From assembly GCA_900321255.1 (NCBI GenBank), contig ONVK01000001.1, positions 16,907 through 80,906 on the forward strand: a stretch of 64,000 bases of DNA, given 5' to 3'. Shown piece by piece: positions 1 through 64,000 of this stretch. Made by a program: the position numbers and the translations under genes. The notes beneath the pieces are model-generated. The model made no database searches. It saw nothing but the letters and a program-made list of their open reading frames with translations, and was not told the DNA's origin. Origin of the DNA: an uncultured Lentisphaerota bacterium (lineage in GTDB: Bacteria > Verrucomicrobiota > Kiritimatiellia > RFP12 > UBA1067). How positions within the stretch are numbered: position 1 is the first letter of the stretch; every line of letters starts with the position of its first letter.

Positions 1-165
1 GCGGAAACAGAATCGTCGTATGGGATTGCGACGAGGGCTCGTCTCCGAAAATAGGGGACATTGTCAGAGTGTCGATAACTGAGGCGCATCCCCAGATTTT
101 GCTTGGCAAAATCTCCCCCTTGCGCAACGGCACCGATTTTTGATATACTATGCGCACTTGATCGT

Positions 166-240
166 TCGGGCGTGGCGCAGTGGTAGCGCAGTTGACTGTT
201 AATCAATTGGTCGCTGGTTCGAATCCAGCCGCCCGAGCCA
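166..240 (+). tRNA. tRNA-Asn (anticodon GTT)
   Basis: Cloverleaf read by eye: acceptor TCGGGCG/CGCCCGA, D-arm GCGC/AGTGGTAGCGC, anticodon loop CTGTTAA, T-arm GGTTCGAATCC, encoded CCA. Confidence 0.85.
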
Positions 241-265
241 ATTCTCCCTGATGAAGCTTTTAGAT

Positions 266-615
266 GGGGGTGATCCGGTTTCGACGGGACGCGTTGAGGT
301 CGGGTTGCGCGTCGTGGATCCTCGTTGGCCACGTAAAAAACGAGGAAAAAAAGTAATTGCGAACAACGATTACGCTCTCGCCGCCTAATTAACGGCCGCG
401 ATGTCGAAGCGCCGATGTCTGCTGAGCGCCGAGGCATAATTTAGCAGGCCACGCTGCAGGGCTCTCCGCTCGGGCGCTGCAGGGTGCCGAACCGAACGGA
501 TGGAAGGGGATAAGCCCGGACGTCGGCGTACTCCTTCCGAGACCAAAGGCGCCATACACGCGTAGAAGCTCGGTTGATTCCGTTTCGGACAGGGGTTCGA
601 CTCCCCTCACCTCCA
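266..615 (+). ncRNA. ssrA: tmRNA (ssrA), tag peptide ANNDYALAA
   Basis: 5' end GGGGGTGATCCGGTTTCGACGGG matches the tmRNA tRNA-like domain. Internal reading frame gcg aac aac gat tac gct ctc gcc gcc taa at about 358-387. 3' T-arm GGGGTTCGACTCCCC plus acceptor CACCTCC pairing with the 5' end. Six-frame ORFs 389..610 and 441..668 overlapping it are spurious. Confidence 0.85.
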
Positions 616-661
616 GAATAGTGAACGGGTAATAGTGAACAGTGAATAAAAGGAGGCATAC

Positions 662-871
662 ATGACAAAGATCCTGCTCAAAAGGGTTCTGCCGTCCGTC
701 GTCGGACTGGTGCTTGTGGTTCCGGGCGCACTGTGGCTCTACGGCTACATCGGCGTGAAGGCCGGCTGGGTCGGCCCGACCGATGTCCCCGGGCTAAACG
801 CGGTCTCGCGCAGCGGCGCTGATGCGGCCGGCGGCGTGACCGGGGCGACCAAGGCGAAACTCGGCCTCTGA
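662..871 (+). CDS. small hydrophobic (membrane) protein, hypothetical
   Basis: 69-aa ORF with a strong AGGAGG Shine-Dalgarno 7 nt upstream and a hydrophobic N-terminus VLPSVVGLVLVVPGALWLYGYI. Confidence 0.45.
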   Translation: MTKILLKRVLPSVVGLVLVVPGALWLYGYIGVKAGWVGPTDVPGLNAVSRSGADAAGGVTGATKAKLGL

Positions 872-879
872 CAATCGGC

Positions 880-1413
880 ATGAGAGCGGTGAAAAGACTG
901 TTCGCGGCGGCGCTGCTGGCGCTTTCGCCGCTGGGGCTCTTTGCGCATGACGACGCGTCGTCCGTCGCAATACGGCCCGCCGCGCCGGCGGCAGTGGCGA
1001 CGAATGCGTCGTCCCATGCCGTCAGGATCGTAGTCACCAACGTAGCTCCGCAGACGGCGGCGAAGGACGCGAAGAAGGCCGCGATAGCGGAGGACGGGTC
1101 GTATACGAGCCGCGAGCAGGTGGCGCTCTATCTCAGGACATACCGCAAGCTCCCGAAGAACTTCATGACGAAGGCGGAAGCGCGCCGGCTTGGCTGGGTC
1201 GGCGGTCCCCTTGAGCCTTTCGCCCCCGGGAAGTCCATTGGCGGTGACCATTTCGGGAACTACGAGCGAAAGCTTCCGTTCGGGCGATACAGGGAGTGCG
1301 ACATCGACACGCGTGGTCGTCCGCGCGGCTCCAAGCGGATAATCTACACAGAGGATGCGAAGCGCATCTACTACACAGACGACCACTACAGGACATTCCA
1401 GGGGGTGCCATGA
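880..1413 (+). CDS. secreted barnase-family guanyl-specific ribonuclease
   Basis: N-terminal signal peptide LFAAALLALSPLGLFA. The C-terminal 110 aa align to Bacillus barnase: YLRTYRKLPKNFMTKAEARRLGWV, APGKSIGGDHFGN.ERKLP, RECDID (catalytic Glu) and DDHYRTF (catalytic His). Confidence 0.85.
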   Translation: MRAVKRLFAAALLALSPLGLFAHDDASSVAIRPAAPAAVATNASSHAVRIVVTNVAPQTAAKDAKKAAIAEDGSYTSREQVALYLRTYRKLPKNFMTKAEARRLGWVGGPLEPFAPGKSIGGDHFGNYERKLPFGRYRECDIDTRGRPRGSKRIIYTEDAKRIYYTDDHYRTFQGVP

Positions 1414-1664
1414 AGAAGAGGGAATACAGGATTGACCTCGGTGGCGTGAGGAGCGCGAGGGCGCTTCACGCACGACTTGACGGGAAGCTGCCGTTTCCCG
1501 AGGGATACGGGCGCAATCTCGACGCGCTGTACGATTTCCTCACGGAGTACGGCCCGCGGCTGCGTATAGTGTTCGAGAACGCGAAAGGAGCGCCGGCGTC
1601 TCTGAAGAGGCTGTGCGCCGACGCCGTGGCGGGAACGCCTGGGCTCGAAATCGTCTTCGCATAG
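1410..1664 (+). CDS. barstar-like ribonuclease inhibitor
   Basis: 85-aa ORF whose ATG overlaps the barnase TGA (ATGA). The motif FPEGYGRNLDALYDFLT matches barstar LPEYYGENLDALWDCLT. The track ORF 1296..1664 is this frame extended upstream. Confidence 0.8.
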   Translation: MKKREYRIDLGGVRSARALHARLDGKLPFPEGYGRNLDALYDFLTEYGPRLRIVFENAKGAPASLKRLCADAVAGTPGLEIVFA

Positions 1665-1716
1665 AGCCCGGTCGGCGGCGCGGGGCGGGGTTCGTCGCAT
1701 GGCGGTCCTTCGGCAG

Positions 1717-1746
1717 TTGCCGAGAGACCGTCCATAATGGTATAAT
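1717..1746 (+). promoter_or_regulatory. sigma70-type promoter (-35 TTGCCG, extended -10 TGGTATAAT)
   Basis: AT-rich TGGTATAAT at about 1738-1746 in a GC-rich background, with TTGCCG 18 bp upstream. The dCMP deaminase ATG lies 10 nt after the -10, implying a near-leaderless mRNA. Confidence 0.5.
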
Positions 1747-1755
1747 ATCAAACCA

Positions 1756-2238
1756 ATGGCCAAAAAGATCAAAGATCCGCGTCCAAGTTGGGACGAGTAC
1801 TTCATGGAGATCGCGACGGTCGTCTCGAAGCGCAGCAACTGCATGCGCAGGAGCGTCGGCGCGGTCGTGATGAAGGACAACCACATCCTCTCAACCGGCT
1901 ACAACGGCACTCCGCGCGGCGTCAAGAACTGCTTCGCCGGCGGCTGCCCGCGCTGCGCGGCAACGACGAAAAGCGGGACCCATCTCGAGGAATGCCTCTG
2001 CACCCACGCCGAGCAGAACGCGATCTGCCAGGCCGCCTACTATGGCAACTCCATCGCTGGCGGCACGATCTACATCACGATTTCTCCTTGCCTCACCTGC
2101 GCGAAGCTAATCATCAACTCCGGCATAAAGGAGGTTGTCTATGGCGGCGACTACGCCTTCATCGACAAGGTGAAGGAGATGTTCAAGGCGGCCGGGGTGA
2201 AGCACAGGAAGTTTAAAGTTCAAAGTTTAAAGTTATAA
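1756..2238 (+). CDS. comEB: deoxycytidylate (dCMP) deaminase
   Basis: CMP/dCMP deaminase zinc motifs CTHAEQNA and PCLTCAKLI, and N-terminal RPSWDEYFM typical of dCMP deaminase. Confidence 0.85.
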   Translation: MAKKIKDPRPSWDEYFMEIATVVSKRSNCMRRSVGAVVMKDNHILSTGYNGTPRGVKNCFAGGCPRCAATTKSGTHLEECLCTHAEQNAICQAAYYGNSIAGGTIYITISPCLTCAKLIINSGIKEVVYGGDYAFIDKVKEMFKAAGVKHRKFKVQSLKL

Positions 2239-2272
2239 GTTCAAGGTTTCTAAAACAGGAGTAACAGATACA

Positions 2273-3028
<756 letters not shown>

Positions 3029-3095
3029 GGCAAGTTTAAAATGTAAAGTGTAAAGTGTAAAACTGGTGAAATCCTTTAAGTGCTGGACTTGCAAG

Positions 3096-3713
3096 ATGAA
3101 ATTCAGAACTTCTTCCTTCAGGGCGTTTTACGTTTTACACTTTTCACTTTACGCTCTCTTCCTCGCGGGCTGCTTTGACGAGCCAGAGCCCGCGTACAAG
3201 TCGGTTCCGGAAGGCGCGCGCGTATATCTCAAGGACATGGGGCTCGCAGACCTTAAGGGGCAGTCGTTCGACGCCTCGAAGGTCGACTACCTGAACCTTG
3301 ACCGCAACGCGCTCACGAACGTCGACGAAGTGGCGTCGCTCGCGGGGCTCAAGTGGCTTCGGCTCAACTCGAACCAGCTTTCGGCGCTTCCGTCGCTTGG
3401 CGAGCTAAAGTCGCTTCGCCGCATCTACCTCAGGGACAACAAGTTCACCGAGGTGCCGGAGACGCTGAAGGACCTTCCCGCGCTTACGGACATCGACCTT
3501 TCCGGGAACCCGGTTTCGGAAATCCCCGAGTGGCTTGCGAAGAAGGAAGGGCTTCAGTTCCTCTCCTTCTCACGCACGAAGATTTCGAAGCTGCCTGACG
3601 ATCTTTCCGCATGGAAACGCCTGAAGGCGCTCCAGCTCGGCGATCTCCAGATGACTCCCGAGGAGATGTCGCGGATCCGAAAGGCGCTTCCAGATGTCGC
3701 TGTCGTCTTCTGA
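3096..3713 (+). CDS. leucine-rich-repeat lipoprotein
   Basis: Lipoprotein signal MKFRTSSFRAFYVLHFSLYALFLAGC (lipobox LAGC), followed by LRR units LxxLxLxxNxL such as LKWLRLNSNQLSALPSL and LRRIYLRDNKFTEVP. The track ORF starts at GTG 3066; ATG 3096 is preferred. Confidence 0.6.
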   Translation: MKFRTSSFRAFYVLHFSLYALFLAGCFDEPEPAYKSVPEGARVYLKDMGLADLKGQSFDASKVDYLNLDRNALTNVDEVASLAGLKWLRLNSNQLSALPSLGELKSLRRIYLRDNKFTEVPETLKDLPALTDIDLSGNPVSEIPEWLAKKEGLQFLSFSRTKISKLPDDLSAWKRLKALQLGDLQMTPEEMSRIRKALPDVAVVF

Positions 3714-5094
3714 GACGAAGGAGCTGGCGTCCGGCAAGATCGGGCGCCTTCTTTTCAGATACTCGTGGCCCGCGCTGGTCGCGATGGCGCTCAACTCGTT
3801 CTACACCGTCGTCGACCGCGCGTTTATAGGCCACGGCTGCGGCGTCGACGCGATGGCGGGACTTCAGCTCGCGATGCCGGTCGTGATGTTCCTCACGGCG
3901 TTCGGCCCGCTCATAGGCGTTGGACACGCGTCTGTGCTGTCGATCAAGCTCGGCGCGGGCGATCGCATAGCCTGCGAAAAACTGGTTGGCGAGACGGTGG
4001 CGCTCAAGATCGCGTTCTATGCCGTCCTCATTCCGCTTCTCTACGTCTTCATCGATCCTCTGCTCGCCCTCTGCGGCGCGGGCGAGGTAACGCCGGGAGC
4101 GGCGGCCGCCGCGAAGTCGTATCTCCAGATCGTCCTCTTTTCGCATATCTTCTCGCATCTCGCGTTCGGCCTTTCCGCTCTGCACCGCGCTGAGGGAGGG
4201 GCGATCCGCTCGATGATGTGCATGATCGTCGGCTTCGGCGCGAACATCGTGCTCGATCCGATTCTCATCTTCGGCTTCGGCCTCGGCGTTGCGGGCGCGG
4301 CGTGGGCGACGAACGTCGCGATGCTGCTTTCTTGCCTCTGGGCGTTTTCATACTACTGGACTGGCCGGAGCGTCGTCAGGCTCAGGCTGCGCCGCATATG
4401 GATCTACCCGCAGCTTCTCGCGCGGACGCTCTCCATCGGCCTTGCGCCGTTTCTCCAGCAGCTTATGAGCGCGGTCATCATCGCCTCTCTCCAGATTGCG
4501 TTCACGAAGTGGATGCCCGATGAGGATGCGCGTACGGCGGAGATCGCCTCTCTCGGCGTCTTCAGCAGCGCGCTAATCCTCGTCATCATGCCGATACTCG
4601 GCTGCCAGCAGGGGCTTCAGCCGATCTTCGGGTACAACTGGGGGGCGAGGAACTTCCGCCGCGTCCTCGAAACCCTCAAGACCGGTTTCCTCGTCACGAC
4701 CGTCCTCTGCGTACTGGCGTTCGTCGTTCAGGTATTGCCGCCTTTCCCGACGTGGCTTGCGAGACTCTTCGTCGACAACGCCAACGAAGACCTTGTCGCC
4801 CTGTGTGCGCACGACCTTGCGCTTTCGAACTGCATGATCTGGACGATTTCGATCAACGTCGTCGCGACGACGTACTTCCAGTCGATCGGCAAGCCGGTTG
4901 TCGCCATCGTGCTTTCCCTTCTCCGGCAGGGGCTCGTGCTTCTCCCCATCATCTGGTTCCTTCCTCATTTTCTCGACGACAAGCCGTTCGCGATATGGCT
5001 TTCAATGCCGGTTTCCGACGTCCTCTGCCAGCTTGCTACGCTCCTGCCGCTTCTCCTGCACGCGCGTTTTCTCTCCCGTGTCAGGTCACGCTGA
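3694..5094 (+). CDS. MATE family multidrug efflux transporter
   Basis: 466 aa with 12 predicted TM segments and MATE-type N-terminal and mid-protein repeats (NSFYTVVDRAFIGH, GLQLAMPV). Confidence 0.8.
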   Translation: MSLSSSETKELASGKIGRLLFRYSWPALVAMALNSFYTVVDRAFIGHGCGVDAMAGLQLAMPVVMFLTAFGPLIGVGHASVLSIKLGAGDRIACEKLVGETVALKIAFYAVLIPLLYVFIDPLLALCGAGEVTPGAAAAAKSYLQIVLFSHIFSHLAFGLSALHRAEGGAIRSMMCMIVGFGANIVLDPILIFGFGLGVAGAAWATNVAMLLSCLWAFSYYWTGRSVVRLRLRRIWIYPQLLARTLSIGLAPFLQQLMSAVIIASLQIAFTKWMPDEDARTAEIASLGVFSSALILVIMPILGCQQGLQPIFGYNWGARNFRRVLETLKTGFLVTTVLCVLAFVVQVLPPFPTWLARLFVDNANEDLVALCAHDLALSNCMIWTISINVVATTYFQSIGKPVVAIVLSLLRQGLVLLPIIWFLPHFLDDKPFAIWLSMPVSDVLCQLATLLPLLLHARFLSRVRSR

Positions 5095-5146
5095 GAAAAA
5101 AAATTCAATTACGTAATCATCGGTTACGAAATTGGCTCGAAGGTGG

Positions 5147-5155
5147 TGCTATAAT
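5147..5155 (+). promoter_or_regulatory. putative trp leader promoter (extended -10 TGCTATAAT)
   Basis: GTGCTATAAT immediately upstream of the leader peptide ORF. No clear -35. Confidence 0.4.
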
Positions 5156-5224
5156 ATGCGGCACATGAGCAAGATCCTTACCAGCAACTTTTGGTGGTGG
5201 CACTTCGTCCGCAAGGCGTGGTGA
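5156..5224 (+). CDS. trpL: trp operon leader peptide with tandem Trp codons (MRHMSKILTSNFWWWHFVRKAW)
   Basis: Short ORF just upstream of trpE containing three consecutive TGG codons at 5192-5200 and a fourth at the last codon. An intrinsic terminator follows it. If transcription starts from the -10 at 5150-5155, the second ATG at 5165 would be a leaderless start. Confidence 0.6.
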   Translation: MRHMSKILTSNFWWWHFVRKAW

Positions 5225-5250
5225 TCGGGGTCTTTGTTCAATCCCCCCTG

Positions 5251-5296
5251 AAGGCGGCCTTGCTTCTTTGTAAGTAAGGCCGCTTTCTTTTATCTT
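5251..5296 (+). terminator. trp attenuator, intrinsic terminator
   Basis: GGCGGCCTT / AAGGCCGCC stem (5253-5261 and 5276-5283) followed by TTTCTTTTATCTT. A preceding G-run/C-run (5227-5230, 5243-5248) can form an alternative antiterminator pairing. Confidence 0.55.
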
Positions 5297-5326
5297 CAAA
5301 AATGAAATCAATCACATCATAGGAGA

Positions 5327-6724
5327 ATGCAAATGCTGAAGCAACTGACAAAAGAGGAATTCGAGCGGCGATGCGCCGGCGGAAGGCGCACGCCTGTCTT
5401 CCGCGAATATCTCGCCGACCGCGAGACGCCCGTCTCCGTGCTTACCCGCATAGTCGACGAGCCGAAGGACGTCTTTCTCCTCGAAAGCGTCTACAACGGC
5501 GAGCGCAAGGGGCGCTATTCGTACCTCGGCATCGACCCGGTCGAGACGCCCGATGCAAGGCCGTTCGCCGCCGCGCCCGAGCTCCCTTCGTTCCAGGGCG
5601 GACGCGTCGGATACTTCGCCTACGAGGCGGTGTCCGACTTCGAACCGCGCGTGCCGCGCCGCAGCGAGAAGGGGACGCCGTCCGAGGCGTTCATGACGGT
5701 CGACTCGTTTGTCGTGTTCGATGCGGTGCGCGACACGGCGGTGATCGCGAAAGTCGCGGCGAACGACGCGCCAGACGCCTACGAGCGGACGATGCGCGAG
5801 ATCGAGGCGCTCAGGGAGCGGCTTCTCTCGGCAGAGTCGATCGCGCGCTACGTCGGTAGCCGCGGCAGATCCGCCGCGCCGGCGCTTTCGGCGTTCGAGC
5901 CGGAGATGACGAAGGAGGAGTTCTGCGGAATCGTCGGGCGGTGCAAGGAGGCGATCGCCGCGGGCGAGGTCATCCAGATCGTCCCCTCGCAGAAATTCAC
6001 CGCGAAGACGGATATCCCGCCGCTCGCGCTCTACCGCGCCTTGCGGCTCGTGAATCCTTCGCCCTACAACTTCTTCCTCAGGGTCGGCGCGAAGACACTG
6101 ATCGGATCGTCGCCCGAGGAGCTGGTGCGATTGGAGAAGGGCGTCTGCTCCATCGCGCCAATCGCGGGAACGCGCCCGCGCGGCGTGACGCCGGAACTCG
6201 ACCGTGCGCTCGAGGCGGAGCTCCTCGCCGACCCGAAGGAGCGCGCCGAGCACATGATGCTCGTCGATCTCGCGCGGAACGACCTTGGCCGCGTTTCGAA
6301 GACCGGCACCGTCTCGGTGCGCGACCTTGCGCATGTCGAGCGCTATTCGCACGTGATGCACATCGTGTCGAACGTCTACGGCGAGCTTGATCCCGACAAG
6401 GCCGACGCGCTCGGGCTTTTCAAGGCGGCGTTCCCGGCGGGCACGCTCACAGGTGCGCCGAAGATCCGCGCGATGGAGCTTCTCGCCGAGTACGAAAAGT
6501 CTCCGCGCGGTGTATACGGCGGCGCGGCGGGGTACTTCAGCTACACCGGCGACATGGACTTCGCGATAGTGATCCGCACGATGGTTCTCGAGGACGGCGT
6601 TCTCACGATGCGCGCCGGCGCGGGAATCGTGGCGGACTCCGATCCCGCGAAGGAGTACCAGGAGACGATAAACAAGTCGAAGGCCGTCTTCCAGGCGGCG
6701 GAGTTCGCAAAGGAGCTTGTATGA
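5327..6724 (+). CDS. trpE: anthranilate synthase component I
   Basis: LVDLARNDLGRV and GAAGYFSYTGDMDFAIVIRT chorismate-binding motifs. AGGAG at 5321-5325; the second ATG at 5333 may be the true start. Confidence 0.95.
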   Translation: MQMLKQLTKEEFERRCAGGRRTPVFREYLADRETPVSVLTRIVDEPKDVFLLESVYNGERKGRYSYLGIDPVETPDARPFAAAPELPSFQGGRVGYFAYEAVSDFEPRVPRRSEKGTPSEAFMTVDSFVVFDAVRDTAVIAKVAANDAPDAYERTMREIEALRERLLSAESIARYVGSRGRSAAPALSAFEPEMTKEEFCGIVGRCKEAIAAGEVIQIVPSQKFTAKTDIPPLALYRALRLVNPSPYNFFLRVGAKTLIGSSPEELVRLEKGVCSIAPIAGTRPRGVTPELDRALEAELLADPKERAEHMMLVDLARNDLGRVSKTGTVSVRDLAHVERYSHVMHIVSNVYGELDPDKADALGLFKAAFPAGTLTGAPKIRAMELLAEYEKSPRGVYGGAAGYFSYTGDMDFAIVIRTMVLEDGVLTMRAGAGIVADSDPAKEYQETINKSKAVFQAAEFAKELV

Positions 6725-8280
6725 CAGTCCTCATAGACAACTACGATTCGTTCACGTACAATCTCGTTCAGGCCATCGAGTCGCTCGGGATAGACGTGAG
6801 GGTCTTCCGCAACGACAAGATCGACGTCAAGGGCATCGAGGCCCTGAAGCCCGACTATCTCGTGATATCGCCAGGCCCAGGCAACCCCGACACGGCCGGC
6901 GTCTCGCTCGCCGCGGTCAAGGCGTTCGCGGGGAAGGTGCCGATCCTCGGCGTCTGCCTCGGTCACCAGACGATTGCGCAGGCGTTCGGCGGGCGGATCG
7001 TCCGCGCGAAGTCGCTTATGCACGGCAAGACGAGCCGCATACGCCACGACGGGAAGGGCGTCTTCGAGGGGCTTCTCCAGGGATTCGAGGCGATGCGCTA
7101 CCATTCGCTCGCCGTTGAGCGTTCGACTTTGCCTGAATGCCTCGAGGTCTCCGCGGAGGCGCCGGACGGCGAGATCATGGCCCTTCGCCACAGGGCTCTT
7201 CCGATAGAGTCGGTGCAGTACCACCCCGAGTCGATAGGCACGCCCGAGGGAATCGGGCAGCTGAGGAACTTCTTCGGGCTCAAGTCGAGGAGGGAGTCTC
7301 CCGCGGAGACCGTCGCCTACCACGAATTCCGCGGCATCCTCCGCGGCGACTACTCGGAGCGTGAGCTCTTCGCGCTACTCACCGACAGTCGCGAGCGTCC
7401 CGTTTCCACGGCGCGTCTCGTGGGCGCTGCGCGGGCAATGCGCGACGCGATGGGCCGCGTCGATCTCGGCTGCGACGATGCCGTCGATCTCGTCGGAACC
7501 GGCGGAGACGGGCGGCATACGATAAACATCTCCACTACCGCCGCGTTCGTCGCCGCGGGGGCGGGCGTGAAGATCGCCAAGCACGGCAATGTGGCGGCGA
7601 CGTCGAAATGCGGCGCGGCCGACGTGCTGCGCGAGCTCGGCGTCGATCTCAGCCTCCCGCCCGACGGCGTCCGCAGGTGCTTCGACGAGACGGGGATGGC
7701 GTTTCTCTTCGCCCAGCGCTACCACCCGGGCATGCGCTTCGCGGCGAACGTGCGCAGGCAGCTCGGCTTCAAGACGCTTTTCAACCTGCTCGGGCCGATC
7801 ACCAACCCCGCGGGCGTGAGCCGCCAGGCGATAGGCGTGTACGATCCAAAGCTCGTGCCGGTGGTCGCGGAGGCTCTCAAGGAGCTCGGCAGCGTGCGCG
7901 CGCTCGTCTTCTCCGGGACGGAGGGAATGGACGAAGTCGCGCCGGTCGGGTTCACCCTCGTGTCGGAGCTGAAGGAGGGCAGCATCTCCACCGGGCTTTT
8001 CAACGCCGACGCGCTTGTCCACGGGGAAAATCGCGGAGTCGAGGACCTTGCAGGCGGAGACGCGGCCGAGAACGCCGCGGTCCTTCGCGGGATTCTCTCC
8101 GGCGAGATAGGCGGCGTCAGGCGCGATGCCGTTCTCGTCAACGCGGCCGCTGCGATCGTCGCAGGCGGGAAGGCGGAGACGATGGAGGAGGGCTACAAAC
8201 TTGCCTGCGAGTCGATCGACTCGGGGCGTGCGGCCGAAAAACTAAAGGAGTTCGTGAAATGCACTTCAAGGATGCACTGA
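6721..8280 (+). CDS. trpGD: bifunctional anthranilate synthase component II (glutamine amidotransferase) / anthranilate phosphoribosyltransferase
   Basis: N-terminal GATase domain (MTVLIDNYDSFTYNLVQ, GVCLGHQ, HPES) fused to a TrpD domain (GTGGDG, NISTTAAFVAAGAG). ATGA overlap with trpE. Confidence 0.9.
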   Translation: MTVLIDNYDSFTYNLVQAIESLGIDVRVFRNDKIDVKGIEALKPDYLVISPGPGNPDTAGVSLAAVKAFAGKVPILGVCLGHQTIAQAFGGRIVRAKSLMHGKTSRIRHDGKGVFEGLLQGFEAMRYHSLAVERSTLPECLEVSAEAPDGEIMALRHRALPIESVQYHPESIGTPEGIGQLRNFFGLKSRRESPAETVAYHEFRGILRGDYSERELFALLTDSRERPVSTARLVGAARAMRDAMGRVDLGCDDAVDLVGTGGDGRHTINISTTAAFVAAGAGVKIAKHGNVAATSKCGAADVLRELGVDLSLPPDGVRRCFDETGMAFLFAQRYHPGMRFAANVRRQLGFKTLFNLLGPITNPAGVSRQAIGVYDPKLVPVVAEALKELGSVRALVFSGTEGMDEVAPVGFTLVSELKEGSISTGLFNADALVHGENRGVEDLAGGDAAENAAVLRGILSGEIGGVRRDAVLVNAAAAIVAGGKAETMEEGYKLACESIDSGRAAEKLKEFVKCTSRMH

Positions 8281-8924
8281 AGAGGGATGGAGTAAACATC
8301 ATCGCCGAGTTCAAGCGCGCGTCGCCGTCGCTTGGCGACATAGACGTCGCGGCCGATCCGGTCGCAAAGGCGAAGATATACGAATCGGGCGGAGCGGCCG
8401 CGATGTCGGTCCTCTGCGACGCCGCGCGGTTCAAGGGAAGCGTCGAGGACCTGCGGCGCGTCGCCGCGTCGGGCGCGAAGATCCCGCTTCTCGCCAAGGA
8501 CTTCATCTCGGAGAAGGAGCGTCTCCGCGAGGCGAAGGACGCGGGCGCGAGTGCGGCCCTGCTGATCGTGCGCTACCTTGACGACGAGAAGCTTTCAGAG
8601 CTTCTTGCCGAGGCGCGCTCGCTCGGGCTTGACGCGCTTGTCGAGACGCACAGCGAGGAGGAGATAAAGAGGGCGGTCGCAGTCGGCGCTGACATCATCG
8701 GCGTCAACTGCCGCGACCTTTCCAACTTCACGGTGGACGTGTCGATATCGGAGCGGCTGCTAAAGGCGATTCCGGACGGAATCGTCAAGGTCGCAGAGAG
8801 CGGCATCAAGACGAACGCCGACATCGCGCGGCTCAGGGCGGCGGGCGCGAACGCGTTCCTTATAGGAACTGCGCTTATGAAATCGCAAGACCCGGCAAAA
8901 CTGTTGTCGATTTTAACCATGTAG
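8259..8924 (+). CDS. trpC: indole-3-glycerol phosphate synthase (short form)
   Basis: NIIAEFKRASPS.G, LCDAARFKGS, and the IGVNCRDL and LIGTALMK motifs. Starts at an ATG inside the trpGD 3' end (22-nt overlap). The track ORF 7608..8924 is the same frame over-extended. Confidence 0.85.
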   Translation: MHFKDALKRDGVNIIAEFKRASPSLGDIDVAADPVAKAKIYESGGAAAMSVLCDAARFKGSVEDLRRVAASGAKIPLLAKDFISEKERLREAKDAGASAALLIVRYLDDEKLSELLAEARSLGLDALVETHSEEEIKRAVAVGADIIGVNCRDLSNFTVDVSISERLLKAIPDGIVKVAESGIKTNADIARLRAAGANAFLIGTALMKSQDPAKLLSILTM

Positions 8925-9038
8925 AACGTGTAGATCGTGTAGAAATCCTGCATGTTTCTACACGTTCTACACGGCTAATTATCTTCGACAAGAGGATTTC
9001 AATTACGACACTATTTTAAAATCGAAACGATCACAATC

Positions 9039-10235
9039 ATGAAAACGACGAAACATTATGGACCATACGGCGGACAGTACGTCGCCGAAACGCTGATGGG
9101 GCCGCTTAACGAACTTGCCGCGGCCTATCTCGAAGCGAAGGAGGACCCCGAGTTCCAGCGCGAATTCGCGGCTCTTCTCAAGGACTATGTCGGGCGCGAG
9201 TCGCCGATCACCGTCTGCAGGCGCTTGTCCGCGAAGCTCGGCGGCGCGACGATAGCCCTGAAGCGCGAGGACCTAAACCACACAGGCGCCCACAAGGTCA
9301 ACAACACGATCGGCCAGGCGCTGTTGGCTAAGCGCATGGGCAAGAAGCGGCTGATTGCGGAGACCGGCGCGGGGATGCACGGCGTCGCTACGGCGACGGT
9401 CGCCGCGCTTCTCGGAATGCCCTGCGAGGTCTACATGGGCGCGATAGACGTGAAGCGCCAGGCGCCGAATGTCGAGCGCATGAAGATGCTCGGCGCGACA
9501 GTCCACGCAATCGAGGAGGGCAGCGCGACATTGAAGGACGCGATGAACGAAGCTCTCCGCGACTGGGTCACGAACTGTGACGACACTTTCTACGTGATCG
9601 GGACGGCTGCCGGCCCCTATCCGTATCCCGAGATGGTGAAGGATTTCCAGTCCGTAATCGGACGCGAGGCGCGCCGCCAGTGCCTTGAGAAGTTCGGGCG
9701 TCTCCCCGACCAGGCGATCGCGTGCGTCGGCGGCGGGTCCAATGCCATCGGGCTCTTCGCCGGGTTCTTGGACGACGCGGGCGTAAAGCTCGTCGGCGTC
9801 GAGGCGGCTGGCAGGGGAATCGCGACGGGCGAGCACGCGGCGTCGATAAACGGCGGGCGGCTCGGCGTCCTGCACGGCGCCAAGACGATGCTGCTACAGA
9901 CAGCAGACGGCAACGTGATCGACACGTATTCCGTCTCGGCGGGTCTTGACTACCCGGGCGTCGGGCCGGAACACTGCTATCTCCACGACACGGGGCGCGC
10001 CGAATACTCGTCGATCACCGACGACGAGGCGATAGCCGCGTTCGACGACTTGTGCCGCTACGAGGGCATCATCCCCGCGCTCGAGTCGAGCCACGCGCTC
10101 GCGGAGGCGATAAAGCGCGCTCCGTCGCTTCCCAAGGAGACGATCCTCCTCGTGTGCCTCTCGGGGCGCGGCGACAAGGATCTCGAAAACATACTCGCAT
10201 ACAAGAAGAGCCGCTCTGCCGGCCAGGACATGTAA
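9039..10235 (+). CDS. trpB: tryptophan synthase beta chain
   Basis: [16 protein letters not shown] (PLP lysine), GGGSNAIG, and full-length TrpB similarity. Confidence 0.95.
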
Positions 10236-10292
10236 AACGCCTGCACGTTTCTGCACGTTCTACACGGCTAATGACATACAGGACGAAAAATC

Positions 10293-11033
10293 ATGAAACA
10301 GAGAATTACAGACTGCTTTGCAAAGGCCAAGTCCGAGGGGCGCGGCGCATTTGTCGCGTACATGACGATTGGCTATCCAACGCTCGAGAAAAGCGAGGCT
10401 GCCGTCGAGACGCTGATCTCGGAAGGCGCCGACATAATCGAGCTCGGCGTGCCTTTCTCCGACCCGTTTGCCGACGGCGCGGTGATACGCGCCGCCGCAT
10501 ACGAGGCGCTGCGGCAGGGAGTGACGCTGCACGACGTCATCGCGCTTGCGAAACGCGTCCGCTCGCGCCATCCAGAGACGGGACTTGTCCTCTTCTCGTA
10601 CTACAATCTTCTCTTCGCCAACGGTCTCGAGAAGTTCGCGGACGAGGCGGCAGACGCAGGGATAGACGCCGTGCTCGCGGTCGATCTGCCGCTTGAGGAG
10701 CGCGACGAACTTCTTGCGGTCCTTAGGCCGCGAGGGATGTCCTACGTTCCGCTTATCGCCCCCAACACGCCGATCGGGCGCGTAAAGGCGAGCGCGGAGG
10801 GGCTTGAGAACACGTTCCTCTACGTCATCACCGTGAAGGGCATCACTGGCGCAAGAAAGGAGCTCCCGAAGGAGCTATCCTCGCGGCTCGACGAGGTTCG
10901 CGCCGCGGTGAAGCTTCCGATCGCGGCGGGGTTCGGCATTTCCTCGAAGGAGCAGGCCGACGAGATATGCCGCCATGCCGACGGCTATATCATCGGCTCT
11001 GCACTCGTCAAGAGGTTCGGCGCTCAATCATGA
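10293..11033 (+). CDS. trpA: tryptophan synthase alpha chain
   Basis: GADIIELGVPFSDPFADG and GFGIS motifs. Confidence 0.9.
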   Translation: MKQRITDCFAKAKSEGRGAFVAYMTIGYPTLEKSEAAVETLISEGADIIELGVPFSDPFADGAVIRAAAYEALRQGVTLHDVIALAKRVRSRHPETGLVLFSYYNLLFANGLEKFADEAADAGIDAVLAVDLPLEERDELLAVLRPRGMSYVPLIAPNTPIGRVKASAEGLENTFLYVITVKGITGARKELPKELSSRLDEVRAAVKLPIAAGFGISSKEQADEICRHADGYIIGSALVKRFGAQS

Positions 11034-11623
11034 AAATCAAGGTCTGCGGAATCAACGACGCCGTGTTCGCGGCGGAGGCGGCTCGCCTTGGAGTCGACTA
11101 CCTCGGCTTCATCTTCGAGCCGTCGTCGCCCCGCTTCGTGACGCCAGAGAAGGCGAGATCAATATGTTCATGCCTCAAGCAGCGCCATGAGGCGATCGAC
11201 TCCTCTGCGTCTCTGCGTCTCTGCGTTGAAAAAAAACCGGTACTTGTAGGCGTGTTTGTCCGCGAGACCCCCGCCGAAATCATCGCGACGATGCGCCGCG
11301 TGGGACTCGACGTCGTCCAGCTGCACCGCCGTGCGACCGGAGAGGATGTCGCCGCGCTCAAGGCCGCGGGCTACGAGGTGTGGACGCTCGCCGGCGGCGC
11401 GGAGGGCGACGGAGTGCTCTTCGACTCGTCGCACGGCGACGGAGATACGGCGTTCAGGACCGGCGGCTTCAAGTCGATACTCGCCGGGCGCATTGGTGTC
11501 GAGAACGTCGCCAATGCTCTTGCGCTCAAGCCGGACATTATAGACGTGAACAGCTCCATAGAAACTGCGCCGGGGGTCAAGAGCACAATTCTCCTCGCTG
11601 GGTTTCTTGCAAAACTTCATTAA
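11030..11623 (+). CDS. trpF: phosphoribosylanthranilate isomerase
   Basis: MKIKVCGIN N-terminus and the LGVDYLGFIF and VQLH motifs. ATGA overlap with trpA. Contains an apparent roughly 26-codon low-complexity insertion (see findings). Confidence 0.85.
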   Translation: MKIKVCGINDAVFAAEAARLGVDYLGFIFEPSSPRFVTPEKARSICSCLKQRHEAIDSSASLRLCVEKKPVLVGVFVRETPAEIIATMRRVGLDVVQLHRRATGEDVAALKAAGYEVWTLAGGAEGDGVLFDSSHGDGDTAFRTGGFKSILAGRIGVENVANALALKPDIIDVNSSIETAPGVKSTILLAGFLAKLH

Positions 11624-11848
11624 TGTATGATCTTTCAGACAGGATTAAGTGATTATGTTTTAGACAGGATTAACAAGATTAACAGGATTAAGAATTTTAG
11701 AATGGAGAACAGGAGATACAGGAGTTTTTGGAGGCGCCTTCGGCGCGGGGTCTGGGGTGCAACCCCAGTCTCCCTCCTGCCTCTCCTGTCCTACCTGCCA
11801 AAATCCTGTTAATCCTGTAAATCCTGTCAAAAAAAAGAAAGGTTAAAA

Positions 11849-12997
11849 ATGAAAAACCTCGAACAGACCAGAAGGGAAATAGACAGGATAGACGAAGGGC
11901 TCGTGAAGCTCTTCCTTGAACGGCTCGCCGTGTCGCGCGATGTCGCGATGGCGAAGCTCGAGACCGGCGGGCCGGTGTCGGATCCGGCGCGCGAGCGCGA
12001 GATACTTTCGCGCGTCTCAGTGGCGGCGGGCCCGGAGAACGAGAACGCGGCGCGTCTTTTCTTCACGACGCTTTTCTCGATATCAAAGGCGAGGCAGCGC
12101 GGCATACTGAAGGGCGACTCTCCGCTCGTGCGCGAGATAAGGGGCTCGATCGCCGCGCACGCCAACCCTTTCCCGTCGCGTGCGTTCGTCGCGTGCTGCG
12201 GTACCGAGGGCTCCTACGCGCAGCAGGCGGCGACGCGGCTCGTGAAGGTGCCGACGATCATGTACTTCAACTCGTTCGAGAAGGTCTTCGAGGCGGTCGA
12301 GAAGGGGCTTTGCGCCTACGGCGTGCTTCCCGTCGAGAACTCGGCCGCGGGCTCTGTCACTGCCGTCTACGACCTGATGCAGAAGCACAGCTTCCACATC
12401 GTGCGCGCCGTCCGGCTCAGGGTCGACCACGTTCTTCTGGCGCCGCCCGGAGTGGAGCTCTCCGAAGTGCGCGAAGTCGCGAGCCACCCCCATGCGCTTG
12501 CGCAGTGCACGGCGTTTTTCAAGTCGCATCCCGAGATCAAGGCGGTCCCCGCGGCGAACACGGCGGTTGCGGCGAAGGAAGTCGCGTCTTCCGGCCGGCG
12601 CGACGTCGCGGTCATCGCCTCGCGCTCGTGCGCCGAGCTGTACGGGCTCAGGATCGTGGCGGAGAAGATACAGGACGCCGTGAGCAACTACACGCGGTTC
12701 ATCTGCATTTCGAAGGGGCTCGAGATATATCCCGACGCGAACAAGATATCGATAATGCTGTCGCTTCCGCATAGGCCTGGGTCGCTTGCCGAGATAATAT
12801 CGAAGTTCGCCGCGATAGACGTCAACCTCACAAAGCTCGAGTCGCGCCCTGTCCCAGGCGTCGACTTCGAGTTCCGCTTCATCTTCGACTTCGAGGCGTC
12901 GCCTTCCGACGGGTCGGTCCTCTGTCTTCTGTCGGAGCTTTCGCAGGACCCGGAGATAGAGCACTTCGCCTTCCTCGGCGCCTACGGCGAGCGATAG
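11849..12997 (+). CDS. pheA: bifunctional chorismate mutase / prephenate dehydratase
   Basis: N-terminal AroQ chorismate mutase (REIDRIDEGLVKLFLERL), a PDT domain (VACCGTEGSYAQQAA, VLPVENS..G) and a C-terminal ACT domain. Confidence 0.85.
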   Translation: MKNLEQTRREIDRIDEGLVKLFLERLAVSRDVAMAKLETGGPVSDPAREREILSRVSVAAGPENENAARLFFTTLFSISKARQRGILKGDSPLVREIRGSIAAHANPFPSRAFVACCGTEGSYAQQAATRLVKVPTIMYFNSFEKVFEAVEKGLCAYGVLPVENSAAGSVTAVYDLMQKHSFHIVRAVRLRVDHVLLAPPGVELSEVREVASHPHALAQCTAFFKSHPEIKAVPAANTAVAAKEVASSGRRDVAVIASRSCAELYGLRIVAEKIQDAVSNYTRFICISKGLEIYPDANKISIMLSLPHRPGSLAEIISKFAAIDVNLTKLESRPVPGVDFEFRFIFDFEASPSDGSVLCLLSELSQDPEIEHFAFLGAYGER

Positions 12998-13028
12998 CGC
13001 CTCCCGGGGCGGCGCTGCCGAATTTTTT
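12996..13028 (+). terminator. putative intrinsic terminator after pheA
   Basis: AGCGCCTCC-CGG-GGCGGCGCT hairpin followed by GCCGAATTTTTT. A second 12-bp stem (CCGAATTTCACC/GGTGAAATTCGG) follows at about 13029-13065. Confidence 0.45.
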
Positions 13029-13112
13029 CCGAATTTCACCCCTTGCGCCGAGCGGTGAAATTCGGTATCATTCCACCTACATAAAAATTGTCCCAACGGA
13101 GGCAGCACTCAA

Positions 13113-14219
13113 TTGAACAGCGAATTTCTCGTCTTTGACCATGTAACGAAGCGGTTCGGCGCGTTGACGGCGGTCAACGACGTGTCTTTTTCCGTCAAGA
13201 AGGGGGAGTTCTTCTCTCTTCTCGGCCCGTCCGGGTGCGGCAAGACGACGCTCCTCAGAATGCTCGGCGGCTTCGAGAAGCCCGATTCCGGTCGCATCTA
13301 CCTTGAAGGCAGGGACATCACCGACCTCGCGCCGAACGAGCGCCGCGTCCACACGGTGTTCCAGAACTACGCGCTTTTCCCGACGATGACGATCTGGGAC
13401 AACATCGCGTTTTCGCTCAGGCTCGCGAAGCTCCCGAAGAAGGAGATCGAGGAGAAGGTAGACGCGATACTCGACATGATCCAGATGAGCGAGCACGCGT
13501 GGAAGTACCCGAACCAGCTCTCGGGCGGCCAGAAGCAGCGCGTCGCGATAGCGCGCGCCCTCGTCGACCGGCCGAAGGTGCTTCTCCTGGACGAACCTCT
13601 CGCTGCGCTCGACCTGAAGCTCCGCCAGCACATGCTCCTCGAGCTCGACACGATCCACGACCAGGTCGGCATCACGTTCATGTACGTCACGCACGACCAG
13701 GGCGAGGCGATGTCGCTCTCCGACCGCATCGCCGTCATCAACCGCGGCCGCATCGAGCAGCTCGACGGCCCTGCCAAGATATACGAGGCCCCGTCCTCGC
13801 GCTTCGTCGCCTCGTTCATCGGCGACACGAACTTCTTCTCCGGCGAGATCGTGGCGAAAGACGGCGACTACTGCACCATCAGGCCGGACGGCTTCCCCGA
13901 CATACGCGCGTACAACGACAAGCAGCTTGAGGTCGGGCAGAAGGTCGATCTTTCCGTCCGGCCCGAGAAGATCCGCGTGACCCTCGCGCCTCCGCCGCCG
14001 GAGAAGGGCGCGTCGATAAACGTCTATCCCTCCACCGTCCAGGACATAGTCTACCAGGGCGTCTACACGAAGTACTGGATAAGCAGCTCGGGCGTGCGCG
14101 TCGCGGCCCTCAAGCCGCACTCGCGCTTCCTCCTCGACCAGGAGCCGATCACGTGGAACGACAAGGTCTTCGTCTGGTGGCATCCCGACGACGGCTACAT
14201 GGTGGAATCCGAGAAATGA
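13113..14219 (+). CDS. potA: ABC transporter ATP-binding protein, spermidine/putrescine (PotA) type
   Basis: Walker A GPSGCGKTT, FQNYALFPTMTIWDNIAF, signature LSGGQKQR, and a C-terminal TOBE domain. Probable TTG start with GGAGG 10 nt upstream. Confidence 0.8.
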   Translation: MNSEFLVFDHVTKRFGALTAVNDVSFSVKKGEFFSLLGPSGCGKTTLLRMLGGFEKPDSGRIYLEGRDITDLAPNERRVHTVFQNYALFPTMTIWDNIAFSLRLAKLPKKEIEEKVDAILDMIQMSEHAWKYPNQLSGGQKQRVAIARALVDRPKVLLLDEPLAALDLKLRQHMLLELDTIHDQVGITFMYVTHDQGEAMSLSDRIAVINRGRIEQLDGPAKIYEAPSSRFVASFIGDTNFFSGEIVAKDGDYCTIRPDGFPDIRAYNDKQLEVGQKVDLSVRPEKIRVTLAPPPPEKGASINVYPSTVQDIVYQGVYTKYWISSSGVRVAALKPHSRFLLDQEPITWNDKVFVWWHPDDGYMVESEK

Positions 14220-15130
14220 GCAGTCCGCTTCGTTCCCGCAGGGCCGAATGGCTCGTAACGGCGCCGTCGTTCCTCTGGCTCGCGCTCTTCTTCGCGGTGC
14301 CGGCTGTCATCGTCCTGGCGTTCACCTTCCACGGGCACGACATCTCCGGCGGCGTCGGGGAGTGGTCGCTCTCCACCTGGCGCGAGCTCGTCGATCCCGA
14401 CTATCCCGCGATCATCTGGAACACGATCAAGATATCCGTCGAGGTCACGATCTGGTCGATCGTGCTCGCCGTTCCGTGCGCCTACGCGATCGCGCGCATG
14501 AACCCCCGCTGGAGGGCTATAGTCGCCGGTTCGATAATGCTCCCGTTCTGGACGAGCTTCGTAGTCCGCGTATTCGCGTGGAAGACCATGCTCCATCCAG
14601 ACGGCTGGCTCCAGGCGTGCTGCAACCTCTTCTCCATCGGCGGGGGGCATTCGACGATCCTCGATTCCGAGGCGGCCGTCGTTCTCGTATCGGTCTATTC
14701 CTTCCTGCCGTTCGCGATCATGCCGCTCTACACAGCCGCCGAGAAGTTCGACTTCTCGCTCCTTGAGGCCGCGCGCGACCTGGGGGCCAAGAACTTCTAC
14801 GCTTTCCGCAAGATATTCCTGCCGGGCATCAGGCAGGGACTCGTCTCGGCCGTTCTCATGGTGTTCATCCCGGCCATCGGCTCGTACGTGATTCCCCAGA
14901 TGCTCGGCGGCACAAACTGCGTTCTCATCGGCAACAAGATATTCATGCGCGCGATCCAGAACCGCAACATACCGCATGCGTCGGCGCTTGCGACGGTGAT
15001 GGCGGTCAGCGTCCTCATCCCGATCGGGCTCGCGATGTGGTGGAAGCGGCGCCAGGACGCACGCGACCGCCAGCGGCTCGAGGCGCAGACGGCAAAGCTC
15101 TTCACGGCTGAAGGGGGGGCTGCGAAATGA
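14216..15130 (+). CDS. potB: ABC transporter permease (PotB-like)
   Basis: Six TM segments and an EAA-like loop (EAARDLGA). ATGA overlap with potA. Confidence 0.75.
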   Translation: MSSPLRSRRAEWLVTAPSFLWLALFFAVPAVIVLAFTFHGHDISGGVGEWSLSTWRELVDPDYPAIIWNTIKISVEVTIWSIVLAVPCAYAIARMNPRWRAIVAGSIMLPFWTSFVVRVFAWKTMLHPDGWLQACCNLFSIGGGHSTILDSEAAVVLVSVYSFLPFAIMPLYTAAEKFDFSLLEAARDLGAKNFYAFRKIFLPGIRQGLVSAVLMVFIPAIGSYVIPQMLGGTNCVLIGNKIFMRAIQNRNIPHASALATVMAVSVLIPIGLAMWWKRRQDARDRQRLEAQTAKLFTAEGGAAK

Positions 15131-15957
15131 AGCGTTCGATGGTCTCGGTCATGATCCTCGCCGCGGTTCTCGCGTTCCTCTACGTGCCGATAATCCTCGT
15201 CGTCGTGTACGGGTTCGTCCCTAACGGCATCTCGATGAGCTTCTTCGGCTCCGACGGCTCGTTCCTCGGCTTCACCGGGAAGTGGTACCGGTACATCTTC
15301 ACCGGGCACCAGTCGGTGAGGGCGCTGCTGCAGAGCTTCTGGCTCTCGCTCATAATCGCGGGCCTTTCGACCGTTGCCTCTTGCGCGATCGGCACGACGT
15401 CGGCGCTAGCGCTCCACAAGTGGCGCGGGCGGCTGCAGTCGATCCACCATGCGCTCGTCTACACGCCGCTCATCATGCCCGACATCCTCATCGGCATTTC
15501 GCTCCTCATGCTCTTCGCCGCGTGCCATGTGAACTGTGGCTTCTGGACTATCCTCATCGCCCACATCACGTTCTGCGTCTCGTATGTCGCCATGACGGTG
15601 CTCGCGCGGCTCCAGGACTTCGACGACCGCATCACCGAGGCGGCCTACGACCTCGGCGCGGGGCCATGGTACGCGTTCTTCCACGTGGAGCTGCCGATAC
15701 TTCTCCCCGGCATCGTCGCTGGCGGGCTTCTCGCGTTCACGCTTTCGATAGACGACGTCGTGATCACCTCGTTCGTGAACGGCGCGGGCACGAACACGTT
15801 CCCGACCTACGTCTCCTCGATGACGAAGCACTCGCGCAACCTGCCGTCGGTGTTCGCGCTCTCGACGCTGATGCTCGTATTCACCTGTGTTCTCGTCGGC
15901 CTCTCGAAGCTCATTACGTCAAAGGGCCAGGCGAAACTCAAGGTCAAGGCCTCCTGA
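15127..15957 (+). CDS. potC: ABC transporter permease (PotC-like)
   Basis: EAAYDLGA permease motif. ATGA overlap with potB. Confidence 0.75.
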   Translation: MKRSMVSVMILAAVLAFLYVPIILVVVYGFVPNGISMSFFGSDGSFLGFTGKWYRYIFTGHQSVRALLQSFWLSLIIAGLSTVASCAIGTTSALALHKWRGRLQSIHHALVYTPLIMPDILIGISLLMLFAACHVNCGFWTILIAHITFCVSYVAMTVLARLQDFDDRITEAAYDLGAGPWYAFFHVELPILLPGIVAGGLLAFTLSIDDVVITSFVNGAGTNTFPTYVSSMTKHSRNLPSVFALSTLMLVFTCVLVGLSKLITSKGQAKLKVKAS

Positions 15958-15984
15958 GCCCCGTTTCTGATTTTTCGTACCGCA

Positions 15985-16013
15985 TTGTCCAACGGAGGAA
16001 ATTGTGGTATAAT
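15985..16013 (+). promoter_or_regulatory. sigma70-type promoter (-35 TTGTCC, 17-bp spacer, TGGTATAAT)
   Basis: TTGTGGTATAAT ends 7 nt before the ATG at 16021, giving a leaderless or 1-2 nt leader. Confidence 0.5.
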
Positions 16014-16020
16014 CATTGAC

Positions 16021-16998
16021 ATGAAGATCAAGTTCATCGCCAACATCAAGGGGATATACCTTGGATATTCGTTTGAACCTTCCGATGTAGTGACCATTGG
16101 GCGCGAGATCGGAAATACCATTGCGCCGATAAACGTTGACGGCTTTTCGCGTCATCACGCGCGCATCTTCTTCAAGGACGGTGCATGGTATGTCGAAGAC
16201 GTCGGCAGCACGAACGGCACCTACCGCAACCGCGTGAAGGTCGAAGCCCCGACAAAGATCGAGAAGGGTGATTCGATCAGGTGCGGGCTAATGGAACTTG
16301 CCTCGTTTGAATTCGAACCCTCTGCCGCGCCCGCTCCTGTCACCGCGGCCGAGCCGCCGAAGCCGGTTGCACCGGTCAAGCCCACCGAGACAGTCAAGCC
16401 CATTGAGCCGCCGAAGCCCATTGCGCCGGTCAAGCCCATTGAACCGCCGAAGCCGGTTGCACCGGTCAAGCCAGTCGAGCCGCCAAAGACAGTCGCGCCT
16501 GTCAAGCCGGCGGAGCCAGTTGCCCAGCTTGAGCCAGTGACGCCGCTTGACCCCGTCACGCCTCTAGAACCCGTCGCGCCTCTAGAACCCGTCGCGCCGC
16601 TTGAGCCAGTGACGCCGCTTGAGCCAGTTGCCCAGCTTGAGCCAGTGACGCCGCTTGAGCCGATTACGCCGCTCGAGCCGATCACGCCGCTTGAACCGGT
16701 CGAGGAACTCAAGCCTGTTTCACCTGTGAAGACGGAGAAGGTCCCAACCCCTGTTGCCGCCCCGGCGACGCTTCGCCGTCCGACGATACCGGGGCTGAAG
16801 CCCGGCCTCAAGCCAGGGCTCAAGCTTCCCCAGAAGGGCGGGGCGCTCCCCGCCGGCCTGAAGCTCCCGCCCAAGGGAGGTGCGCTTCCGACGGGCCTCA
16901 AGCTTCCGCCAAAGGGGGGTGCGCTCCCGACGGGCCTCAAGCTTCCGCCCAAGCCCGGTCTCAAGCCCGGTCTCAAGGTCCCCGGCAAGGGCGTATGA
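16021..16998 (+). CDS. FHA-domain protein with proline-rich tandem-repeat tail
   Basis: An N-terminal 100 aa FHA fold ([24 protein letters not shown]). This is followed by repeats [18 protein letters not shown] (x10) and [13 protein letters not shown] (x3). Confidence 0.7.
16330..16990 (+). repeat. coding tandem repeats (three families: about 33-bp, 18-bp and 39-bp units)
   Basis: Directly visible periodicity in the DNA and in the translated PKPxAPVKP / LEPVTP / [13 protein letters not shown] units. Confidence 0.8.
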
Positions 16999-17024
16999 AG
17001 ACTTTTTTGAAAAGGAGTAACGAA

Positions 17025-20000
17025 ATGAACATCAAGATTATTGTTGCTGTTTCGGCGTTTGCCGCCCTCTCTCCGCTTGCTGTCCGTGCTGATCTCGTCT
17101 CGCGCGACATCGGCGATCCCGAGATGAACGCATGGGAGCCAGGCACGTGGGTCACGTGCGGCGGCGATGTGATCACGCTCGACGAGAGGCCCGCCGATGC
17201 GCCGACGAAGGCCAAGTCCATCCGCTTCGAGACGCGCTACGGCGACCATGCCTTTGGCGGGTGGAGCGCGTCTCCGAAGAAAAACGTCCTCCCCGGGAAG
17301 CCGGCCAAGTTCACCGGCTGGGCGAGGCTCGGCAACGACGATTCGTGGGGGATGTCGTTTGAGTTCGTGGACGCAAACACCAACAAGTTCAACATCTCCA
17401 TGCATGCGCCGGGCAACCCCAAGGGCAAGTTCACCCTGACGCGCGAGTGGCAGAAGTTCGAGATGACCTTCCCCGAAACCGTCGGCAAGAACAAGTCGCC
17501 GATCGCATATCCGGTCAAGTTCGAGTCCGTGAGCCAGAACAACTGGGGAGACCGCAACTCGCCGCCCAAGACGCGCCAGTTCGACATGTACGACTTCCGC
17601 CTGTGGACCGACATGGAAGGCGTCGCCGACAGGCCCTTCGAGCTGTCGGTCAAGTATCCCGTCGTCGGCAACACGTTCTACTACGCCGAGGGAGACCCGG
17701 CGATCGTCGTTTCCGCCGGCAGCTGGATCGGCGAGGAGAAGACGCTCACCTTCAGGGCGAAGGCGGTGTCTGCGGCAGGCGAGGAGAGGAAAATCGACAT
17801 TCCGCCGCTGAAGGTCCTCGACGGCGCGAGCCAGATGGTGAAGCTTCCATTTGACGAGCCTGGCGCGTACAAGGTCGAGATAGCCGTCGACGGCTTCCCG
17901 AAGCCGTTTGTCGAGAAGTCCCGCTACGTCGTCTGTCTCCATCCGCGGGATCTGACCGACGAGGAGAAGGAGGCGTCGCCATACGGAATCAATGTCCATG
18001 GCGGCGGATATGTCGGCTATGAGAAGTTCGCCCGCCTCGGCTTCACCTGGGTGCGCGACTATGCTTACAACTTCCACTGGATGCGCCGCGCGCGCGGCGA
18101 CGGCAAATACGCCGGCTGGCCGTGGTACCCCAAGATCGTCAAGGCCGCGGAGGATGTCGGCATCAAGACGCTTCCGTGCCTGATGGGGGCAGTCGAGATC
18201 AAGCGGGACGCGACAGGCGAAAACGATCCAAGCTATACGCCGAACAAGGAATGGCGCCGCCAGATGGCGCTCGCCGTCTCGACCTTCGACACGCTGACTG
18301 CGTTCGAGCTCGACAACGAGGTGGACGGTCTCATGTTCAAGACGCTCGACGGCTACGGGCGCTACTGCCAGGCGTTCGGCGACATCGTCAAGGCCGCTCG
18401 TCCCGATGCGCGCGCCGTGGCGCCGGGCCTTGCCGGCATCTATGTCGAGCAGTCGCAGAAGCTCGTCGAGAAGGGGTATTTCCGCAACATCGACGTGGTG
18501 AACGGCCATCGCTACTGCGGCAAGGACGGCCCTGAATACTCAAAGGCTAACCTCAACACCGGCATGAGCGAGGCGAAGCCGGCGTACCTGCGCGACGTGT
18601 GGCGCCACTGGAAGAAGGCGGCGACGTGCGACGGCAAGTTCCGCGAGCTCTGGGTCACCGAATGGGGCTGGGACACGCTCGCAGGGCAGCCCGTGAGCGA
18701 GTGGGAGCAGGCCGCGTACCTCCAGCGCAAGTGGGTGCTCGCGATGGGCAACGGAGTCGAGAAGATGTTCTGGTACTGGTACTACGACGACGACACCGAC
18801 ACGCCCAACTACTTCTTCGCCGGCTGCGGCATCTTCGACCGCAGGCGCAACCCGAAGCCGTCTGCCGCGTCCTTCGCCGCGCTGAGGACGTTCATCCCCG
18901 GAAAGTACGAGTACATCGGCACGGCCAACCTCGGGCCCAACCACATGGTCCAGATCGTAAGGGCCGACGGCAAGGTCGTCGCCCTTGCCTACAAGATCAA
19001 GAAGGACGGGCCGGACCTCGAAATCAAGGACGAGAAGGCGGAGCTTGTCACAGACATGTTCGGACGCGAGCTCAAGGCCTCGAACAGCCGCAAGCTCGAC
19101 ATCGCGCCCACGTGGTACGTCGGCCTCGACGAGGACAGCGACTGGCTCAAGCAGTGCCCGATCGACATCGAGAGCGACTTCTACGTACGCAACGTCGGCG
19201 GCGAGCCGGTCCGCGTCGAGGTCGCGCAGCCCGGCAAGTTCGAGTACTCCGTCGAGCCGCCGAAGGGCTGGACGGTCGAGAAGAAGCCGTACGGCTTCGA
19301 CGTGACTGGGCCTGCGGGGCTCAAGCGCGGCAATACGTCGTTCACCGTCACCGGCAAGAACGGCAACGTCTCGAAGACGATGGCGATCGAGGTCGACATC
19401 GTGCCGCAGGCATACGCTAAGTCCAGGGCCGCGAATTTCGACGGCGCGTTCACGATGAACGTCACGAACCAGTCCGCCGACGACCAGGACTTCACCGTCA
19501 AGGCGGAGCTCCCGAAGGGCTGGTCGATCGAGCCCGCCGTCACGCAGACGGGTGTGCTCAAGCCCGAGGAGACGAAGACGCTTGACTTCAAGCTCGTGAA
19601 GTCCGCACCGGTGGATCCGGCTGCGAAGGGCGCGGCGAATCCGAAGCTGTCGATCGTCAACGCGAAGGGGATGCAGGTCGACTACGCGCCTGTAATCCCG
19701 CGCACCTGGACGATGCGCCGCATTGACCTTTCGAAGATAAAGTTCGACGGCGACCTCTCGGATTGGGACGAGCGCTACCGCGTAAACAGCTTCATGATCG
19801 GGCCGAACGGCGACAAGGACCCGACCAAGGTCTACATCGCCTACTGCGACGAAGGACTCGTCGCGGCGCTCGACGTCGACGACTCGCGCTGCTTTACGGC
19901 CGACCCCGGCAGCTTCTGGCGCGCGGCCGACTGCCTCGAGATCATGATTACGACTCCAGACGGCGTCAAGTTCAAGCCAGACGAGCCGTGGTCGCTCTTC

Positions 20001-20387
20001 GACCACCAGATGTGGTTCTGCCCGATGCTGAAGGACAAGAACGTGTTCTGCGGCTACTGGGGCAACTGCAAGGGGCAGAAGGTCTACAAGAAGTCTGGCG
20101 ATGACGTCAACGCGAAGTGGAATGGAAGCGCGGCGAAGTGCGTGCCGGACGACTCCCGCTCCGGCCTCGTGAAGACGCCGCGCGGCTACCGCGCCGAGAT
20201 GTTTGTCCCGGCCGCACAGCTCACTGGATGGGAGAAGATGAAGCCGGGCGCCACGATCGGCCTCTCGTTCACTCTCGTCGTCGAAGACCTCAAGAACTCG
20301 CAGCACGAGCTCTACTGGCCGAACTCCAAGCGCGACAACCTCATGAAGAAGCCGTGGACTTGGGCGAAGGTCAAGCTCGAGAAGTAA
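17025..20387 (+). CDS. secreted large glycoside hydrolase (TIM-barrel, clan GH-A-like) with C-terminal CBM9-like domain
   Basis: Signal peptide [22 protein letters not shown] with an AAAGGAG RBS. The central region has a NEVDG / LWVTEWGWD (acid/base and nucleophile-like) pattern. The C-terminal [11 protein letters not shown]...DEG module resembles CBM family 9. Family assignment uncertain. Confidence 0.65.
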
Positions 20388-20398
20388 ACGGAGAGTCT

Positions 20399-22354
20399 AT
20401 GACGGCACCTGAAAAGGCAATCTTCGTCCTTTCGCTCGCGGCGGCGCTTGCCGCTTCTGCATCTGGCGCTTCAATCGAACGCCCCTCGACGGTCGTAAAG
20501 ACCGCCGACGGCTGGCGTATTGTCTATGCGCTCGGTTCGCCGGTGAAGGTCGACTACCTCATGCTCAACAACGCGCCTGCCGGAGCCTGGTCGCTTACAG
20601 TGGACTCGTGGGAGTTCGCACGCGGGGAGAAGCTTCCCGAAAACCTCAGCACCAACTTGCCGAAAGCCGTATCCGCTTCTCGGTTCCAGTTCGAGGTCAA
20701 GGGTGGCGCCGATCCGAAAATGGGCGGCCTCCTGCTCAAAGCAGCGGATCTTTCCGACAGGACCGCGGTCGAGGCGTCTAGGCGCCTGTACGTCGAGAAG
20801 AAGGGCGACCGTGTTTTCGCCGATTTCGGCGGCGAGACGGCCGTGCGCGGCGTCTATGTGCCTGCTGGCTCGAGCGTCGAGGTCTACGGTTCGTGGTCGC
20901 CTTCCCTTGCCGATGGCGGTCTTGGCTCCCCGATTCTTGCCTCGCGCACGGAGAAGGATGGACGCCTCTACGTCGAGTTCCACGATGTCCAGAGGTTCTG
21001 CTACTTCGCCGTGACTGGCGTTGGCGCGCCTAAGGACATTGAGTTCGACGTAGTCCCCTACGGCTATGCGAAGCACCTGACTAACGAGACGTGGAAGCAG
21101 AAGCTTGAGCGCATGAAGTGGTGGACGGACGCGAGATTCGGCATGTTCATCCACTTCGGTCTCTACGCCGTTCCAGCGCGGCACGAGTGGGTGAAGTCGA
21201 ACGAGCGCATTGGCGACGAGCGGTACCGCGAGTACTTCGAGACGTTCAATCCGTCTCGCTTTGACGCGAAGGCCTGGGCAAAGGCCGCGAAGGGCGCGGG
21301 CATGAAGTATGCCGTCCTAACCTCGCGCCACCACGAGGGCTTCTCGCTCTTCGACACGAAGTTCTCCGACTACAAGATCACAAATACGCCGTTCGGCCGC
21401 GACTTAGTCAAGGAGTTTGTCGACGCTTTCCGCGCCGAGGGGCTGAAGGTCGGCTTCTACTACTCCCTGCTCGACTGGCATCATCCCGACTACACGATCG
21501 ACAAGATGCACCCGCGTCGCAGGAACCCCGAGATGTTCGGCGCAGGCGGGGAGAACGTCGACTACTCGAAGGAGAACGAAGGCCGCGACATGGCGAAGTA
21601 CCGCCAGTTTATGAAGAACCAGGTGACGGAGCTTCTTACGAACTACGGCAAGATCGACATAATCTGGTTCGACTTCTCCTTCCCCGGCAAGAACGGCAAG
21701 GACCGCTACGACTGGGATTCCGAAGGTCTCGTCCGTCTCGCGAAGAAGCTTCAGCCTGAAATCATCATCGACAACCGCCTCGACCTCACGGATTGGGAGG
21801 ACGGCTGGGATTTCGCGACGCCAGAGCAGAGCAGACCGGCAGGATGCGTTGAGGTGAACGGCAGGAAAGTTCCGTGGGAGACATGCCAGACGTTCTCCGG
21901 CAGCTGGGGCTATGCGCGCGACGAGTCGAGTTGGAAGAGCGCCTACCAGTGCATCGAGCAGCTGGTCGACGCCGTTTCAAAGGGCGGCAACGTCATCATG
22001 AACGTCGGGCCGACGGCGACTGGCGAGTTCGACTATCGCGCTCTCGAGCGCCTTGCGGACTACGGCAAGTGGCTTAGGGTCAACGGAGAGTCGATCTACG
22101 GGTGCGGCCCCGCGCCGGAGGAGTTCGCGCCGCTTCCCGGGACGACGCTGACCTACAACCCCAAGACTAACCGCCTGTACATGCACATGCTTTCCTGGCG
22201 GTTTGGTACGTTCCAGGTCCCATTCGGCGAGCGCGTGAAGTGCTGTCGGCTGCTGAACGACGGAAGTGAACTCAGGTTCCGCTGGAACACTCTTCATCTT
22301 CCGGTGGAGAAACCGCCGGTGGAGATACCGGTCGTGGAATTTATCTTAAAATAG
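20399..22354 (+). CDS. alpha-L-fucosidase (GH29) with N-terminal extension
   Basis: WWTDARFGMFIHFGLY, LTSRHHEGFSLFDT and YYSLLDWHHPDY are GH29 hallmarks. Signal-peptide-like N-terminus. Start is 11 nt after the upstream GH stop. Confidence 0.8.
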   Translation: MTAPEKAIFVLSLAAALAASASGASIERPSTVVKTADGWRIVYALGSPVKVDYLMLNNAPAGAWSLTVDSWEFARGEKLPENLSTNLPKAVSASRFQFEVKGGADPKMGGLLLKAADLSDRTAVEASRRLYVEKKGDRVFADFGGETAVRGVYVPAGSSVEVYGSWSPSLADGGLGSPILASRTEKDGRLYVEFHDVQRFCYFAVTGVGAPKDIEFDVVPYGYAKHLTNETWKQKLERMKWWTDARFGMFIHFGLYAVPARHEWVKSNERIGDERYREYFETFNPSRFDAKAWAKAAKGAGMKYAVLTSRHHEGFSLFDTKFSDYKITNTPFGRDLVKEFVDAFRAEGLKVGFYYSLLDWHHPDYTIDKMHPRRRNPEMFGAGGENVDYSKENEGRDMAKYRQFMKNQVTELLTNYGKIDIIWFDFSFPGKNGKDRYDWDSEGLVRLAKKLQPEIIIDNRLDLTDWEDGWDFATPEQSRPAGCVEVNGRKVPWETCQTFSGSWGYARDESSWKSAYQCIEQLVDAVSKGGNVIMNVGPTATGEFDYRALERLADYGKWLRVNGESIYGCGPAPEEFAPLPGTTLTYNPKTNRLYMHMLSWRFGTFQVPFGERVKCCRLLNDGSELRFRWNTLHLPVEKPPVEIPVVEFILK

Positions 22355-22370
22355 ACAAGGAGAAAACAAA

Positions 22371-24728
22371 ATGGACATGGTAACACTGCTGCTCGCGGCG
22401 ACAATCGCATTGCCGCCATTTGGAGACGTAAAGGTGGTCGACGAAATCGACTGCACCAAGTCGGATCACCGCTTCGCGGACTGGCCTAAGGGCTCGAGCC
22501 GCGTGGAGAAGGTCCTCGGCAAACCCTGCCGAGTTCTCGACGTGCAGTCGGAAACGGCGTCCTACCTCGACTGGCGACTTGGCGAGGGCAAGGGGCTCAA
22601 GCCAAACGCCGCATACGTCGTCGTGATCGAGTATCCCGACGACAAGCCGCGCGCGTTCCATGTCCGCAACTACGGCAACAACTCGCGTCGCTCGTTCTAC
22701 ACCGGGCGTTCCAACGGGGACGCCTTCGAGGGCCCGATCGTCCACCACAAGCCAGAGTCGCTGAACCTTCCGCAGTCCGGCAAGTACGAGAAGTGGACGT
22801 CGCTTACCTTCCTCGGCGAGAGGGCCGCGAACCGCCGCGATCTCGGGAAGGACATGGCCGAGAAGACCGGCGAGAAGCAGCTGCTCGACATCGCTACCGA
22901 CGGCTTTGAGGTCGCCATCTCGCAGTACAAGCGCCCATGGCACCCCTGCTCCGAGGGAATTGCCGTCTCGCGCATCCAGCTCTGCGAGATCCTCGACGAG
23001 AAGGCGGCGTGGGCCAAGCTTAACCTGCCGCCCGCCCCGCTGCCGCGGCGCCACATCTTCTGGCGCGAGGAGATGAGCGACGGTGTCATGGCAAAGGACA
23101 GTCTCTGCCCCGGCAACGGCGGTCTTGACTGGATCGAGCAGAAGTTCCGCGCGATGAAGATCTTCGGGCAGAACACGTACTGCAAGGACCTCCTCGAATT
23201 CGGCCACAACCAGCACTGGGACTGCCACTGGAAGCACGGCAAGCCTGGCGGAAAGTCGTTCAAGTGGATGTGGGCGTGCGACGCCTACTACGCCGATCTC
23301 TGGTCGAAGATCGTCTCGCTTGCCGTGGAGAAGTACGGGTTCGACCTCCTTCCCTACTACGAGTACGGCGGGGCGGCCGGTGATCCCAAGGAGGCGCTCG
23401 GCCCCCAGAAGCGCGCCGAACCGCTCGACATCGACAACAAGCCCGACCGCAAGGCGCGGGGCGCGAACTACACGCACATCTGGTGGTCCGAGGGCAAGCT
23501 CCGCGTCGACATCACCGACCCCGACACTCTCGAAGAGCTCAAGTACATACTCGAAGGCACGATACTCCGCTACAAGGACCTGGTCGACAAGGGGGCCTTC
23601 GTCGGCGCGCTGATGCGCCCGCGTCCCGGCCACTGGGCGATCAGCTTCTCCGACAAGACGCGCGCGCGCTTCGCGAAGGAGGAGAACGGCGGCAGGCCCG
23701 TGTCGCGCGCGGACATCAAGAAGGACAAGGCGCTTTACAACAAGTACATCGCCTGGTACGGCAAGAAGCGCGCGCAGTTCATGGACGAGATACGCAAATA
23801 CCTTGAGGAGAACGGCGTCAAGAACGCGATCTCCATCCTCGAGAACGACGATTCCGAGACCGGCTATCCCCTTGCGGACGGCGGCAGCATGACGACCGAC
23901 GACCTCGCCTACTGGAAGGAGAAGCTCCCCGGCAAGAAGATCGTCGACGTCAACGACCCGAGCGTCGTCGGGCAGCATCGCTACCTCAAGGCGCTCAAGA
24001 CCCCGGCCGGCACGTGGGGCCCGTGGGAATGGCAGCACGCCTCGCCTGCCTGCGACCCTGAGCACTACAACGACCTCAGGAACGTCTGGATAGCGCTGCC
24101 GTTCCACGCTCTCTTCACCGTGACCGACCCCGAGTGCCTCTCCGCGTTTGCAAACGGCAACGGCACGGCGACGCTGATTCGCCACTACGACCTCAACGAA
24201 GGCACCTTCGACAGCGAGCCACTCCTCGATCCTAACGGCAATCCCGTCAAGAACGGGAAAGGCGAAGTCGAGAAGAGGCCGATCACCGGCTACGCGATGG
24301 CCGACTGGGAACACGCCGGGCGCGCCTGCATGATCGCCGAGGTCAACGCGATGGCGAACGGCGATCCCGTGAACCTCGGCTACCTGATGGGCTCGAACTA
24401 CACGCGCGGCTTCCCCGTGCCGGTCAGGGAGTTCAACCTGAACTTCCTCGCGCTTCCCGCGCTTCCCTCGAAGGTGGTTAAGGGCGCGTGTTCCGATCCT
24501 GAGGTCGTCCTGCGCGAGATCGACTGCTCGAAGCTCGGAGTCAAGGCGAAGTACTATGCCCTTGTCCACACCGGCTGGAAGGAGAAGAACGACGTCAAGG
24601 TCAAGATCCCCGGGGCGAAGGGCGAAGTCGAGTTCGCCGCCTACGGCAAGTCCAGGGCCCTGAAGAACGGCGTGCTCGAGTTCAAGACTCTCAAGCCGTT
24701 TCAGCTCCTTGCGATCAAGTCCAAGTAA
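22371..24728 (+). CDS. hypothetical secreted protein (785 aa), possible carbohydrate-active enzyme
   Basis: Protein-like composition rich in W/Y/K/N; the antisense 802-aa ORF has GC-artifact composition. N-terminal hydrophobic segment; no family recognised by eye. Confidence 0.6.
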   Translation: MDMVTLLLAATIALPPFGDVKVVDEIDCTKSDHRFADWPKGSSRVEKVLGKPCRVLDVQSETASYLDWRLGEGKGLKPNAAYVVVIEYPDDKPRAFHVRNYGNNSRRSFYTGRSNGDAFEGPIVHHKPESLNLPQSGKYEKWTSLTFLGERAANRRDLGKDMAEKTGEKQLLDIATDGFEVAISQYKRPWHPCSEGIAVSRIQLCEILDEKAAWAKLNLPPAPLPRRHIFWREEMSDGVMAKDSLCPGNGGLDWIEQKFRAMKIFGQNTYCKDLLEFGHNQHWDCHWKHGKPGGKSFKWMWACDAYYADLWSKIVSLAVEKYGFDLLPYYEYGGAAGDPKEALGPQKRAEPLDIDNKPDRKARGANYTHIWWSEGKLRVDITDPDTLEELKYILEGTILRYKDLVDKGAFVGALMRPRPGHWAISFSDKTRARFAKEENGGRPVSRADIKKDKALYNKYIAWYGKKRAQFMDEIRKYLEENGVKNAISILENDDSETGYPLADGGSMTTDDLAYWKEKLPGKKIVDVNDPSVVGQHRYLKALKTPAGTWGPWEWQHASPACDPEHYNDLRNVWIALPFHALFTVTDPECLSAFANGNGTATLIRHYDLNEGTFDSEPLLDPNGNPVKNGKGEVEKRPITGYAMADWEHAGRACMIAEVNAMANGDPVNLGYLMGSNYTRGFPVPVREFNLNFLALPALPSKVVKGACSDPEVVLREIDCSKLGVKAKYYALVHTGWKEKNDVKVKIPGAKGEVEFAAYGKSRALKNGVLEFKTLKPFQLLAIKSK

Positions 24729-24736
24729 AGGCAGAC

Positions 24737-26143
24737 ATGAAGAAGGCATTGCTCGTGGCCCTTGCGGCCATGGCCGCTTCCGCGTTTGCGGAAGGGCCCA
24801 AGTATGTGTTCCTCTTCATCGGCGACGGAATGTCCGTTCCGCAGCGGATGACGGCGGACGAGTTCTCTGTCAAGAAGGGCGACGGGCACCTCGCGATGAA
24901 CGCAATGCCGTTCACCGCGACGACCCGCACCTGCAGTGCGGACTCGCTCGTCACCGATTCCGCCGCGGCGGCGACTGCCATCGCGTGCGGCACGAAGACG
25001 AAGAACCACTATTCCGGCGTTGATTCCGACGGCAGGCCGCTGTACTCGAGTGCCTTCTCCGCGAAGAAGGCCGGCCGAAAGGTCGGCATCATCTCCACCG
25101 TGACGATCACGCATGCAACGCCGGCCGGGTTCTACGCGCACCGCACCAACAGGGGGGACGCGTACGGCATATCGCTTGACCTTGCGGACTCGGGCTTTGA
25201 CCTCTTCGCGGGCGGCGGTCTCGACGTCACCGAAAAGAACTCGAAGGGACACAAGAGCTACGCAGAGTTCGGCGACGCCTACGAGTACGCCAAGTCCAGG
25301 GGTTACCGCATCGTGACGACAAAGGACGAGTTCCTCTCCCTCGGGCCTGGCGACGGCAAGGTGCTCACAAAGTTCACGAACGGCCCGCTCGAGACGGCGA
25401 TAGACGCGGACGGTTCGCAGCCGACGCTCGCCGAGCTTGTGGCGAAGGGCATCGAGATGCTTGACGGAGAGCAGGGCTTCTTCATGATGGCCGAGGGCGG
25501 CAGAATCGACTGGGCCGGGCACGGCAACGACGCGGCGACGAACCTCCGCGACGTCCTGGCGCTCGACGAGGCGGTAAAGGTCGCTCTCGCATTCCTCGAC
25601 AGGCACCCCGACGAGACGCTAGTCGTCGTGACGGGCGATCACGAGACCGGAGGCATGTCGATGGGCTTCGCTGGAACGGGCTACGCGCTCTACATGGACC
25701 GTCTCGCGAACCAGACGATGTCCGTGGGCAAGTTCGGCACCATGGCGACGAAGCTGTTCGAGGAGAATCCGGACATCACGTTCAAGGACGTGAAGCCGCT
25801 CATCGGCGAGGCCTTCGGGTTCAAGTTCGAGGGCGACGTCAAGAAGGACCCCATGGTTCTGACGAAGAACGAGCTCTCCTCGATCGTGGAGGCGTTCGAG
25901 CATGACCGCGAGTTCCACAGGTCGAAGGTCGAGGAGGATTCGGCGTACGACGGCGCGAAGCGCTATCTGCTCGGCGGCGAGTGCCGGCTCGTGATGTCCC
26001 ACAAGTGCGGCATCGGCTGGAGCTCTAGTGCGCATACGGCGATGCCCGTCCTCACTACGGCGAAGGGACGCTGCGCTGAGCGCTTCTCCGGCTTTATCGA
26101 GAATACCGACATATCGAGGATCATGAAGGCGTTCTACGAATGA
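24737..26143 (+). CDS. alkaline phosphatase (PhoA family)
   Basis: FLFIGDGMS, TDSAAAATAIACGTKT (active-site Ser region) and GGRIDWAGH. Signal peptide present. Confidence 0.8.
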   Translation: MKKALLVALAAMAASAFAEGPKYVFLFIGDGMSVPQRMTADEFSVKKGDGHLAMNAMPFTATTRTCSADSLVTDSAAAATAIACGTKTKNHYSGVDSDGRPLYSSAFSAKKAGRKVGIISTVTITHATPAGFYAHRTNRGDAYGISLDLADSGFDLFAGGGLDVTEKNSKGHKSYAEFGDAYEYAKSRGYRIVTTKDEFLSLGPGDGKVLTKFTNGPLETAIDADGSQPTLAELVAKGIEMLDGEQGFFMMAEGGRIDWAGHGNDAATNLRDVLALDEAVKVALAFLDRHPDETLVVVTGDHETGGMSMGFAGTGYALYMDRLANQTMSVGKFGTMATKLFEENPDITFKDVKPLIGEAFGFKFEGDVKKDPMVLTKNELSSIVEAFEHDREFHRSKVEEDSAYDGAKRYLLGGECRLVMSHKCGIGWSSSAHTAMPVLTTAKGRCAERFSGFIENTDISRIMKAFYE

Positions 26144-27240
26144 AAAAGGCCCTGCCCGTCGCCGTGCTTGCGCTCTGCTGCGCGGCGCTTCTTGTCGCGC
26201 CGGGGCCGCGGCGCCTTGCGGACGACGGGCTGAGGACTGTCAGGGCGGAAGTAGTCGAGACCGACGACACGGCCCTCCAGCTGCACGGGCTGGTCGAGTT
26301 CGGCACGCAGAAGCTTGCGGTGCGGCTCCCAGACGGGCGCGTGTTCGCGGCCGCGAACGAGCTAAGGGCGCAGATGGAGCTGGACAAGAAGTTCTCCGTC
26401 GGCGACACGGCGCTTGTCGTCCTCCCGCCTGCCGCGAAGGACGACGACATCCTCGTTGCGCGCGACCACTGGCGGATGGGCTGGGGCTTCGCGTTCTTCG
26501 CCGCGTTCTGCGTTCTCCTGTGCGCGTTCGGCGGCTGGACAGGCGCAAAGGCGCTTTTCAGCTTCATGTTCAGCTGCCTTGCCGTCTGGAAGCTGCTCAT
26601 ACCGCTTGTCCTTGCGGGATGGCATGCCTCCGCCGTCTGCTTCGTCACTGTCGCCGTGCTTACGGGCGTCATCATGTATCTAGTCGCGGGATGGAACAGA
26701 AAGGGGGCGGGGGCGTTCGCGGGGTCCATGCTCGGCGTGTCGGCCTCACTTGGGCTCGCCCATTTCTTCGGGCGCGTGATGCACGTCAACGGCGCGACGA
26801 TGCCGTTCGCCCAGCAGCTCATATACTCCGGGTTCTCTGGAATCGATCTGCAGGACGTCTTCATGGGCGCGATCGTCCTCGCCTCTTCTGGAGCGGTGAT
26901 GGACCTCGGCATGGACATCGCGGCAGGCGTGGAGGAGGTGCACAGGCGCAGCCCCTGCCTCGGATTCCGCGAGCTCGCGATCTCGGGCTTCCGCATCGGC
27001 AGGGCTGTGGTCGGCACGATGACGACGACGCTCCTTCTCGCCTATTCGGGCGGATATCTCACGCTTCTCATGGTGTTTGCGGCCCAGGGCACGGCCCCGC
27101 TTGATTTCCTGAACTCCACCCTCGTCTCGGCGGAGCTCGTCAAGACGCTCGTCGGCAGCTTCGGCCTCGTTCTCGTCGCGCCGTTCACGGCGATTGTCTC
27201 GGCGGCGCTCTTCTCGCGCGGCGACAAGGAGGGCCGCTGA
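26140..27240 (+). CDS. YibE/F family membrane protein
   Basis: About 360 aa, N-terminal soluble domain then 6-7 TM segments; similar in length and pattern to YibE/F proteins. ATGA overlap with the phosphatase. Confidence 0.55.
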   Translation: MKKALPVAVLALCCAALLVAPGPRRLADDGLRTVRAEVVETDDTALQLHGLVEFGTQKLAVRLPDGRVFAAANELRAQMELDKKFSVGDTALVVLPPAAKDDDILVARDHWRMGWGFAFFAAFCVLLCAFGGWTGAKALFSFMFSCLAVWKLLIPLVLAGWHASAVCFVTVAVLTGVIMYLVAGWNRKGAGAFAGSMLGVSASLGLAHFFGRVMHVNGATMPFAQQLIYSGFSGIDLQDVFMGAIVLASSGAVMDLGMDIAAGVEEVHRRSPCLGFRELAISGFRIGRAVVGTMTTTLLLAYSGGYLTLLMVFAAQGTAPLDFLNSTLVSAELVKTLVGSFGLVLVAPFTAIVSAALFSRGDKEGR

Positions 27241-27241
27241 C

Positions 27242-29299
27242 ATGTCGGGTGCGGCGGAGAGGTCTCCGGGCGGCTTCGTCCTCAAGTCGAAGTTCAAGCC
27301 GACGGGCGACCAGCCCGAGGCGATCGCCGCGCTCTACGAGGGGCTGAGGCGAGGCGAAGACCGGCTTGTCCTCCAGGGCGTCACGGGGTCTGGGAAGACG
27401 TTCACGATGGCGAACCTGATCGCGAAATGGGGACGCCCTACGCTCATACTTTCGCACAACAAGACGCTGGCCGCGCAGCTCTTCGCGGAGCTCAAGGAAT
27501 TCTTCCCACGGAACGCGGTCGAGTACTTCATTTCCTACTACGACTACTACCAGCCTGAGGCGTACATCCCTCAGACCGACACCTACATAGAGAAGGACGC
27601 GTCGGTCAACGAGGAGATCGAGCGCTACCGCCTCGCGGCGACTAACGCGCTCATCGCCAGGCGCGACGTGATCGTCGTCGCGTCCGTGAGCTGCATCTAC
27701 GGCCTCGGCGAGAGCGACGAATACCGTGACCTCGCGGTCGGCTTCAAGGTCGGGGGGGCGATGTCGCGCGAGCGCCTCCTCGCCCGTCTCGTGGAGGCCC
27801 AGTACGTCAGGAACGACTATGACTTCGCGCCTGGCGCGTTTCGCGTGCGCGGGGACGTTGTGGACATCTTCCCCGCATACGAGACGAAGGCGATCCGCGT
27901 CGAGTTCTTCGGCGACGAAATCGACTCCATCCGCGAGCTCGACCCCTTGACGGGGAAGTGCGGCGTCTCGATGCCGGCCGCCGTCGTCACGCCGGCGAAG
28001 CAGTTCGTCATGGGGAAGGACAAGTTCGAGGCCGCGTTCGCGCGCATCGAATCCGAGCTTGACGACCGCCTGAAGTTTTTCGCGTCGAAGGGCAAGCTGC
28101 TCGAGGCGCAGCGCCTCAAGGAGCGCACGGAATACGACATCGAGATGATGCGCGAGCTCGGCTACTGCAACGGCATCGAGAACTACTCGCGTCCGCTCTC
28201 CGGCCGTGCGCCCGGCTCTCCGCCAGAGTGCCTTCTGGACTATTTCCCCGACGACTTCCTCACGATCATCGACGAAAGCCACGTGTCCGTCCCGCAGATA
28301 CGCGCGATGTACAACGGCGACCAGGCGCGCAAGTCGAAGCTCGTCGAGTTCGGCTTCCGCCTTCCTAGCGCAAAGGACAACCGCCCGCTCACCTTCGACG
28401 AATTCAACGCGAAAGTCCACCAGATAGTCTACTGCTCGGCGACGCCGGGAGACTACGAGTACGGGCAGTCGAAGACGGTCGCGGAGCAGGTCATACGCCC
28501 GACCGGGCTTCTCGACCCGCAGATCGAGATCCGTCCGCTCGCGAACCAGATCGACGACCTCGTCGCGGAGATTGAAAAGGTCGTCGCGGAGAAAGACCGC
28601 GTGTTCGTGACTACGCTGACGAAGCGCTCGGCTGAGGATCTTTCGCAGTACCTCCACAACGAGGGGATCCGCGTCGAATATCTGCACAGCGACATTGACG
28701 CGATCGAGCGCGTCGCTATTCTCCAGCGCCTGAGGAAGGGCGAGTTCGACGTCCTCGTGGGTATCAACCTTCTGCGCGAAGGGCTTGACCTCCCGGAAGT
28801 CGCGCTCGTCGCGATTCTCGACGCGGACAAGGAGGGCTTCCTCCGGTCGACGACATCGCTCGTCCAGACCGCCGGCCGGACGGCACGCCACGAGAAGGGG
28901 CGCGTCATACTCTATGCAGACCACCGGACGGACGCGATACGCGACCTTCTCCGCATAACGAAGGCGCACCGCGCGAAGCAGATCGCGTACAACGAGGAGC
29001 ACCACATTGTGCCGAAGTCTGTGAAGAGGGCGATCAACGAGTCCGCCTACGTCTTCGCGTCCGGCAAATCCGCCGGCGCCACGGGCGTCGTTGTCCCGTC
29101 GGAGGCGCTCGACCGTGGAGACGTTATTCTTGAACTCGAGCGCGAGATGCTCGAGGCGGCAGACGATCTCGAGTTCGAGCGCGCGGCGTATCTGCGCGAC
29201 CAGATCGCGAAGCTCAAAAGGACCGTTTCTGAAACCACGAAGCCCGCGAACCGCGCGAAAGGGAACCGCGCGGCCGGGAGGAAAGGCGGCAGAAGATGA
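27242..29299 (+). CDS. uvrB: excinuclease ABC subunit B
   Basis: GVTGSGKT Walker A, DESH, helicase motifs, and the C-terminal UvrB/UvrC interaction motif YLRDQIAKLK. The track ORF starts 16 codons upstream at 27194. Confidence 0.95.
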   Translation: MSGAAERSPGGFVLKSKFKPTGDQPEAIAALYEGLRRGEDRLVLQGVTGSGKTFTMANLIAKWGRPTLILSHNKTLAAQLFAELKEFFPRNAVEYFISYYDYYQPEAYIPQTDTYIEKDASVNEEIERYRLAATNALIARRDVIVVASVSCIYGLGESDEYRDLAVGFKVGGAMSRERLLARLVEAQYVRNDYDFAPGAFRVRGDVVDIFPAYETKAIRVEFFGDEIDSIRELDPLTGKCGVSMPAAVVTPAKQFVMGKDKFEAAFARIESELDDRLKFFASKGKLLEAQRLKERTEYDIEMMRELGYCNGIENYSRPLSGRAPGSPPECLLDYFPDDFLTIIDESHVSVPQIRAMYNGDQARKSKLVEFGFRLPSAKDNRPLTFDEFNAKVHQIVYCSATPGDYEYGQSKTVAEQVIRPTGLLDPQIEIRPLANQIDDLVAEIEKVVAEKDRVFVTTLTKRSAEDLSQYLHNEGIRVEYLHSDIDAIERVAILQRLRKGEFDVLVGINLLREGLDLPEVALVAILDADKEGFLRSTTSLVQTAGRTARHEKGRVILYADHRTDAIRDLLRITKAHRAKQIAYNEEHHIVPKSVKRAINESAYVFASGKSAGATGVVVPSEALDRGDVILELEREMLEAADDLEFERAAYLRDQIAKLKRTVSETTKPANRAKGNRAAGRKGGRR

Positions 29300-31953
29300 A
29301 GAAAGACGCACACGACAAGTACAGGGAGCTGAGTTCGCAGAGCGCCGTCAGCCGCGCGCTGCATTCGATCCGCACACGATACTCGCTTGCGACGGCGTTC
29401 TTCCTGCTGTTGAGCCTCCTGGTGTTCTACATAGGGGGGCGCATCGTCCTCGTCCACATGATGCGCGAGGCGGAACGCCAGGTGGAGGAGATAGGGTACG
29501 ACATTTCGCGCCTTGCGTACAGCCAGGCCGAGGCGGTCGCGCGGGACTGCAGGAAGTCGACGGCGGACATTGCGCGGCTTGTCGCCTCCGGCGAGCATCC
29601 GTCCATGGTCCTCTCGCGGCCGGAGTTCGGCATGATCTCCCTTGTCCTCGAGTTCTCCGGAGATGGCGTCTTCAAGTCCGGTGCGGCGAGGGGCATCGAC
29701 GGAGTTGTTCAGATTTCGCCTGCCGACATCGCCCCCTACGCCGCGCACTTTTCCGAATGGCTGGGGCCGAAGCGCGACGAACGTTCGCCGGCCGTCGGCC
29801 TTGTCCTGCTGTGCGGGAGGGCGCACTATGTGTTCAGGGGCCAGTCCGACGACGCGGGGCGGACTTGCATCGTCGCCGGCGCGCCGTTCAGCTCGTCAAT
29901 GTTCACTTCGAGCGTCAACGACGGATTCTCCGGCCTTGAAGTCCGCGTCGTGAACCGCAAGGTCGCGGTCTCTGTGTCCGTCGCGCCGTCCTCGGGCAGG
30001 AAGGTCGGCGATGACGGCTCGTCCTCGTTCGGAATCGCGCCGATGCTTTCCGAGGCAATAAACTTCTATTCCGGCGGATTCTGGAATCTCGGGGCCAATC
30101 CATACGAGGCTGTGTTCGCGCTGCGCGACATCGCCGGAAACGCCGTCACGATGATCTCGGTCTCGCTCCCGCAGTCGCTTTCCAACGTCACCCGCTCTGC
30201 GCTCGGCCGCTTCACGTTCTTCATCGCAGTCGTCGGAATAGTCCTTGTGCTCCCGATCTTCTGGTTCCAGGGAAGAGTGCTCCTGAACCCCCTGACGAAA
30301 ATGACTGAGGCGATAAGGAACCTCGGCGAACACCACAGGGACGTCGACTGCCCCCACCTGGAATGGGAGGGCAGAGACGAGTTCGCCATGCTCGCGATGT
30401 CGGTCAACCGAATGCTTGAGACGATAACGGCGAGAACCGTCAAGATCGCCCAGGTGGAGTCGAGGCACAGGGCCCTCATCGACAGCGTTCCAGACGCGCT
30501 CGTCGTGTTCGACCGGCGCGGGAGGCTCGTCGCGGTCAACAAGCAGCCAGAGGGAGCCCCGCCGCTGCCGGGAATGACGTTCGGCGAGGCTCCGGATGCG
30601 GCGACGTTCGGAGAGGACGGCGCCGGAGCGGTTGCGCGCGCGATAGACGCAGTGTTCGACTCGTCGCCCGTCGAGACCGTCCGGCTTGAGGTCCGCGGTG
30701 CAGAGCCGCGGCATTTCGAAATGCGCGTCACTCGCATGGACGAGGTTTTCGCGCTTGCTACGATACGCGACGTGACGAAGGAGGTCGCGGAGCACAGACT
30801 GCGCCTGGCGGCGGAATCGCGTGCGCTCGACGCGTCGAAGCGCGAGTCCCTCACTCTTCTCGCCGCGGGCATCGCGCACGACGTGAACAACGTTCTCTCG
30901 GTGATTCTCAACACCGTCGAGTCAGCCGCCGCCGAATCGGGCCGTGGGCTCGACATCGCCGCCATACGCGATGCGGTGAAGCGCGGGTCCAACATGACGA
31001 AGGAGCTGATGGCCTTCGCGGGCGACAACAAGGTGAATCTCATGAGGGCCACCCCCGGCTTCTTCGTGAAGGACGTGCAGGCGCTTGTGTCGCACATGGT
31101 GAGGGAGAACGTCGCCGTCTCGTACGATCTCGCAGAGGGGCTTCCGGACGTGGACGCCGACCCCAACCAGTTCTGGAAGGTGTTCTTCAACATCATCAAG
31201 AACGCAAACGAGGCGCTTGGCGAGAGGCCCGGCCACATAACGCTAGCGACGGACGCGTTCGAGATGACCGAGGAGGCCGCCGCCACGTTCATGTCTGAGC
31301 GACCCCTGATTCCCGGGCCGGGCGTCGTCTTCAAGATCACGGACGACGGTCCCGGGATACAGCCTGATCTGCTGCCGAAGCTTTTCGACCCCTATGTGTC
31401 TTCCAAGGCCATGGGGCGAGGCCTCGGCCTTGCGACGGTCCGCACGATCGTGGAGGCTCACGGCGGCGGCATAAAGGTGGAGAGCGTCGTAGATCACGGC
31501 ACGACCTTCACCATCTACCTGCCCCAGACGAAGATGCCGGCCGACGCCGCGGAGTCTTTCGAGGCGCCGAAGAAGGCCCCCGGGTCGCTGCCGTCGGAGG
31601 TTCTTGTAGTCGATGACGACGAGGCGATACTCAAGACGCTGTCGATCCTGCTGAAGTCGCTTGGAGTCGCCGCGCATGTGGCGCGTGACCGCGCTTCCGC
31701 GCTTGCAGTGGTGAGGCGGCGTACTAACCGCGTCGACGCCATAATGATGGATGCGCATATAGGGGGTGTCGATGTAGTGCGGCTCTTCGACGCGTTCCGC
31801 CTCGCCTCTCCGGAAATCCCCATTGTCGTCGTCTCTGGGTCTTCCGAGGAGGAAATACTCAAGATGTTCGGTTCCCGCAGATACAACGGATTCCTCGGCA
31901 AGCCGTTCACGCTCGACGAACTGAAGTCAATGCTGCTTAACATGTTTGCGTGA
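29296..31953 (+). CDS. hybrid sensor histidine kinase / response regulator
   Basis: Two TM segments flanking a periplasmic domain, then HAMP, PAS, HisKA (AAGIAHDVNN, H-box), HATPase (DDGPGI, GRGLGL) and a C-terminal REC (VLVVDDDEAIL). ATGA overlap with uvrB. Confidence 0.85.
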   Translation: MKKDAHDKYRELSSQSAVSRALHSIRTRYSLATAFFLLLSLLVFYIGGRIVLVHMMREAERQVEEIGYDISRLAYSQAEAVARDCRKSTADIARLVASGEHPSMVLSRPEFGMISLVLEFSGDGVFKSGAARGIDGVVQISPADIAPYAAHFSEWLGPKRDERSPAVGLVLLCGRAHYVFRGQSDDAGRTCIVAGAPFSSSMFTSSVNDGFSGLEVRVVNRKVAVSVSVAPSSGRKVGDDGSSSFGIAPMLSEAINFYSGGFWNLGANPYEAVFALRDIAGNAVTMISVSLPQSLSNVTRSALGRFTFFIAVVGIVLVLPIFWFQGRVLLNPLTKMTEAIRNLGEHHRDVDCPHLEWEGRDEFAMLAMSVNRMLETITARTVKIAQVESRHRALIDSVPDALVVFDRRGRLVAVNKQPEGAPPLPGMTFGEAPDAATFGEDGAGAVARAIDAVFDSSPVETVRLEVRGAEPRHFEMRVTRMDEVFALATIRDVTKEVAEHRLRLAAESRALDASKRESLTLLAAGIAHDVNNVLSVILNTVESAAAESGRGLDIAAIRDAVKRGSNMTKELMAFAGDNKVNLMRATPGFFVKDVQALVSHMVRENVAVSYDLAEGLPDVDADPNQFWKVFFNIIKNANEALGERPGHITLATDAFEMTEEAAATFMSERPLIPGPGVVFKITDDGPGIQPDLLPKLFDPYVSSKAMGRGLGLATVRTIVEAHGGGIKVESVVDHGTTFTIYLPQTKMPADAAESFEAPKKAPGSLPSEVLVVDDDEAILKTLSILLKSLGVAAHVARDRASALAVVRRRTNRVDAIMMDAHIGGVDVVRLFDAFRLASPEIPIVVVSGSSEEEILKMFGSRRYNGFLGKPFTLDELKSMLLNMFA

Positions 31954-31991
31954 GTTTTGGTCGATCTGGAGAAGACTCCGCCTCCTCTTTT

Positions 31992-32000
31992 TGGTATAAT
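31992..32000 (+). promoter_or_regulatory. extended -10 promoter TGGTATAAT
   Basis: TTTTTGGTATAAT about 65 nt upstream of ORF 32066, which has an AAAAGGAGAAAC RBS. Confidence 0.45.
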
Positions 32001-32065
32001 ATGGGCGTCGCTTTCAGGGTGCGGTTCGCAAGGGCCGCGCGAAGGCCGAACCCAAAAGGAGAAAC

Positions 32066-32986
32066 ATGAGCGAGGAAAACATGAACGTCGGCGAAAACGC
32101 CGAAAACGCCGAAAACACCGGAAGCGCCGAGAACCTCGGAAGCGCCGAGAACGTCGGCAACACCGAGCGCAGCAATGCATCCAGGATCGTGACCGAGAAG
32201 ATCGGCGAATACAGCGGCAAGGTCGACGGCTGGGTCGAAGGCGCGCTTGGCGTCATCGGAAACCGCCCGTGGGATTCGTGGCTCGACACGGCGAATGGGT
32301 ACATCTCCAGGCTTCTGCCTGCGGTGATCGCCCTTGCCGGCATCCTCGCCTGCTTGACCGGCCTTGTTACCATGATAAAGGACGACGCCCCGTTTTCATT
32401 GGTCGTGAAGCAGCTTTTTGTCCTCGTCCCGGCGGTCTTTGCCATGCATCTTGCGCCAAAGGCCCTCGCGCTCGCGCGTTCGTTCATCGAGAAGGGCGAG
32501 CCCGCGGTCATCCGTCCCGAATTGATGTACATCATGAAAGTGGTGTGCGGAATCGGCGGGCTGATCCTCGGCGCGTACCTGCTTCTGAATTTCGACGGGG
32601 CTCTTGCGGTTCTTGCGATATCCGTGATAATCTTCGCCGTTCTGATGGTCATATGCCTTGAGCGTCCCGGCATCGTCGGCGTAAAGCCAGGGTATCCGGT
32701 CAACTGCGTCGAGGAGGTTATTGCGCTCGTGCTGTTCCCGATCAGGATGGTCATTGCGCTGCTCACCCTGCTCATCGGCATGGCGGCGGTTGGCGGTCTC
32801 GTCTACGGCGTTGTGCAGTGGTTTGACAGCGGAATGTACGCGGCGCTGGTGTTCGGCGCGACTGCGATCGTTCCGTTCGCGATTCCGCTTCTCGTCTATT
32901 TCCTCTATCTTGTCGTGGTGTTCACGCTTGATTTCTACAGGGCGATAGTCTCGATCCCGCGCAAGTTGGACGAGCTCAAGAAGTAG
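32066..32986 (+). CDS. hypothetical membrane protein with N-terminal ENAEN repeat
   Basis: 306 aa with an acidic N-terminal repeat (ENAENAENTGSAENLGSAENVGNTE) encoded by 9/18-bp tandem DNA repeats, followed by at least 6 TM segments. Confidence 0.5.
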   Translation: MSEENMNVGENAENAENTGSAENLGSAENVGNTERSNASRIVTEKIGEYSGKVDGWVEGALGVIGNRPWDSWLDTANGYISRLLPAVIALAGILACLTGLVTMIKDDAPFSLVVKQLFVLVPAVFAMHLAPKALALARSFIEKGEPAVIRPELMYIMKVVCGIGGLILGAYLLLNFDGALAVLAISVIIFAVLMVICLERPGIVGVKPGYPVNCVEEVIALVLFPIRMVIALLTLLIGMAAVGGLVYGVVQWFDSGMYAALVFGATAIVPFAIPLLVYFLYLVVVFTLDFYRAIVSIPRKLDELKK

Positions 32987-33015
32987 GAAAATCCTCTGGC
33001 AACGGGGAGGTTACG

Positions 33016-35022
33016 ATGGCAAGACTCCTGGACGACGTATATCTCAAGCCGTTTGAGGCGGCGATACGCGGGCGCGCGCAGCATGCCTTCGACCGGGCGC
33101 GCGAACTTACGGCGGGCAAGTGCTCTCTCGCCGACTGGGCCTCTGCGCACGAATACTACGGCCTCCACCGCACGAAGCGCGGGTGGGTGTTCCGCGAATG
33201 GGCGCCGAATGCGACGAGCATGTGGCTCGTCGGTGACTTCTCCAAGTGGAAGATCGACCCCCGCTTCGAGTGCTTCAGGATCCCCAGGACCGACGTCTGG
33301 CAGTGCAAGGTCGCCGCGGGGCTTATCAAGAAGGGCGACAACTACCGTCTTGAAATGCGCTGGGAAGGGGGGCACGGCGAGCGGATCCCCGCGTATGCGC
33401 GCTACGTCGTTCAGGATCCCGAGACCAACCTCTTCTGCGCGCAGGTCTACGAGTCGAAGTACAAGTGGCGCCACCCGTCTCCAACGACCAAGCTCAAGAC
33501 GCCGTTCATCTACGAGGCGCATGTCGGCATGGGCGGCGAGGAGGAGCGTGTCCACACCTACGCGGAGTTCCGCGACAACGTGCTTCCGCGCGTGAAGAAG
33601 GCCGGCTACAACGTCGTCCAGCTCATGGCGATCATGGAGCATCCGTACTACGGCTCCTTCGGCTACCACGTCAGCTCCTTCTTCGCCGCGTCCTCTCGCT
33701 TCGGCACGCCCGACGATCTCAAGTCGCTTGTCGACACCGCGCACGGCATGGGTCTCCGCGTCATCATGGACCTCGTCCATTCGCACGCGGTCAAGAACGA
33801 GCGCGACGGCCTCTCGCTATTCGACGGAACAGACTACCAGTACTTCCATTCCGGCGCCAAGGGGTGGCACAGCGCGTGGGACAGCCGCTGCTTCGACTAC
33901 GGGAAGACCGACGTCATACACTTCCTCCTCTCGAACTGCCGCTTCTGGCTCGACGAATACCGCTTCGACGGCTACCGCTTCGACGGCGTGACCTCCATGC
34001 TTTTCTGGAACCACGGCCTGGGCGATGCGTTCACGAACTACGGCATGTACTTCAACGGATCCGTCGACGACGACGCGTGGGCATACCTCCAGATGGCGAA
34101 CCGCGTCATCCACGAGTCGCATCCCGGCGCGATCACGATCGCCGAGGACGTCTCTGGGATGCCGGGCGTCGCCGCGGGCGCGAAGGACTGCGGCATTGGC
34201 TTCGACTACCGCATGGCGATGGGCGAGCCGGACTTCTGGTTCCGCCTTGCGGAGAAGGTGCGCGACGACGACTGGCCGATGGACGGGATATTCTGGGAGC
34301 TCACGAACAAGCGCGCCGAGGAGAAGGTCGTCTCCTACGTCGAGTCGCATGACCAGGCGCTCGTCGGCGGCAAGACGTTTTTCTTCCAGCTTGCCGACGC
34401 CGCTGTCTACTTTGGCATGGCCAAGGGGCAGCACGGCATCGAGACCGACCGCGCGGTCGCGCTCCACAAGATGGCGCGTCTCGCGACGGCCGCGCTCAAC
34501 GGCGGCGCGTACCTCAACTTCATGGGCAACGAGTTCGGCCACCCCGAGTGGATCGACTTCCCGCGCGCGGAGAACGGCTGGAGCTACCACCACGCCAGGC
34601 GCCTGTGGTCGCTGAGGGACGATCCGAACCTGCGCTTCAAGGGGCTCGCAGACTTCGACGAGACGATGCTTTCGGAGCTGAAGAAGTCGCGCGCGCTCTT
34701 CGGCGGCGGCGCGAGCGCGATCCCGACAAAGCTCGTGGCAAACGAGCCTGACAAGGTGCTTGCGTTCGTGCGCGGCGACATGCTTTTCGTCTTCAACTTC
34801 AATCCGGTGAAGTCGTTCGAGGACTACGGCGTGATAGTGCCGCCGGCGTCCGACTGGAAGCACGTCTTCGACACCGACGAGCCGAGGTTCGAAGGCCAGG
34901 GCCGCATCATGCCGGGGATGACTTATTCCCCGTCGCTCGTCCTCGACCGCGGCGAGCTCATCCAGCAGATAAAGCTCTATCTCCCTGCACGGACCGCGAT
35001 TGTCTTAAGGCGGACAATTTGA
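33016..35022 (+). CDS. glgB: 1,4-alpha-glucan branching enzyme (GH13)
   Basis: GH13 catalytic regions DLVHSH, YRFDGYRFDGVTSML, FMGNEFGHPEW and YVESHDQA. Confidence 0.9.
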   Translation: MARLLDDVYLKPFEAAIRGRAQHAFDRARELTAGKCSLADWASAHEYYGLHRTKRGWVFREWAPNATSMWLVGDFSKWKIDPRFECFRIPRTDVWQCKVAAGLIKKGDNYRLEMRWEGGHGERIPAYARYVVQDPETNLFCAQVYESKYKWRHPSPTTKLKTPFIYEAHVGMGGEEERVHTYAEFRDNVLPRVKKAGYNVVQLMAIMEHPYYGSFGYHVSSFFAASSRFGTPDDLKSLVDTAHGMGLRVIMDLVHSHAVKNERDGLSLFDGTDYQYFHSGAKGWHSAWDSRCFDYGKTDVIHFLLSNCRFWLDEYRFDGYRFDGVTSMLFWNHGLGDAFTNYGMYFNGSVDDDAWAYLQMANRVIHESHPGAITIAEDVSGMPGVAAGAKDCGIGFDYRMAMGEPDFWFRLAEKVRDDDWPMDGIFWELTNKRAEEKVVSYVESHDQALVGGKTFFFQLADAAVYFGMAKGQHGIETDRAVALHKMARLATAALNGGAYLNFMGNEFGHPEWIDFPRAENGWSYHHARRLWSLRDDPNLRFKGLADFDETMLSELKKSRALFGGGASAIPTKLVANEPDKVLAFVRGDMLFVFNFNPVKSFEDYGVIVPPASDWKHVFDTDEPRFEGQGRIMPGMTYSPSLVLDRGELIQQIKLYLPARTAIVLRRTI

Positions 35023-35028
35023 TATAAT
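35020..35028 (+). promoter_or_regulatory. extended -10 promoter TGATATAAT for tRNA-Lys
   Basis: TTTGATATAAT 19 nt upstream of the tRNA 5' end. Confidence 0.45.
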
Positions 35029-35046
35029 ACGCCCCACTTCAGACCT

Positions 35047-35122
35047 CGGACTGTAGCTCAGTTGGTAGAGCACGACACTTTTAATGTTGGGGTCGCGGGT
35101 CCGATCCCCGCCAGTCCGACCA
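35047..35122 (+). tRNA. tRNA-Lys (anticodon TTT)
   Basis: Acceptor CGGACTG/CAGTCCG, D-arm GCTCAGTTGGTAGAGC, anticodon loop CTTTTAA, T-arm GGGTCCGATCCCC, encoded CCA. Confidence 0.85.
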
Positions 35123-35765
35123 CCTCCGAAAGTTGACGGTTGATAGGTGCGCTTCCGTCGCGCGGTTTAGCCGTGTAGAGGTGTAGAGGGGGAGAGTTTG
35201 TAACGCAGAGGCGCGTGCGCGGAGGGGATATTTCGGCTTAAGGCTAAAAATCGCCGCGCCGCCCGATGGCTCGCCCTCGCTTTCGCTTCGGGTTGGCTCG
35301 TGCACCGCACGAGCCACCGACAAGCGGCGGTTACCGCGGGGCTCTCGTTCGGCTACAGGGTCGCGACGGCTCTCACACATCAGACAATTAACCGAGTTTA
35401 GCCATAACCGCCGCGCAAGCGGGGCTCGCGTTTTGTAGCGAGCCAAGCCGAGCGAAGCGAGTGCCGAGCCGTGCCTCGGCGCATATCACTGGTTGCGTAC
35501 GCAAGTCACTCTTACGCCTGCGACCTTCCGCCTGCCTCACCCGCGACCATCGGCTCGGCTTGGCGATAGCCATGCGGCAGAAAACGCATTGCGCCAAAAC
35601 ACGCCCCACCGCGCACGCGCCTTGACTTTCCCCGCCGCTACGCCGACTCTGATCTGCCCCTAATCGACCCTAAACATTACTAATCCGACCTTGCCGCTCG
35701 TGCGCGGCAAATCTGCCGAGATTTATATTTTGCAAAATCTTGCCACTCTACCATGAGTGGTTTTG

Positions 35766-35774
35766 TGGTATAAT
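35766..35774 (+). promoter_or_regulatory. orphan extended -10 promoter TGGTATAAT
   Basis: The 15-mer TTTTGTGGTATAATA is identical to the one at 36154-36168. No ORF in the 390 nt downstream. The perfect palindrome ATTTTGCAAAAT lies at about -43 to -32. Confidence 0.4.
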
Positions 35775-36138
35775 ACCGAACGGCAGAGGGAAAGGATAGT
35801 GTCTGTGTTCTCGGCTTTGGCATTCCGGCGCAGGCCGGGAGTCGCCTCGGCGACGTTATGAGCGACCTAGGCGCGGTCTGCACCGCGACGCGGCCCGGCG
35901 AGTGTCGCGAATACCGAGCGGCGAGAGCTCGAAGAGCGGAGTCGACGCGTTCGCCCGAGGCGAGCTGCCCGGCCGGAGCCGGACTTGCAGGCGGCAATCG
36001 GCGAAGGAGTGTTTCGGCGCGACGATTGGAGGGCGCAAGAATCGCGCCACAAGAAGGCAAATCGCGCGCGTCCGCTTAGCCCGGCACGAGCACAGGCGAA
36101 AAATCGTGAAACTCCAGCGCCTATGTCGCCTATGTCGG

Positions 36139-36166
36139 TGACCGATTGGGGATTTTGTGGTATAAT
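36139..36166 (+). promoter_or_regulatory. promoter (-35 GTGACC, TGGTATAAT)
   Basis: The -10 ends 7-8 nt before the ATG at 36174, giving a leaderless start for the DUF1080 lipoprotein. Confidence 0.5.
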
Positions 36167-36173
36167 AGTGCGC

Positions 36174-37136
36174 ATGAACACGAAAATACTCTCTACGTTG
36201 GCGGCGGGGCTTGCCCTCGCCGGGTGCTGCACATGCGACTTCGGCGTCGATCCCAAGGATCCGGTCGTCGGCAACTGGGGCCTCAAGCTCGGCTACGAGA
36301 GCATGAACGCCGGCCACATGATCGTCTCGCGCGACGCGGACGGCAAGGCGCAGGCGCTTGTCCTCTGGCGCTGGGCTTCTCCGATACCGATGAACAACGT
36401 CGTCGTTGACGGCGGCAAGATCACGTTCGACCATCCGTGGGGCTTCAAGTTCGAGGGTGCTGTCAACGGCAACGAGCTTGTGGCAACCGCGACAAAGAAG
36501 GACGGCAAGGTCGAGACGACCGTCACCGGCTGGCGCAACCCCGTCATCAAGCCCGCGTCGACGAAGGACGCGAAGCTCGGCGAGCCGATCGATCTCCTTG
36601 CCGACGGCCTCGACGGCTGGAAACTGATGGACGAGAAGGCCAAGAACGGCTGGAAGTTCAAGGACGGCGTGCTTTCAAACGAGCTCGGCCTCAAGCCCGA
36701 CGGCTCCTGGGCGGGCGGCGGCGCAAACCTCATGTCGAAGCGCACCGACTTCTACGACTTCAACCTCGAGTACGACGTTCGCGTGCCGAAGAAGTCCAAT
36801 TCGGGTGTATATCTCCGCGGCCGCTACGAGTGCCAGGTGCTCGACAGCTACGGCCAGCCCGTGAACGAGCACAACATGGCCGCCTACTACGGCCGCGTCG
36901 TGCCGAAGGTCGCCGCCGAGAAGCCCGCGGGCGAGTGGCAGCACGTCTCCGTCACGCTCTACAAGCGCCATCTCACCGTCGTCCTCAACGGCGTCACCAT
37001 CATCGAAGACGCGCCTGTCGTCGGCATCACCGGCGGCGCGATCGACGCGAACGAGTTCGTGCCCGGCCCCATCTATCTCCAGGGCGACCACTCCGACGCG
37101 GACTTCAAGAACATGATCCTTCGCCCCGCGAAGTAG
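36174..37136 (+). CDS. DUF1080 (3-keto-disaccharide hydrolase-like, LamG fold) lipoprotein
   Basis: Lipoprotein signal MNTKILSTLAAGLALAGC. C-terminal VYLRGRYECQVLDSY...GPIYLQGDHS...FKNMIL is the DUF1080 signature. The track ORF 35985..37136 is over-extended upstream. Confidence 0.7.
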   Translation: MNTKILSTLAAGLALAGCCTCDFGVDPKDPVVGNWGLKLGYESMNAGHMIVSRDADGKAQALVLWRWASPIPMNNVVVDGGKITFDHPWGFKFEGAVNGNELVATATKKDGKVETTVTGWRNPVIKPASTKDAKLGEPIDLLADGLDGWKLMDEKAKNGWKFKDGVLSNELGLKPDGSWAGGGANLMSKRTDFYDFNLEYDVRVPKKSNSGVYLRGRYECQVLDSYGQPVNEHNMAAYYGRVVPKVAAEKPAGEWQHVSVTLYKRHLTVVLNGVTIIEDAPVVGITGGAIDANEFVPGPIYLQGDHSDADFKNMILRPAK

Positions 37137-37139
37137 GCC

Positions 37140-37871
37140 ATGAACGCGCTTTTTGCCATTGTCGCGCTCGTCGCGGCCGCGGCGGCGACGAACAAGTCGC
37201 CGGAATGTCCGTCTTCCGTCCCGCCCGGCACGTGGCCGGACGGGAAGAAGGCGGCGTTCTACCTCTCGTTCGACGACGGCTGCCCTACGCAGACGAAGAA
37301 CGTCTTTCCGCTTCTCGAGAAGTACCGCATTCCAGGCACGTTCTATGTGTGCCCTGAATGGGATCTTTTCAAGAAATACGAGGCAGCGTGGTCGAACGCC
37401 AACGAGTACGTCTTCCTCGGCAACCACACGATGACCCACGGCAAGATTCCCGACAAGGCGGCACTTGACAAGGAACTTGCGGGGTGCAACGCTGCGATAG
37501 CGCGACTGCGCCCAGGCCAGAAGGGGCCAATCTCCTTCGCGATTCCATCTGCGGAGTCTATGCACAGTGTACTCGAGATAACCGACGAGGAAATCGCCGA
37601 GACATACAAGCGCCACAACCTCGTGGAGCGCTGGCTCTGGCACGGATATCCCGTCCAGTGCAAGACCATCCCCGAGATGGAGGCGTATGTCGACGAGGTC
37701 ATCGAGTCGGGCGGCGTCGGGCATATGGACTTCCACGGCGTTGGGGGCGATTGGCTTGATCCGGGGCTCGAGTACTTCGAGGCCCTGATGAAGAAACTGG
37801 ATTCACGGCGCAGCGAACTGTGGTTCGCAACTCATATCCAGATCTACGAGCGGCTGAACCGGAAAAAATAA
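37140..37871 (+). CDS. polysaccharide deacetylase (NodB-domain) family protein
   Basis: LSFDDG, FYV and LGNHTMTHG motifs of CE4 deacetylases. Signal peptide present. Confidence 0.7.
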   Translation: MNALFAIVALVAAAAATNKSPECPSSVPPGTWPDGKKAAFYLSFDDGCPTQTKNVFPLLEKYRIPGTFYVCPEWDLFKKYEAAWSNANEYVFLGNHTMTHGKIPDKAALDKELAGCNAAIARLRPGQKGPISFAIPSAESMHSVLEITDEEIAETYKRHNLVERWLWHGYPVQCKTIPEMEAYVDEVIESGGVGHMDFHGVGGDWLDPGLEYFEALMKKLDSRRSELWFATHIQIYERLNRKK

Positions 37872-37886
37872 AAAAACAGGAAATTG

Positions 37887-37913
37887 CCCCCTTGCGTTCG
37901 CAAGGGGGTTTTT
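37887..37913 (+). terminator. intrinsic terminator
   Basis: CCCCCTTG-CGTTCG-CAAGGGGG hairpin followed by TTTTT. The U-tract overlaps the TTTTGG of the next promoter. Confidence 0.6.
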
Positions 37914-37921
37914 GGTATACT
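37913..37921 (+). promoter_or_regulatory. extended -10 promoter TGGTATACT for tRNA-Ala/tRNA-Arg
   Basis: TTTTTGGTATACT 20 nt upstream of tRNA-Ala. Confidence 0.45.
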
Positions 37922-37941
37922 ATATGCCGTTTCCACGGATT

Positions 37942-38017
37942 GGGGAAGTAGCTCAGTTGGTAGAGCATCACGTTCGCAACGTGGGGGTCGAGAGTTCGAA
38001 TCTCTTCTTCTCCACCA
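37942..38017 (+). tRNA. tRNA-Ala (anticodon CGC)
   Basis: Acceptor GGGGAAG/CTTCTCC (G3-U70 wobble typical of tRNA-Ala), anticodon loop TTCGCAA, T-arm GAGAGTTCGAATCTCTT, encoded CCA. Confidence 0.85.
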
Positions 38018-38036
38018 TCCTTTCCGGAGGCTACGT

Positions 38037-38113
38037 GGGACTGTAGCTCAACTGGACAGAGCGACGGTTTCCTAAACCGTAGGTTCCGGGTTCGATTCCC
38101 GGCAGTCCCACCA
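38037..38113 (+). tRNA. tRNA-Arg (anticodon CCT)
   Basis: Acceptor GGGACTG/CAGTCCC, anticodon stem ACGGT/ACCGT with loop TTCCTAA, T-arm CCGGGTTCGATTCCCGG, encoded CCA. Confidence 0.85.
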
Positions 38114-38149
38114 ATGATGCCGGCTCCCCGGCAGAAGGAATATGATAGA

Positions 38150-38749
38150 ATGAACATCGTCTGCCTGGATCTCGAAGGCGTCCTCGTGCCGGAGATATGG
38201 ATTGCGTTCGCCGAGAAGACGGGGATTCCCGAATTCCGCCGCACCACGCGCGACGAACCCGACTACGACAAGCTCATGCACTACCGCATCGACCTCCTCG
38301 ACAAGTATGGGCTCAAGCTTCCGCAGATACAGGATGTGATCGGCTCCATGCGCCCGCTCATCGGCGCGGAGGAGTTCCTCGACCAGCTCCGCGAGCGGAC
38401 CCAGGTGCTCATTCTCTCCGACACTTTCGACCAGTTCTCGCGTCCGCTCATGAAGAAGCTCAACTGGCCCGCGATCTTCTGCAATTCGCTCACTGTTTCC
38501 GATGACGGCCGCATCACGGGCTACAAGATGCGCTGCCCGCAGTCGAAGCTCACGACCGTGAAGGCCCTGCAGAGCTGCGGTTTCGACACGATAGCCGCAG
38601 GCGACAGCTTCAACGACCTCGGCATGATCCGCGCGTCGAAGGCAGGTTTCCTTTTCCGCTCGACCGACGCGATAAAGAAGGCCAACCCCGACATTCCGGC
38701 GTTCGAGACGTACGACGACTTCCTGAACGCGATTTTCGCCGCGCTCTGA
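38150..38749 (+). CDS. thrH: HAD-family phosphoserine phosphatase / homoserine phosphotransferase (ThrH-like)
   Basis: MNIVCLDLEGVLVPEIWIAFAEKTGI...TTRDEPDYDKLM closely matches Pseudomonas ThrH (MEIACLDLEGVLVPEIWIAFAEKTGI). HAD motifs DxD and AAGDSFND. Confidence 0.75.
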   Translation: MNIVCLDLEGVLVPEIWIAFAEKTGIPEFRRTTRDEPDYDKLMHYRIDLLDKYGLKLPQIQDVIGSMRPLIGAEEFLDQLRERTQVLILSDTFDQFSRPLMKKLNWPAIFCNSLTVSDDGRITGYKMRCPQSKLTTVKALQSCGFDTIAAGDSFNDLGMIRASKAGFLFRSTDAIKKANPDIPAFETYDDFLNAIFAAL

Positions 38750-38753
38750 CGAA

Positions 38754-39686
38754 ATGATCTCCTCCCTACTTCTCGCGGCCGTTCCGTTCGTCTCGTTTCC
38801 AGCGCAGGGCGCGAGGCTTCCGGCGATCGACCATGTCTATCTGGCCGGCGCAGTTGCGAAGGGCGATACGAACGTCGTCGTCAACGGCGCAAATGTTCCT
38901 GTCTACCGCACTGGCGCGTGGGTGACGCTAATTGAGACGGCCGAGGGGTCGAACGACGTCTCGATAGTGTCGCAGTCTGGCGAGGCGACGAATGTCTGGT
39001 TCAAGATCGCGAAAAAGCCCGTTGCGGACCCAAACGCGAAGAGCGCGCCGGAGAAGGTGTGGAAGAAGCTCGACTACGCGAAGGACGAAGCGAAGGAGCC
39101 GCCCACGAACAGGGCGCCGAACGAGGTGACGATCGTCGTAGACGCGGGGCATGGAGGCGACGACACCGGCGCGAGGAGCCCGCACGGTTTTTTCGAGAAG
39201 GACGCGAACCTCCTCGTCGCCGAACAGCTCAGGGCGGCGCTTTTGGCTCGCGGCTACAATGTCGTGATGACGCGCGAGACCGATGTGTTCATTCCCCTCT
39301 ACGACCGTCCGAAGGCGGCGCATACGAATGACGCCGACGCGTTCGTGTCGATCCACCACAATGCGCCGCCCTACGACAAGGACCCGAATCTCCTGCGCTA
39401 CCACACGGTCTATTCGTGGAATCCGATAGGCGAGGCGCTTGCGACGGCCATCAACGCCGAGATGGCTGCGGCGCTTGGCGACACCCTAAAGTCGAACGGC
39501 CCGATGCACGCCAACTTCGCCGTTACGCGCAATCCCGAGATACCGAGCTGTCTCGTGGAGGTCGATTTCGTCACTTCGCCCGCAGGCGAGGAGGCAATAT
39601 GGAATGCCGCGCGCCGGCGCGTTGTCGCAGAGGCGATAGCCGCAGGCATCGACGCGTGGCGCAGGGGATCAACGAAGGACAGGTAA
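38754..39686 (+). CDS. N-acetylmuramoyl-L-alanine amidase (Amidase_3)
   Basis: IVVDAGHGGDDTGA, MTRETD and SIHHNA zinc-amidase motifs, with an N-terminal signal. Confidence 0.75.
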   Translation: MISSLLLAAVPFVSFPAQGARLPAIDHVYLAGAVAKGDTNVVVNGANVPVYRTGAWVTLIETAEGSNDVSIVSQSGEATNVWFKIAKKPVADPNAKSAPEKVWKKLDYAKDEAKEPPTNRAPNEVTIVVDAGHGGDDTGARSPHGFFEKDANLLVAEQLRAALLARGYNVVMTRETDVFIPLYDRPKAAHTNDADAFVSIHHNAPPYDKDPNLLRYHTVYSWNPIGEALATAINAEMAAALGDTLKSNGPMHANFAVTRNPEIPSCLVEVDFVTSPAGEEAIWNAARRRVVAEAIAAGIDAWRRGSTKDR

Positions 39687-39687
39687 A

Positions 39688-41253
39688 ATGAAATTCGAAC
39701 TTCTCGTCAAGCTTTCGCTTCTCGCCGCATACTTTGCGGCCCTCATCTGGATCGGCTTCAAATGCCGCCTCGGCGCGGGGTCGGTCGACGGTTTCGTTCT
39801 CGGCGGGAGGTCCGTCGGCGCGTGGCTCACGGCGTTCGCCTACGGCACAAGCTACTTCTCGGCCGTCGTCTTCGTCGGCTACGCCGGGCAGTTCGGCTGG
39901 AAATACGGCATCTCCTCGACATGGGTCGGCATCGGCAACGCGCTTGTTGGCTCGCTTCTCGCGTGGATAATCCTTGGCCGCCGCACGAGGCTTCTGACGC
40001 AGCACCTCGACTCGGCCACAATGCCCGACTTCTTCGCGAAGCGCTTCGACTCCTCGTCGCTCAAGCTCGCCGCGTCGGCGATCATCTTCGTGTTCCTCAT
40101 CCCCTACACGGCGTCGCTCTACAACGGCCTCTCGCGTCTCTTCTCGATGGCGTTCCCGGGTTTCTCCTATTCCGCGTGCATCGTCGTGATGGCGGTTCTC
40201 ACGGCGATCTACGTGATCGCCGGCGGCTACCTCGCGACCGCGATCAACGACTTCATCCAGGGGCTCATCATGCTCGGCGGCCTCGTCGCCCTGATTGGCG
40301 CGGTGCTTTCGTCGAAAGGCGGCTTTGCCGCCGCTCTCGACGGGCTCGCGCGCGTCACCGACCCCTCCGTTACGACAACGCCCGGCATCTTCACGTCTTT
40401 CTTCGGCCCCGATCCCCTTAGCCTGCTCTTCGTCGTGATACTGACCTCCCTCGGAACTTGGGGTCTTCCGCAGATGGTCCAGAAGTTCTATGCGATCAAG
40501 AACGAGGACGCGATCAGGAAAGGCACCGTGATCTCGACGCTCTTCGCCTTCGTCGTCGCGGGCGGCTGCTATTTCCTCGGCGGCTTCGGGCGGCTCTTCG
40601 GCGACAGGGTCGACGTCGCGAAAGAGGGCTTTGACGCGATAATCCCCGCGATGCTCTCAGGCCTCGGCCCGGGGCTCATTGCGCTGACGGTAATCCTCGT
40701 CCTTTCCGCATCGATGTCGACGCTGTCCTCGCTCGTCATGACTTCGAGCTCGACGCTTACGATCGACTTCATCCGCGGGACTATCGTCAAGGACATGACG
40801 CAGAAGAAGCAGGTTCTCTGCATCCGCGTTCTCCTCGTTGTCTTCATCGCAGTCAGCGCGGCTCTCGCGCTCGTGCAGTACAACAGCAAGAATCCGATTG
40901 CGTTCATCGCGCAGATGATGGGCATCTCGTGGGGCGCGATGGCGGGGTCGTTCCTCGCGCCGTTCCTCTATTCGCTCTACTGGAAGGGGACGACCAAGGC
41001 GGCGTGCTGGGCGTGCTTCGTGTTTGCCGTCGTCCTCACGACGGCGAACGTCTTCGGCTGGAAGCCGGAGCTATGGCCCGGCACGAAGATGAACCCGATC
41101 CACTCTGGCGCGATCGCGATGCTTGCGGGCTTCGTCATCGTCCCGGTCGTGAGCTGGCTCACGAAGGCGCCCGACCGCCGCTTCACCGACGCGCTCTTCG
41201 CGTGCTACGACCGTCCGCGCCAGGTCACGGCTAAGACCGACCTCGGCGACTGA
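39688..41253 (+). CDS. sodium:solute symporter family transporter
   Basis: 521 aa with 13-14 TM segments and SSS-family motifs (GGRSVGAW, conserved Gly/Pro pattern). Confidence 0.75.
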   Translation: MKFELLVKLSLLAAYFAALIWIGFKCRLGAGSVDGFVLGGRSVGAWLTAFAYGTSYFSAVVFVGYAGQFGWKYGISSTWVGIGNALVGSLLAWIILGRRTRLLTQHLDSATMPDFFAKRFDSSSLKLAASAIIFVFLIPYTASLYNGLSRLFSMAFPGFSYSACIVVMAVLTAIYVIAGGYLATAINDFIQGLIMLGGLVALIGAVLSSKGGFAAALDGLARVTDPSVTTTPGIFTSFFGPDPLSLLFVVILTSLGTWGLPQMVQKFYAIKNEDAIRKGTVISTLFAFVVAGGCYFLGGFGRLFGDRVDVAKEGFDAIIPAMLSGLGPGLIALTVILVLSASMSTLSSLVMTSSSTLTIDFIRGTIVKDMTQKKQVLCIRVLLVVFIAVSAALALVQYNSKNPIAFIAQMMGISWGAMAGSFLAPFLYSLYWKGTTKAACWACFVFAVVLTTANVFGWKPELWPGTKMNPIHSGAIAMLAGFVIVPVVSWLTKAPDRRFTDALFACYDRPRQVTAKTDLGD

Positions 41254-41256
41254 TCT

Positions 41257-42396
41257 ATGGCGCTTCTGAACGAGACCCCTCAGGCAAACCGCGTTCGCAT
41301 CGCATTCTTCGGACTGCGCAACGCGGGCAAGTCTACGCTCGTAAACGCCTTCACTGGCCAGGATCTCGCAATCGTCTCCGATACTCCAGGCACGACGACG
41401 GACCCTGTCTCGAAGGCGATGGAGATTCTTCCTCTCGGGCCATGCCTCATCACCGACACTGCAGGGCTCGACGACGAGGGTGAGCTTGGGGAGCTTCGCG
41501 TAAAGAAGACTCTGGGCGTTCTCGAGATCACCGACATCGCAATCTGGGTAGAGACGCCGCACGACGCCGACCGCGCCGACTTGCGCGAGCTTTTCCTCGG
41601 GGAGTGCCGTCGCCGAAACGTCGTGGTGCTTGACTACAGGCGCGGCGATTCTGTCAACGAACTCAAGCAGAAGATCGCTGGTATCAAGCTTGCCGATGTC
41701 GTACCTGGTCTTCTCGACGGTCTTGTAGAAAAAGGCGACCGCGTAATTTGCGTCTGCCCGATCGACGAGTCCGCGCCGAAGGGGCGAATTATCCTCCCGC
41801 AGGTGCAGCTTATCCGCGACTGTCTCGATCGCCATGCGACGAGTATAGTCTGCCAGCCAGCGGAACTCCCCGCCGCGCTTGATTGCGCAGGAGCAGGTGC
41901 GCTCGTCGTCACCGATTCACAGGCGTTTGGCGAGGTGCGGCGAGCGGTTGAAGGGCATGATGTCCGCCTGACTTCGTTCTCGATTCTCTTTGCGAGGCAG
42001 AAGGGCGATCTTGCCGAGTTCCTGAAAGGCGTCGCGGCTGTCAAGAATCTCAAGGACGGCGACACTGTGCTTATAGCCGAGGGCTGCACGCACCACCGCC
42101 AGTGCAACGACATTGGCGCAGTGAAGATACCGAAGGCGCTCGCGAAGCTTTCCGGCGGGAAGAAGCTCAACTTCGTCTTTTCGTCCGGTGCAACATTCGG
42201 GCTTTCGGACCGTTCCGGAATCGCCCTTGTCGTCCACTGCGGCGGATGCATGCTGACGCGGCGCGAGGTCCTGCTGCGCATCGACTGCGCGAAGGAGGCG
42301 GGCGTCCCGATCGTGAACTACGGCATCCTTCTCGCCGCCGCGAACGGTCTTTCCGATGTCTCCGAAATCGGAATCGTCGCATCTTCTATAAGTTAA
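41257..42396 (+). CDS. hydF: [FeFe]-hydrogenase maturation GTPase HydF
   Basis: N-terminal GTPase (GLRNAGKSTLVNAF, DTPG, D-box) and a C-terminal HydF domain with CxH...HC Fe-S ligands (CTHHRQCNDIG, HCGGC). Confidence 0.7.
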   Translation: MALLNETPQANRVRIAFFGLRNAGKSTLVNAFTGQDLAIVSDTPGTTTDPVSKAMEILPLGPCLITDTAGLDDEGELGELRVKKTLGVLEITDIAIWVETPHDADRADLRELFLGECRRRNVVVLDYRRGDSVNELKQKIAGIKLADVVPGLLDGLVEKGDRVICVCPIDESAPKGRIILPQVQLIRDCLDRHATSIVCQPAELPAALDCAGAGALVVTDSQAFGEVRRAVEGHDVRLTSFSILFARQKGDLAEFLKGVAAVKNLKDGDTVLIAEGCTHHRQCNDIGAVKIPKALAKLSGGKKLNFVFSSGATFGLSDRSGIALVVHCGGCMLTRREVLLRIDCAKEAGVPIVNYGILLAAANGLSDVSEIGIVASSIS

Positions 42397-42441
42397 TATG
42401 GAAACAACAGAAACAACGTGTAAAAACAACATCATCTTTCC

Positions 42442-42510
42442 CGCCGCGAAACCTCGCGGCGTTCTTGAACCGGCGGGCGCGTTGCCCGCCGTAAAAGAAG
42501 TTGTTTTTAT
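42442..42510 (+). terminator. putative terminator / dyad-symmetric structured region after hydF
   Basis: Two GC hairpins (CGCCGCGA-AACC-TCGCGGCG and CCGGCGGGC-GCGTT-GCCCGCCG), then TTGTTTTTAT. The whole is flanked by an approximately 30-nt imperfect inverted repeat (GAAACAACAGAAACAAC... / ...GTTGTTTTTATCAGTTGTT). Confidence 0.35.
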
Positions 42511-42560
42511 CAGTTGTTAATGTTGTTTTATTCAAAACATGCCAGAACAGGAAATCTAAA

Positions 42561-43376
42561 ATGACCGATTTGTCCGAAATCCTCGATGGTGTCCGCGGCA
42601 AGATCGCCGCGGCGTGTGCGCGTGTCGGACGCGACCCTAACGAAGTCGAAATCGTCGCCGTCACCAAGACCCACGGCGCGGAGGTAGTGAAGGAGGCGTG
42701 GGACGCCGGGCTTACGATCGTCGGCGAAAACAAGGTGCAGGAGGCGGCGTGGAAAAAGCCAGCGAGCGTCTCCGGTCCGTCGTGGCACCTGATAGGCCAC
42801 CTCCAGTCGAACAAGGTTCGCCACGCGCTTGAGATCTTCGACTTCATCCACTCCGTCGATTCGATAAAGCTCGCGGACAGGATCAACTTCATTGCCGACG
42901 AAATCGGCGCGTCGCCACATATCCTTCTTGAAGTAAACGTCTCCGGCGAGAAGTCGAAGAGCGGCATGAAGCCAGAAGAGGTCGAGCCGACCATCAAGCA
43001 CATCGTCGAGTCGTGCCCACGAATCACTCTTGAGGGGCTTATGACTATGGCTCCGTTTAGCGAGAATCCCGAAGACGCGAGGCCGTATTTCCGCAGGCTG
43101 CGCGAGATGCGCGACGACCTCGAGTCGCGGCTTGGCGTCGGGCTTCCGCGCCTTTCGATGGGTATGAGCGGAGACTACGAAGTCGCCGTCGAGGAAGGCG
43201 CGACATGGGTCAGGCTTGGCACGGTGCTCTTTGGCGAGAGGCCAAAGGTCAAGCGTGTCGCCGCGTCGGAGGGCGACGACGGCACGACGCCGGGCGGCGA
43301 CACCGATACATACGCTGGCTTCGGCGGCCTTGATTCTTACTCTGGCGCCGGCCCGACGGCCAAAGTGCTGGACTGA
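42561..43376 (+). CDS. yggS: YggS-family pyridoxal-phosphate homeostasis protein
   Basis: VAVTKTH (PLP lysine), HLIGHLQSNK and LSMGMSGD motifs. Has an unusual roughly 40-aa Gly/Asp-rich C-terminal extension. Confidence 0.8.
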   Translation: MTDLSEILDGVRGKIAAACARVGRDPNEVEIVAVTKTHGAEVVKEAWDAGLTIVGENKVQEAAWKKPASVSGPSWHLIGHLQSNKVRHALEIFDFIHSVDSIKLADRINFIADEIGASPHILLEVNVSGEKSKSGMKPEEVEPTIKHIVESCPRITLEGLMTMAPFSENPEDARPYFRRLREMRDDLESRLGVGLPRLSMGMSGDYEVAVEEGATWVRLGTVLFGERPKVKRVAASEGDDGTTPGGDTDTYAGFGGLDSYSGAGPTAKVLD

Positions 43377-45946
43377 TGTTCCCAGTTGAAGAGAAGATAG
43401 ATGATATTCGTCGCGCGCTCGCGGCGAACAGGGATGTTGTCCTCACTGCGCCTCCCGGAAGCGGCAAGACTACTTGCGTGCCGCCGGCGCTCTTGGATGA
43501 GCCGTGGCTTGTGGGCAAGAAGATCGTCATGCTTGAACCGCGGCGGCTTGCCGCGCGCAACTGCGCGGCCTACATCGCGCGTAGACGCGGCGAGGCGGTT
43601 GGAGGCACCGTCGGCTACCAGGTGCGGCTTGAGCGCAAGATTTCCGCGGCAACGCGGCTTGAGATCGTGACGGAAGGGCTGCTCACTCAGCGTCTTCTTT
43701 CAGACCCGGAGCTTTCGGATGTCGGGCTCGTGATCTTCGATGAATTCCACGAGCGCTCGCTCCCCTGCGACACCGCGTTTGCGCTCGCGCTCGAAGTGCG
43801 ACGTGCGCTTAGGCCGGATCTTCGCATCCTTGTCATGTCAGCGACGCTCGACGCCGATGAAGTCGCCGCGCATCTCGGTGACGCCGACATCATTCGCGCC
43901 GAAGGGCGCATGTTTCCTGTTGAGACAAATTACCTTGGCGACATGTCGATGACGGCGGCGATATCGAAGGCACTGAAGGAAACGGATGGCGACATGCTTT
44001 GCTTTCTGCCGGGAGAGGGCGAGATAAGGCGCGTGCAGGAGGCGGTTGGCGCAGTGCGCGATGTCGATGTTCTTCCGCTCTACGGCAGTCTCCCCAAGGA
44101 AGAGCAGGACAGGGTATTTGAGCGCGGCGGACGGCGCAAGGTCATTCTCGCTACGTCGATCGCCGAGACTTCGGTTACGATCGAGGGCATTTCGACGGTG
44201 ATCGACTCGGGGCTTATGCGTGTGCCGCGCTTTCGCCCTGCGTCCGGGATGTCGGGGCTTGTGACTTTGCCGCTCACGCAAGACCGCGCAGAGCAGCGCA
44301 GAGGTCGCGCGGGGCGCTTGCGCGCGGGAGTTTGCTATCGGCTCTGGAGCGAGGGCGAGCAGCAGTCGCGTCCAAAGAAGATGATGCCAGAGATACTTGA
44401 CGCCGACCTTTGCTCGCTCGTTCTGACAAGCGCGGCGTGGGGTGCGCTTGGGCGCGAGGATCTGCCGTGGATGACACCGCCACCTGCGTCGAACTGGGAT
44501 CAGGCGGTAGGGCTTCTCAAGATGCTTGGTGCGCTTGATGGCGACGGACGGCTCACGAAGAAGGGCGAGGCGATGGCGAAGCTCCCGATGCATCCAAGGT
44601 TGGCGAATATGGTGATTGGTGGTAGCCGTATAGAAGGGGTTGGTGAGGCGTCGCTGCTGGCGGCGATTGTAGAAGAGGGGAATAGAAGCCGCGAGACGGA
44701 TATTAGGAAGATTGCCGAGGAGATCAGGGAGACGCCGAACCGTCCGTTTTCGAAAAGGGTGCTTCAGTTGGCACGGCGGTTTAACAAAGGGTCAGACCCC
44801 TCTGACACAGTAGCTGATACAGCTAAAGCTGCAATCAGCTACTGCAGTCAGAAAGGTCTGACCCTAGAAGGCTCTCTTCTTGCGCTTGCGTATCCTGACA
44901 GGGTTGCGAAGAACCGGGGAAATGGAACGTTCCGCATGGTGTCTGGGCGCGGCGCATTCCTCGACCAGTCCGATCCGCTTGCGAAGTCGCCTTATCTCGT
45001 CTGCTGCGAGCTCGACGACCGCGCGGGCGATGCGAAGGTCTTTCTTGGCTGTCCCATTGGCGAGGACGAGATCGAAGACCTCTTCGGCGATCGCATAACC
45101 GAGGAGCCGTACTGCGCGTGGGACAGGCAGAACGACCGCGTGAAGAGCGTCGTTCGCCGCAAGCTTGGCGAGATGACCCTTGGGGAGAAGCCGCTCTCGG
45201 CGGCAGACTCGCGCCACTCGGTGGACGTCGACGCAAGGATATCGGCGGCGCTTCTTGATGGCATTCGCCAGAAGGGAGTCGAGAATCTTCCCTGCTGGAC
45301 GAAGGAGTCGCGGCAATTCCGCGCAAGAATGGCGTTTTTGTCGCGGGTTTCTGGAAAAGGGTCAGACCCCTCTGACACAGTAACTGACACAGCTAAAGCT
45401 GCAGTCAGCTACTGCAGTCAGAAGGGTCTGACCCTAGACGCCAATAAAAATGGGGGTGAGTGGCCAAATCCAACTGATGGGGCGATTCTTGCCGCGTTGC
45501 CTGGTTTCATCGGCGGGATGACGAAGTGGAAGGATTTGGAGCGGCTTGACCTCTTTTCGGTCTTTGACTTTATGCTCGCGGAAGCGGGGCATGATAGGCG
45601 CGAGCTCGATCGTCTTGCGCCTACGCGCATGGAGGTTCCGAGCGGCAGCCACATGCTGATTCACTACGAGGGTGACGAACCGACGTGCGAAGTGCGGCTT
45701 CAGGAATGTTTCGGGCTTATGGAGACGCCGAAGGTCGCAGGCGGGAAAGTTCCTGTCGTAATGACGCTTCTTTCGCCTGCACAGCGGCCAATCCAGATAA
45801 CGAAAGACCTTGCGGGATTCTGGCGAGAAGGGTACCAGCTTGTCCGCAAGGACATGCGTGGCCGCTACCCGAAGCACTATTGGCCGGAAGACCCGTTCAC
45901 CGCCGTCGCGACACGTCGCACCGTCAAGCGTGCTGGCCAGGCCTGA
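43376..45946 (+). CDS. hrpB: ATP-dependent RNA helicase HrpB (with two in-frame 27-codon palindromic insertions)
   Basis: DEAH-box helicase motifs (GSGKTT, DEFHER, SAT), the HA2 and C-terminal HrpB domains. 856 aa versus about 809 typical; the excess is accounted for by two copies of KGSDPSDTV.DTAKAA.SYCSQKGLTL. Confidence 0.85.
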   Translation: MFPVEEKIDDIRRALAANRDVVLTAPPGSGKTTCVPPALLDEPWLVGKKIVMLEPRRLAARNCAAYIARRRGEAVGGTVGYQVRLERKISAATRLEIVTEGLLTQRLLSDPELSDVGLVIFDEFHERSLPCDTAFALALEVRRALRPDLRILVMSATLDADEVAAHLGDADIIRAEGRMFPVETNYLGDMSMTAAISKALKETDGDMLCFLPGEGEIRRVQEAVGAVRDVDVLPLYGSLPKEEQDRVFERGGRRKVILATSIAETSVTIEGISTVIDSGLMRVPRFRPASGMSGLVTLPLTQDRAEQRRGRAGRLRAGVCYRLWSEGEQQSRPKKMMPEILDADLCSLVLTSAAWGALGREDLPWMTPPPASNWDQAVGLLKMLGALDGDGRLTKKGEAMAKLPMHPRLANMVIGGSRIEGVGEASLLAAIVEEGNRSRETDIRKIAEEIRETPNRPFSKRVLQLARRFNKGSDPSDTVADTAKAAISYCSQKGLTLEGSLLALAYPDRVAKNRGNGTFRMVSGRGAFLDQSDPLAKSPYLVCCELDDRAGDAKVFLGCPIGEDEIEDLFGDRITEEPYCAWDRQNDRVKSVVRRKLGEMTLGEKPLSAADSRHSVDVDARISAALLDGIRQKGVENLPCWTKESRQFRARMAFLSRVSGKGSDPSDTVTDTAKAAVSYCSQKGLTLDANKNGGEWPNPTDGAILAALPGFIGGMTKWKDLERLDLFSVFDFMLAEAGHDRRELDRLAPTRMEVPSGSHMLIHYEGDEPTCEVRLQECFGLMETPKVAGGKVPVVMTLLSPAQRPIQITKDLAGFWREGYQLVRKDMRGRYPKHYWPEDPFTAVATRRTVKRAGQA
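44786..44866 (+). repeat. 81-bp near-perfect palindromic element inserted in-frame in hrpB (copy 1)
   Basis: AAAGGGTCAGACC...CTGACACAGTAGCTGAT-ACAGCTAAAGCTGCA-ATCAGCTACTGCAGTCAG...GGTCTGACCCTAG. Arms are mutually complementary; 27 codons. Confidence 0.8.
45356..45436 (+). repeat. 81-bp palindromic element inserted in-frame in hrpB (copy 2, same orientation, 570 bp downstream)
   Basis: About 94% identical to copy 1 and encodes the same 26-27 aa peptide. Confidence 0.8.
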
Positions 45947-45955
45947 CGCAGGGTT

Positions 45956-47041
45956 CTATACGAGCTCTTCGAGGATTGCGTCGCAGACTTCGGTGCCGCG
46001 CTCGGTGAGCCGATAGGTGGATTCGTCAATCTTTGTAAGAAGCCCCTCGGCGACGAAGCGGTCGAGGGTTGGCCGCCATTCTGGGAAGCGTGACGAGTCG
46101 ATTCCGTCACGTGTCCTCAGGCGGAAAAGTGTGCGCTCCTTGAGGTCTTCCTTTTCGCTCACCGTTTCGATGGAAGTGGTCGAACCGCAATGTTTATTGG
46201 GGTTTTGCGGGGTCTGTCCCCACCAGTTGCGGGTTCGGGTGAGGCCAACGCGCCCGCATGCGCCTTCGCCGAGGCCAACGTAGTCCTCGCCGCGCCAGAC
46301 CGCGAGATTGTGGCGGCACTCGAAACCTGGGGCGGCGTAGTTGGAGATCTCGTAACGCTCGAGGCCGATTGACTTTAGGAACCGCGCGGCAGATTTTATG
46401 CCGTCCAGAACCGTTTCGTCGTCGGGAACGTTCTTCAGGGCGCGCTCGTTCTGAAGCGAGTAGACGGAGCAGTGGCGCAGTCCCCAGGATGCGAGCGGTG
46501 CGAGAAGGGTGTCCGGGTTCTTGGTCGTAGGGTCGCCCGGGTAGCCGAGAATCAGGTCGATTCCGGCGTTGTCGAAGCGAGACTTCACGAGCGCGAAGGC
46601 GCGCGACGCGTCGCTAGCGGTGTAGCCGCGCCCCATCGCGCGGAGAGTCGCGTCGTCCAAGGACTGGACGCCCATCGAGATGCGGTTGACGCCGATTGAC
46701 TTAAGCTCGTCGAGCTTGGCGGGCGTGACGTCGAGCGGGTGGAGCTCCACCGTGAATTCAAACAGTGGAAAACAGGTCTGACCCGTTTTCCACTGTTTGA
46801 GCGGGGCACGCAGGGGCGAGAGGTCGCAGAGAGCCGGCGAGCCGCCGCCAAAGTAAAGAGTGTTTGGGGTCGGCGTAGTGTCGGTGTTGGAACGGGTGGG
46901 GTTGTGTATGAGAGACTCTAACTCGACCCTAAGCGACTCTACATACTCCGCCCGCGCTGCAGGAGCCGAGCCTGCGCGCGAGTATAGCGAGCAGTAGGAG
47001 CAGCGGCTCCTGCAGAAAGGGAAGTGGACATAAAGGTTCAA
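45956..47041 (-). CDS. hemW: radical SAM heme chaperone HemW (coproporphyrinogen III oxidase-like)
   Basis: HFPFCRSRCSYC (CxxxCxxC) and YFGGGSPA motifs. No ATG near the conserved N-terminus, so a TTG start at 47041 is proposed. The long Arg/Ser-rich N-terminal extension of the track ORF (to 47467) is a GC artifact. Contains a 45-bp in-frame palindrome. Confidence 0.65.
   Translation of the reverse strand: MNLYVHFPFCRSRCSYCSLYSRAGSAPAARAEYVESLRVELESLIHNPTRSNTDTTPTPNTLYFGGGSPALCDLSPLRAPLKQWKTGQTCFPLFEFTVELHPLDVTPAKLDELKSIGVNRISMGVQSLDDATLRAMGRGYTASDASRAFALVKSRFDNAGIDLILGYPGDPTTKNPDTLLAPLASWGLRHCSVYSLQNERALKNVPDDETVLDGIKSAARFLKSIGLERYEISNYAAPGFECRHNLAVWRGEDYVGLGEGACGRVGLTRTRNWWGQTPQNPNKHCGSTTSIETVSEKEDLKERTLFRLRTRDGIDSSRFPEWRPTLDRFVAEGLLTKIDESTYRLTERGTEVCDAILEELV
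46756..46800. repeat. 45-bp perfect-arm palindrome inside hemW (in-frame, 15 codons)
   Basis: TCAAACAGTGGAAAAC-AGGTCTGACCCGT-GTTTTCCACTGTTTGA. Its core AGGTCTGACCC is shared with the hrpB element termini. Confidence 0.7.
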
Positions 47042-47069
47042 AAGTCGAAGGGTTGAAAAGTTGAAAGGT

Positions 47070-48266
47070 TCAAACCTTGAAATGCTTCTTGATCTTTGAA
47101 ACCTTGTCCAACTTCTCCCACGGGAATGCACTGCGGCCGAAGTGGCCGTAGGCCGCAGTGTCCTCGTATTTCCAGCCCTTTGGCTTGAGAAGCCCGAGGT
47201 CCTTGATGAGCGCGTACGGGCGGAAGTCGAACACTTTCCCGGACGCGAGCATTTTTTCGAGCTTCTCGTTCGTGACGCCGTGCGCGGTGCCGAACGTCTT
47301 GACGCAGAAGCTGACCGGCTTGTCGACTCCGATCGCATAGGCGACCTGGATCTGGCAGCGGTCGGCGAGGCCTGCGGCCACGATGTTCTTCGCAGCGTAG
47401 CGCGCGTAGTATGCGGCGGAGCGGTCGACTTTCGACGGGTCCTTGCCGCTGAACGCGCCGCCGCCATGCGCGGCCATTCCGCCGTAGGTGTCGACGATGA
47501 TCTTGCGCCCGGTGAGCCCCGAGTCGCCGCACGGCCCGCCGATGACGAACTTGCCGGTCGGGTTGATCAAGAACTTTGTCTTGGGCGTGAGAAGGCCGGT
47601 CTTTGAGAGGTAGCCCGTTGCGAGCTTCTTGATTTCGTCGTAGTGCTTTTTCGTCGCACCCGCTTCAGTAGTCTGGTGCGAGATAACTACGGTGTCGATT
47701 GCGACAGGGCGGCCGCCTTCGTAGACGACAGAAAGCTGGCTCTTCGAGTCGGGGCGAAGCCAAGAGTACTTCTTGTCCGTCTTGCGGAGCTTCGCGAACA
47801 TCTTGAGGAGCTCGTGCGAATAGACTATCGCGGCGGGCATAAGCGACTTCGTCTCGTTTGTCGCGTAGCCGAACATCATGCCCTGGTCGCCTGCTCCCTG
47901 GTTTTCCTTTTTCCTGCGCGAGACGCCCTGGTTGATGTCGGGTGACTGGCCATGGAGGAAATTGTAGTACTTGAACGTCGCGTCGGCGAAATGTTCTTCG
48001 GGGATCGTGTAGCCGATTTTCCTTGCGACGCGGCGCGCGATTGCCTCGGTGTCGATTTTCTTGAAGTCCTTGCACGTTATCTCGCCCACGTTTACGACGA
48101 CGTCGGGGCCAACTGTCGTCTCGCATGCGACGTGGGCGCCTTTGTCATTTGCGAGGCACGCGTCGAGGATTGCATCGGATATCTGGTCTGCCACCTTGTC
48201 GGGATGTCCTTCCGAAACGGACTCAGACGTAAAAATGTGGCGATGGTTCTTCTTTGTCATTTTCAT
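47070..48266 (-). CDS. metK: S-adenosylmethionine synthetase
   Basis: GHPDK, GAGDQG, DTYGG and GGGAFSGKD motifs. Confidence 0.95.
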   Translation of the reverse strand: MKMTKKNHRHIFTSESVSEGHPDKVADQISDAILDACLANDKGAHVACETTVGPDVVVNVGEITCKDFKKIDTEAIARRVARKIGYTIPEEHFADATFKYYNFLHGQSPDINQGVSRRKKENQGAGDQGMMFGYATNETKSLMPAAIVYSHELLKMFAKLRKTDKKYSWLRPDSKSQLSVVYEGGRPVAIDTVVISHQTTEAGATKKHYDEIKKLATGYLSKTGLLTPKTKFLINPTGKFVIGGPCGDSGLTGRKIIVDTYGGMAAHGGGAFSGKDPSKVDRSAAYYARYAAKNIVAAGLADRCQIQVAYAIGVDKPVSFCVKTFGTAHGVTNEKLEKMLASGKVFDFRPYALIKDLGLLKPKGWKYEDTAAYGHFGRSAFPWEKLDKVSKIKKHFKV

Positions 48267-48339
48267 TCCCTGTAGACTCAGCTTGTGTCACACGCCGAGC
48301 ACCATGCCCGGACGTCACAGACTGAAATGAGTGCCGCAT

Positions 48340-48348
48340 ATTATACCA
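48340..48348 (-). promoter_or_regulatory. extended -10 promoter TGGTATAAT for metK (minus strand)
   Basis: The reverse complement of ATTATACCA reads TGGTATAAT, about 67 nt upstream of the metK ATG. Confidence 0.45.
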
Positions 48349-48360
48349 TAAAGCGCTGAT

Positions 48361-48543
48361 CGTTGGCGGCGGCTTGCGCTGGGCGCGTTTTTGGCACCGC
48401 TCGCGCCCATATCCCGCTGCGCGGAATTATGCCATGGCGCTCGCTTCGGATTCCGTCGCCCATGATATGCATCGTAGTGCAAGCTACGCATACGGGCGAC
48501 TGCATCAGATGCCAAAAACGCGCCCAGCTTCCGCCGCAGACGT
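48361..48543. repeat. inverted-repeat bounded structured element (about 180 bp)
   Basis: A perfect 19-bp IR GCTGGGCGCGTTTTTGGCA (48378-48396) and TGCCAAAAACGCGCCCAGC (48510-48528). The IRs extend imperfectly to about 35 bp and the interior has several hairpins. Confidence 0.6.
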
Positions 48544-48598
48544 GCTCAGAGGCCGGAGAGCCGACTGGCGCAACACACCTTTGTTTGGAGGCGAAGCG

Positions 48599-48690
48599 AA
48601 GTTGGCGGTGGAGCGAAGGTCCGAGCGAGGGGATACGGCGTATTCGCCGAGGGTTCCCCGAGGAGGAGCCTTCGGACGCCGCCAACAAGC
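48599..48690 (+). repeat. 92-bp palindromic repeat element, copy A
   Basis: About 95% identical to the reverse complement of 55701-55792. Terminal inverted repeats (C)TTGTTGGCGGTGG / CCACCGCCAACAAG and central palindrome CGGCGAATACGCCG. Confidence 0.8.
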
Positions 48691-48723
48691 GAAGCTTGCG
48701 CGTGCTTCGTAAGCCATCAATTA

Positions 48724-48732
48724 TGGTATAAT
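48724..48732 (+). promoter_or_regulatory. extended -10 promoter TGGTATAAT for hydG
   Basis: ATTATGGTATAAT about 47 nt upstream of the hydG ATG. Confidence 0.45.
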
Positions 48733-48778
48733 ATCCCCTCAACGCACCGAACAGGGCGTTGAAAGCGAGTTTCAGAAC

Positions 48779-50209
48779 ATGGCGGATGTATCGAAGATAA
48801 GGAAGTTCAAGGATGCGGACGACTACCGCAGGAATTTCGTCGTTCAGGAGGAGATAGACAAGTATCTCCCCGGCGGAAGGCATTTCATCGACGAGGCGGA
48901 GATAAACCGCTGCATAGCCGAGGTCGCGGAAAAGCCGGCGGATCCGGCGCGCGTGAGGGAGATAATCGCGAAGAGCGAGTCGACGTGCGAGACGCTTCTC
49001 CCCGAGGAGACGGCCGTCCTCATGTCCGTCACGGATCCGGCGCTCTTCGAGGAAATGCGTGCGGCGGCGGACCGCATCAAGCACAAGGTCTACGACAACC
49101 GCATCGTGATGTTCGCGCCGCTCTACATGTCCAACCTCTGCGTGAACGGATGCAAGTACTGCGGCTTCCGCGAGGGGAACGCAGCGCAGAAGCGCCGCGT
49201 CCTCACGATGGACGAACTCAAGGCGGAGGTCGACGTCCTCGCAGGGCGCATCGGCCACAAGCGACTCATCGCGGTCTACGGCGAGCATCCGACGACTTCG
49301 ACGGAGTACATCGCCGAGACGATCGAAACTTGCTACAACCGCAAGGTGAAAGCGCCGAAGACGGGCGCGCCGGTGGGGATCCGCCGCGTCAACGTCAACG
49401 CCGCGCCGCTTCCGGTCGAGGACCTCAAGGTGCTGAAGTCCGTCGGCATCGGAACGTTCCAGGTCTTCCAGGAGACGTACAACAGGAAGCTCTACGAGGA
49501 GATGCATCCGTCGTGGAGCGTGAAGGGCAACTACGACTGGCGCACGACGTGCCGCGACCTGGAGCGCTGGTTCAACATCGGGCCGCACACGCTGTCGTTC
49601 CCGCGCCTCGAGCCGGCGAGCGGAACGCGAGTCCCCGAGGAGAGCCCGTGGCTCATCGACGACGACACGTTTGCGCGCATACTCGTGATCGCGCGCCTCT
49701 CGGTGCCGTACACGGGAATCATCGTTACGGCGCGCGAGAGCCCCGAGAGCCGCAACCGCGTCCTCGACCACGGCATGACGCAGCTCGACTGCTCGTCCAA
49801 CATCGCTATCAAGGGCTACAGCGACTTCGCAAACGAGGCGCACCAGGAGAAGGAGCGCCAGCAGTTCATGCTCGGCGACAACAGGTCCATCGACGAGATG
49901 GTGCGCTACCTCGCCTCGCGCGGCACGATCACTAGCTTCTGCACGGCTGGATACCGCTGCGGCAGGACGGGCGGCTGCATCATGGACGCGCTCAAGACCG
50001 GGCGCGAGGGGAAGTTCTGCAAGATCAACGCGGTGCTCACTTTCCGCGAGTGGCTTGACGACTTCGCCTCGGACGAGACGCGCAAGATGGGCGACGCGCT
50101 CATCGAGAAGGAGCTTGCGGGCATCAAGGAGTGGCTGCCGAAGTTCTATCCGACGGTCATGAAGCAGTACGAGGCGACTTGCCGCGGCGAGCGCGATTTG
50201 TTCTTCTGA
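48779..50209 (+). CDS. hydG: [FeFe]-hydrogenase maturase HydG (radical SAM tyrosine lyase)
   Basis: CVNGCKYCGF radical SAM motif. At 476 aa it carries a C-terminal extra Cys cluster (CTAGYRCGRTGGC) absent from the shorter ThiH. Confidence 0.7.
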   Translation: MADVSKIRKFKDADDYRRNFVVQEEIDKYLPGGRHFIDEAEINRCIAEVAEKPADPARVREIIAKSESTCETLLPEETAVLMSVTDPALFEEMRAAADRIKHKVYDNRIVMFAPLYMSNLCVNGCKYCGFREGNAAQKRRVLTMDELKAEVDVLAGRIGHKRLIAVYGEHPTTSTEYIAETIETCYNRKVKAPKTGAPVGIRRVNVNAAPLPVEDLKVLKSVGIGTFQVFQETYNRKLYEEMHPSWSVKGNYDWRTTCRDLERWFNIGPHTLSFPRLEPASGTRVPEESPWLIDDDTFARILVIARLSVPYTGIIVTARESPESRNRVLDHGMTQLDCSSNIAIKGYSDFANEAHQEKERQQFMLGDNRSIDEMVRYLASRGTITSFCTAGYRCGRTGGCIMDALKTGREGKFCKINAVLTFREWLDDFASDETRKMGDALIEKELAGIKEWLPKFYPTVMKQYEATCRGERDLFF

Positions 50210-50234
50210 GAGTCGCCTTGAAGCCGTTATTTTT

Positions 50235-50243
50235 GATATAATA
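50235..50243 (+). promoter_or_regulatory. extended -10 promoter TGATATAAT for V-ATPase genes
   Basis: TTTTTGATATAAT ends 7 nt before the ATG at 50251, giving a leaderless start. Confidence 0.45.
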
Positions 50244-50250
50244 CTACGCA

Positions 50251-50859
50251 ATGGCCAAGGTCAAGCTAACGAAGACGGAACTGAAGGCGCAGTCTGACGC
50301 CCTAAAGCGGTTTCAGCGCTTTCTGCCGATGCTGCAGCTGAAGAAACAGCAGCTGCAGAGCGAGATCGCCGGCATTGTCGCGAAGGCCGAGTCTGTGTCC
50401 GCGCGCGAGCGAGAGGTCCGCTCGGAGCTCGATAGCTGGGTAGGGCTGATCGCTACGGACGAGGAGCTGCTTTCAGGGCTTGTGTCTGTTAAGTCCGTCA
50501 AAACCGGCACCGCCAACATCGCGGGCGTCGCGATTCCGACTTTCGAGTCGATCGACACCGATGTGAAGGATATCGACGCATGGGCGACCCCCGCGTGGAT
50601 CGACGACGCTGTGGCGGTTACGACCCAGATACTCTCCCTCCAGTGCGAGCGCAGGGTCTATGAAGAGCAGCGGAGGCTTGTCCAGGAGGAGCTTCGCCAG
50701 ACCTCGCAGCGCGTAAACCTCTTCGAGAAGGTCAAGATCCCCCAGTGCAAGGAGGCGATCCGCGTAATCAAGATCGCGCTCGGCGACGAGCAGACGGCCG
50801 CCGTCACGCGCGGCAAGATCGCGAAATCGCGCGCTCCCGAAAGCGAGGTGGCGGCATGA
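50251..50859 (+). CDS. atpD: V-type ATP synthase subunit D
   Basis: N-terminus MAKVKLTKTELKAQSDALKRFQRFLPMLQLKKQQL is a typical V/A-ATPase D-subunit coiled coil. Confidence 0.8.
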   Translation: MAKVKLTKTELKAQSDALKRFQRFLPMLQLKKQQLQSEIAGIVAKAESVSAREREVRSELDSWVGLIATDEELLSGLVSVKSVKTGTANIAGVAIPTFESIDTDVKDIDAWATPAWIDDAVAVTTQILSLQCERRVYEEQRRLVQEELRQTSQRVNLFEKVKIPQCKEAIRVIKIALGDEQTAAVTRGKIAKSRAPESEVAA

Positions 50860-52490
50860 TTGTGAAGATGCTCCATCTCGACCTCGTGTGCCTCGCGGCG
50901 GAAAAGGACAAGACGCTGACGCAGCTTCGCGACCTCGGCGCGGTCCATCTCGATCTTTCCTCCGCGCAGGGCGCCACCGTGGCCGCGGCGAAGGGCGAGG
51001 CGGCGGACGCCGAAAAGGCCGTCAGGCTGATCCTCAAGGCGAGGGGCAAGGCGAAGGACGTGAACATCCACGAGCGTTCGGTCGCTGACATTCTCGCAAT
51101 CGACGCGGATCGCGAGTCTCTCAGGTCCGACAAGGACGAGCTTGAGCGCGAAATCCGCGTCTACGAGCCGTATGGAGACTTCGATCCCGAGCTCGCGGAG
51201 AAACTCCTCGGGGAGGTGGAAGGTCTTCGCGACGTGGTGCCGCTTCCGGAGACCCTGCCGTCCATGAGTCTTTCGAAGATGCGCGAGAAGCTCGAACGCA
51301 TCGAGAACTGCATAGTCGTCGACGAGGCGAAGCTCGCCGGCAGCGACGAGAAGGCGATCCTGAAGAAGTATCCTGCTCTTGCCGACAAGATCGCGTTCGA
51401 GTCGGCCAAGGAGCTCGTCGGCGAACAGGGAGAGCTCGCATATGTCTCGGGCTGGATTCCGGAGCCCGCGCGCGGCACATTTGCCGCGGCCGTCCATGAG
51501 AATGGCTGGGGTGCGCTCCTGCGCGAGCCCGCTGACGGTGAGCTGCCGCCGACCCTGATAGAACCGCCGAAGATGTTCCGCCCGATGAAGGCGCTTTTCT
51601 CGGGGCTCGGCATCGCGCCCGCATACACCGAGGCGGACGTGTCGGTTCCGTTCATGTGCTATTTCTCGCTCTTCTTCGCGATGCTCGTGGGCGACGGCGC
51701 GTACGGCGCGATTTTCCTCGCCGCCACGCTCGCGCTGAGGAAGAAGCTCCCGAAGAGCTGGTTCATACTCCTGACGGTCTTCTCCTCCGCGACGGTTCTG
51801 TGGGGGATTCTCTCGAACACGTGGTTCGGCGCGGGGATCTCCTGGTGCGTGGACTGGCCTACGGTTAAGTGGCTGGCGGATCCGAGCTACCACAACATGA
51901 TGCTCCTCTGCTTCACGATTGGCGTGTCGCACCTGATGCTCGCCCGCGTCTGGAACGGCATTTGCCGTGCGCCGGATTCGACGTGCATAGCGGAGTTTGG
52001 CTGGGCTGGTATACTGCTCTTCATGTATCTCGTCACGAACTCGATCGTCGGCATATTCCCCGGAATCCCGCAGTGGGGCTTCTGGGTGCTCGGCGTGTCC
52101 GTCGTCGCGGTGTTCGGCTTCTCCGTGAAGCCGTCTGAGCTGAAGACGCGCGGCGCGGAGCTGGGGATGCTGCCGCTGAACATCATGAGCGCGCTCGGCG
52201 ACATAATATCTTACGTCCGTCTCTTCGCAGTCGGTCTCGCGTCCGTCAAGGTAGCGGAGAACTTCAACTCGATGGCGACCGGGCTCCTCTCGTCCGACAA
52301 CGCGCTTTGGCTCAACGCGCTCATGTGCGTCGCGATGGTGGCGATACTCATCGTGGGTCACACCTTGAACCTCGCGATGGCGGGCCTGTCGATCCTTGTG
52401 CACGCCGTGCGTCTGAACACCCTCGAATTTTCAAACCACAAGGGCGTGTCCTGGTCGGGATATGCTTTCAATCCGTTCAAAAAAAACTAA
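50856..52490 (+). CDS. atpI: V-type ATP synthase subunit I (a)
   Basis: Soluble N-terminal half plus a C-terminal 7-8 TM half with the conserved Arg region (RLFAVGLAS). ATGA overlap with subunit D. Confidence 0.8.
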   Translation: MIVKMLHLDLVCLAAEKDKTLTQLRDLGAVHLDLSSAQGATVAAAKGEAADAEKAVRLILKARGKAKDVNIHERSVADILAIDADRESLRSDKDELEREIRVYEPYGDFDPELAEKLLGEVEGLRDVVPLPETLPSMSLSKMREKLERIENCIVVDEAKLAGSDEKAILKKYPALADKIAFESAKELVGEQGELAYVSGWIPEPARGTFAAAVHENGWGALLREPADGELPPTLIEPPKMFRPMKALFSGLGIAPAYTEADVSVPFMCYFSLFFAMLVGDGAYGAIFLAATLALRKKLPKSWFILLTVFSSATVLWGILSNTWFGAGISWCVDWPTVKWLADPSYHNMMLLCFTIGVSHLMLARVWNGICRAPDSTCIAEFGWAGILLFMYLVTNSIVGIFPGIPQWGFWVLGVSVVAVFGFSVKPSELKTRGAELGMLPLNIMSALGDIISYVRLFAVGLASVKVAENFNSMATGLLSSDNALWLNALMCVAMVAILIVGHTLNLAMAGLSILVHAVRLNTLEFSNHKGVSWSGYAFNPFKKN

Positions 52491-52499
52491 GGAGAAACA

Positions 52500-52997
52500 A
52501 TGAGTGATGCAGCAATGATTGTCGCAGGCGCGATCGCCTGTTTGGGACTTGCGGGCGCGGGAAGCGCGTTCGGCACGGGCTTTGCCTCGGCGGCGGCCGT
52601 CGGTGCATGGAAGAAGTGCTACGCCGCGAACAAGCCTGCGCCGTTCCTTCTCCTCTCGTTCGTCGGCGCGCCGATCACGCAGACGCTGTACGGAATGATC
52701 CTCATGTTCATCATGCTCGGCAAGATCAACGACGCCGGTGCGGCGGCCGTCGGTGCCGGTGTTCCGTGCCTTGTCGCCGGAATCTTCGCCGGTCTCGCCA
52801 TCGGGCTTTCCGCTCTCTTCCAGGGTCGCGCCGGCGCAGCGGCGTGCGATGCGCAGGCTGAGACGAACCAGGGCTTTACCAACTATCTCGCTGCGCTCGG
52901 CATCGTCGAGACGGTCGCCATCTTCGCGATGGTGTTCGCGCTCATAGCGCTTGGTTATGTCGCCGAGGTGCCGGTTCCGGCTCCAGCGGCGGTCTGA
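52500..52997 (+). CDS. atpK: V-type ATP synthase subunit K (proteolipid c)
   Basis: 165-aa double-hairpin proteolipid with Gly-rich helices GAGSAFGTGFASAAAVGA. Confidence 0.8.
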   Translation: MSDAAMIVAGAIACLGLAGAGSAFGTGFASAAAVGAWKKCYAANKPAPFLLLSFVGAPITQTLYGMILMFIMLGKINDAGAAAVGAGVPCLVAGIFAGLAIGLSALFQGRAGAAACDAQAETNQGFTNYLAALGIVETVAIFAMVFALIALGYVAEVPVPAPAAV

Positions 52998-52998
52998 G

Positions 52999-54615
52999 AT
53001 GCGCATCAGCCCGAAATGGGGGTGGTTCGCGGCGTTCACGGCGGTCTTCGCCGTGTGCGCCGCCTATGTTTTCTGGGGGACGTGGAGCCCCGAGATGGCG
53101 CCGGTCATGCCGGACTGCCCGACGTCTTACCCGGTCCATTGGTTCCGCGCCTGGCTCGTCGGCTGGCTCGAGAACGGAAAGTTCGCGCCTGCCGAGGCGA
53201 TCAACTGGATCGGCAGCCCCTACATCTGGACAGAGTTCCAGTATGCGTTCGCCGCCTATATGTCGGCGCTCGGGATGGTGTATTTTCTTCGCGGAAGGGG
53301 TCTTCCCCGCGTCGCGGCTTACGGCGCGGGGCTTCTTTTGGCGTTCTCCGGCTACTGGTTCACGCTCTTTTCCGCCGGGCACCTCGGCTGGTTCCAGTGG
53401 ATGACGTACGGAGTCTTCGTCTTCGGGCTCATCGATCGTGCGCTTGAGAAGGGCAAGTCGCGCCACTGGCTTTTGCTTGGCGCATGTCTTGCATGGGGTT
53501 CGATGCACCAGCCAGATTTGTGGCTGCTCTTCTCGGTTTTCTCCGCGGTTTACTTTGTGTTTAGGCTGAGCGTTGTTCTTTGCGGGTCGCCGCGCGACAT
53601 GCGCCGCGCGACGCTTTTTAGATGGGTGAAGGGCGCGGCGATGGCGCTCGCCGCGCTTCTCGCAATCGGCGGCGCGAGCTTCAGAAGCGCGTTCATGAAC
53701 GATCTCGCAGGACGCGACAAGCAGATAGAGGAAGGTCAGACCCTCGGCGCAAACGCCGCGAAAGACGACGCCGAGAAGCGCTGGATATTCGTCACTAACT
53801 GGTCGATGCCACCAGAGGCGACAAAGGAGTTCTGGCACGCCGGCGTCGAAGGCGACACGAGCTGCCCGTTTACGCTTGCGATAGGGCAGAAGCGCGGCAA
53901 TGGAATTCGTCAGTATGTTGGGCGTCTCGGCCGTCCGCTTGGCGCGACGCAGGGCAACTACCGCCAGCACTCGCTCTATGTCGGATGGGTGACGTGCCTG
54001 ATGGCGCTCTGCGGGCTTTTCTGGGTCAAGTTCTGGGGAAAGAGTGATAGTCGGACGACAGTCGTTTTCTTTATTCTTTCTGCGGTGGTGTTCTGGTCGT
54101 TCTCGCAGGGCCGGTACTTCGAGAATGTTTATCGGATCGTTTACGCGCTTCCGTTCGGGGATTATCTGCGTGCGCCGGTCAAATGGCACCATCTCACAGA
54201 GTTCTGCATTTGCGTTCTCGCAGGATATGGGATCTTTGGGTTGATGCAAATAAAAGCCAAGTGGGCGACTCCTTATGTCAAGACAATCGTCGCCGTTGGT
54301 GTTGTTCTGTTGGGTGCGCTCACGCTTGTTTGCGACGACAGACTCTACTGCGCGCCGCATCGCGCCGACGCGGACATGCAGTTTGTCGACGGACGCATGT
54401 TGCAGGATCCGCGCGGCGTAGCGCAGCTCAACCAGATGCGCGCGCGTGTTCTCGGCACCTATCAGGGCGCGGCGCTTATCGAAGTGCCGAAGAAGAAGCC
54501 GAAGGACGAGCCTGCGCCTGAGCTGCCGAGCCCACAGCCAGTGACTCTCGCGCTTGGAATTCTCTCCTTGGTCGGCACTCTTGCCGTTGGTGCGTACGGG
54601 ATCAAGAAGTCATGA
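52999..54615 (+). CDS. polytopic membrane protein, hypothetical
   Basis: About 538 aa with at least 10 TM segments. The start is 1 nt after the atpK stop, and the stop overlaps the start of the downstream carrier protein. Confidence 0.5.
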   Translation: MRISPKWGWFAAFTAVFAVCAAYVFWGTWSPEMAPVMPDCPTSYPVHWFRAWLVGWLENGKFAPAEAINWIGSPYIWTEFQYAFAAYMSALGMVYFLRGRGLPRVAAYGAGLLLAFSGYWFTLFSAGHLGWFQWMTYGVFVFGLIDRALEKGKSRHWLLLGACLAWGSMHQPDLWLLFSVFSAVYFVFRLSVVLCGSPRDMRRATLFRWVKGAAMALAALLAIGGASFRSAFMNDLAGRDKQIEEGQTLGANAAKDDAEKRWIFVTNWSMPPEATKEFWHAGVEGDTSCPFTLAIGQKRGNGIRQYVGRLGRPLGATQGNYRQHSLYVGWVTCLMALCGLFWVKFWGKSDSRTTVVFFILSAVVFWSFSQGRYFENVYRIVYALPFGDYLRAPVKWHHLTEFCICVLAGYGIFGLMQIKAKWATPYVKTIVAVGVVLLGALTLVCDDRLYCAPHRADADMQFVDGRMLQDPRGVAQLNQMRARVLGTYQGAALIEVPKKKPKDEPAPELPSPQPVTLALGILSLVGTLAVGAYGIKKS

Positions 54616-54851
54616 GCACGGCAGAGGTGTTTTCTGATTTGACGAGGCGCGAGGAGTTCTTCGCTCTTGCGGCGCGTGTCTTCGGCATGGACCGTGCGTC
54701 GATAGACGGCGCGACCGCCTACGAGTCGATCCCTGGCTGGGACAGCGTGAACCATCTTCGCCTCGTGATGGAGGTGGAACGCGAGTTCGGCGTCAAGTAT
54801 CCGCTCGAGAGGATTCCGTCGCTGATGACGCTCAACGATTTTCTTTCATAG
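54612..54851 (+). CDS. acyl/D-alanyl carrier protein-like (phosphopantetheine-binding)
   Basis: 79 aa with GWDSVNHLRLVMEVEREFGV, a carrier-protein Ser attachment motif in the usual position; size as for DltC/ACP. Confidence 0.6.
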   Translation: MSTAEVFSDLTRREEFFALAARVFGMDRASIDGATAYESIPGWDSVNHLRLVMEVEREFGVKYPLERIPSLMTLNDFLS

Positions 54852-54859
54852 GAGGTGTT

Positions 54860-55699
54860 ATGAAGACTGCAACTGTTAGACTCGTTTTCGGCGTGCTCAT
54901 GGCTGCCGCTCTTGCGACGGGATGCGCATCATCGAGGTATCCGGCGAACGCCAAGCTGAAGACTGGCTCTGGCCCTCTCGTACAGGCCCATCGCGGCGGG
55001 CGATTTGAATACGACGACAACGCCCTAGGCGGTTTCGAGATGTGCCTTTCGCGCGGGATAAAGGGTTTTGAGCTCGACGTGCGCTACACTAAGGACTGCG
55101 TGCTCGTTGTGATGCATGACGAGAGCCTGGAGCGTACAACCAACGGAAAGGGAATTGTTGAGGACACGACTTTCTCGGATCTCTGCAAGCTTCGCCTCAA
55201 GAAGTCTTCCGAGCAGGTGCCGTCTCTTTCGGAAGTGCTTATGGCGATGCGCGGACGCGAGGACATTTTCATGGAGATCGAGATGAAGGCGGGCCCGAGC
55301 GACTTCTATACGCCATATGTTCTCGAGGACTACTGCCGCCGGCTGAGCGCGATGGCCAAGGTCCTGATGAAGCCCGGGACGTATGCGTTCACCTGCTTCA
55401 ACGAGAAGACGCTTGCGACGATGCGCAAGGTCGATCCAGATGCGCCGATCGGGCTTATCGTCGGCACTCCGCTTGAGGACGCGCACATCGCCAAGGCGAA
55501 GGAGCTTGGCTGCTGCAGCGTCGCGCCTCGTGCGGAGACCACCAAGGAGATGGTGGAGAAGGCGCACAAGGCCGGGCTGACGGTTTGCCTGTGGATGTGC
55601 CAGGACAAGGCGACGTGGGACGAGTGCGCGGCAAAGGGCGCCGACCGCGTCACGAGCGACTTCCCTCTCAAGCTCACCCGCGAGGTGGAAGTGGAATAA
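54860..55699 (+). CDS. glycerophosphodiester phosphodiesterase (lipoprotein)
   Basis: Lipobox ATGCASS. HRGG and E.D.R GDPD catalytic motifs (AHRGGRFEYDDNALG, ELDVRYTKD). Confidence 0.8.
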   Translation: MKTATVRLVFGVLMAAALATGCASSRYPANAKLKTGSGPLVQAHRGGRFEYDDNALGGFEMCLSRGIKGFELDVRYTKDCVLVVMHDESLERTTNGKGIVEDTTFSDLCKLRLKKSSEQVPSLSEVLMAMRGREDIFMEIEMKAGPSDFYTPYVLEDYCRRLSAMAKVLMKPGTYAFTCFNEKTLATMRKVDPDAPIGLIVGTPLEDAHIAKAKELGCCSVAPRAETTKEMVEKAHKAGLTVCLWMCQDKATWDECAAKGADRVTSDFPLKLTREVEVE

Positions 55700-55700
55700 C

Positions 55701-55792
55701 ACTTGTTGGCGGTGGCCGAAGGCTCCTCCTCGGGGAGCCCTCGGCGAATACGCCGTATCCCCTCGCTCGGACCTTTGCTCCACCGCCAACAA
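55701..55792 (-). repeat. 92-bp palindromic repeat element, copy B (inverted relative to copy A)
   Basis: Begins 2 nt after the GDPD stop codon, ends about 35 bp before the rplY promoter, and is followed by the hairpin AATTCGC-TCTTGC-GCGAATT. Confidence 0.8.
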
Positions 55793-55806
55793 GTTAAAAT
55801 TCGCTC

Positions 55807-55836
55807 TTGCGCGAATTGGGCCAGTTTTGGTATAAT
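55807..55836 (+). promoter_or_regulatory. promoter (-35 TTGCGC, 18-bp spacer, TGGTATAAT) of the ribosomal protein cluster
   Basis: AGTTTTGGTATAAT, with a 75-nt leader before the L25 ATG. Confidence 0.5.
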
Positions 55837-55911
55837 TTGCGCCGTTTTGCCGCGGAGGGTAGCGACGAGTGTCGCGAGAGTATGCGGTCAGATTACCAGA
55901 AAAGGCATAAG

Positions 55912-56598
55912 ATGGATCAGATAAGGATCAAGGCGGAAGCGCGTACCGAACAGGGTACGGGCGCTGTCCGCCGCCTTCGCCGCACGGGGATGATTCCCGG
56001 TTCGGTGATGAAGATGAAGAAGGGCGGCACTGAGCTCATAAAGCTCCCTGCGCACGACTTCATGATGGCGACGCGCGGCCACGCGAGCAAGCAGCTCCTG
56101 GTCACGCTCGATCTCGACGGCAGGGAAGTTCCCGCGCTCATGCGCGAGATGCAGAACGACGTCCTCGCCGGAACACCAATTCACGTTGATTTCAGCGAAG
56201 TGTCGCTGACCGAGAAGGTCCGCGTCACGGTTCCGCTGTATCTCGTGGGCGAACCTGTCGGCGTGAAGCTCGGCGGCGGCGTTCTCGAACAGACGCTCCG
56301 CACGATCGACGTCGACTGCCTGCCGACCGACATCGCGGAGAAGTTCGAAGTCGACGTCTCCGCACTCGGGCTCGACCAGACGCTGTTCGTCCGCGACCTC
56401 AAGCTCGGCGAGAAGCAGACCATCGTCACGCGCGGCGAAGTGCCCGTGGCGGTCGTCAAGGCCCCGGATGACGTTCCCGCTGCCGGCGGCGCTCCTGCTG
56501 CCGCTGCGGCCGGTGCGGCGCCCGCTGCTCCCGAAGTCATCAAGAAAGGCAAGGAAGAGGAGGCCGCTGCGGCCGACAAGAAGGAGGAGAAGAAGTAA
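55912..56598 (+). CDS. rplY: 50S ribosomal protein L25 (Ctc form) with Ala/Pro/Lys-rich C-terminal tail
   Basis: MDQIRIKAEARTEQGTGAVRRLRRTGMIPG is the L25 N-terminus. Tail APAAAAAGAAPAAPEVIKKGKEEEAAAADKKEEKK. Confidence 0.85.
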   Translation: MDQIRIKAEARTEQGTGAVRRLRRTGMIPGSVMKMKKGGTELIKLPAHDFMMATRGHASKQLLVTLDLDGREVPALMREMQNDVLAGTPIHVDFSEVSLTEKVRVTVPLYLVGEPVGVKLGGGVLEQTLRTIDVDCLPTDIAEKFEVDVSALGLDQTLFVRDLKLGEKQTIVTRGEVPVAVVKAPDDVPAAGGAPAAAAAGAAPAAPEVIKKGKEEEAAAADKKEEKK

Positions 56599-56987
56599 TG
56601 AAGAAGTACGATGCTCTCTACATCTTCGTCGGTATCGCGAAGGAAGACGTCCTCGAGGCGAATCTCGAGAAGGCCCTTGCGGAAGTGACCCGCGTCGGCG
56701 GAAACGTTCTGGAGAAGGTTTCCCTCGGCCGCCGTTCGTTCTCTCGCCCGATGGGCAAGCGCGACAGCGGCGTCTACGTCAAGGTCCGCATGGAGCTCGA
56801 TCCCGCCAAGGTCGACGAGCTTGTCAACCGCTACCACCTCGTCGAAGAGGTGTTCCGCGTTCAGATTCTCGCCGTCGACGAGCGCCGCGAGGCCAAGATC
56901 GCCGCCGAGCGTGCTGCGCGCGCCGAGCGCCAGGCGAAGAAGGATGCCGCGGCCGCGGCAGCCGCCGCCGCTGAAGAGGAAGCGTAA
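56598..56987 (+). CDS. rpsF: 30S ribosomal protein S6
   Basis: MKKYDALYIF...GRR.F similarity. ATGA overlap with rplY. Has an Ala-rich C-terminal tail. Confidence 0.9.
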   Translation: MKKYDALYIFVGIAKEDVLEANLEKALAEVTRVGGNVLEKVSLGRRSFSRPMGKRDSGVYVKVRMELDPAKVDELVNRYHLVEEVFRVQILAVDERREAKIAAERAARAERQAKKDAAAAAAAAAEEEA

Positions 56988-57005
56988 TAAAGCAGGAGAA
57001 CTGAG

Positions 57006-57437
57006 ATGGCCTCCTTCAACAAGGTTATTCTGATGGGCAACCTGACGCGCGATCCAGACGTCCGCGCGACCGGTTCGAGCGGCATGAAAGTCGCCCGCCT
57101 CGGCCTCGCCGTCAACGAGCGCAGGAGAGACCGCAACGGACAGATGCAGGACTTCCCCGTGTTCGTCGACGTAGACGCATGGGACAAGCTTGCAGAGCTC
57201 TGCGGCCAGTTTCTCGTCAAGGGAAGCCCGGTCCTCGTCGAGGGCCGCCTTCAGATGGACACCTGGGAGAAGGACGGAGTCAGGCACCAGAAGCTCAAGG
57301 TCAGGGCCATTGCGGTCAAGTTCCTTGCGCCGAGGGGCGAGACGCGCGTGCAGCAGCCCGCGGGCGCCCAGCGGCCGGAACCCCCGATGCCCCAGCCCAA
57401 TGCGCTGGAGTCCGATCCCGACGACATCCCGTTCTGA
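57006..57437 (+). CDS. ssb: single-stranded DNA-binding protein
   Basis: NKVILMGNLTRDPD OB-fold N-terminus and an acidic C-terminal tip DDIPF. Confidence 0.9.
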   Translation: MASFNKVILMGNLTRDPDVRATGSSGMKVARLGLAVNERRRDRNGQMQDFPVFVDVDAWDKLAELCGQFLVKGSPVLVEGRLQMDTWEKDGVRHQKLKVRAIAVKFLAPRGETRVQQPAGAQRPEPPMPQPNALESDPDDIPF

Positions 57438-57465
57438 TACGACAATCTAAAAAGGAACCACTAAA

Positions 57466-57696
57466 ATGGCTTTCAAGAAATCCAACAGCTCGGCAGGCGA
57501 GGAGTTCGCCGCCCGCAAGCGTCCCGCGCTCGGTCCGAACGACCAGATCGACGTGAACGACATCGAGACGCTCAAGTACTACATCACCGACTACGGCAAG
57601 ATTCTGCCTGCGCGCATCACCGGCGTCACCGCCGCGCAGCAGCGCCAGATCCGCCAGGGTGTCAAGCGCGCCCGCAACATGGGCCTCATGGCCTAA
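57466..57696 (+). CDS. rpsR: 30S ribosomal protein S18
   Basis: YYITDYGKILPARITGVTAAQQRQI. Confidence 0.9.
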   Translation: MAFKKSNSSAGEEFAARKRPALGPNDQIDVNDIETLKYYITDYGKILPARITGVTAAQQRQIRQGVKRARNMGLMA

Positions 57697-57713
57697 GCGG
57701 AAGGAGGAATGCC

Positions 57714-58178
57714 ATGGATATCGAAGTGATGTTGATGGACAATGTGAAGAAGCTCGGCAAGTCTGGCGAGATCGTCAAGGTTGCACAGGGCTACTTCCGC
57801 AACTATCTCGGCCCCAAGGGGCTCGCTGCCGTCGCCACCGAGGCCGCCAAGCGCCGTCTCAAGAAGCTTGAGGCCGAGCGCGCCGCCCGCGCCGCAGAGG
57901 AGAAGAAGGCCGCTCTCGCGGTCGCCAAGAAGCTCGAGGGTCTCGCCCTCACCGTTTCCGCCAGCACGACGGACGGCAAGAAGCTCTACGGCGCCGTCAG
58001 CGTGACCGATCTCCTCGCGGCCATCGAGGCCCAGCGCGGAGTCAAGATCGAGCGCGGACAGTTCTCCCTCGAGGAGTCGCTGCGCGAGGTCGGCGAATAC
58101 GAGGCCAAGATCGATCTCGGCCACGGAGTGTTCGCCAAGTGCAAGATCACGATTCTGGACGAAGGCGCGGCAGCCTGA
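57714..58178 (+). CDS. rplI: 50S ribosomal protein L9
   Basis: MDIEVMLMDNVKKLGKSGEIVKVAQGYFRNYL. Confidence 0.9.
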   Translation: MDIEVMLMDNVKKLGKSGEIVKVAQGYFRNYLGPKGLAAVATEAAKRRLKKLEAERAARAAEEKKAALAVAKKLEGLALTVSASTTDGKKLYGAVSVTDLLAAIEAQRGVKIERGQFSLEESLREVGEYEAKIDLGHGVFAKCKITILDEGAAA

Positions 58179-58201
58179 GTCCGGCGCGATCGGCGCATGG
58201 A

Positions 58202-58243
58202 AAATCCTTCTTTCCGCTGATGCGGAGAGAAGGATTTTTTTTC
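58202..58243 (+). terminator. intrinsic terminator after rplI
   Basis: AAATCCTTCTTTCCGC-TGAT-GCGGAGAGAAGGATTT stem followed by TTTTTTTT. Confidence 0.7.
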
Positions 58244-58253
58244 GTGCCCAGGG

Positions 58254-58283
58254 TTGACCCCCGAGGGGCAGTTTTGGTATACT
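58254..58283 (+). promoter_or_regulatory. promoter (-35 TTGACC, 18-bp spacer, TGGTATACT) of nusA-infB
   Basis: A clear -35/-10 pair immediately after the rplI terminator. Confidence 0.55.
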
Positions 58284-58360
58284 ACAAAAGCTTTTTCGGC
58301 GGTTCGGATGGACCGTACCGGAGGGTGTGTTTTGATTTTTGACAAAAAAGGAGAGTTGAA

Positions 58361-59656
58361 ATGGCGATGAACAGTCAGTTGCTGGCAGTTGTCCAGCATA
58401 TTGAGAGCGAGCGCGGCGTCAGCCGTGAAATCGTCCTCACGGCGATTGAACAGGCGATTAGCCAGGCGGCGAAGAAGAACCGCGACGTCACCAATGATCT
58501 CCGTGTGGTAATCGACAGAAAAGACCTCTCCTTGCATGTATACGATACATTAGTGGCCTCTGACGAGGATACCGGTCCTGGCTTTATTTCCATAGCGCGG
58601 GCCGTTCGTGCCAACCACGGCAAGCCTGTCGCCGAGGGTGAAACGATCGAGATCGAGATGCCCGCCTCCCGCCTCGGGCGCATCGCGGCGCAGACCTCGC
58701 GCCAGATGATAATGCAGAAGATCCGCGACGCCGAGCGCACCAACACTTTCTCAGAATACAGGGATCGCGTAGGCGACATAATTTCCGGCACCGTCTCGGC
58801 CGTCTCTCATCGCGACATCTATGTCAGCGTCGGCAAGACGGAGATGATCCTTCCCGGCAAGGAGCGCATTCCGACCGAGGATTTGCAGGTCGGCGATCCC
58901 ATTCGCGCGATCATTCTCCGCGTCGATCCCGAGGCCAAGGGGCCGAGCGTCATACTCTCCAGGGCGAGCTGCAAGTTCGTCGAGGCGCTCTTCCGGCTCG
59001 AGGTCAGCGAAATCGCCGACGGCGTCGTCGAGATCATGGGCGTCAGCCGCGATCCCGGCTATCGCGCGAAACTCGCGGTCAGGACTTCCAACGAGAACGT
59101 CGATCCCGTGGGCGCGTGCGTGGGCCAGCGCGGCAGCCGCGTCAGGGCAATCGTCAACGAGCTCAACGGCGAGAAGATCGACATCGTGCGCTGGAACGAG
59201 GACATACGCCAGTATGTGGCCCAGGCCCTCGCGCCGGCCAAGCTCGAGTCCATAGAGGTCGATCCGACGCTTCCCAACACGGTCCATGTCGTTGCGGCGG
59301 CCGATCAGTATTCGCTTGCGATCGGCAAGCGCGGCCAGAACGTGCGCCTTACGACGAAGCTCACCGGCTGGCACGTCGAGATCAAGAAATCGATGGCGAC
59401 CGCCTCCTTCGAGGATCAGAAGGCCGCCGCCATCAAGGAGCTTGCCGAGACGTTCTCCGTTTCGACGGCGGTCGCAACGCAGATGGCCGACGCGGGCTTT
59501 CTCTCGGTGGACGGAATCGTCGATGCCGACGAGGCGACCTTCATCTCGTCGACCGGTCTCGACGAAGTCACCGCGAAGGGCGTCTACGCGGCTGCCCAGG
59601 CTGTCGCCAAGCTCATGGCCGGCGAAGATGACGGCGAGGAGGCGCTTGACGCATGA
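58361..59656 (+). CDS. nusA: transcription termination/antitermination factor NusA
   Basis: An N-terminal NusA domain, S1 and two KH domains (GACVGQRGSRV, GKRGQNVRL), plus C-terminal AR repeats. Confidence 0.9.
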   Translation: MAMNSQLLAVVQHIESERGVSREIVLTAIEQAISQAAKKNRDVTNDLRVVIDRKDLSLHVYDTLVASDEDTGPGFISIARAVRANHGKPVAEGETIEIEMPASRLGRIAAQTSRQMIMQKIRDAERTNTFSEYRDRVGDIISGTVSAVSHRDIYVSVGKTEMILPGKERIPTEDLQVGDPIRAIILRVDPEAKGPSVILSRASCKFVEALFRLEVSEIADGVVEIMGVSRDPGYRAKLAVRTSNENVDPVGACVGQRGSRVRAIVNELNGEKIDIVRWNEDIRQYVAQALAPAKLESIEVDPTLPNTVHVVAAADQYSLAIGKRGQNVRLTTKLTGWHVEIKKSMATASFEDQKAAAIKELAETFSVSTAVATQMADAGFLSVDGIVDADEATFISSTGLDEVTAKGVYAAAQAVAKLMAGEDDGEEALDA

Positions 59657-62127
59657 GAATCTACGAGATAGCGAGGGAATCCGGCGTGACGAGCGTCGAG
59701 GTTCTCAAGGCGGCCGAAGCCGCCGGCATAGAGGCGTCGAACGCCATCAGCTCGGTCGACGCCGATGAAGCGGCGGCGCTGAAGGCGGCCGTCTCGAAGG
59801 ATGCCGGCGCTGCCCGAGTGACTAAACGCGCGGAAAAGCGCAACGTCGCCGCCGAGTTGAACGCAAAGTTTTTCGCGGAGCAGCGTGCCAAGCTTGAAAA
59901 GCACCTCGCCATAGCAAAGGCGGCGGCAGAAGGGCGTCCCATGCTCGAGCCGGCCGCAGAACCGGCGAAGATCGCAGAACCGAAGGCGGCGGCTCCCGCC
60001 CCTGCAAAAGCCGCGCCTGTCGCTCCGGCAAAGGCGGCGATCCGCATGGCGCCTGGTGTCAAGCCGAAGGTTGTCGCTCCGGTTAGCGCGGCCAAGACGG
60101 GCCTCACCGCGGCGTCGGGCTTCAGGCCGCTTCAGCATTCCGCTCCTTCCCACGCGATTTCCATCTCGGTCGCCGCGGTGGCCAAACCCAAGCCCCCAAA
60201 GGTTGACGACTACGAGGACGAGCGCGGCCGCAAGGGCAAGAAGGGCCGCGACGCCCAGAAGGCGTTCGAGAAGCAGCGCGGCGGAGTGCCGCGCGTTGCG
60301 CAGGTCGTTCCACAGCAGGGCAGCCGCATTTCCGTCGACGAGGAGGCGAAGGAGATCTCCATACGCGGCGCCGTCGTCGTGAAGGATCTCGCGGCTAAGC
60401 TCAACATCAAGCCCAACCGCCTCATCGCCGATTTGATGAGCCTCAAGATACTCGCGTCCATAAACCAGCGCGTCGAGCCGGATGTCGCGACGAAGGTCGC
60501 GGAGAAGTACGGTTTCAAGGTGACAGTGGAGCATGCGCGCGACAAGGCAGCCGCAAAGCCAGTCCTCAAGGCGATCGACGCAGACGATCTCATTCCAGAG
60601 GATCCGCCCGAGACCCTGAAGCCGCGCGCTCCGGTCGTCACGTTCCTCGGTCATGTCGACCACGGCAAGACCACGCTCATGGACTGGATCCGCAAGGAAC
60701 ACGTGGCTGCGGGCGAGGCTGGCGGCATAACGCAGCAGATCAGCGCCTACCAGGTCGAGATTGCCGGCAAGAAGATCACCTTCCTCGACACGCCTGGCCA
60801 TGCCGCGTTCAGCGCGATGCGTGCCCGCGGCGCGCAGCTCACCGACATCGCGGTGCTCATCATTGCCGCTGACGACGGCATCATGCCGCAGACCGAGGAG
60901 TGCATCAAGGTCGCGCGCCAGACGGGCGTGCAGATCATGGTTGCCGTCACGAAGTGCGACAAGCCGACTGCGAACGTCGACCGCGTGAAGCAGCAGCTCC
61001 AGAAGCGCGGGCTTACGCCGGAGGACTGGGGCGGCGATATCATATGCTGCCCTGTGTCGGGTGTGACCGGCGAGGGCGTTGACGCGCTTCTCGAGAACAT
61101 TCTCGTCCAGGCCGAGGTGCTTGAGCTTCAGGCCAACCCGAACCGCCGCGCCAACGGCTACGTCATCGAGGCGGAGCTTCAGCAGGGCCTCGGGCCGTGC
61201 GCGACGCTCCTCGTCACCGGCGGAACGCTCAAGGTCGGCGACGCGATTCTCATCGGCGAGCACTTCGGCAAGGTGCGCGCGCTCATCGACGACCATGGCC
61301 GCCGCATCAAGGAGGCGCCGCCCGCAATGCCTGTCAAGTGCACGGGGCTTTCCGGCGTGCCGGACGCGGGCGCGGAGTTCCGCGTGATGCTCGACGAGAA
61401 GCGTGCGCGTACTCTTGCGGAGCAGACCGCCCAGGAGCGCAAGGAGCAGGAGCTCTCGTCCTCCAAGGCAACGACGCTCGACGCGCTCATGCGCCGCATG
61501 GCCGCCGAGGGCAAGCGCGAGCTGAACGTCATCGTGAAGTCCGAGAACCAGGGCACCCTCGAGGCGGTTGTTGCCGCCCTCCAGGAGATCAAGTCCGAGA
61601 AGGTGGGGCTCAACGTCATCGGCACCGGCACGGGCAACGTGTCGCTCACCGACGTAAAGTCGGCCGCAGCAGGAAAGGCGATAATCGTCGGCTTCGACAT
61701 CGGCAACGACTCGGGCGTCCAGCAGCAGGCCAGGCACGACGGCGTCAGGATCAACTCCTTCCGCATCATCTACGAGCTCATCGACCACGTCAAGAACTCG
61801 ATGCTCGACCTCCTCCCGCCGGAATACCGCGAGGTCGTCAAGGGGCACGCCGAGATCAAGGCGATCTACGACATCGGAAAGCTAGGCAAGATCGCCGGCT
61901 CCCAGATGCTCGACGGCTCGCTCATCGCCAAGGAGAAGTACCGCATCCTCCGCAACCGCCAGCAGATATGGGACGGCAAGGTGCAGACCCTGCGTCACTT
62001 CAAGGACGAGGTCGCGCAGGTCACCGGCCAGCAGGAGTGCGGCGTGTGCTTTGCCGGCTACGAGGAGTTCCAGGTCGGCGACGTCATCGAGTGCTACACC
62101 CTCGAAGAGCTGCCGCGCAGTCTCTGA
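59653..62127 (+). CDS. infB: translation initiation factor IF-2
   Basis: An Ala/Lys-rich N-terminal region, then a GTPase domain (GHVDHGKTTL, DTPGH, TKCD). ATGA overlap with nusA. Confidence 0.95.
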   Translation: MRIYEIARESGVTSVEVLKAAEAAGIEASNAISSVDADEAAALKAAVSKDAGAARVTKRAEKRNVAAELNAKFFAEQRAKLEKHLAIAKAAAEGRPMLEPAAEPAKIAEPKAAAPAPAKAAPVAPAKAAIRMAPGVKPKVVAPVSAAKTGLTAASGFRPLQHSAPSHAISISVAAVAKPKPPKVDDYEDERGRKGKKGRDAQKAFEKQRGGVPRVAQVVPQQGSRISVDEEAKEISIRGAVVVKDLAAKLNIKPNRLIADLMSLKILASINQRVEPDVATKVAEKYGFKVTVEHARDKAAAKPVLKAIDADDLIPEDPPETLKPRAPVVTFLGHVDHGKTTLMDWIRKEHVAAGEAGGITQQISAYQVEIAGKKITFLDTPGHAAFSAMRARGAQLTDIAVLIIAADDGIMPQTEECIKVARQTGVQIMVAVTKCDKPTANVDRVKQQLQKRGLTPEDWGGDIICCPVSGVTGEGVDALLENILVQAEVLELQANPNRRANGYVIEAELQQGLGPCATLLVTGGTLKVGDAILIGEHFGKVRALIDDHGRRIKEAPPAMPVKCTGLSGVPDAGAEFRVMLDEKRARTLAEQTAQERKEQELSSSKATTLDALMRRMAAEGKRELNVIVKSENQGTLEAVVAALQEIKSEKVGLNVIGTGTGNVSLTDVKSAAAGKAIIVGFDIGNDSGVQQQARHDGVRINSFRIIYELIDHVKNSMLDLLPPEYREVVKGHAEIKAIYDIGKLGKIAGSQMLDGSLIAKEKYRILRNRQQIWDGKVQTLRHFKDEVAQVTGQQECGVCFAGYEEFQVGDVIECYTLEELPRSL

Positions 62128-62153
62128 CAAGTGGCGTCTAACGTCGCCCGGTC

Positions 62154-62780
62154 TTAGACCTTGACCAGGTTCTTGCGCAGGGCGATGCCGACTGCTTCGG
62201 TGCGGTTGGCGGCTCCGAGCTTGACGAGAAGGGTCTCGACATGCTCCTTCACGACGGTTCTGCTGATGCCGAGCTGATCGGCGATCTCCGTGTTGTTGAA
62301 GCCCTTGACGAGGGAGAAGAGCACTTCCTGCTGCCTGGGCGAGAGCGTTGGCGCAGGGGGGTCGAACGCAAGAAGCCCTTTTACTTCTGGAGAGATGAAT
62401 TTCTTTCCCGCGGCGACTGTGCGAACGGCCGTGAGCAGGATGCTGTCGTCCGCCGATTTCATCACCGCGCCAGTCGCGCCGGCCGAAAGCGCCGCGGCTA
62501 TGTTGTCTGAGGTGGAATAGGAGGTGAGGACGACGATTCTTGTGCCGGGAAGCTTCGCGCAGATTTCGGCAGTCGCGGCGATGCCGTCCTTCTTCGGCAT
62601 CATCAGATCCATTATTATTACGTCGGGCTTGAGCTTAAGCGCCTGCGAGACGGTAAGGCCGCCGTCGTCGGCTTCTCCGACGACGGCGAGGTCTTTTTCC
62701 GCGGCAAAGAGGGACTTCAGCCCCATGCGGACGATCTTGTGGTCATCGGCAATCAGAATGGAAATCTTGTTCATTGTCAT
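62154..62780 (-). CDS. NarL/LuxR-family response regulator
   Basis: A REC domain (ILIADDHKIVRMGL, D at position 58) with a C-terminal LuxR helix-turn-helix (TPRQQEVLFSLVKGFNNTEIADQLGISRTVVKEHV). Confidence 0.85.
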   Translation of the reverse strand: MTMNKISILIADDHKIVRMGLKSLFAAEKDLAVVGEADDGGLTVSQALKLKPDVIIMDLMMPKKDGIAATAEICAKLPGTRIVVLTSYSTSDNIAAALSAGATGAVMKSADDSILLTAVRTVAAGKKFISPEVKGLLAFDPPAPTLSPRQQEVLFSLVKGFNNTEIADQLGISRTVVKEHVETLLVKLGAANRTEAVGIALRKNLVKV

Positions 62781-63895
62781 GTCTCCTCGGGAAGTGGAAT
62801 GTCTATTGCGACGCGGGTTCCTTTGCCGGGCGCGCTTGCGATGTCGGCTGTGCCGTCCAGCGCCTTGACCCGTTCCATAACGCCTTCGAGCCCGAAATGC
62901 CCCTGCTCCATGCCCGGGCGCGTCATGGGGTCAAAGCCGCAGCCGTCATCCGCGACGGAGAAAAGCAGCCGTCCGCCATTGATTGTTCCCGCGACCCTGA
63001 GCGTCGTCGCATGGCCGTGGCGCACGGCGTTTACGACGAGTTCGCGGATGATGCAGAGAATGTTGTGGAAGTCGCTGTCGGGTATCTTTCTCCGCGGCAC
63101 GTTGAAGCGCACCTGGAGTTGGGCGTCAACAAGATGCGGCTGAAGGGTGATGCGGATGGCTTCGTCTATGTCGCTCTTCTCGAGCGCCTGGTTGCGGAGA
63201 TCCCAGATGCAGTTCCTGAGCTCGGAACGCGAAGAGTTTATCGTCTTGAGGGCGATGTCCAGATGCGGTGCAGATTCCTCGTCCGTTGCGGGCAGTGCCA
63301 CCTGCGCAGCGCGTATCTCGAGCGCCGCGCCCGTCAGATTCTGCACGACGGAGTCGTGCAGCTCGGCCGCGAGGCGCGTTCGCTCGATCGTCTTGAACTT
63401 GGCGTGGGTCGCCTCGACCTGCTTCCGTGCGAGTTCCCGGCCTCGCCGTTCTACAAGGACGCGTAGCGAGGCGTTCCAGATGAGAACCAGGACAAGCACG
63501 CCCGCCATCGCGGAGAGGATGATCAGGAACCTCGCCGGAGTCAGCCATGGCGGATGCGATATGACGACGATGTCGTTTCTCCCGCGCAGTATCAGCGTCA
63601 GTCCGCTGATATGGGGCATGTCGGCCTGGGCGTCGTAGTCGTTGGTCTCAAGAAGGCAGACTCCCGTCGCCTCGATCTGGCATCCGAGCTCGAGCCCTTC
63701 GGTCGCCTCGGGGCAGGAGCTTGTGTCGAGCTGGATGAGAAGTCCGTCGCAGTCGAGCCCGATGCGGCCTTCCGCGTTGCCGAGCGAGGGCAGATTGCGG
63801 ATCGTGCCTCCCAGGGTGATGAGCTTCCCGTAGTAGGAGGGCTTGAAGGTGATGGAGCCGGAGGGACTCTTGACGATGACGTCTGCGAGCGACAT
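62777..63895 (-). CDS. sensor histidine kinase (HisKA_3 / NarX-DegS type)
   Basis: An N-terminal periplasmic domain with a TM segment, then the H-box ELHDSVVQNLTG and HATPase motifs (NAVRHG, DDGCGF, GLEGMRERV). Overlaps the downstream response regulator by 4 nt. Confidence 0.8.
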   Translation of the reverse strand: MSLADVIVKSPSGSITFKPSYYGKLITLGGTIRNLPSLGNAEGRIGLDCDGLLIQLDTSSCPEATEGLELGCQIEATGVCLLETNDYDAQADMPHISGLTLILRGRNDIVVISHPPWLTPARFLIILSAMAGVLVLVLIWNASLRVLVERRGRELARKQVEATHAKFKTIERTRLAAELHDSVVQNLTGAALEIRAAQVALPATDEESAPHLDIALKTINSSRSELRNCIWDLRNQALEKSDIDEAIRITLQPHLVDAQLQVRFNVPRRKIPDSDFHNILCIIRELVVNAVRHGHATTLRVAGTINGGRLLFSVADDGCGFDPMTRPGMEQGHFGLEGVMERVKALDGTADIASAPGKGTRVAIDIPLPEET

Positions 63896-64000
63896 GAGGC
63901 GGACAGGGGGTCGCGGCGGCGAGGCCTCTGGCGCGGACGAGGAAATCGTCGCCGTGCCGAGAATGATGTTGAACTGGTCCGTCTCAGGATATCCGCATAT

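Follow-up and report, generated by a model that had tools for sequence, protein, structure and literature searches.

We set out to establish what is encoded by two short, overlapping genes that lie downstream of a tmRNA gene in a 64,000-nucleotide stretch of DNA (hereafter the window, meaning the whole stretch that was analyzed). The locus raises two questions: (i) whether the genes encode an exported barnase-type ribonuclease (RNase) and its barstar-type inhibitor; and (ii) what such a pair would do for its host. A sequence-only reading had proposed a secreted RNase translationally coupled to its inhibitor, of a kind used as an extracellular nuclease or as a contact-independent antibacterial toxin with self-immunity. 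We identify the locus as an ordinary chromosomal cassette of two genes, barnase and barstar, in a Kiritimatiellae-like gut/rumen bacterium. The explanation that we consider very probable is that this cassette supplies an exported barnase-type RNase together with a cytoplasmic barstar inhibitor.

Two overlapping genes belong to the barnase and barstar families

The features of the locus are collected in Table 1. The positions first given for the pair (880-1664) and its reading frames (ORFs 880..1413 and 1410..1664, + strand) are exact; the 85 aa first given for the inhibitor had counted the stop codon, and the protein has 84. As described earlier, the two genes overlap; they do so as ATGA, with the ATG of barstar at 1410-1412 and the TGA of barnase at 1411-1413, and tight spacing of this kind is usual in relatives (see below). 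A Shine-Dalgarno-like AGGGGG run (1400-1405) lies four bases 5' of the barstar ATG. Two ORFs on the opposite strand, 745..1473 and 1386..1886, overlie the pair. The strong family matches are carried by the plus-strand ORFs, and we take the opposite-strand frames to be by-products of the high (62%) G+C content.

Table 1. Features at and around the barnase-barstar locus (positions in the window)
Feature	Position	Strand	Basis or remark
tRNA-Asn	166-240	+	ARAGORN, Rfam
tmRNA	266-615	+	ARAGORN, Rfam; upstream of the pair
69-aa single-pass membrane-protein gene	662..871	+	8 nt between its end and the barnase ATG
Pre-barnase CDS, 177 aa + TGA	880..1413	+	Pfam PF00545, 65.2 bits; PDB barnase, E=4e-23; AF2 domain TM 0.77-0.81
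Predicted Sec-type signal peptide, aa 1-22, MRAVKRLFAAALLALSPLGLFA	880..945	+	Heuristic; putative cleavage LFA/HD
Ala/Val/Pro-rich spacer or pro-region, aa 23-71	946..1092	+	AF2 disorder; length varies among homologues
Barnase catalytic domain, aa 72-177	1093..1410	+	MAFFT with barnase; K98, E139, R149, R153, H169, Y170; loop F125-G-N-Y-E129
Coupling junction, AGGGGG (1400-1405) then ATGA	1400..1413	+	Direct sequence reading
Barstar-family inhibitor CDS, 84 aa + TAG (1662-1664)	1410..1664	+	Pfam PF01337, 50.9 bits; AF2/Foldseek
Promoter-like site TTGCCG-18-TATAAT with TG	1717..1746	+	Consensus scan, 10/12; ahead of the dCMP deaminase gene

Profile searches, proposed earlier as a check, place both proteins in their families. 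The RNase matches Pfam Ribonuclease (PF00545) over residues 83-176 with 65.2 bits, and the inhibitor matches Pfam Barstar (PF01337) over residues 6-67 with 50.9 bits; the cut-offs, which are the curated gathering scores, are 24 and 23.4 bits, respectively. The lack of a significant Pfam match had been named as a ground for refutation, and both matches are well above their cut-offs. No NCBIfam model matched either protein.

Both functional parts are conserved at the protein level. In codon comparisons with relatives, synonymous changes equal or exceed amino-acid changes in the barnase domain and in barstar. Against the related locus L095, synonymous-only codons outnumber amino-acid-changing ones by 38 to 12 in the catalytic domain and by 33 to 13 in barstar. 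The spacer of ~50 aa that precedes the catalytic domain evolves fast (amino-acid-changing versus synonymous codons, 19 versus 4 and 40 versus 14). Because synonymous-only differences are as many or more in both functional parts, purifying selection acts on the catalytic domain and on barstar; the spacer is only loosely constrained.

The RNase domain retains the active site of barnase

A search of the PDB returned Bacillus amyloliquefaciens barnase as the best match (residues 79-174, E=4e-23), followed by binase and, more weakly, RNase Sa. We aligned the protein by MAFFT with barnase, binase, and the best 120 database homologues. Identity to B. amyloliquefaciens barnase is ~50% (53 of 105 aligned positions). 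The equivalents of barnase Lys27, Glu73, Arg83, Arg87, His102, and Tyr103 are K98, E139, R149, R153, H169, and Y170, and all six of these catalytic or phosphate-binding residues are invariant in the 120 best homologues (120/120). The Glu of RECDID and the His of DDHYRTF, which had been picked out by eye as catalytic, are E139 (codon 1294-1296) and H169 (codon 1384-1386), aligned with barnase Glu73 and His102. Loss of either on careful alignment had been named as grounds for abandoning the assignment; we looked for it and found both retained. The GKSIGGDHFGN segment, noted as a substrate loop, aligns with barnase 48-58.

The guanine-recognition loop of barnase, Phe56-Ser57-Asn58-Arg59-Glu60, corresponds to F125-G-N-Y-E129. 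Phe, Asn, and Glu are kept, Ser is replaced by Gly, and Arg59 is replaced by Tyr128, a residue shared by 116 of the 120 best homologues. Because RNase T1 has Asn-Asn-Tyr-Glu (NNYE) at the equivalent place, recalling the Tyr at the Arg59 position, a guanine preference of the window RNase is plausible.

We compared an AF2 model of the protein with known structures. Residues ~73-177 match barnase and binase chains with TM scores of 0.77-0.81 (target-normalised) and an rmsd of ~2.5 Å, with pLDDT across the RNase domain of just 61-93. The modeled catalytic domain is of the alpha+beta microbial RNase fold, and by analogy with barnase it would be an active RNase.

The window RNase resembles barnase and binase in all six key residues, in its alpha+beta fold, in the order of signal, pro-region or spacer, and domain, and in having an inhibitor gene alongside. 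It is unlike barnase in several respects: (i) the spacer is much longer (~50 aa) and unstructured; (ii) the loop reads FGNYE instead of FSNRE, and the window protein has three short deletions; (iii) the host is a Gram-negative-type PVC bacterium, not Bacillus; and (iv) the start of the inhibitor gene overlaps the RNase stop codon.

The inhibitor retains the binding helix of barstar

The inhibitor matches barstar in the PDB over residues 12-47 (E=5e-5). Its AF2 model has a pLDDT of 87.6, and the top 26 Foldseek matches are all barstar (TM 0.70-0.78; for barstar 1bgs_E, E=2e-5 and TM 0.76). The protein shares with barstar (PDB 1brs, 1bgs, 1a19) the fold, the DxxxD of helix alpha2, and the lack of a signal peptide. 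It has no hydrophobic segment either, and without a signal peptide it is expected to be cytoplasmic. All of the inhibitor homologues begin MKK..., which supports the ATG at 1410 as the start codon.

GRNLDALYDFL, recognized earlier as a barstar binding-helix motif, does align with helix alpha2 (barstar residues 31-41). The binding helix spans N36-Y47, and D38 (1521-1523) and D42 (1533-1535) are the counterparts of barstar Asp35 and Asp39. Neither position varies in 17 close homologues or, in a set of 60 locus-derived relatives, in any of the 56 ungapped sequences. Barstar Pro27, Tyr30, Gly31, Asn33, Asp35, Asp39, and Thr42 are conserved in the inhibitor. With Asp35, Asp39, and the RNase residues all conserved, the hot spot of the interface, in which Asp39 faces Lys27, Arg83, Arg87, and His102, is preserved.

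Elsewhere the interface has changed. The Arg59-Glu76 contact is altered on both sides, with Arg59 of the RNase replaced by Tyr and Glu76 of the inhibitor by Asp. Overall identity to barstar is ~27%; the inhibitor also differs at Tyr29 (Gly), Trp38 (Tyr), Trp44 (Tyr), and Glu80 (Gly), and ~9 residues around helix 3 are missing. Because several contact residues differ from those of the Bacillus pair, an equal affinity and specificity cannot be assumed. That the inhibitor would inhibit the window RNase is suggested by analogy with the Bacillus proteins.

The pair is widespread in gut bacteria and looks resident in its host

When one genome per species was scanned, at least 463 loci proved to encode relatives. 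Kiritimatiellae supply the best of these, followed by Lachnospiraceae, Oscillospiraceae, and other Clostridia, mostly in ruminant or other gut samples. A barstar homologue lies immediately 3' of the RNase gene and on the same strand in 72 of 84 related loci. With refined start codons, the two genes overlap by 4 nt in 20 of 54 pairs and are 0-20 nt apart in 21; an overlap or a gap of at most 20 nt is found in 47 of the 54. Gene calls place the 4-nt overlap in Kiritimatiellae relatives as well. Relatives from the monoderm Clostridia share the layout of signal, spacer, and domain.

Contig DEEZ01000185 (GCA_002350535.1) and several metagenome contigs match the window with 97-98% identity. Lachnospiraceae copies share 65-69% identity with the catalytic domain; nevertheless, all 8 Kiritimatiellae/Verrucomicrobia copies group in one clade of a neighbour-joining tree. 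The GC content of the pair is 0.62-0.64, next to 0.619 for the window, and its GC3 is like that of its neighbours. With a single Kiritimatiellae/Verrucomicrobia clade and native composition, we find no evidence of recent transfer from Clostridia. The pair looks like a resident of this genome, not a recent import.

The pair is followed by genes for a ComEB-like dCMP deaminase, triose-phosphate isomerase, a leucine-rich-repeat (LRR) protein, a MATE transporter, and tryptophan synthesis; farther along the window are genes for IF-2, UvrB, HrpB, a fucosidase, and a glycogen-branching-type enzyme. The genes around the pair are of the housekeeping kind, and their arrangement is kept in the sister genome. 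The strong promoter-like site at 1717-1746 suggests that the ComEB-like dCMP deaminase gene is a separate transcription unit. We detected no intrinsic terminator after barstar, and the consensus scan found no promoter or terminator belonging to the pair itself.

The RNase carries a predicted Sec signal

The earlier claim that the RNase is exported agrees with the features of its N terminus. In a heuristic check, the n-region is basic (R2, K5, R6), the hydrophobic core spans residues 7-22 (16 residues; best Kyte-Doolittle 10-mer mean, 2.44), and an LFA/HDD junction follows the core. Of 116 full-length homologues, 107 have a comparable hydrophobic segment at the N terminus. The predicted signal region contains neither a cysteine nor a twin-arginine motif and, having no Cys, would not make the protein a lipoprotein. 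Taken together, these features predict export of pre-barnase with cleavage near Ala22. In the AF2 model, residues 1-72 are disordered (pLDDT ~50), and the spacer (residues 23-71) has no secondary structure.

The word "secreted" has to be qualified. The host looks diderm (Kiritimatiellae), and hence a Sec signal alone would deliver the RNase merely to the periplasm. A serious alternative to release, differing from our best explanation in final location only, is that the enzyme stays in the periplasm, where it degrades imported or leaked RNA, and never reaches the medium. E. coli RNase I acts in this way. The named homologues of the RNase, the inhibitor, and the 69-aa protein come from Kiritimatiellae metagenome-assembled genomes (MAGs), a PVC-group lineage, which speaks for a periplasmic location. 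So does the signal itself, which is of Sec type only: we recognized no outer-membrane targeting, lipobox, or autotransporter part in the RNase. Nothing speaks directly against such a location; the monoderm relatives in Clostridia, with their identical layout, would release the enzyme. We regard strict confinement to the periplasm as possible and put it forward tentatively.

The locus lacks the features of a polymorphic toxin system

We then weighed the use that had been suggested for such pairs, a contact-independent, bacteriocin-like toxin in which the RNase kills competitors and barstar confers immunity. The order of toxin and immunity genes and their tight coupling do resemble bacteriocin and polymorphic-toxin loci (PMC3482391), and the families to which the window pair belongs are those of polymorphic-toxin barnase and Imm-Barstar described there. 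The pair also occurs in different contexts across Kiritimatiellae lineages, where the flanking genes encode a reprolysin-like protease and Thi4, AzlC and an aldo-keto reductase, or HigB/HTH and an unknown protein; in this it behaves as a movable two-gene cassette.

The RNase, however, has no receptor-binding or translocation domain; unlike in polymorphic toxins, a Sec signal is its only trafficking part. Pfam and homologue comparison revealed no RHS, filamentous, or T6/T7 markers, and the pair has neither RHS/filamentous repeats nor arrays of alternative tips or immunity cassettes. No orphan immunity or toxin cassettes lie in the flanks, and tblastn found no second copy of barnase or barstar in the window. 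Moreover, barstar without a signal peptide would give no protection against a toxin that re-enters through the periplasm. A polymorphic toxin is a large protein of several domains, with a trafficking or repeat region and a C-terminal tip that varies, and it is accompanied by spare toxin or immunity cassettes; here a 177-aa protein has a single Pfam domain, housekeeping neighbours, and a single copy in the window. We thus found no positive support for the antibacterial use, which we consider improbable. In its behaviour the pair is a small, self-contained unit outside any polymorphic-toxin or secretion-system locus, and it corresponds to the "simple barnase-barstar gene pairs" that Zhang et al. 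(2012; PMC3482391) described as widely distributed.

The upstream 69-aa gene is no regular RNase partner

The gene immediately upstream of barnase encodes an unannotated 69-aa protein with 278 homologues that are 75-97% identical to it; among the 120 listed, nearly all are 68-70 aa long, and the mean column identity is 85%. Codon analysis of the ORF found more synonymous differences than amino-acid changes. We take this ORF, on its conservation and codon pattern, to be a real conserved gene, and it is probably co-transcribed with barnase-barstar.

Does this protein help the RNase to cross or leave the diderm envelope, as the third part of a three-gene module? A gap of 8 nt separates the small ORF from the barnase start, and in the sister genome (L001) the stop codon of the ORF overlaps an upstream in-frame ATG. 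Beyond the window, the 69-aa gene again neighbours barnase-barstar pairs, in varying order: yqeY separates the two in L095, the gene follows barstar in L015 and L153, and in L089 it comes 2 kb after a pair. In L013, what appear to be the first 14 codons of the gene are fused to the barnase ORF as a remnant. If a three-part system were real, it would explain why the gene recurs beside such pairs in different orders. This sample of adjacencies is biased, because three of the loci came to light through barnase.

We therefore turn to 80 independent metagenome loci found through the 69-aa protein, in which barnase or barstar is nearby in only two, one of them from the window's own species; many of these contigs are short, the median being ~1 kb to each side of the gene. 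A tmRNA gene is near in only one of the 80. Elsewhere the 69-aa gene precedes unrelated genes, for a GH106 enzyme, a rhamnosidase, or a thioredoxin-like protein, and most Kiritimatiellae barnase pairs do without it. On the count of 2/80 we reject the 69-aa ORF as a regular RNase partner, and we conclude that it encodes a lineage-wide small membrane protein. A three-gene module is, in our judgment, very unlikely, although the gene may be loosely associated with the pair. A weaker variant is that the gut clade with the Arg59-to-Tyr change ("GNYE") would have an altered base specificity or inhibitor recognition.

The pair is very unlikely to be a toxin-antitoxin module or the cargo of an island

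The reading as a cytoplasmic toxin-antitoxin module, an anti-phage abortive-infection pair, or cargo of a tmRNA island is largely refuted, and we give it the least credence. In its favor, the barnase start is 265 nt downstream of the tmRNA gene, genes of this kind are classical sites of integration, and in L015 a HigB/HTH pair sits beside the barnase pair. In toxin-antitoxin modules of type II, however, the toxin is cytoplasmic and the antitoxin, usually encoded first, has a DNA-binding domain; here the toxin has a predicted export signal and comes first, and the inhibitor, which matches PF01337 only, has no DNA-binding part. Searches of defence and phage collections led us to reject defence-system or prophage cargo: PADLOC had no match for barnase, barstar, or the 69-aa ORF, and PHROGs gave just one weak match, of barstar to a family of unknown function, which is uninformative. 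An island at the tmRNA gene is likewise rejected, given host-like GC and GC3 and the lack of a 3'-end repeat (no copy of the last 70 nt of the tmRNA longer than 11 nt across the whole window); we found no integrase in the flanks, and the housekeeping neighbours, in a layout conserved in the sister genome, also argue against one.

A model for the barnase-barstar cassette

The best explanation, an exported barnase-type RNase with a cytoplasmic barstar inhibitor, suggests the following sequence of events. Both genes would be translated from one message. Because barstar starts inside the barnase stop codon (ATGA), ribosomes that end on barnase could restart on barstar, and the pair would be translationally coupled. 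Pre-barnase would be exported through Sec and cleaved near Ala22. Folding outside the cytoplasm, the domain would then use general acid-base catalysis (base, E139; acid, H169) to cut RNA after guanines, by way of a 2',3'-cyclic phosphate. K98, R149, R153, and Y170 would hold the phosphate, and N127 and E129 would read the guanine. Any barnase that folded prematurely would meet cytoplasmic barstar, which would plug the active site with its alpha2 helix through D38 and D42, and this capping would protect the RNA of the producer.

In the periplasm, and possibly beyond it, the exported RNase would degrade free RNA and so scavenge nucleotides and phosphate. We favor scavenging of RNA over killing, because the RNase has no uptake or receptor domain, and we infer that a free-RNA scavenger is its most likely role.

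The significance of these findings beyond annotation is small, and they leave current understanding unchallenged. At NCBI, close homologues already carry the names "ribonuclease" and "barstar family protein," and Imm-Barstar in Verrucomicrobia and Planctomycetes is already in the tables of PMC3482391; in the literature we found nothing specific on barnase in Kiritimatiellae. The pair documents that rumen and gut Kiritimatiellae have a vertically inherited, predicted-exported barnase-type RNase with an overlapping barstar gene. It belongs to a large gut clade, common to Clostridia, in which barnase Arg59 is replaced by Tyr with matching changes in barstar, and natural variant pairs of this kind could serve as orthogonal barnase/barstar reagents. 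In the rumen, the enzyme may contribute to the turnover of extracellular RNA.

Genes neighboring the barnase–barstar pair

The gene that ends 8 nt before the barnase start codon encodes an unannotated 69-aa protein whose conservation is extreme: a homologue search returned 278 relatives at 75-97% identity, and nearly all of the 120 listed are 68-70 aa long. Synonymous changes outnumber non-synonymous ones, and searches of Pfam, NCBIfam, PADLOC, and PHROGs gave no match. The gene occurs on Kiritimatiellae-type contigs, where its neighbors vary greatly. Farther upstream in the window are a tRNA gene and a tmRNA gene, the latter with the tag peptide ANNDYALAA. We sought an integrase or an att-like repeat and found neither, so there is no sign of an integrated element.

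The dCMP deaminase downstream aligns with profiles built for anti-phage dCTP deaminases (PADLOC dCTPase and NCBIfam NF041025) over their deaminase domain, with a score against NF041025 well under the NCBIfam cut-off. Because the remaining parts of the anti-phage proteins are absent from its sequence, it is probably a housekeeping enzyme. The site 5' of its gene is the top sigma-70-like promoter match within the first 3.2 kb of the window. Two large ORFs lie farther along, in an otherwise housekeeping region, and neither had a Pfam match at E<=1e-5.

Features of the window and of related loci in other genomes (L-numbers, own coordinates)
Feature	Location	Strand	Position or basis
tRNA-Asn(GTT) and tmRNA	window 166-615	+	directly 5' of barnase–barstar locus
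Single-pass membrane protein, 69 aa	window 662-871	+	homologue conservation
Promoter-like site, sigma-70-like	window 1717-1746		5' of dCMP deaminase gene
ComEB-like dCMP deaminase, 160 aa	window 1756-2238	+	profile matches
Large ORF, 1130 aa	window 16995-20387	+	Pfam search
Large ORF, 785 aa	window 22371-24728	+	Pfam search
Additional barnase–barstar pair	L089 2242-2990 (GCA_017515435.1)		direct PF00545 search
HigB-like toxin and HTH protein	L015 3289-3899		immediately upstream of barnase–barstar pair
Barstar fusion, C-terminal glycerophosphodiester phosphodiesterase (GDPD) domain	L078 382-1536
Barstar fusion, C-terminal region ~280 aa	L011 4378-5508		sub-threshold DAPG-hydrolase-like match only
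Barstar fusion, C-terminal region ~280 aa	L016 4486-5634		sub-threshold DAPG-hydrolase-like match only

Variation among related loci and homologues

The RNase of L089 scored 73 bits against the barnase profile PF00545 and has no precomputed Pfam matches; the 69-aa gene lies 2 kb downstream of this pair. In L015, another Kiritimatiellae MAG, the two genes just 5' of barnase–barstar form a putative HigBA toxin-antitoxin pair. At L013 3794-4608, in a Verrucomicrobia-labelled MAG, the barnase ORF opens with what appear to be codons 1-14 of the 69-aa gene (MSKIVLKRVVPSSV). The catalytic residues of this barnase are intact, and an internal deletion in the barstar ORF 3' of it takes out the YGRNLDA binding helix; the arrangement could be the product of genuine decay or of faulty assembly. 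The gene 3' of barnase encodes a fusion protein in some Clostridia (L078, L011, and L016), with barstar followed by a large C-terminal region.

In some homologues (P0002, P0005, P0008, and P0009), the barnase domain occurs twice, in tandem. The first domain of P0005, P0008, and P0009 has Arg, Tyr, and Gly, respectively, in place of the catalytic His, which the second domain retains; this pattern suggests that the first domain is an inactive copy with another role.

Follow-up and report, generated by a model that had tools for sequence, protein, structure and literature searches.

A probable ribosome-mediated tryptophan attenuator upstream of the trp operon in Kiritimatiellia

Directly 5′ of a complete trp operon in the 64-kb stretch of DNA analysed here (the window), we found a short leader element that is, with high probability, a ribosome-mediated leader-peptide tryptophan attenuator controlling trpE-GD-C-B-A-F. 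A first-pass annotation of the same DNA had called a trp attenuator, consisting of a leader peptide and a terminator 5′ of trpE, and this call is borne out by gene content, conservation in 50 of 63 related loci, covariation and folding of the RNA with a ribosome mask. A 230-nt stretch of lower G+C content separates a MATE transporter gene from trpE, and the operon behind it has the order trpE-trpGD-trpC-trpB-trpA-trpF:

3694–5094, same strand as the leader element: MATE transporter gene, the upstream neighbour
5327 or 5333 to 6724, + strand: trpE (NCBIfam match), the first regulated gene
6721–8280, 3′ of trpE: trpGD, a trpG–trpD fusion (NCBIfam match)
ending at 8924, after trpGD: trpC (NCBIfam match)
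9039–10235, after trpC: trpB (NCBIfam match)
10293–11033, after trpB: trpA (NCBIfam match)
ending at 11623, after trpA and followed by pheA: trpF (NCBIfam match)

The start of trpE is more probably ATG 5333 than ATG 5327, as a GGAG motif (5321–5324) ends 8 nt before the former and TrpE of relatives starts at an MLK equivalent to 5333. We looked for a Phe-type leader 5′ of pheA (11624–11848) and found none, only a long inverted repeat. Between trpC and trpB, where there is no Trp-rich ORF, no second attenuator was found. This gap holds a very stable hairpin without a U-run.

The features of the leader element and of the sequence upstream of it are as follows:

5113–5127, no strand: palindrome GTAAT-CATCG-GTTAC, a candidate transcription-factor site (consensus GTAWY-N5-RWTAC)
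5147–5155, + strand: extended −10 element TGCTATAAT, kept across relatives as TGnTAnnnT
5165–5224, + strand: leader ORF of 19 codons plus UGA, MSKILTSNFWWWHFVRKAW, with a conserved ATG at 5165
5166–5177, + strand: 5′ strand of the long-range helix P0, in which the 5′ part of the ORF pairs with 5227–5240 after the stop codon
5192–5200, + strand: three tandem Trp (UGG) codons, read from the sequence itself; the regulatory codons
5201–5223, + strand: 1:2 hairpin (anti-antiterminator), segment 1 at 5201–5210 and segment 2 at 5214–5223
5211–5221, + strand: antiterminator 5′ strand, formed by the last part of the ORF; from masked folding, alignment A1 and clade II
5225–5251, + strand: G-run/C-run hairpin UCGGGG...CCCCUGA, nested in the antiterminator
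5250–5298, + strand: intrinsic terminator with a 16-bp stem (5250–5265/5272–5287), a 6-nt loop and a U-rich run

In addition to the three tandem Trp codons, the leader ORF has a fourth TGG at its end (5219–5221), apparently a by-product of the RNA helices. Neither the leader peptide nor the peptides of two relatives matched any Pfam or NCBIfam family at E values up to 10. Leader peptides are completely different between clades, and their C-termini are kept within clades (KAW, EAR and PCGFGFA). Common to the clades are an in-frame AUG, tandem UGG codons and a stop codon, with the other nucleotides free to vary.

A terminator scan returned a sole terminator-like site in the trpE leader, the hairpin at 5250–5287, which has 16 pairs (8 of them G–C) and an energy of −25.9 kcal/mol and is followed by TTTTATCTTC. 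The first-pass annotation had described a 9-bp GC stem with a T-run, 27 nt after the ORF and 30 nt 5′ of trpE. A hairpin with a U-run is indeed present; its stem is 16 bp, with the 9 bp as the core. The distance from the leader stop codon to the stem is 25 nt rather than 27, and the U-run ends about 30–35 nt before trpE. A 161-nt region at this locus folds at −65.6 kcal/mol (z = −5.1), an energy that none of 200 shuffles equalled.

TrpE-based searches yielded 160 loci, the closest of which belong to Kiritimatiellia metagenome-assembled genomes (MAGs) and to contigs from gut and rumen metagenomes, with up to 97% identity. By these relatives, the ‘high-GC anaerobe’ of the first-pass annotation can be named more precisely as a gut or rumen member of the Kiritimatiellia, in the PVC group. 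The 300 nt 5′ of trpE were screened with a detector that demanded a short ORF, in which at least two codons in a stretch of three encode Trp, and, no more than about 115 nt further on, a T-run preceded by a hairpin at least as stable as −10 kcal/mol. Among distinct loci whose TrpE reaches 58% identity, it was positive in 50 of 63, in comparison with none of 63 reverse-complement controls, and WW or WWW stands at the same relative place in 50 of the 63. The 13 relatives not scored include some that have lost the element and some with trpE inside an operon; in four loci (L019, L031, L089 and L106) a Trp-rich ORF is present but the terminator or start-codon criteria of the detector failed. Twelve of 75 more distant loci were also positive, Victivallales and Lentisphaerota among them (controls, 0 of 75). 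When the detector was run on both strands of the 64-kb window, it returned only the leader element and one weak, unrelated match.

Pairs were counted for specified structures in an alignment of 18 leaders from the window’s own clade (clade I; alignment A1), and a second alignment comprised 20 sequences from a sister clade (clade II; alignment A2). Clade II leader peptides (such as ...WWWPCGFGFA...) come with quite different nucleotides and the same pairing logic. Covariation supports the terminator: 89.8% of its cells are paired in A1 (columns 101–117/125–141, window 5250–5266/5271–5287), with both sides changing in 8 of 17 pairs, and 88.6% are paired in A2. Covariation also supports the 1:2 hairpin, which begins 1 nt past the last Trp codon. 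In A1 (columns 37–46/50–59), 88.3% of its cells are paired, with changes on both sides in 4 of its 10 pairs; the values for its clade II equivalent are 97.9% and 4 of 7. The P0 helix is predicted in minimum-free-energy folds, and its core register common to relatives pairs 5184–5187 with 5234–5237. These core columns (20–23/71–74) are almost always paired in A1, and the whole helix is paired in 66%; in three close relatives (L081, L082 and L115) the pairing is kept through changed bases. Taken jointly, the termination-state helices have 83% of cells paired in A1, compared with 39–49% when the partners are slid, and on four of five measures none of the 500 shuffles equals them.

For the antiterminator, the best register in the window pairs 5211–5217 with 5257–5263 (GCAAGGC/GCCUUGC), and the register common to relatives pairs 5213–5221 with 5258–5266 (A1 columns 49–57/109–117). 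The shared register is 85.8% paired in A1, compared with 38–65% when the partner is slid. Because these columns hardly vary in A1, being nearly invariant, covariation cannot prove the antiterminator in the window’s clade. In clade II, the antiterminator is 93.1% paired in A2 with four pairs changing on both sides, and none of 500 shuffles reaches its paired fraction or its covariation score. Support from covariation for the antiterminator pairing is clear in the sister clade, and the data from the window’s clade are consistent with it.

The energy of the duplex between segment 2 and the terminator 5′ arm in the window (−15.3 kcal/mol) is not better than that of dinucleotide shuffles (z = −0.43), and comparison with shuffles is not significant in several close relatives either. 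G+C-rich arms also pair well with G+C-rich shuffles, which is why we turned to tests of position and covariation. In a set of 27 loci, the part of the ORF that follows the Trp codons is complementary to the terminator 5′ arm of its own locus with a mean z of −1.43, and with z below −3 in several of them. The first-pass annotation had proposed a different antiterminator, formed by a G-run (5227–5230) and a C-run (5243–5248). Both runs are present, and their hairpin is nested in the antiterminator, forms when the RNA is folded with the ribosome stalled at the Trp codons and is kept as UCAGGG(A)...CCCCUGA in L081, L082 and L115. The base of this hairpin covers only the first 2 nt of the terminator stem, an overlap for which we rejected it as the main antiterminator; it is the end of the ORF (5211–5221) that sequesters the arm.

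We folded the window RNA with a 27-nt ribosome mask. With no ribosome present, and before the 3′ arm of the terminator has been made, the predicted fold consists of P0 and the 1:2 hairpin (−32.6 kcal/mol); this leaves the terminator 5′ arm without an upstream partner, and the terminator is therefore expected to form. Whichever of the three UGG codons occupies the A site, segment 1 falls inside the computed footprint of the stalled ribosome, and a composite antiterminator of −21.9 kcal/mol is predicted (5211–5217/5257–5263, 5221–5222/5254–5255 and 5225–5230/5246–5251). Folding under the ribosome mask thus gives the switch to be expected of an attenuator. Among 51 loci, stalling raises the sequestered fraction of the terminator arm in 33 and lowers it in 2.

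In full-length masked folds, the terminator (−25.9 kcal/mol) beats the antiterminator (−21.9 kcal/mol) in every state. Because the terminator wins at equilibrium, the switch would have to be kinetic, as in E. coli. When the ribosome is placed at the stop codon, 5167–5177 in the 5′ part of the ORF is free to pair with the terminator arm in the truncated window RNA, so the Trp-replete and Trp-starved states are not cleanly separated by thermodynamics. Across the family, sequestration in the ‘stalled’ state is above that in the ‘at stop’ state in 22 loci and below it in 8. Equilibrium folding, as modelled here, does not by itself show termination in Trp-replete cells.

In the mechanism that we infer, the RNA would begin a few nt after TGCTATAAT, 2–3 nt 5′ of AUG 5165, and a ribosome would load on this AUG without a Shine–Dalgarno sequence. 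When charged tRNA-Trp is scarce, the ribosome would stall on UGG-UGG-UGG (5192–5200), with its footprint over segment 1 (5201–5210). Segment 2 (about 5211–5221) would then be freed to pair with the terminator 5′ arm (5257–5266), with the G-run/C-run hairpin (5225–5251) nested inside that pairing; the antiterminator would block the terminator and RNA polymerase would proceed into trpE. When Trp is plentiful, the ribosome would reach UGA (5222–5224) and cover segment 2 or, alternatively, would depart and allow the 1:2 and P0 helices to refold. By either route the 5′ arm would be free, the 16-bp terminator (5250–5287) with its U-run would form and transcription would stop.

The promoter of the leader became visible solely by comparison of relatives. 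A two-hexamer sigma-70 scan found no promoter at the leader, because the promoter is an extended −10 box without a −35 box. This box ends 9 nt before ATG 5165, and a distance of 7–10 nt, most often 9 nt, between the end of the −10 box and the leader ATG is seen in about 30 of 52 loci. On the basis of this spacing, we place a putative transcription start at about 5162–5163, 0–3 nt before AUG 5165. Given a conserved extended −10 box 9 nt 5′ of an ATG that has no Shine–Dalgarno sequence, the leader peptide is probably translated from a leaderless mRNA. The motif TGnTAnnnT-N7-9-ATG precedes four other real genes within the 64-kb window, with starts at:

1756: deaminase
16021: FHA protein
36174: 3-keto-disaccharide hydrolase family protein
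50251: V-ATPase subunit D

A fifth ATG with such spacing, at 52023, is probably internal to a V-ATPase I gene.

The same attenuator could have a conventional leader, with an upstream promoter and with AAGGTGG (5140–5146) recruiting the ribosome to ATG 5156. This is the 22-codon reading with WWW of the first-pass annotation, which runs to TGA 5222–5224 (MRHMSKILTSNFWWWHFVRKAW). The window does have ATG 5156 with a GGTGG motif 9 nt 5′ of it, and some more distant relatives have 19–38-nt 5′ UTRs with GGAG-like motifs. We nevertheless regard a conventional leader as unlikely here. ATG 5165 is invariant among close relatives, whereas position 5156 is TTG (L098 and L115), GTG (L001), CTG (L081) or ACA (L082), and the Shine–Dalgarno-like GGTGG decays in the closest relatives to GTTGG, GTAGT or ATAGT. 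ATG 5156 also directly abuts an overlapping TGnTATAAT box that is conserved at a fixed 9 nt from ATG 5165, a box-to-ATG spacing that recurs before the other genes of the window. The leader peptide is most likely the 19-residue MSKILTSNFWWWHFVRKAW, starting at ATG 5165 and not at 5156; the Trp codons of the first-pass ORF stay as described and its start moves. Further from the proposed attenuator is the idea that the hairpin is a constitutive terminator or insulator of the MATE transcript and the Trp-rich ORF a chance frame, as might be read from its position 3′ of the MATE gene, a same-strand neighbour with its end at 5094. We find this hardly credible, as ORF and terminator travel with trpE in four loci (L003, L035, L004 and L005) in which the sequence 5′ of the element is unrelated, so that the element belongs to trpE and not to the MATE gene. 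In addition, a promoter lies between the MATE gene and the leader ORF, the WW or WWW motif persists in 50 of 63 loci and occurs in none of the 63 controls, and the helices that link ORF and terminator covary.

TRAP, T-box and riboswitch systems likewise act, at their output, through a choice between terminator and antiterminator. The same hairpins could therefore serve a switch in which Trp is sensed in trans, by a TRAP-like protein, by T-box-like binding of uncharged tRNA or by a riboswitch. This is very improbable for the trpE leader: no Rfam family (T-box, riboswitches or others) matched at E values up to 10, inspection of the leader showed no array of (G/U)AG triplets, and a conserved AUG, UGG tandem and stop codon among otherwise free nucleotides are the signature of a translated sensor. 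It is also conceivable that the attenuator RNA or its 19-aa peptide acts in trans as well, for which the rnTrpL RNA and peTrpL peptide of Sinorhizobium are a precedent (PMC6614838, PMC7298713) and to which the C-termini conserved within clades might point. We consider such an additional role improbable, because the conserved peptide stretches coincide exactly with helices 1:2 and 2:3 and are explained by RNA constraints, and the peptides have nothing in common between clades.

The 15-bp palindrome suggests an additional transcription factor, and with it a second layer of control, in the window’s clade. It ends exactly 22 nt 5′ of the −10 box, and this spacing is constant in 11 relatives, whereas the sequence in between varies freely; one locus (L013) has an N4 variant displaced by 1 nt. 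The pattern matches once in the 64-kb window (0.08 matches expected) and once each in 11 of the 160 fetched loci, always at the same position 5′ of the trp leader. In the window’s clade the −35 box is missing and the palindrome is in its place, whereas in more distant relatives the palindrome is absent and there is an ordinary −35 box, TTGAC. The centre of the palindrome is near −42, the position typical of class II activators, and a repressor that binds the palindrome and overlaps the −35 region is equally possible. The candidate factor may possibly be Trp-responsive. Together with the attenuator, such a factor would give a circuit of two tiers, comparable to the pairing of TrpR with attenuation in E. 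coli but built from unrelated parts. A broader reading is that uncatalogued Trp attenuators are widespread in Kiritimatiellota and Lentisphaerota, many of them apparently leaderless, with the window’s clade adding the palindrome as a transcription-factor layer; we offer it tentatively, as a possibility about which we have some doubt.

The closest parallel among known systems is trpL of E. coli and other enterobacteria (Rfam RF00513, Trp_leader; Pfam Leader_Trp). It likewise has a short ORF with tandem Trp codons, 1:2, 2:3 and 3:4 logic and an intrinsic terminator just 5′ of trpE, and termination is likewise favoured both without a ribosome and with one at the stop codon. The first-pass label ‘E. 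coli-type’ is apt as a statement of mechanism but not of family membership, as there is no similarity to trpL in sequence or by covariance model. A cmscan of 4900–5500 at E values up to 10 gave no match to Trp_leader and four chance-level matches to unrelated families, and Rfam at gathering thresholds over the whole window returned a tmRNA and tRNAs only, with no leader, T-box or riboswitch family. The Rfam search that the first-pass annotation had put forward as a check did not place the element in Trp_leader or any other leader family.

The architecture also differs from that of E. coli trpL in several respects. The leader in the window has three tandem Trp codons plus one at the C terminus, has no Shine–Dalgarno sequence and is probably leaderless. 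Its segment 2 lies inside the ORF, 5′ of the stop codon, so that a terminating ribosome would sit on segment 2. The long-range helix P0 and the nested G/C-run hairpin come on top of the 1:2, 2:3 and 3:4 pairings, and the host belongs to the PVC group, not to the Gammaproteobacteria.

Classical attenuation has been documented in Proteobacteria, Actinobacteria and Deinococcus (PMC1262725 for Actinobacteria; PMC4007540; PMC6614838), and leaderless leader peptides have precedents. Reported cases are the leaderless leader peptide of trpEGD in Deinococcus deserti, together with 13 other such attenuators (PMC4007540), a trpE leader peptide in Corynebacterium glutamicum (PMC3890552) and leaderless poly-Cys attenuator ORFs in mycobacteria (bioRxiv 10.1101/834739). 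As proposed here, the mRNAs of the Deinococcus deserti and actinobacterial attenuators have their 5′ end at or within a few nt of the leader start codon, and their regulatory codons match the end product of the operon. Those systems belong to other phyla and are unrelated in sequence; their transcription starts have been mapped, whereas we infer the leaderless start in the window from promoter spacing only. Sinorhizobium meliloti trpL/rnTrpL is likewise a ribosome-dependent Trp attenuator 5′ of trpE(G), and it differs in that its RNA and peptide have documented roles in trans (PMC6614838).

Because the mechanism is a textbook one, the conceptual gain is small; what is new is Trp attenuation in Kiritimatiellia, uncatalogued in that phylum. 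In the searchable literature we found no papers on trp attenuation in Kiritimatiellota or Verrucomicrobia and no description of a regulatory RNA for amino-acid biosynthesis in Kiritimatiellota or Lentisphaerota. The finding extends classical ribosome-mediated Trp attenuation to Kiritimatiellota and Lentisphaerota, PVC-group bacteria of the gut and rumen that are almost entirely uncultured. The promoter spacing adds in-sequence evidence for leaderless mRNAs in this lineage, probably including that of a regulatory leader peptide. The approximately 50 sequences, which fall into several covarying clades, could serve as the seed of a new Rfam family and help to annotate MAGs better. The attenuator also implies that these organisms synthesise tryptophan themselves and adjust its production to the supply, a point of relevance for modelling gut and rumen metabolism.

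Translation of trpE is more likely to begin at ATG 5333 (MLKQLT...) than at ATG 5327, because the trpE genes of relatives start at the equivalent MLK, and because the GGAG at 5321-5324 stands 8 nt from ATG 5333 and only 2 nt from ATG 5327.

At the promoter of the trp leader, in the clade to which the window belongs, the place of the -35 box is taken by a palindrome centred near -42.

5113-5127, palindrome GTAAT-CATCG-GTTAC (consensus GTAWY-N5-RWTAC)

The consensus occurs once within the window and 11 times among the 160 related trpE loci, each time at this same position of the trp leader promoter; the element is a candidate site for some transcription factor. One related locus, in the uncultured bacterium RUG12612 (L002:2860-2970; TrpE 89% identical), lacks approximately 100 nt, and with them the palindrome, the promoter, the stop codon of the MATE gene and the 5' half of the leader ORF; the deletion may be natural or may have arisen in assembly. 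Despite this loss the terminator is retained, and the MATE frame now extends into its 5' arm, with the stop codon falling in the terminator loop. Translation of the extended frame might be enough on its own to disrupt the terminator.

The leader peptides of clade II, the sister clade (L021, L027, L092, L095, L103, L105, L110 and others), have ...WWWPCGFGFAGR... in common. The shared residues map to the strands of RNA that make up the 1:2 hairpin, just 3' of the Trp codons, and the antiterminator (UGCGGAUUCGGUUUCGCA); their conservation therefore seems to reflect constraints on RNA structure and not a function of the peptide. Farther afield, a Trp-rich short ORF followed by a terminator precedes trpE in scattered, distant lineages (L061, L064, L065, L068, L073, L080 and the metagenome contig L158); apart from L158 these are, by their record titles, Deltaproteobacteria, Chlorobiaceae, Ignavibacteriota, Brevinematales, Thermoanaerobaculaceae and Gaiellales.

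Two further repeat structures lie within and after the trp operon.

8917-8973, very stable hairpin at the trpC stop codon and in the trpC-trpB intergenic region (-35.2 kcal/mol, z = -10.4)
11640-11832, imperfect inverted repeat, about 190 nt long, in the trpF-pheA intergenic region

The hairpin lacks a U-run and overlaps the stop codon of trpC. It consists of TGTAGAnCG units repeated in tandem, together with inverted copies of them, and within the operon it could stabilize the mRNA, take part in processing or be a REP-like element. The arms of the longer repeat carry repeated (C)AGGATTAA(C/G) units around a G+C-rich centre; this repeat could represent a MITE, a REP-like element or else an extensive RNA fold. 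No Phe-rich leader ORF was found in this trpF-pheA intergenic region.

Near the start of the window, a tmRNA gene comes immediately after a tRNA gene.

166-237, tRNA
266-618, tmRNA (174 bits)

The permuted-tmRNA model gave an overlapping match at 187-388, with a score below that of the tmRNA.

Four real genes in the window also have the extended -10 box TGnTAnnnT in front of them, at 7-9 nt from the ATG.

ATG 1756, deaminase
ATG 16021, FHA protein
ATG 36174, 3-keto-disaccharide hydrolase family protein
ATG 50251, V-ATPase subunit D

The same box precedes ATG 52023, which is probably internal to a V-ATPase I gene. At the real genes, the spacing between box and start codon suggests that leaderless mRNAs are common in the source organism.

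Follow-up and report, generated by a model that had tools for sequence, protein, structure and literature searches.

Judged from its sequence, this Kiritimatiellia bacterium of the rumen has the extended −10 element TnTGnTATAAT as its standard housekeeping promoter. Roughly one in three such promoters lies so near the start codon that, by the spacing, the mRNA should begin on the AUG or no more than about 3 nt from it. The boxes described below are very probably sigma-70-type extended −10 promoters, and five of the 14 found would give leaderless or near-leaderless mRNAs. The gene layout is a known one in a new lineage, and it involves no new mechanism.

The window, that is, the whole 64-kb stretch of DNA that was analysed, shares 98% nucleotide identity with RUG12088, a MAG species of rumen Kiritimatiellia. 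The motif TGNTATAAT has 11 exact matches on its two strands, against a mean of 0.09 (maximum 2) in dinucleotide shuffles, and 18 matches against 5.8 expected when one mismatch is allowed. A first-pass annotation of this DNA had listed about 14 sites, always intergenic and correctly oriented. All 14 exist, 11 with an exact TATAAT and three with TATACT (141–149, 37913–37921 and 58275–58283). The coordinates of 13 are right as given, and the V-ATPase site was misplaced by 1 nt, lying at 50234–50242 and not at 50235–50243. The non-coding, non-RNA fraction makes up 6.8% of the window and holds all 14 sites, each of which faces the next gene or tRNA. The sole overlap of any site with a gene is at 35020–35022, where the TG of the tRNA-Lys box forms part of the TGA that ends the preceding CDS (33016–35022). 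TG stands one base 5′ of the hexamer at every site. Three further one-mismatch matches were noted; those at 52007 and 38143 are within coding sequence and look like chance occurrences, and the third, at 48426 on the − strand, is in the metK-hydG intergenic gap. Pfam confirms the identity of dCMP deaminase, TrpE, the FHA protein, the DUF1080/3-keto-disaccharide hydrolase, MetK, the HydG-like radical SAM protein, V-ATPase D and L25 among the products of the genes concerned.

Beyond the window, the motif was counted in 79 related species, for which 1.16 Mb of sequence was analysed (79 related loci, plus the window for the counts of exact sites), with genes called by a home-made, self-trained codon-usage model. 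There are 141 exact sites in the window and the 79 loci together. A large majority of them (129, or 91%) are in non-coding sequence or no further than 30 nt from the 5′ edge of a gene, a category that makes up roughly 8% of the DNA, and 122 of 125 sites are co-oriented with the downstream gene. A T is present two bases 5′ of the TG in 86% of the sites. Since intergenic DNA has a GC content of 52–53% against 62% for the genome, the pattern might be suspected to be a product of chance or of AT-rich composition. However, intergenic DNA alone holds 101 matches where a first-order Markov model predicts 1.5 (about 65-fold enrichment), permuted motifs average 2.9 there and never exceed 13, and the orientation is 122 to 3. 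An artefact of this kind is already refuted, and its probability is practically nil.

At nine of the 14 sites, transcription would start before a tRNA or before a leader of 40–80 nt, often with a Shine-Dalgarno sequence. The predicted features of this group are as follows (positions in the window, strand, description).

120–149, + strand: promoter of tRNA-Asn/tmRNA; −35 TTGCGC at 120–125, 18-bp spacer, TGATATACT at 141–149; mature tRNA from 166.
31992–32000, + strand: promoter of gene 32066–32986 (no Pfam family); TGGTATAAT; leadered, 65 nt from box to ATG, AAGGAG Shine-Dalgarno.
35000–35028, + strand: promoter of tRNA-Lys; TTGTCT at 35000–35005, 17 bp, TGATATAAT at 35020–35028; tRNA from 35047.
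35766–35774, + strand: orphan box, TGGTATAAT, in a non-coding stretch of about 1 kb (35123–36157).
37892–37921, + strand: promoter of tRNA-Ala/tRNA-Arg; TTGCGT at 37892–37897, 18 bp, TGGTATACT at 37913–37921; tRNA from 37942.
48340–48348, − strand: promoter of metK; TGGTATAAT; 73 nt from box to the metK ATG (48266).
48724–48732, + strand: promoter of the HydG-like radical SAM gene; TGGTATAAT; 46 nt from box to ATG 48779.
55807–55836, + strand: promoter of rplY (L25); TTGCGC at 55807–55812, 18 bp, TGGTATAAT at 55828–55836; 75 nt to ATG 55912.
58254–58283, + strand: promoter of nusA-infB; TTGACC at 58254–58259, 18 bp, TGGTATACT at 58275–58283; ATG 58361.

The 5′ ends of the mature tRNAs lie 16–20 nt 3′ of the box, and the distance at metK would give a 5′ UTR some 66 nt long. 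At leadered sites of the clade, C and then A are preferred at positions 6 and 7 past the box. The nusA promoter can be followed furthest. Its TTGAC, 17–18-bp spacer and TnTGnTAnnAT are kept in about 75 species, together with a conserved leader of about 75 nt that carries an AAGGAG Shine-Dalgarno sequence before the ATG. Among these orthologous promoters the hexamer drifts only within TAnnnT or TAnnAT, so that T at −12, A at −11 and T at −7 are retained, and the TG is kept at most of them. These data bear on the possibility that the motif is recognised by an alternative sigma factor or a global DNA-binding regulator, or is a dispersed repeat. Near-identity to one exact 9-mer is unusual for a genome of 62% GC, and other dispersed intergenic repeats also occur in the window. 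Against such an origin, the flanks of the window sites have no common homology, the nusA hexamer drifts as a −10 box does, and the genes driven (tRNA, tmRNA, ribosomal protein, nusA-infB, metK and biosynthetic genes) are those expected of the primary sigma factor. We consider this explanation extremely unlikely.

The boxes would thus be extended −10 regions, TnTGnTATAAT, of primary promoters (sigma-70/RpoD type), with the identity of the sigma factor deduced from the motif and the genes served. An A/T-rich stretch just 5′ of the box is usual. The −35 element had been described as poorly conserved except at ribosomal and nusA sites. The first part of this description stands, because TTG at 17–18 bp is a minority feature across the clade (35 of 138 sites). 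The exclusivity does not, since seven of the 14 window sites have TTGnnn at this distance, including FHA (TTGTCC), comEB and three tRNA promoters. In the leaderless class of the clade, TTG at 17–18 bp occurs in just 5 of 56 sites. Where a −35 is present, the preferred spacer is 18 bp. Because a weak TTGnC −35 at 17–18 bp is confined to a minority, the holoenzyme would be positioned mainly by the −10 hexamer together with its TG extension. Sigma regions 2.4 and 3.0 bind these two elements in characterised systems.

The remaining five boxes are those for which an end 7–10 nt before the annotated ATG had been reported in the first pass, and the spacers are indeed 9, 9, 7, 7 and 8 nt in the order given here.

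1717–1758, + strand: promoter of comEB (dCMP deaminase); TTGCCG at 1717–1722, 18 bp, TGGTATAAT at 1738–1746, 9-nt spacer atcaaacca, ATG 1756; predicted near-leaderless.
5147–5224, + strand: promoter of the trp operon and leader ORF; TGCTATAAT at 5147–5155, 9-nt spacer atgcggcac, leader peptide ORF 5165–5224.
15985–16023, + strand: promoter of the FHA protein (the focal site); −35 TTGTCC at 15985–15990, 17 bp, TGGTATAAT at 16005–16013, 7-nt spacer cattgac, ATG 16021–16023.
36158–36176, + strand: promoter of the DUF1080/3-keto-disaccharide-hydrolase lipoprotein; TGGTATAAT at 36158–36166, 7-nt spacer agtgcgc, ATG 36174; predicted leaderless.
50234–50253, + strand: promoter of the V-ATPase operon; TGATATAAT at 50234–50242, 8-nt spacer actacgca, ATG 50251 (subunit D); predicted leaderless or with a 1-nt leader.

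None of the five spacers contains GGAG, GAGG or AGGA, in line with the lack of a Shine-Dalgarno sequence that leaderless mRNAs would have. The leaderless reading also requires that the ATG next to the box is the true translation start. Gene starts in MAGs are merely predicted, and the FHA and DUF1080 ORFs are open upstream of the proposed ATG, so that the boxes could be promoters of ordinary leadered mRNAs whose real start codons are further downstream. This is very improbable indeed for several reasons. The Pfam domain begins at residue 11 in comEB and at residue 10 in V-ATPase D (ATP-synt_D), and a later start would truncate it. In the other direction, an in-frame TAA just 5′ of the box (1735–1737) prevents a comEB start upstream of it, and an in-frame TAA within the box (50239–50241) rules out an upstream start for V-ATPase D. 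The start of the DUF1080 protein is fixed at the box-adjacent ATG by its N-terminus, MNTKILSTLAAGLALAGC, which is a lipoprotein signal peptide.

For FHA the evidence is comparative. In 29 distinct upstream regions of FHA orthologues, TGnTATAAT is found 7, 9 or 10 nt 5′ of the ATG, and both flanks and spacers have diverged. Such spacers do not keep the reading frame upstream of the ATG, and conservation begins exactly at the box-adjacent ATG. Similarly, the comEB orthologue of one relative (locus L085) has TGGTATACT, 8 nt and an ATG behind an unrelated upstream flank. Orthologues of V-ATPase D, HydG and L25 were not found in the 79 nusA-linked loci, and those of TrpE, V-ATPase D and DUF1080 were not found in the broader set of loci first collected, since synteny is limited to the nusA-infB block. 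Looking up the DUF1080 protein by its exact sequence matched no record. Among the five genes, comparative support accordingly covers FHA, comEB and the trp leader. In all, domain boundaries, in-frame stops, the signal peptide, orthologues and N-termini agree in placing the predicted start at the box-adjacent ATG. The promoter reading itself is borne out by position and orientation, by the intergenic enrichment and by conservation at the nusA, FHA, comEB and trp-leader orthologues.

Across the clade, the same geometry appears as a distinct class. ATG follows the box at spacers of 6, 7, 8 and 9 nt in 12, 22, 11 and 10 cases, that is, at 55 of 133 sites, and 48 of these 55 ATGs begin ORFs that are 100 codons long or longer. 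At spacers of 10–59 nt, the count is mostly 0–5 per position and never above 7. A count of 11 at spacer 0 comes mainly from short ORFs. A broader search (ATG or GTG, spacers of 5–10 nt, ORFs of at least 60 codons) returned 55 sites in 49 unrelated protein families with canonical N-termini, which also argues against starts further downstream. The genes with box-adjacent starts include those of LepA, Adk, Obg, TrpS, HtpG and GpsA, and many that encode signal peptides. Counted from the genes, a strong −10 lies 5–9 nt before the candidate start in 61 of 891, compared with 0.18% of internal in-frame ATG/GTG codons, and 9.3% of genes have TAnnnT 6–9 nt before the start, where 1.8% would be expected. 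A Shine-Dalgarno-like 4-mer precedes 61–66% of all genes (12.5% of control codons) and is missing in about one-third. The leaderless share is estimated at about 9% of genes, at 13% when only genes preceded by a divergent neighbour or by a gap of 25 nt or more are counted, and at 41% of exact-consensus promoters. Start-codon bias, a possible hallmark of leaderless translation, is uninformative here, since ATG usage is indistinguishable between the leaderless class (55/59, 93%) and the Shine-Dalgarno class (335/382, 88%). With the ATG peak 6–9 nt past the box, the 49 families and gene-by-gene support for all five window genes, the leaderless or near-leaderless mRNAs proposed in the first pass appear well founded.

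Boxes adjacent to start codons might nevertheless act in translation and not in transcription, as A/T-rich, unstructured, non-Shine-Dalgarno initiation elements on longer mRNAs, similar to those of Bacteroidota. Two facts fit this idea. One is the third of genes that have no Shine-Dalgarno-like 4-mer. The other is that FHA and V-ATPase D follow genes of the same direction at 63 and 41 nt and no terminator is visible in between, which means that long-leader read-through transcripts devoid of Shine-Dalgarno sequences may also exist for these two genes. However, the identical 11-nt motif, with its TG and upstream T, stands before the 5′ ends of tRNAs, where translation is irrelevant, and before Shine-Dalgarno-led genes at 40–80 nt. 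The motif is the sigma-70 consensus, and a distance of 6–9 nt to the ATG fits the selection of a transcription start site. In addition, distant orthologues have the box moved upstream and a GGAG gained; this is the case in three distant FHA orthologues (box about 37–40 nt upstream) and in some trp leaders. A role as translation elements is therefore very unlikely, and the boxes are preferably read as promoters.

As promoters, they would direct transcription to start about 7–8 nt past the last T of the box, the exact nucleotide being estimated from spacing, with indirect support from the distance to the tRNA 5′ ends and from the C-then-A preference at leadered sites. At comEB, the trp leader, FHA, DUF1080 and V-ATPase D, where the ATG is 7–9 nt past the box, the 5′ end of the transcript would fall at the AUG or up to about 3 nt before it, leaving no room for a Shine-Dalgarno sequence. 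Translation would then take the leaderless route, in which the ribosome with fMet-tRNA and IF2 is expected to bind the 5′-terminal AUG. With spacers of 9–10 nt, as at comEB and the trp leader, a leader of 1–3 nt is more likely than a strict 5′-AUG.

At the trp leader, the box-adjacent ORF is part of a probable attenuator. The leader peptide (5165–5224) reads MSKILTSNFWWWHFVRKAW* and has three consecutive Trp codons and a C-terminal Trp. It is followed by one further predicted feature.

5250–5297, + strand: intrinsic terminator of the trp attenuator; a 16-bp stem (5250–5287) and then a T-run, upstream of trpE (5327–6724).

A tandem-Trp leader ORF before trpE and an intrinsic terminator between the two are two of the hallmarks of a trpL-type attenuator. 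The fold of the leader has a z-score of −4.4, and a candidate antiterminator of −15 kcal/mol would pair 5213–5217 and 5225–5230 with a stretch containing the terminator's 5′ arm. W-rich leader peptides upstream of trpE are also found in five other species. The box is 7–10 nt before the start codon in four of the six species (three of the five besides the window), and the leader is Shine-Dalgarno-led in the other two.

Extended −10 (TGn) sigma-70 promoters are known from E. coli, and TRTGn '−16 region' promoters from Bacillus and other Gram-positives. Reportedly, promoters of these kinds were described by Keilty & Rosenberg in 1987, Barne et al. in 1997 and Voskuil & Chambliss in 1998. The promoters found here resemble them in the TG one base 5′ of a TATAAT-like hexamer, in the preference for TnTG (86%) and in a −35 that is often weak or absent. 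They differ in the unusual frequency of the full 9-mer, with 11 exact copies in 64 kb of a 62% GC genome, where the number of transcription-unit heads is estimated at about 18, and in a preferred −35 spacer of 18 bp instead of 17 bp.

In the GeneMarkS-2 classification, group C (Actinobacteria, Deinococcus-Thermus) places its Pribnow box some 10 nt ahead of the first gene of the operon, or 6–8 nt in M. tuberculosis, and 25–50% of its transcripts are leaderless (PMC6028130). The bacterium studied here is similar in having a −10 box 6–9 nt before the ATG of many first genes and Shine-Dalgarno sequences at others. However, its lineage, Kiritimatiellia of the PVC superphylum, is not named in the main text of that paper (PMC6028130), and its box is the full TGnTATAAT, where Actinobacteria and Deinococcus have a degenerate TAnnnT. 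Its leaderless share is at or below the range of group C, and the likeness is one of geometry and not an assignment by GeneMarkS-2. In Akkermansia muciniphila (Verrucomicrobiota), Cappable-seq revealed TATAAT and −35 elements, and 10% of start sites were leaderless (PMC4782308). This gut-associated member of the same superphylum likewise has leaderless transcripts alongside sigma-70-like promoters, but it belongs to a different class, and its starts were mapped whereas those described here are predicted from sequence. In Deinococcus deserti, attenuator leader peptides are translated from leaderless transcripts, and for trpEGD transcription begins a single nucleotide (1 nt) ahead of the AUG (PMC4007540). 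The trp operon in the window shares with it a short Trp-rich ORF, here 9 nt past the −10, followed by an intrinsic terminator before trpE, an arrangement kept in relatives. It differs in phylum, in the three consecutive Trp and C-terminal Trp of its leader, and in the Shine-Dalgarno-led leaders of some relatives.

A literature search limited to open-access papers found no published start-site or promoter study of Kiritimatiellia. With a little more than even confidence, we regard rumen/gut Kiritimatiellia as an unrecognised leaderless-rich PVC lineage, in which a near-invariant TnTGnTATAAT, mostly without a −35, puts the start on the AUG for about one-sixth to one-third of transcription units, including attenuator leader peptides, and in which FHA and trpL have switched repeatedly between leaderless and Shine-Dalgarno-led forms. 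The leaderless architecture of group C would then reach the PVC superphylum beyond Akkermansia. The work offers a testable promoter model for an uncultured, abundant rumen/gut lineage, namely TnTGnTATAAT with an optional TTGnC 17–18 bp upstream. Gene-start prediction in MAGs of this group would need a leaderless option; otherwise starts may be misplaced and short leader peptides overlooked. The FHA and trp-leader families may serve as natural leaderless/Shine-Dalgarno-led pairs for studying how initiation modes interconvert.

The orphan box at 35766–35774 has no apparent product. A 20-codon GTG ORF downstream of it is unconvincing, and the fold of 35781–36150 (z-score −0.82) gives no sign of a structured RNA. 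Rfam, run over the whole window at the gathering score and at E ≤ 1, returned tRNAs and tmRNA as the only credible matches, and no riboswitch or leader family in it accounts for the metK, rplY, nusA or orphan leaders. A permuted-tmRNA match overlaps tRNA-Asn/tmRNA and was taken as spurious. One weak sub-threshold match to an sRNA, P6 (E = 0.077), also occurs in the window.

The 64-kb window contains 11 exact copies of the extended -10 box, TGNTATAAT, whereas dinucleotide shuffles yield 0.09 on average and never more than 2. Three TATACT sites are gained when one mismatch is permitted, and together these are the 14 sites listed by the first-pass annotation. The observation is thus real and far beyond chance. 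All 14 are intergenic, as had been claimed: they fall in the 6.8% of the window outside gene and RNA calls, bar 3 nt at the tRNA-Lys promoter that belong to the upstream CDS as its TGA stop codon, and all are directed toward the next gene or tRNA. The gene identities agree with Pfam, and the site coordinates were correct save that of the V-ATPase site, which was off by one and is 50234-50242.

The window's NusA matches its counterpart in the rumen MAG RUG12088 at 100% identity, and the DNA of the two is 98% identical across 11 kb. The 79 next-best genomes are annotated as Kiritimatiellia or Kiritimatiellae MAGs from ruminant, horse and human gut. Because synteny among them is confined to the nusA-infB block, the ~1.16 Mb fetched can be regarded as a quasi-random sample of these related genomes. 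The window and the related loci hold 141 exact copies of the box, of which 129 are either in non-coding DNA or no more than 30 nt from a gene's 5' edge, a fraction that makes up ~8% of the sequence; where a downstream gene is present, its orientation is shared by 122 of 125 copies. The AT-rich composition of intergenic DNA might be considered the cause of this enrichment. It was ruled out by counting in intergenic DNA alone, where the window and its relatives contain 101 copies against 1.5 expected from a first-order Markov model, and motifs made by permuting the box's eight letters average 2.9 copies and reach 13 at most. Upstream of the box, T is found two bases before TG in 86% of sites with A/T on its flanks, and the full consensus is TnTGnTATAAT, its middle base most often G.

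It had also been proposed that the -35 is poorly conserved except at ribosomal and nusA sites. The rplY and nusA promoters indeed have TTGnnn at 17-18 bp, but so do five others in the window (tRNA-Asn, comEB, FHA, tRNA-Lys and tRNA-Ala), making 7 of 14. Across the clade, TTG stands at this spacer in 35 of 138 sites and at other spacings in nearly none; the contrast in -35 frequency between leaderless and other promoters is only indicative, because the latter class is swollen by orthologous nusA promoters. In about 75 species the nusA promoter keeps TTGAC, a 17-18 bp spacer of freely variable sequence and TnTGnTAnnAT, with hexamer drift only within TAnnnT, the footprint that a primary sigma-70-type promoter leaves. 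The ~75-nt nusA leader (58284-58360; same position in loci L008-L086) is likewise conserved in about 75 species and contains a hairpin (cggcgatcc...ggtcgaaccg), a ttgatttttgaca box and an AAGGAG Shine-Dalgarno; it has no Rfam family match and is a candidate autoregulatory leader.

The distance from box to start codon sets apart a putative leaderless class. Among 133 clade sites, ATG follows the exact box at spacers of 6, 7, 8 and 9 nt in 12, 22, 11 and 10 cases, and counts at spacers of 10-59 nt are mostly 0-5, with a maximum of 7. Beyond the peak only spacer 0 scores high, with 11 cases explained by the frequency of A right after the box, and only 2 of these 11 open a long ORF. ORFs of 100 codons or more begin at 48 of the 55 ATGs in the peak. 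A slightly broader search, which admitted ATG or GTG at spacers 5-10 and any ORF from 60 codons upward, again gave 55 sites, spread over 49 protein families unrelated to one another. The N-termini of these proteins are canonical, as in Obg, TrpS, HtpG, GpsA, many signal peptides starting MKK... and the following:

LepA, canonical N-terminus at the box-adjacent start: MTTLENIRNFCIIAHVDHGKTT
Adenylate kinase, canonical N-terminus at the box-adjacent start: MNIVILLGAPGSGKGT

A count made from the genes, with gene calls and the leaderless share derived from our own codon model, agrees: 61 of 891 genes have a strong -10 located 5-9 nt ahead of a candidate start, compared with 0.18% of in-frame ATG/GTG codons internal to genes. 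At 6-9 nt, plain TAnnnT precedes 9.3% of genes (1.8% expected), and 13% of those whose upstream neighbour is divergent or at least 25 nt away. A Shine-Dalgarno-like 4-mer is found ahead of 61-66% of genes, a share near the 63% given for Kiritimatiellae in PMC10783764, so that both initiation modes coexist.

This ATG peak and gene-by-gene start evidence support the earlier proposal of leaderless or near-leaderless transcripts for comEB, the trp leader peptide, the FHA protein, the DUF1080 lipoprotein and V-ATPase D; orthologue checks covered comEB, FHA and the trp leader. The FHA site (15985-16023) consists of TTGTCC, 17 nt, TGGTATAAT, cattgac and ATG, and a consensus promoter scan independently scored it 10/12 with the TG extension. 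Public gene calls place the start at the same ATG. In orthologues from rumen metagenome contigs (80-100% identity in the FHA domain), 29 distinct upstream regions all have TGnTATAAT 7, 9 or 10 nt before ATG, and the TTG -35 is also kept. Protein conservation starts precisely at the ATG, the flanks come from different genomic contexts, and coding cannot extend upstream since the spacer lengths break the frame. Three distant orthologues (~50% identity) represent the gene in leadered form, with TGGTATAAT 37-40 nt upstream and GGAG before the ATG. The FHA protein also has a long Pro-rich tail (16371-16953) built from 18-nt and 39-nt tandem repeats, encoding PVxPLE and a 12-residue unit.

For comEB, an in-frame TAA (1735-1737) immediately precedes the box and the deaminase domain begins at residue 11, which fixes the start at ATG 1756; in species L085 the flank is unrelated, yet TGGTATACT, 8 nt and ATG are kept. 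V-ATPase D has an in-frame TAA within the box and an ATP-synt_D domain from residue 10 (Pfam), and the DUF1080 protein begins with a lipoprotein signal peptide ending LAGC. Read-through from the genes upstream may also transcribe FHA and V-ATPase D.

The trp leader ORF (5165-5224) encodes MSKILTSNFWWWHFVRKAW, with three consecutive Trp codons and a C-terminal Trp, and is followed by a strong intrinsic terminator (16-bp stem and T-run), a Shine-Dalgarno and trpE. A W-rich leader peptide is present in all five other species compared (TrpE 68-89% identity). In three of them 7-10 nt separate the box from the start codon, GTG in one; in the other two the peptide is preceded by a longer leader that bears a Shine-Dalgarno-like sequence. 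Positions 5165-5297 thus have the organization expected of a complete trp attenuator. Two intergenic gaps of the operon share a 42-nt repeat, one copy (8938-8979) following the gene that ends at 8924 and the other (10231-10272) following trpB; the 22-nt core of the repeat is also present in L013, L094 and L096, which are loci on other contigs. Upstream of pheA (chorismate mutase/prephenate dehydratase), caggattaa/cctgt repeats flank a GC-rich palindrome in a 225-nt gap (11640-11840), in which the consensus extended -10 is absent.

In the proposed mechanism, RpoD holoenzyme would bind the -10 and its TG extension, with the -35 assisting at a subset of promoters. Initiation ~7-8 nt downstream would place +1 on the A of ATG at spacers of 6-7 (possibly 8) nt, and spacers of 9-10 nt would leave a leader of 1-3 nt. 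Such mRNAs could not use a Shine-Dalgarno. Leaderless mRNAs in studied bacteria are translated by ribosomes recognising the 5'-terminal AUG with fMet-tRNA and IF2. The feature seems ordinary in kind, namely housekeeping promoters with a leaderless subset. The same box-to-start geometry is known from GeneMarkS-2 group C genomes, mainly Actinobacteria and Deinococcus-Thermus, where the Pribnow box lies ~10 nt from the start, or 6-8 nt in M. tuberculosis (PMC6028130). However, high-GC leaderless-rich phyla use a degenerate TAnnnT, and the sites here match the full extended -10 consensus far more closely. In Akkermansia, also of the PVC superphylum, 10% of start sites were leaderless by Cappable-seq (PMC4782308), and Deinococcus deserti has leaderless attenuator leader peptides, including that of trpEGD, whose TSS lies 1 nt before AUG (PMC4007540). 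No promoter or start-site study of Kiritimatiellia was found in the literature, and the layout appears to be without earlier description in this lineage.

The window also holds several other elements. tRNA-Asn and tmRNA (166-618) are 25 nt apart with no promoter in between, so the box at 141-149 probably drives both as one transcript; an Rfam 'permuted tmRNA' match overlapping the two looks spurious. The orphan promoter (35766-35774) is a perfect TGGTATAAT within ~1 kb (35123-36157) that has neither coding signal nor Rfam match, and the 370 nt 3' of it give no fold signal (z = -0.82). The ~66-nt metK 5' UTR (48267-48339, minus strand) lacks an obvious Shine-Dalgarno, matches no Rfam riboswitch and could carry an undescribed SAM-responsive element. 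Two 83-nt direct repeats (44786-44868 and 45356-45438, 95% identity), each internally palindromic, lie inside a long ORF (43376-45946) whose coding score is unusually low for its length. An 89-nt inverted repeat pair (48601-48689 and 55702-55790, 96% complementary) encloses the 7-kb hydG and V-ATPase segment, with the hydG and rplY promoters each ~35 nt downstream of a copy. A partial copy is present in another species (L008); the repeat is a dispersed element of REP/MITE-like type or, possibly, a substrate for inversion.

What the first reader, a model, noticed from the sequence alone, without database searches (positions are those of the whole stretch)
35123..36173. About 1 kb ORF-free, highly structured region downstream of tRNA-Lys, carrying duplicated promoters
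There is no protein-like ORF; the six-frame ORFs here have Arg/Ala-rich artifact composition. The region contains a long imperfect inverted repeat with about 85-bp arms (35268-35355 pairing with 35400-35470) that predicts a large bulged hairpin, and a REP-like CGTGTAGA copy at 35167-35188. It also has the palindromes TTGCGTACGCAA and ATTTTGCAAAAT, the latter at -43 to -32 of a promoter. The 15-mer TTTTGTGGTATAATA occurs identically twice (35761 and 36154): the first copy would drive a roughly 390-nt non-coding transcript and the second the DUF1080 lipoprotein. Candidates are an sRNA or a 6S-like large-hairpin RNA, or the decayed remnant of an element integrated at tRNA-Lys.
Basis: partly seen in the sequence, partly recalled or inferred. 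Interest (0 to 1): 0.6.

Follow-up and report, generated by a model that had tools for sequence, protein, structure and literature searches.

The report
Scar of a lost defence islet
The 1-kb gene-free stretch after tRNA-Lys is most likely leftover DNA from a small, strain-variable inserted islet that lost its anti-phage genes, which leaves an orphan promoter, a fragment of a jumping gene and an unstable DNA palindrome; nothing points to a conserved RNA gene.

Summary
Window 35123-36173 (a rumen/gut Kiritimatiellae genome) has no codon periodicity and no protein-family hits. It contains a strong 207-nt imperfect palindrome and two exact copies of TTTTGTGGTATAATA.

The RNA-gene reading does not hold. 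There is no Rfam hit. The roughly 390 nt after the first promoter folds no better than shuffled sequence.

The whole region is a presence/absence polymorphism. Most strains with the identical glgB protein have only about 25 nt between tRNA-Lys and the DUF1080 promoter. Other relatives carry an RND pump, a regulator or a glycosidase there.

The closest relatives have the same flanks, plus a 3.9-kb low-GC three-gene cassette (SNIPE/PD-lambda-1-like nuclease, an unknown protein, an ion channel). It sits exactly between the first promoter and the 390-nt tail, bounded by 9-bp GGTATAATA repeats. That promoter travels with the cassette at unrelated loci. In this window it is therefore most likely an orphan left by a deletion.

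Positions 35822-35989 match the subterminal repeats of an IS30-family element. The palindrome exists in four indel states among near-identical strains. No integrase or att repeat was found.

Verdict: an ordinary hot-spot scar of low interest.

The parts
35047..35122 (+). tRNA-Lys (UUU). It marks the left border of the variable site. Its own extended -10 promoter lies at 35000-35028.
   Evidence: ARAGORN and Rfam; promoter scan. The tRNA is 100% identical in L001, L007 and L009, and sequences diverge immediately after its 3' end.
35123..35265 (.). Left flank A of the islet. Non-coding, not structured, origin unknown. Contains the tandem GTGTAGAG x2 (35173-35188).
   Evidence: Fold z = +1.0. 35123-35161 and 35205-35245 are shared with the diverged allele L044/L049; the rest is not. 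Absent from empty alleles.
35266..35472 (.). Long imperfect palindrome. Arms are about 35272-35334 and 35404-35466, and the centre is 35335-35403. It is indel-polymorphic between near-identical strains.
   Evidence: z = -5.7 / -4.4. Arms are missing in L001, 41 nt of the centre are missing in L066, the whole unit is absent in L044/L049, and it is intact in L068 and L070. No other copy in the window or in the roughly 0.4-0.5 Mb of related loci held when searched.
35473..35695 (.). Left flank B. Non-coding, moderately structured, origin unknown. Contains the palindrome TTGCGTACGCAA (35493-35504).
   Evidence: Fold z = -3.0 for 35473-35765. Present only in window-type alleles (L001, L048, L066, L068, L070) and replaced in L044/L049.
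35696..35775 (+). Promoter region P1 of the lost cassette. The extended -10 TGGTATAAT is at 35766-35774 and the 15-mer at 35761-35775. Two weak terminator-like hairpins lie just upstream (35705-35718, 35742-35761). P1 is now an orphan.
   Evidence: In L001, L044, L048, L049 and L068 this promoter is followed by the three-gene cassette. Homology to the cassette at unrelated loci begins at GGTTTTGTG[G/C]TATAATAAG. The 15-mer is kept in L044, although the surrounding 80 nt are only 87.5% identical. Terminator scan.
35767..35775 (.). GGTATAATA, the junction of the cassette deletion (9-bp microhomology).
   Evidence: L001 has this 9-mer twice (722-730 and 4594-4602), flanking 3,863 bp of 45-53% GC DNA. 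The window, L066 and L070 have it once, with the same junction GGTATAATACCGAACGG.
35776..35821 (.). Short spacer after the junction. Holds a 20-codon GTG ORF start (35799) that is probably fortuitous.
   Evidence: Read from the sequence. No periodicity. Identical in L001 apart from one base, so conservation gives no information.
35822..35989 (+). Fragment homologous to the roughly 160-nt subterminal inverted repeats of an IS30-family insertion sequence. It has the orientation of the repeat downstream of the transposase gene. The IS tip and the transposase gene are absent.
   Evidence: 71-82% identity to both repeats flanking the transposase gene in L065 and L071-L075. Transposase: NCBIfam IS30 NF033563, E 1.2e-21, 77.6 bits against a cut-off of 80. 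The IS copies continue about 100 nt further, to a shared tip that the window lacks.
35990..36125 (.). Right flank of the islet. Non-coding, origin unknown.
   Evidence: Found only in islet-bearing alleles (L001, L048, L050, L066, L070). Homology with empty alleles resumes at 36126.
36119..36136 (.). Tandem 9-mer GCCTATGTC x2 at the right border of the islet.
   Evidence: Read from the sequence. The motif is single in the empty alleles L007 and L041. In L070 an IS-like tip is inserted at 36128/9.
36126..36173 (+). Native DUF1080 promoter. The 15-mer is at 36153-36167 and TATAAT at 36161-36166. The ATG at 36174 starts 8 nt after the hexamer, i.e. a leaderless-type mRNA.
   Evidence: Conserved upstream of DUF1080 in L001, L003, L007 and L009, and the -10 is conserved in L002-L006. 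Promoter scan. Spacing to the ATG.
36174..37136 (+). DUF1080 (PF06439) lipoprotein gene. It marks the right border of the variable site.
   Evidence: Translation; homologs all carry PF06439.

Best explanation
The region is the gutted shell of a small strain-variable islet. It sits at a recombination and insertion hot spot between the 3' end of tRNA-Lys and the DUF1080 promoter.

In sister strains the same flanks enclose a horizontally acquired, low-GC three-gene cassette: a SNIPE/PD-lambda-1-like membrane nuclease, an unknown protein and a voltage-gated-type ion channel. The cassette is driven by its own extended -10 promoter, P1.

In this strain the cassette was most likely deleted by recombination between two 9-bp GGTATAATA motifs, namely the -10 of P1 and a promoter-like motif after the last gene. 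That fused P1 to the 390-nt right flank.

The right flank is itself debris. About 165 nt of it is a fragment of an IS30-family element's subterminal repeat.

The large hairpin is a DNA palindrome that is being eroded by indels. It is not a selected RNA.

The identity of the two 15-mers reflects two near-consensus promoters of this lineage, not a duplication.

Shown here: the polymorphism, the junctions, the homologies and the lack of coding or RNA-family signal.

Inferred: the direction of the event (deletion rather than insertion); that P1 still fires; and that its transcripts run on into DUF1080, since no terminator is predicted in between.
For: (1) Presence/absence at near-zero flank divergence. 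Of ten loci encoding the identical 668-aa glgB, seven have only about 25 nt of unrelated spacer between tRNA-Lys and the DUF1080 promoter, two have the cassette-less islet, and one has the islet with the cassette. More distant relatives also show the empty site (L007, L041, L042).

(2) Different cargo at the same site: an RND pump in L009/L003, an AraC-type regulator in L043 and a glycosidase-like gene in L047 (these two are my reading of the translated ORFs, not scanned).

(3) L001 (98% DUF1080 identity) has the same left flank at 98-99% identity apart from the missing hairpin arms. It then has 3,863 bp of 45-53% GC DNA with three genes, then the same right flank at 99%. The cassette is bounded by exact GGTATAATA repeats. 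PADLOC matches PD-Lambda-1 at 2e-68.

(4) At unrelated loci (L051-L060, 86-88% identical cassette) homology starts at the promoter GGTTTTGTG[G/C]TATAATAAG, with the same spacing to the 5' UTR, and ends at the ion-channel stop codon. None of the window's flanks occur there.

(5) Both left-flank types (L001-type and L044/L049-type) carry the cassette with the same junction.

(6) The IS30-family repeat homology was seen in six IS copies.

(7) There is no coding periodicity, no Pfam hit, no Rfam hit, and no excess structure or terminator in the 390-nt tail.

(8) The hairpin occurs in four indel states.
Against: The direction of the event is inferred. An insertion of the cassette with a 9-bp target duplication into a pre-existing promoter would leave the same sequences.

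SNPs split the left flank into two groups, and each group holds alleles with and without the cassette. So either the deletion recurred or the haplotypes recombined.

About 500 nt of the flanks (35123-35265, 35473-35695, 35990-36125) have no identified origin. Their GC content (58-65%) is host-like, which is unusual for junk intergenic DNA.

No transcript data were available, so a function for P1 read-through is not excluded.

All related sequences are metagenome assemblies. The single arm-less hairpin allele (L001) could be an assembly error.
Confidence: 0.72

Rival explanations
1. Landing-pad model. The cassette-less 1-kb region is the older state. The three-gene cassette later inserted into the -10 of a resident promoter, duplicating 9 bp (GGTATAATA) as a target-site duplication.
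For: An exact 9-bp direct repeat flanks a clearly foreign, low-GC insert in L001. A 9-bp duplication is typical of several transposon families (own knowledge). Cassette-less alleles occur in at least three assemblies (window, L066, L070).
Against: The cassette has no transposase, and I saw no terminal inverted repeats when reading its ends; this was not formally scanned. At unrelated loci the cassette brings the same promoter at the same spacing to its 5' UTR, so the promoter belongs to the cassette. Two diverged left-flank types both carry the cassette with one identical junction.
Confidence: 0.12
2. P1 drives a functional non-coding RNA, or a long regulatory 5' leader that modulates DUF1080 expression.
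For: P1 is a perfect copy of the lineage's strongest promoter motif. No terminator is predicted before DUF1080. The cassette-less haplotype persists in several samples.
Against: The 393-nt product folds no better than shuffles (z = -0.13). About 40% of it is an IS fragment. The segment exists only in this haplotype and is absent from most conspecific strains. There is no Rfam match.
Confidence: 0.08
3. The hairpin is a small non-autonomous mobile element: MITE / REPIN-like, or two palindromic units mobilised by a hairpin-recognising transposase.
For: The two 63-nt arms are related to each other in inverted orientation (53% identity in an ungapped alignment), and the left one is itself palindromic (I3). 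Both arms are absent from L001 while the centre stays. The lineage carries many IS elements.
Against: No further copy was found in the 64-kb window or in about 0.4-0.5 Mb of related loci. No target-site duplication is evident. A MITE should insert or leave as one unit including its centre. No IS200/IS605- or RAYT-type gene was seen in the loci I annotated.
Confidence: 0.12
4. The hairpin is a 6S-like or other structured housekeeping RNA, or a processed trailer of the tRNA-Lys transcript.
For: Strong fold (z = -5.7). No strong terminator lies between the tRNA and position 35705.
Against: No hit to 6S or to any Rfam family. The - strand folds almost as well, as expected of a DNA palindrome. It is absent from most strains with identical glgB and from L044/L049, and it is truncated in different ways in L001 and L066.
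Confidence: 0.02

Closest known systems
tRNA-adjacent genomic islets / defence-island hot spots (variable cargo next to a tRNA gene)
   Same: It lies directly at the 3' end of a tRNA gene. It is a presence/absence polymorphism among conspecific strains. Relatives carry different cargo at the same site, including an anti-phage gene. The cargo has foreign GC content.
   Different: No integrase occurs in any allele seen, and there is no direct repeat of the tRNA 3' end. In this window the cargo is gone and only the flanks remain.
SNIPE / PD-lambda-1 anti-phage nuclease (PMC13190303; found by a previous genetic screen cited in that paper)
   Same: The first gene of the cassette in sister strains matches the PD-Lambda-1 models (2e-68). 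It has an N-terminal membrane-type segment, a coiled middle region and a C-terminal T5orf172/GIY-YIG-type domain.
   Different: The gene is not in this window; only its promoter is. In these bacteria it is always linked to two further genes (an unknown 345-aa protein and an Ion_trans channel), whereas the paper treats SNIPE as a single protein.
IS30-family insertion sequences and their solo-end remnants
   Same: 35822-35989 is homologous to the repeats that flank an IS30-family transposase gene in inverted orientation in six copies.
   Different: Only a subterminal piece is present; the IS tip and the transposase are absent. The transposase scores 77.6 bits against NCBIfam's 80-bit cut-off. 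Repeats of about 160 nt are much longer than the classical IS30 terminal repeats (own knowledge).
Unstable long DNA palindromes (deletion-prone inverted repeats); REP/REPIN and MITE elements
   Same: Two arms of about 65-85 nt with a short centre, a strong fold on both strands, and several independent indel variants in a population.
   Different: It is single-copy as far as could be searched. The loss of both arms with the centre retained is not the usual outcome of hairpin slippage.
6S RNA (Rfam RF00013)
   Same: A long imperfect hairpin of about 200 nt.
   Different: No covariance-model match, no conservation, and absent from sister strains.

Membership tests
6S RNA / any Rfam family | Match to the family covariance model at or near the gathering score | tested here: not met
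   Only the tRNA passes. The other matches in 34900-36400 have E from 0.09 to 8 and score far below their gathering scores.
6S RNA / housekeeping structured RNA | Presence and conservation in close relatives | tested here: not met
   Absent from 7 of 10 loci with the identical glgB protein, absent from L007/L041/L042, and truncated or replaced in L001, L066 and L044.
Bacterial sRNA gene | Promoter plus intrinsic terminator delimiting a discrete transcript | tested here: not met
   P1 is present, but no terminator-like site lies between 35776 and 36173. Fold z = -0.13.
Bacterial sRNA gene | Detected transcript | not testable with these tools
   No expression data are available.
tRNA-integrating genomic island | Location at the 3' end of a tRNA gene, with presence/absence among strains | tested here: met
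   Sequences diverge right after tRNA-Lys. Empty alleles.
tRNA-integrating genomic island | Tyrosine or serine integrase gene | tested here: not met
   None was found in the window's gap or among the genes annotated in L001, L009, L044, L048-L050 and L068.
tRNA-integrating genomic island | Direct repeat of the tRNA 3' end (att) at the far border | tested here: not met
   The best local alignment of the last 45 nt of the tRNA to the gap scores 16, against a shuffle mean of 17.2.
IS30-family element (remnant) | Sequence homology to the ends of elements that encode an IS30-family transposase | tested here: met
   35822-35989 matches both flanking repeats in L065 and L071-L075 at 71-82% identity.
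IS30-family element (remnant) | Transposase assigned to IS30 by a curated model | tested here: inconclusive
   NF033563 gives E 1.2e-21 and 77.6 bits, just under the 80-bit cut-off. One homolog is named 'IS30 family transposase' by JGI.
IS30-family element (remnant) | Terminal inverted-repeat tip present | tested here: not met
   The IS copies share about 100 further nt ending in ...GTTTACTTTGGCAAACGGCC. The window has unrelated sequence there.
REP / REPIN / MITE | Multiple copies in the genome | tested here: inconclusive
   No second copy of the arms was found in 64 kb or in about 0.4-0.5 Mb of related loci. The rest of this genome could not be searched.
REP / REPIN / MITE | Inserts or excises as one unit, with a target-site duplication | tested here: not met
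   L001 lacks the arms but keeps the centre, and no duplication is evident at the borders.
SNIPE / PD-lambda-1 defence (cassette in sister strains) | Transmembrane segment, DUF4041 and a GIY-YIG/T5orf172 nuclease domain in one protein | tested here: met
   For the L001 protein only: PADLOC PD-Lambda-1 at 2e-68, T5orf172 at 1.5e-15, and a hydrophobic N-terminal segment. Domain definition is from PMC13190303. The gene is absent from the window.

The most novel reading that the evidence does not exclude
The palindrome may record a process that has not been described. The two segments missing in L001 are exactly the two strands of the stem, which would fit a single structure-directed excision acting on folded DNA, or the precise loss of a pair of small hairpin elements of an unknown mobile family. 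Separately, the orphan promoter could have been co-opted as a second, leader-bearing promoter for the DUF1080 lipoprotein.
Probability: 0.06. Interest if true: 0.45.

Novelty: new member of a known kind. Interest (0 to 1): 0.18.

Why it matters
It matters mainly as a caution. A long, GC-rich, gene-free and strongly folding stretch carrying consensus promoters looked like a large non-coding RNA locus. Population comparison showed it to be debris.

It also documents three things in rumen Kiritimatiellae. First, there is a variable site between tRNA-Lys and the DUF1080 gene, and cargo there turns over between strains whose neighbouring glgB protein is identical. Second, the lineage's very uniform extended -10 promoters may themselves serve as microhomology for a deletion. 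Third, a SNIPE-like nuclease travels as a fixed three-gene unit with an ion channel, which may interest phage-defence researchers.

Tried and rejected
- Rfam at gathering and permissive thresholds: nothing but the tRNA.
- Decayed pseudogene: rejected, because there is no GC3 periodicity and no Pfam hit in eight six-frame ORFs.
- Remnant of the RND pump genes that occupy the site in L009/L003: no protein- or DNA-level similarity.
- att repeat of the tRNA 3' end: not above shuffles. The 74% match at 35629-35647 is a chance match.
- Phage or plasmid origin: no blastn hit in either collection. Three 24-26-nt patterns found nothing in viral contigs, and the P1-upstream 22-mer found nothing in JGI metagenomes.
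- Extra copies of the hairpin arms: none, by blastn-short and by an nhmmer profile.
- Similarity of the remaining flanks to the IS30-family, IS110 or DDE_Tnp_1 elements seen in fetched loci: none beyond the 165-nt fragment.
- 'REP-like' GTGTAGAG: not enriched.
- The exact DUF1080 protein of the window is not on record; the exact glgB protein was, and it gave the decisive strain panel.

Full report
**Setting**

The window comes from a Kiritimatiellae genome with about 62% GC. The closest public relatives are goat, cattle, yak and other gut metagenome-assembled genomes.

The finding lies between tRNA-Lys(UUU) at 35047-35122 and a DUF1080/PF06439 lipoprotein gene whose ATG is at 36174. A glgB-like gene ends at 35022.

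**Check of the observation**

- The 1,051-nt gap is truly non-coding. Real genes here show a codon-position GC amplitude of 0.37-0.55, while the gap never exceeds 0.17. Eight six-frame ORFs give no Pfam match.
- The long imperfect palindrome is real. 35266-35472 folds at -120.5 kcal/mol, z = -5.7. The opposite strand folds almost as well (z = -4.4), as a DNA palindrome should.
- Structure elsewhere is unremarkable: z = +1.0 for 35123-35265, z = -3.0 for 35473-35765, and z = -0.13 for the 393 nt downstream of the first promoter.
- The 15-mer TTTTGTGGTATAATA is exact at 35761 and at 36153.
- TGNTATAAT occurs 11 times in the window against 0.09 expected. Four of those copies sit 8-10 nt before the ATG of a long ORF, including DUF1080. 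This is the lineage's generic extended -10 promoter, often for leaderless-type mRNAs, so two identical copies do not imply a duplication.
- The 'REP-like' motif is only a tandem GTGTAGAG x2 and is not enriched.
- Rfam finds nothing but the tRNA.

**Comparison with relatives**

Forty genome loci were found through the DUF1080 protein. Seven metagenome loci were found through the tRNA-Lys promoter. Ten loci encode the identical glgB protein. Together they show that the site is hypervariable.

- Empty alleles. In L007, L041 and L042 about 30 nt separate tRNA-Lys from the DUF1080 promoter.
- Strains with the same glgB protein. Seven of the ten loci shown have about 25 nt of unrelated spacer and then a variant promoter. 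These strains are 99.2-99.4% identical to the window in glgB DNA.
- Other cargo. L009 and L003 carry an RND efflux pair at the site. From reading the translated ORFs, L043 carries an AraC-type regulator and L047 a glycosidase-like gene.
- The 1-kb region is therefore neither conserved nor required.

**What the region is**

L001 (a goat MAG; DUF1080 98% identical) has the same 640-nt left flank at 98-99% identity. It then has P1, then 3,863 bp of 45-53% GC DNA, and then the same 390-nt right flank at 99% identity.

The insert encodes three genes:
- a 596-aa protein matching PADLOC PD-Lambda-1 (2e-68) with a T5orf172 nuclease domain;
- a 345-aa protein with no annotation;
- an Ion_trans channel.

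PD-lambda-1 has been renamed SNIPE, a membrane-bound nuclease that cuts phage DNA during injection (PMC13190303).

The insert is bounded by exact GGTATAATA 9-mers. The window has a single copy, and its sequence equals the left side of P1 joined to the right side of the second motif. L066 and L070 share this junction. L068 is 99.85% identical to the window from glgB to P1 and still carries the cassette. L044 and L049 have a shorter, diverged left flank but the same promoter, the same cassette and, in L049, the same right junction.

**Direction of the event**

The same cassette occurs at 86-88% identity in unrelated contexts (L051-L060). There, homology to L001 begins at the promoter GGTTTTGTG[G/C]TATAATAAG, with identical spacing to the 5' UTR, and it stops at the channel's stop codon. 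None of the window's flanks are present.

The promoter therefore belongs to the cassette. Finding it without the genes argues that the window is a deletion derivative. This is an inference.

SNPs divide the left flank into two groups, and each group contains alleles with and without the cassette. So recurrent deletion at the same microhomology, or recombination between haplotypes, must also have occurred.

**The right flank**

Positions 35822-35989 are 71-82% identical to the roughly 160-nt inverted repeats that flank an IS30-family transposase gene in L065 and L071-L075. The transposase matches NCBIfam NF033563 at E 1.2e-21, scoring 77.6 bits against a cut-off of 80.

The transposase family is very abundant and mostly sits on roughly 2-kb contigs, as multi-copy IS elements do.

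The window's copy has the orientation of the repeat downstream of the transposase gene. It lacks the roughly 100-nt IS tip shared by all six copies, so it is a fragment.

**The hairpin**

It occurs in four states among near-identical strains:
- intact in the window, L068 and L070;
- both 63-nt arms missing with the 69-nt centre kept, in L001;
- 41 nt of the centre missing, in L066;
- the whole segment replaced, in L044/L049.

This is the behaviour of an unstable DNA palindrome under no constraint. The symmetric loss of both arms is unexplained. The arms have no other copy in the sequence available.

**What is not there**

- No integrase in any allele.
- No repeat of the tRNA 3' end.
- No remnant of the RND genes.
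- No phage or plasmid similarity.
- The origin of roughly 500 nt of the flanks remains unknown.

**Mechanism and verdict**

The most likely reading (about 0.7) is a non-functional scar: an orphan cassette promoter, an IS fragment and a decaying palindrome at a variable site next to a tRNA gene.

P1 probably still fires, and with no predicted terminator it would add read-through transcripts with a long leader to DUF1080. That step is inferred only.

The feature is a new instance of a familiar kind and is of low interest.

Noticed in passing
window 44786-44868 and 45356-45438: Two 95%-identical copies of an 83-nt near-perfect palindromic element (DNA fold z = -10.2) lie 570 nt apart inside the open reading frame of an HrpB-type DEAH helicase gene (43376-45946, 856 aa). 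The frame stays open through both. This recalls in-frame palindromic elements such as the Rickettsia RPEs. No copy occurs in the 75 fetched loci.
   Followed up: partly
L001 731-4593 (also L044, L048-L060, L068): A SNIPE/PD-lambda-1-like nuclease gene is always followed by the same unannotated 345-aa gene and an Ion_trans (voltage-gated-type) channel gene. The unit is conserved at 86-99% identity in at least two genomic contexts, and in three contigs it lies next to an IS110-family transposase. It may be a three-gene variant of what the cited paper treats as a single-protein defence.
   Followed up: partly
window 1738, 16005, 36158, 50234 and others: The extended -10 motif TGGTATAAT, preceded by a T-rich stretch, is strongly over-represented (11 copies against 0.09 expected). 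It often ends 8-10 nt before an ATG, which suggests widespread leaderless mRNAs in this Kiritimatiellae lineage.
   Followed up: partly
window about 37864-37941 (between the polysaccharide-deacetylase gene and tRNA-Ala): A second variable spot. L001 and L009 lose similarity here, and L065 has an IS30-family element inserted at the position matching about 37887, next to the near-palindrome TTGCGTTCGCAA at 37892-37903.
   Followed up: no
L070 9114-9251 (matching window 36128/9): An IS-like tip (TTGCAAAAGTAAACG...) is inserted inside the tandem GCCTATGTC repeat just upstream of the DUF1080 promoter. The tandem 9-mer in the window might relate to such insertions.
   Followed up: no
window 16371-16730: A tandem array with an 18-nt period (at least 11 registers of a 108-nt unit) lies inside an ORF, and probably encodes a hexapeptide-repeat protein segment.
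   Followed up: no
window 166-618: tRNA-Asn is immediately followed by the tmRNA gene (tag ANNDYALAA). Rfam also reports an overlapping weaker 'permuted tmRNA' match, which is probably redundant.
   Followed up: no
L061-L069 compared with window 36154-38200: Strains with the identical glgB protein (99.2-99.4% DNA identity) are only 96.5-97% identical on the DUF1080 side. The tRNA-Lys site is therefore also a boundary between recombination tracts.
   Followed up: no
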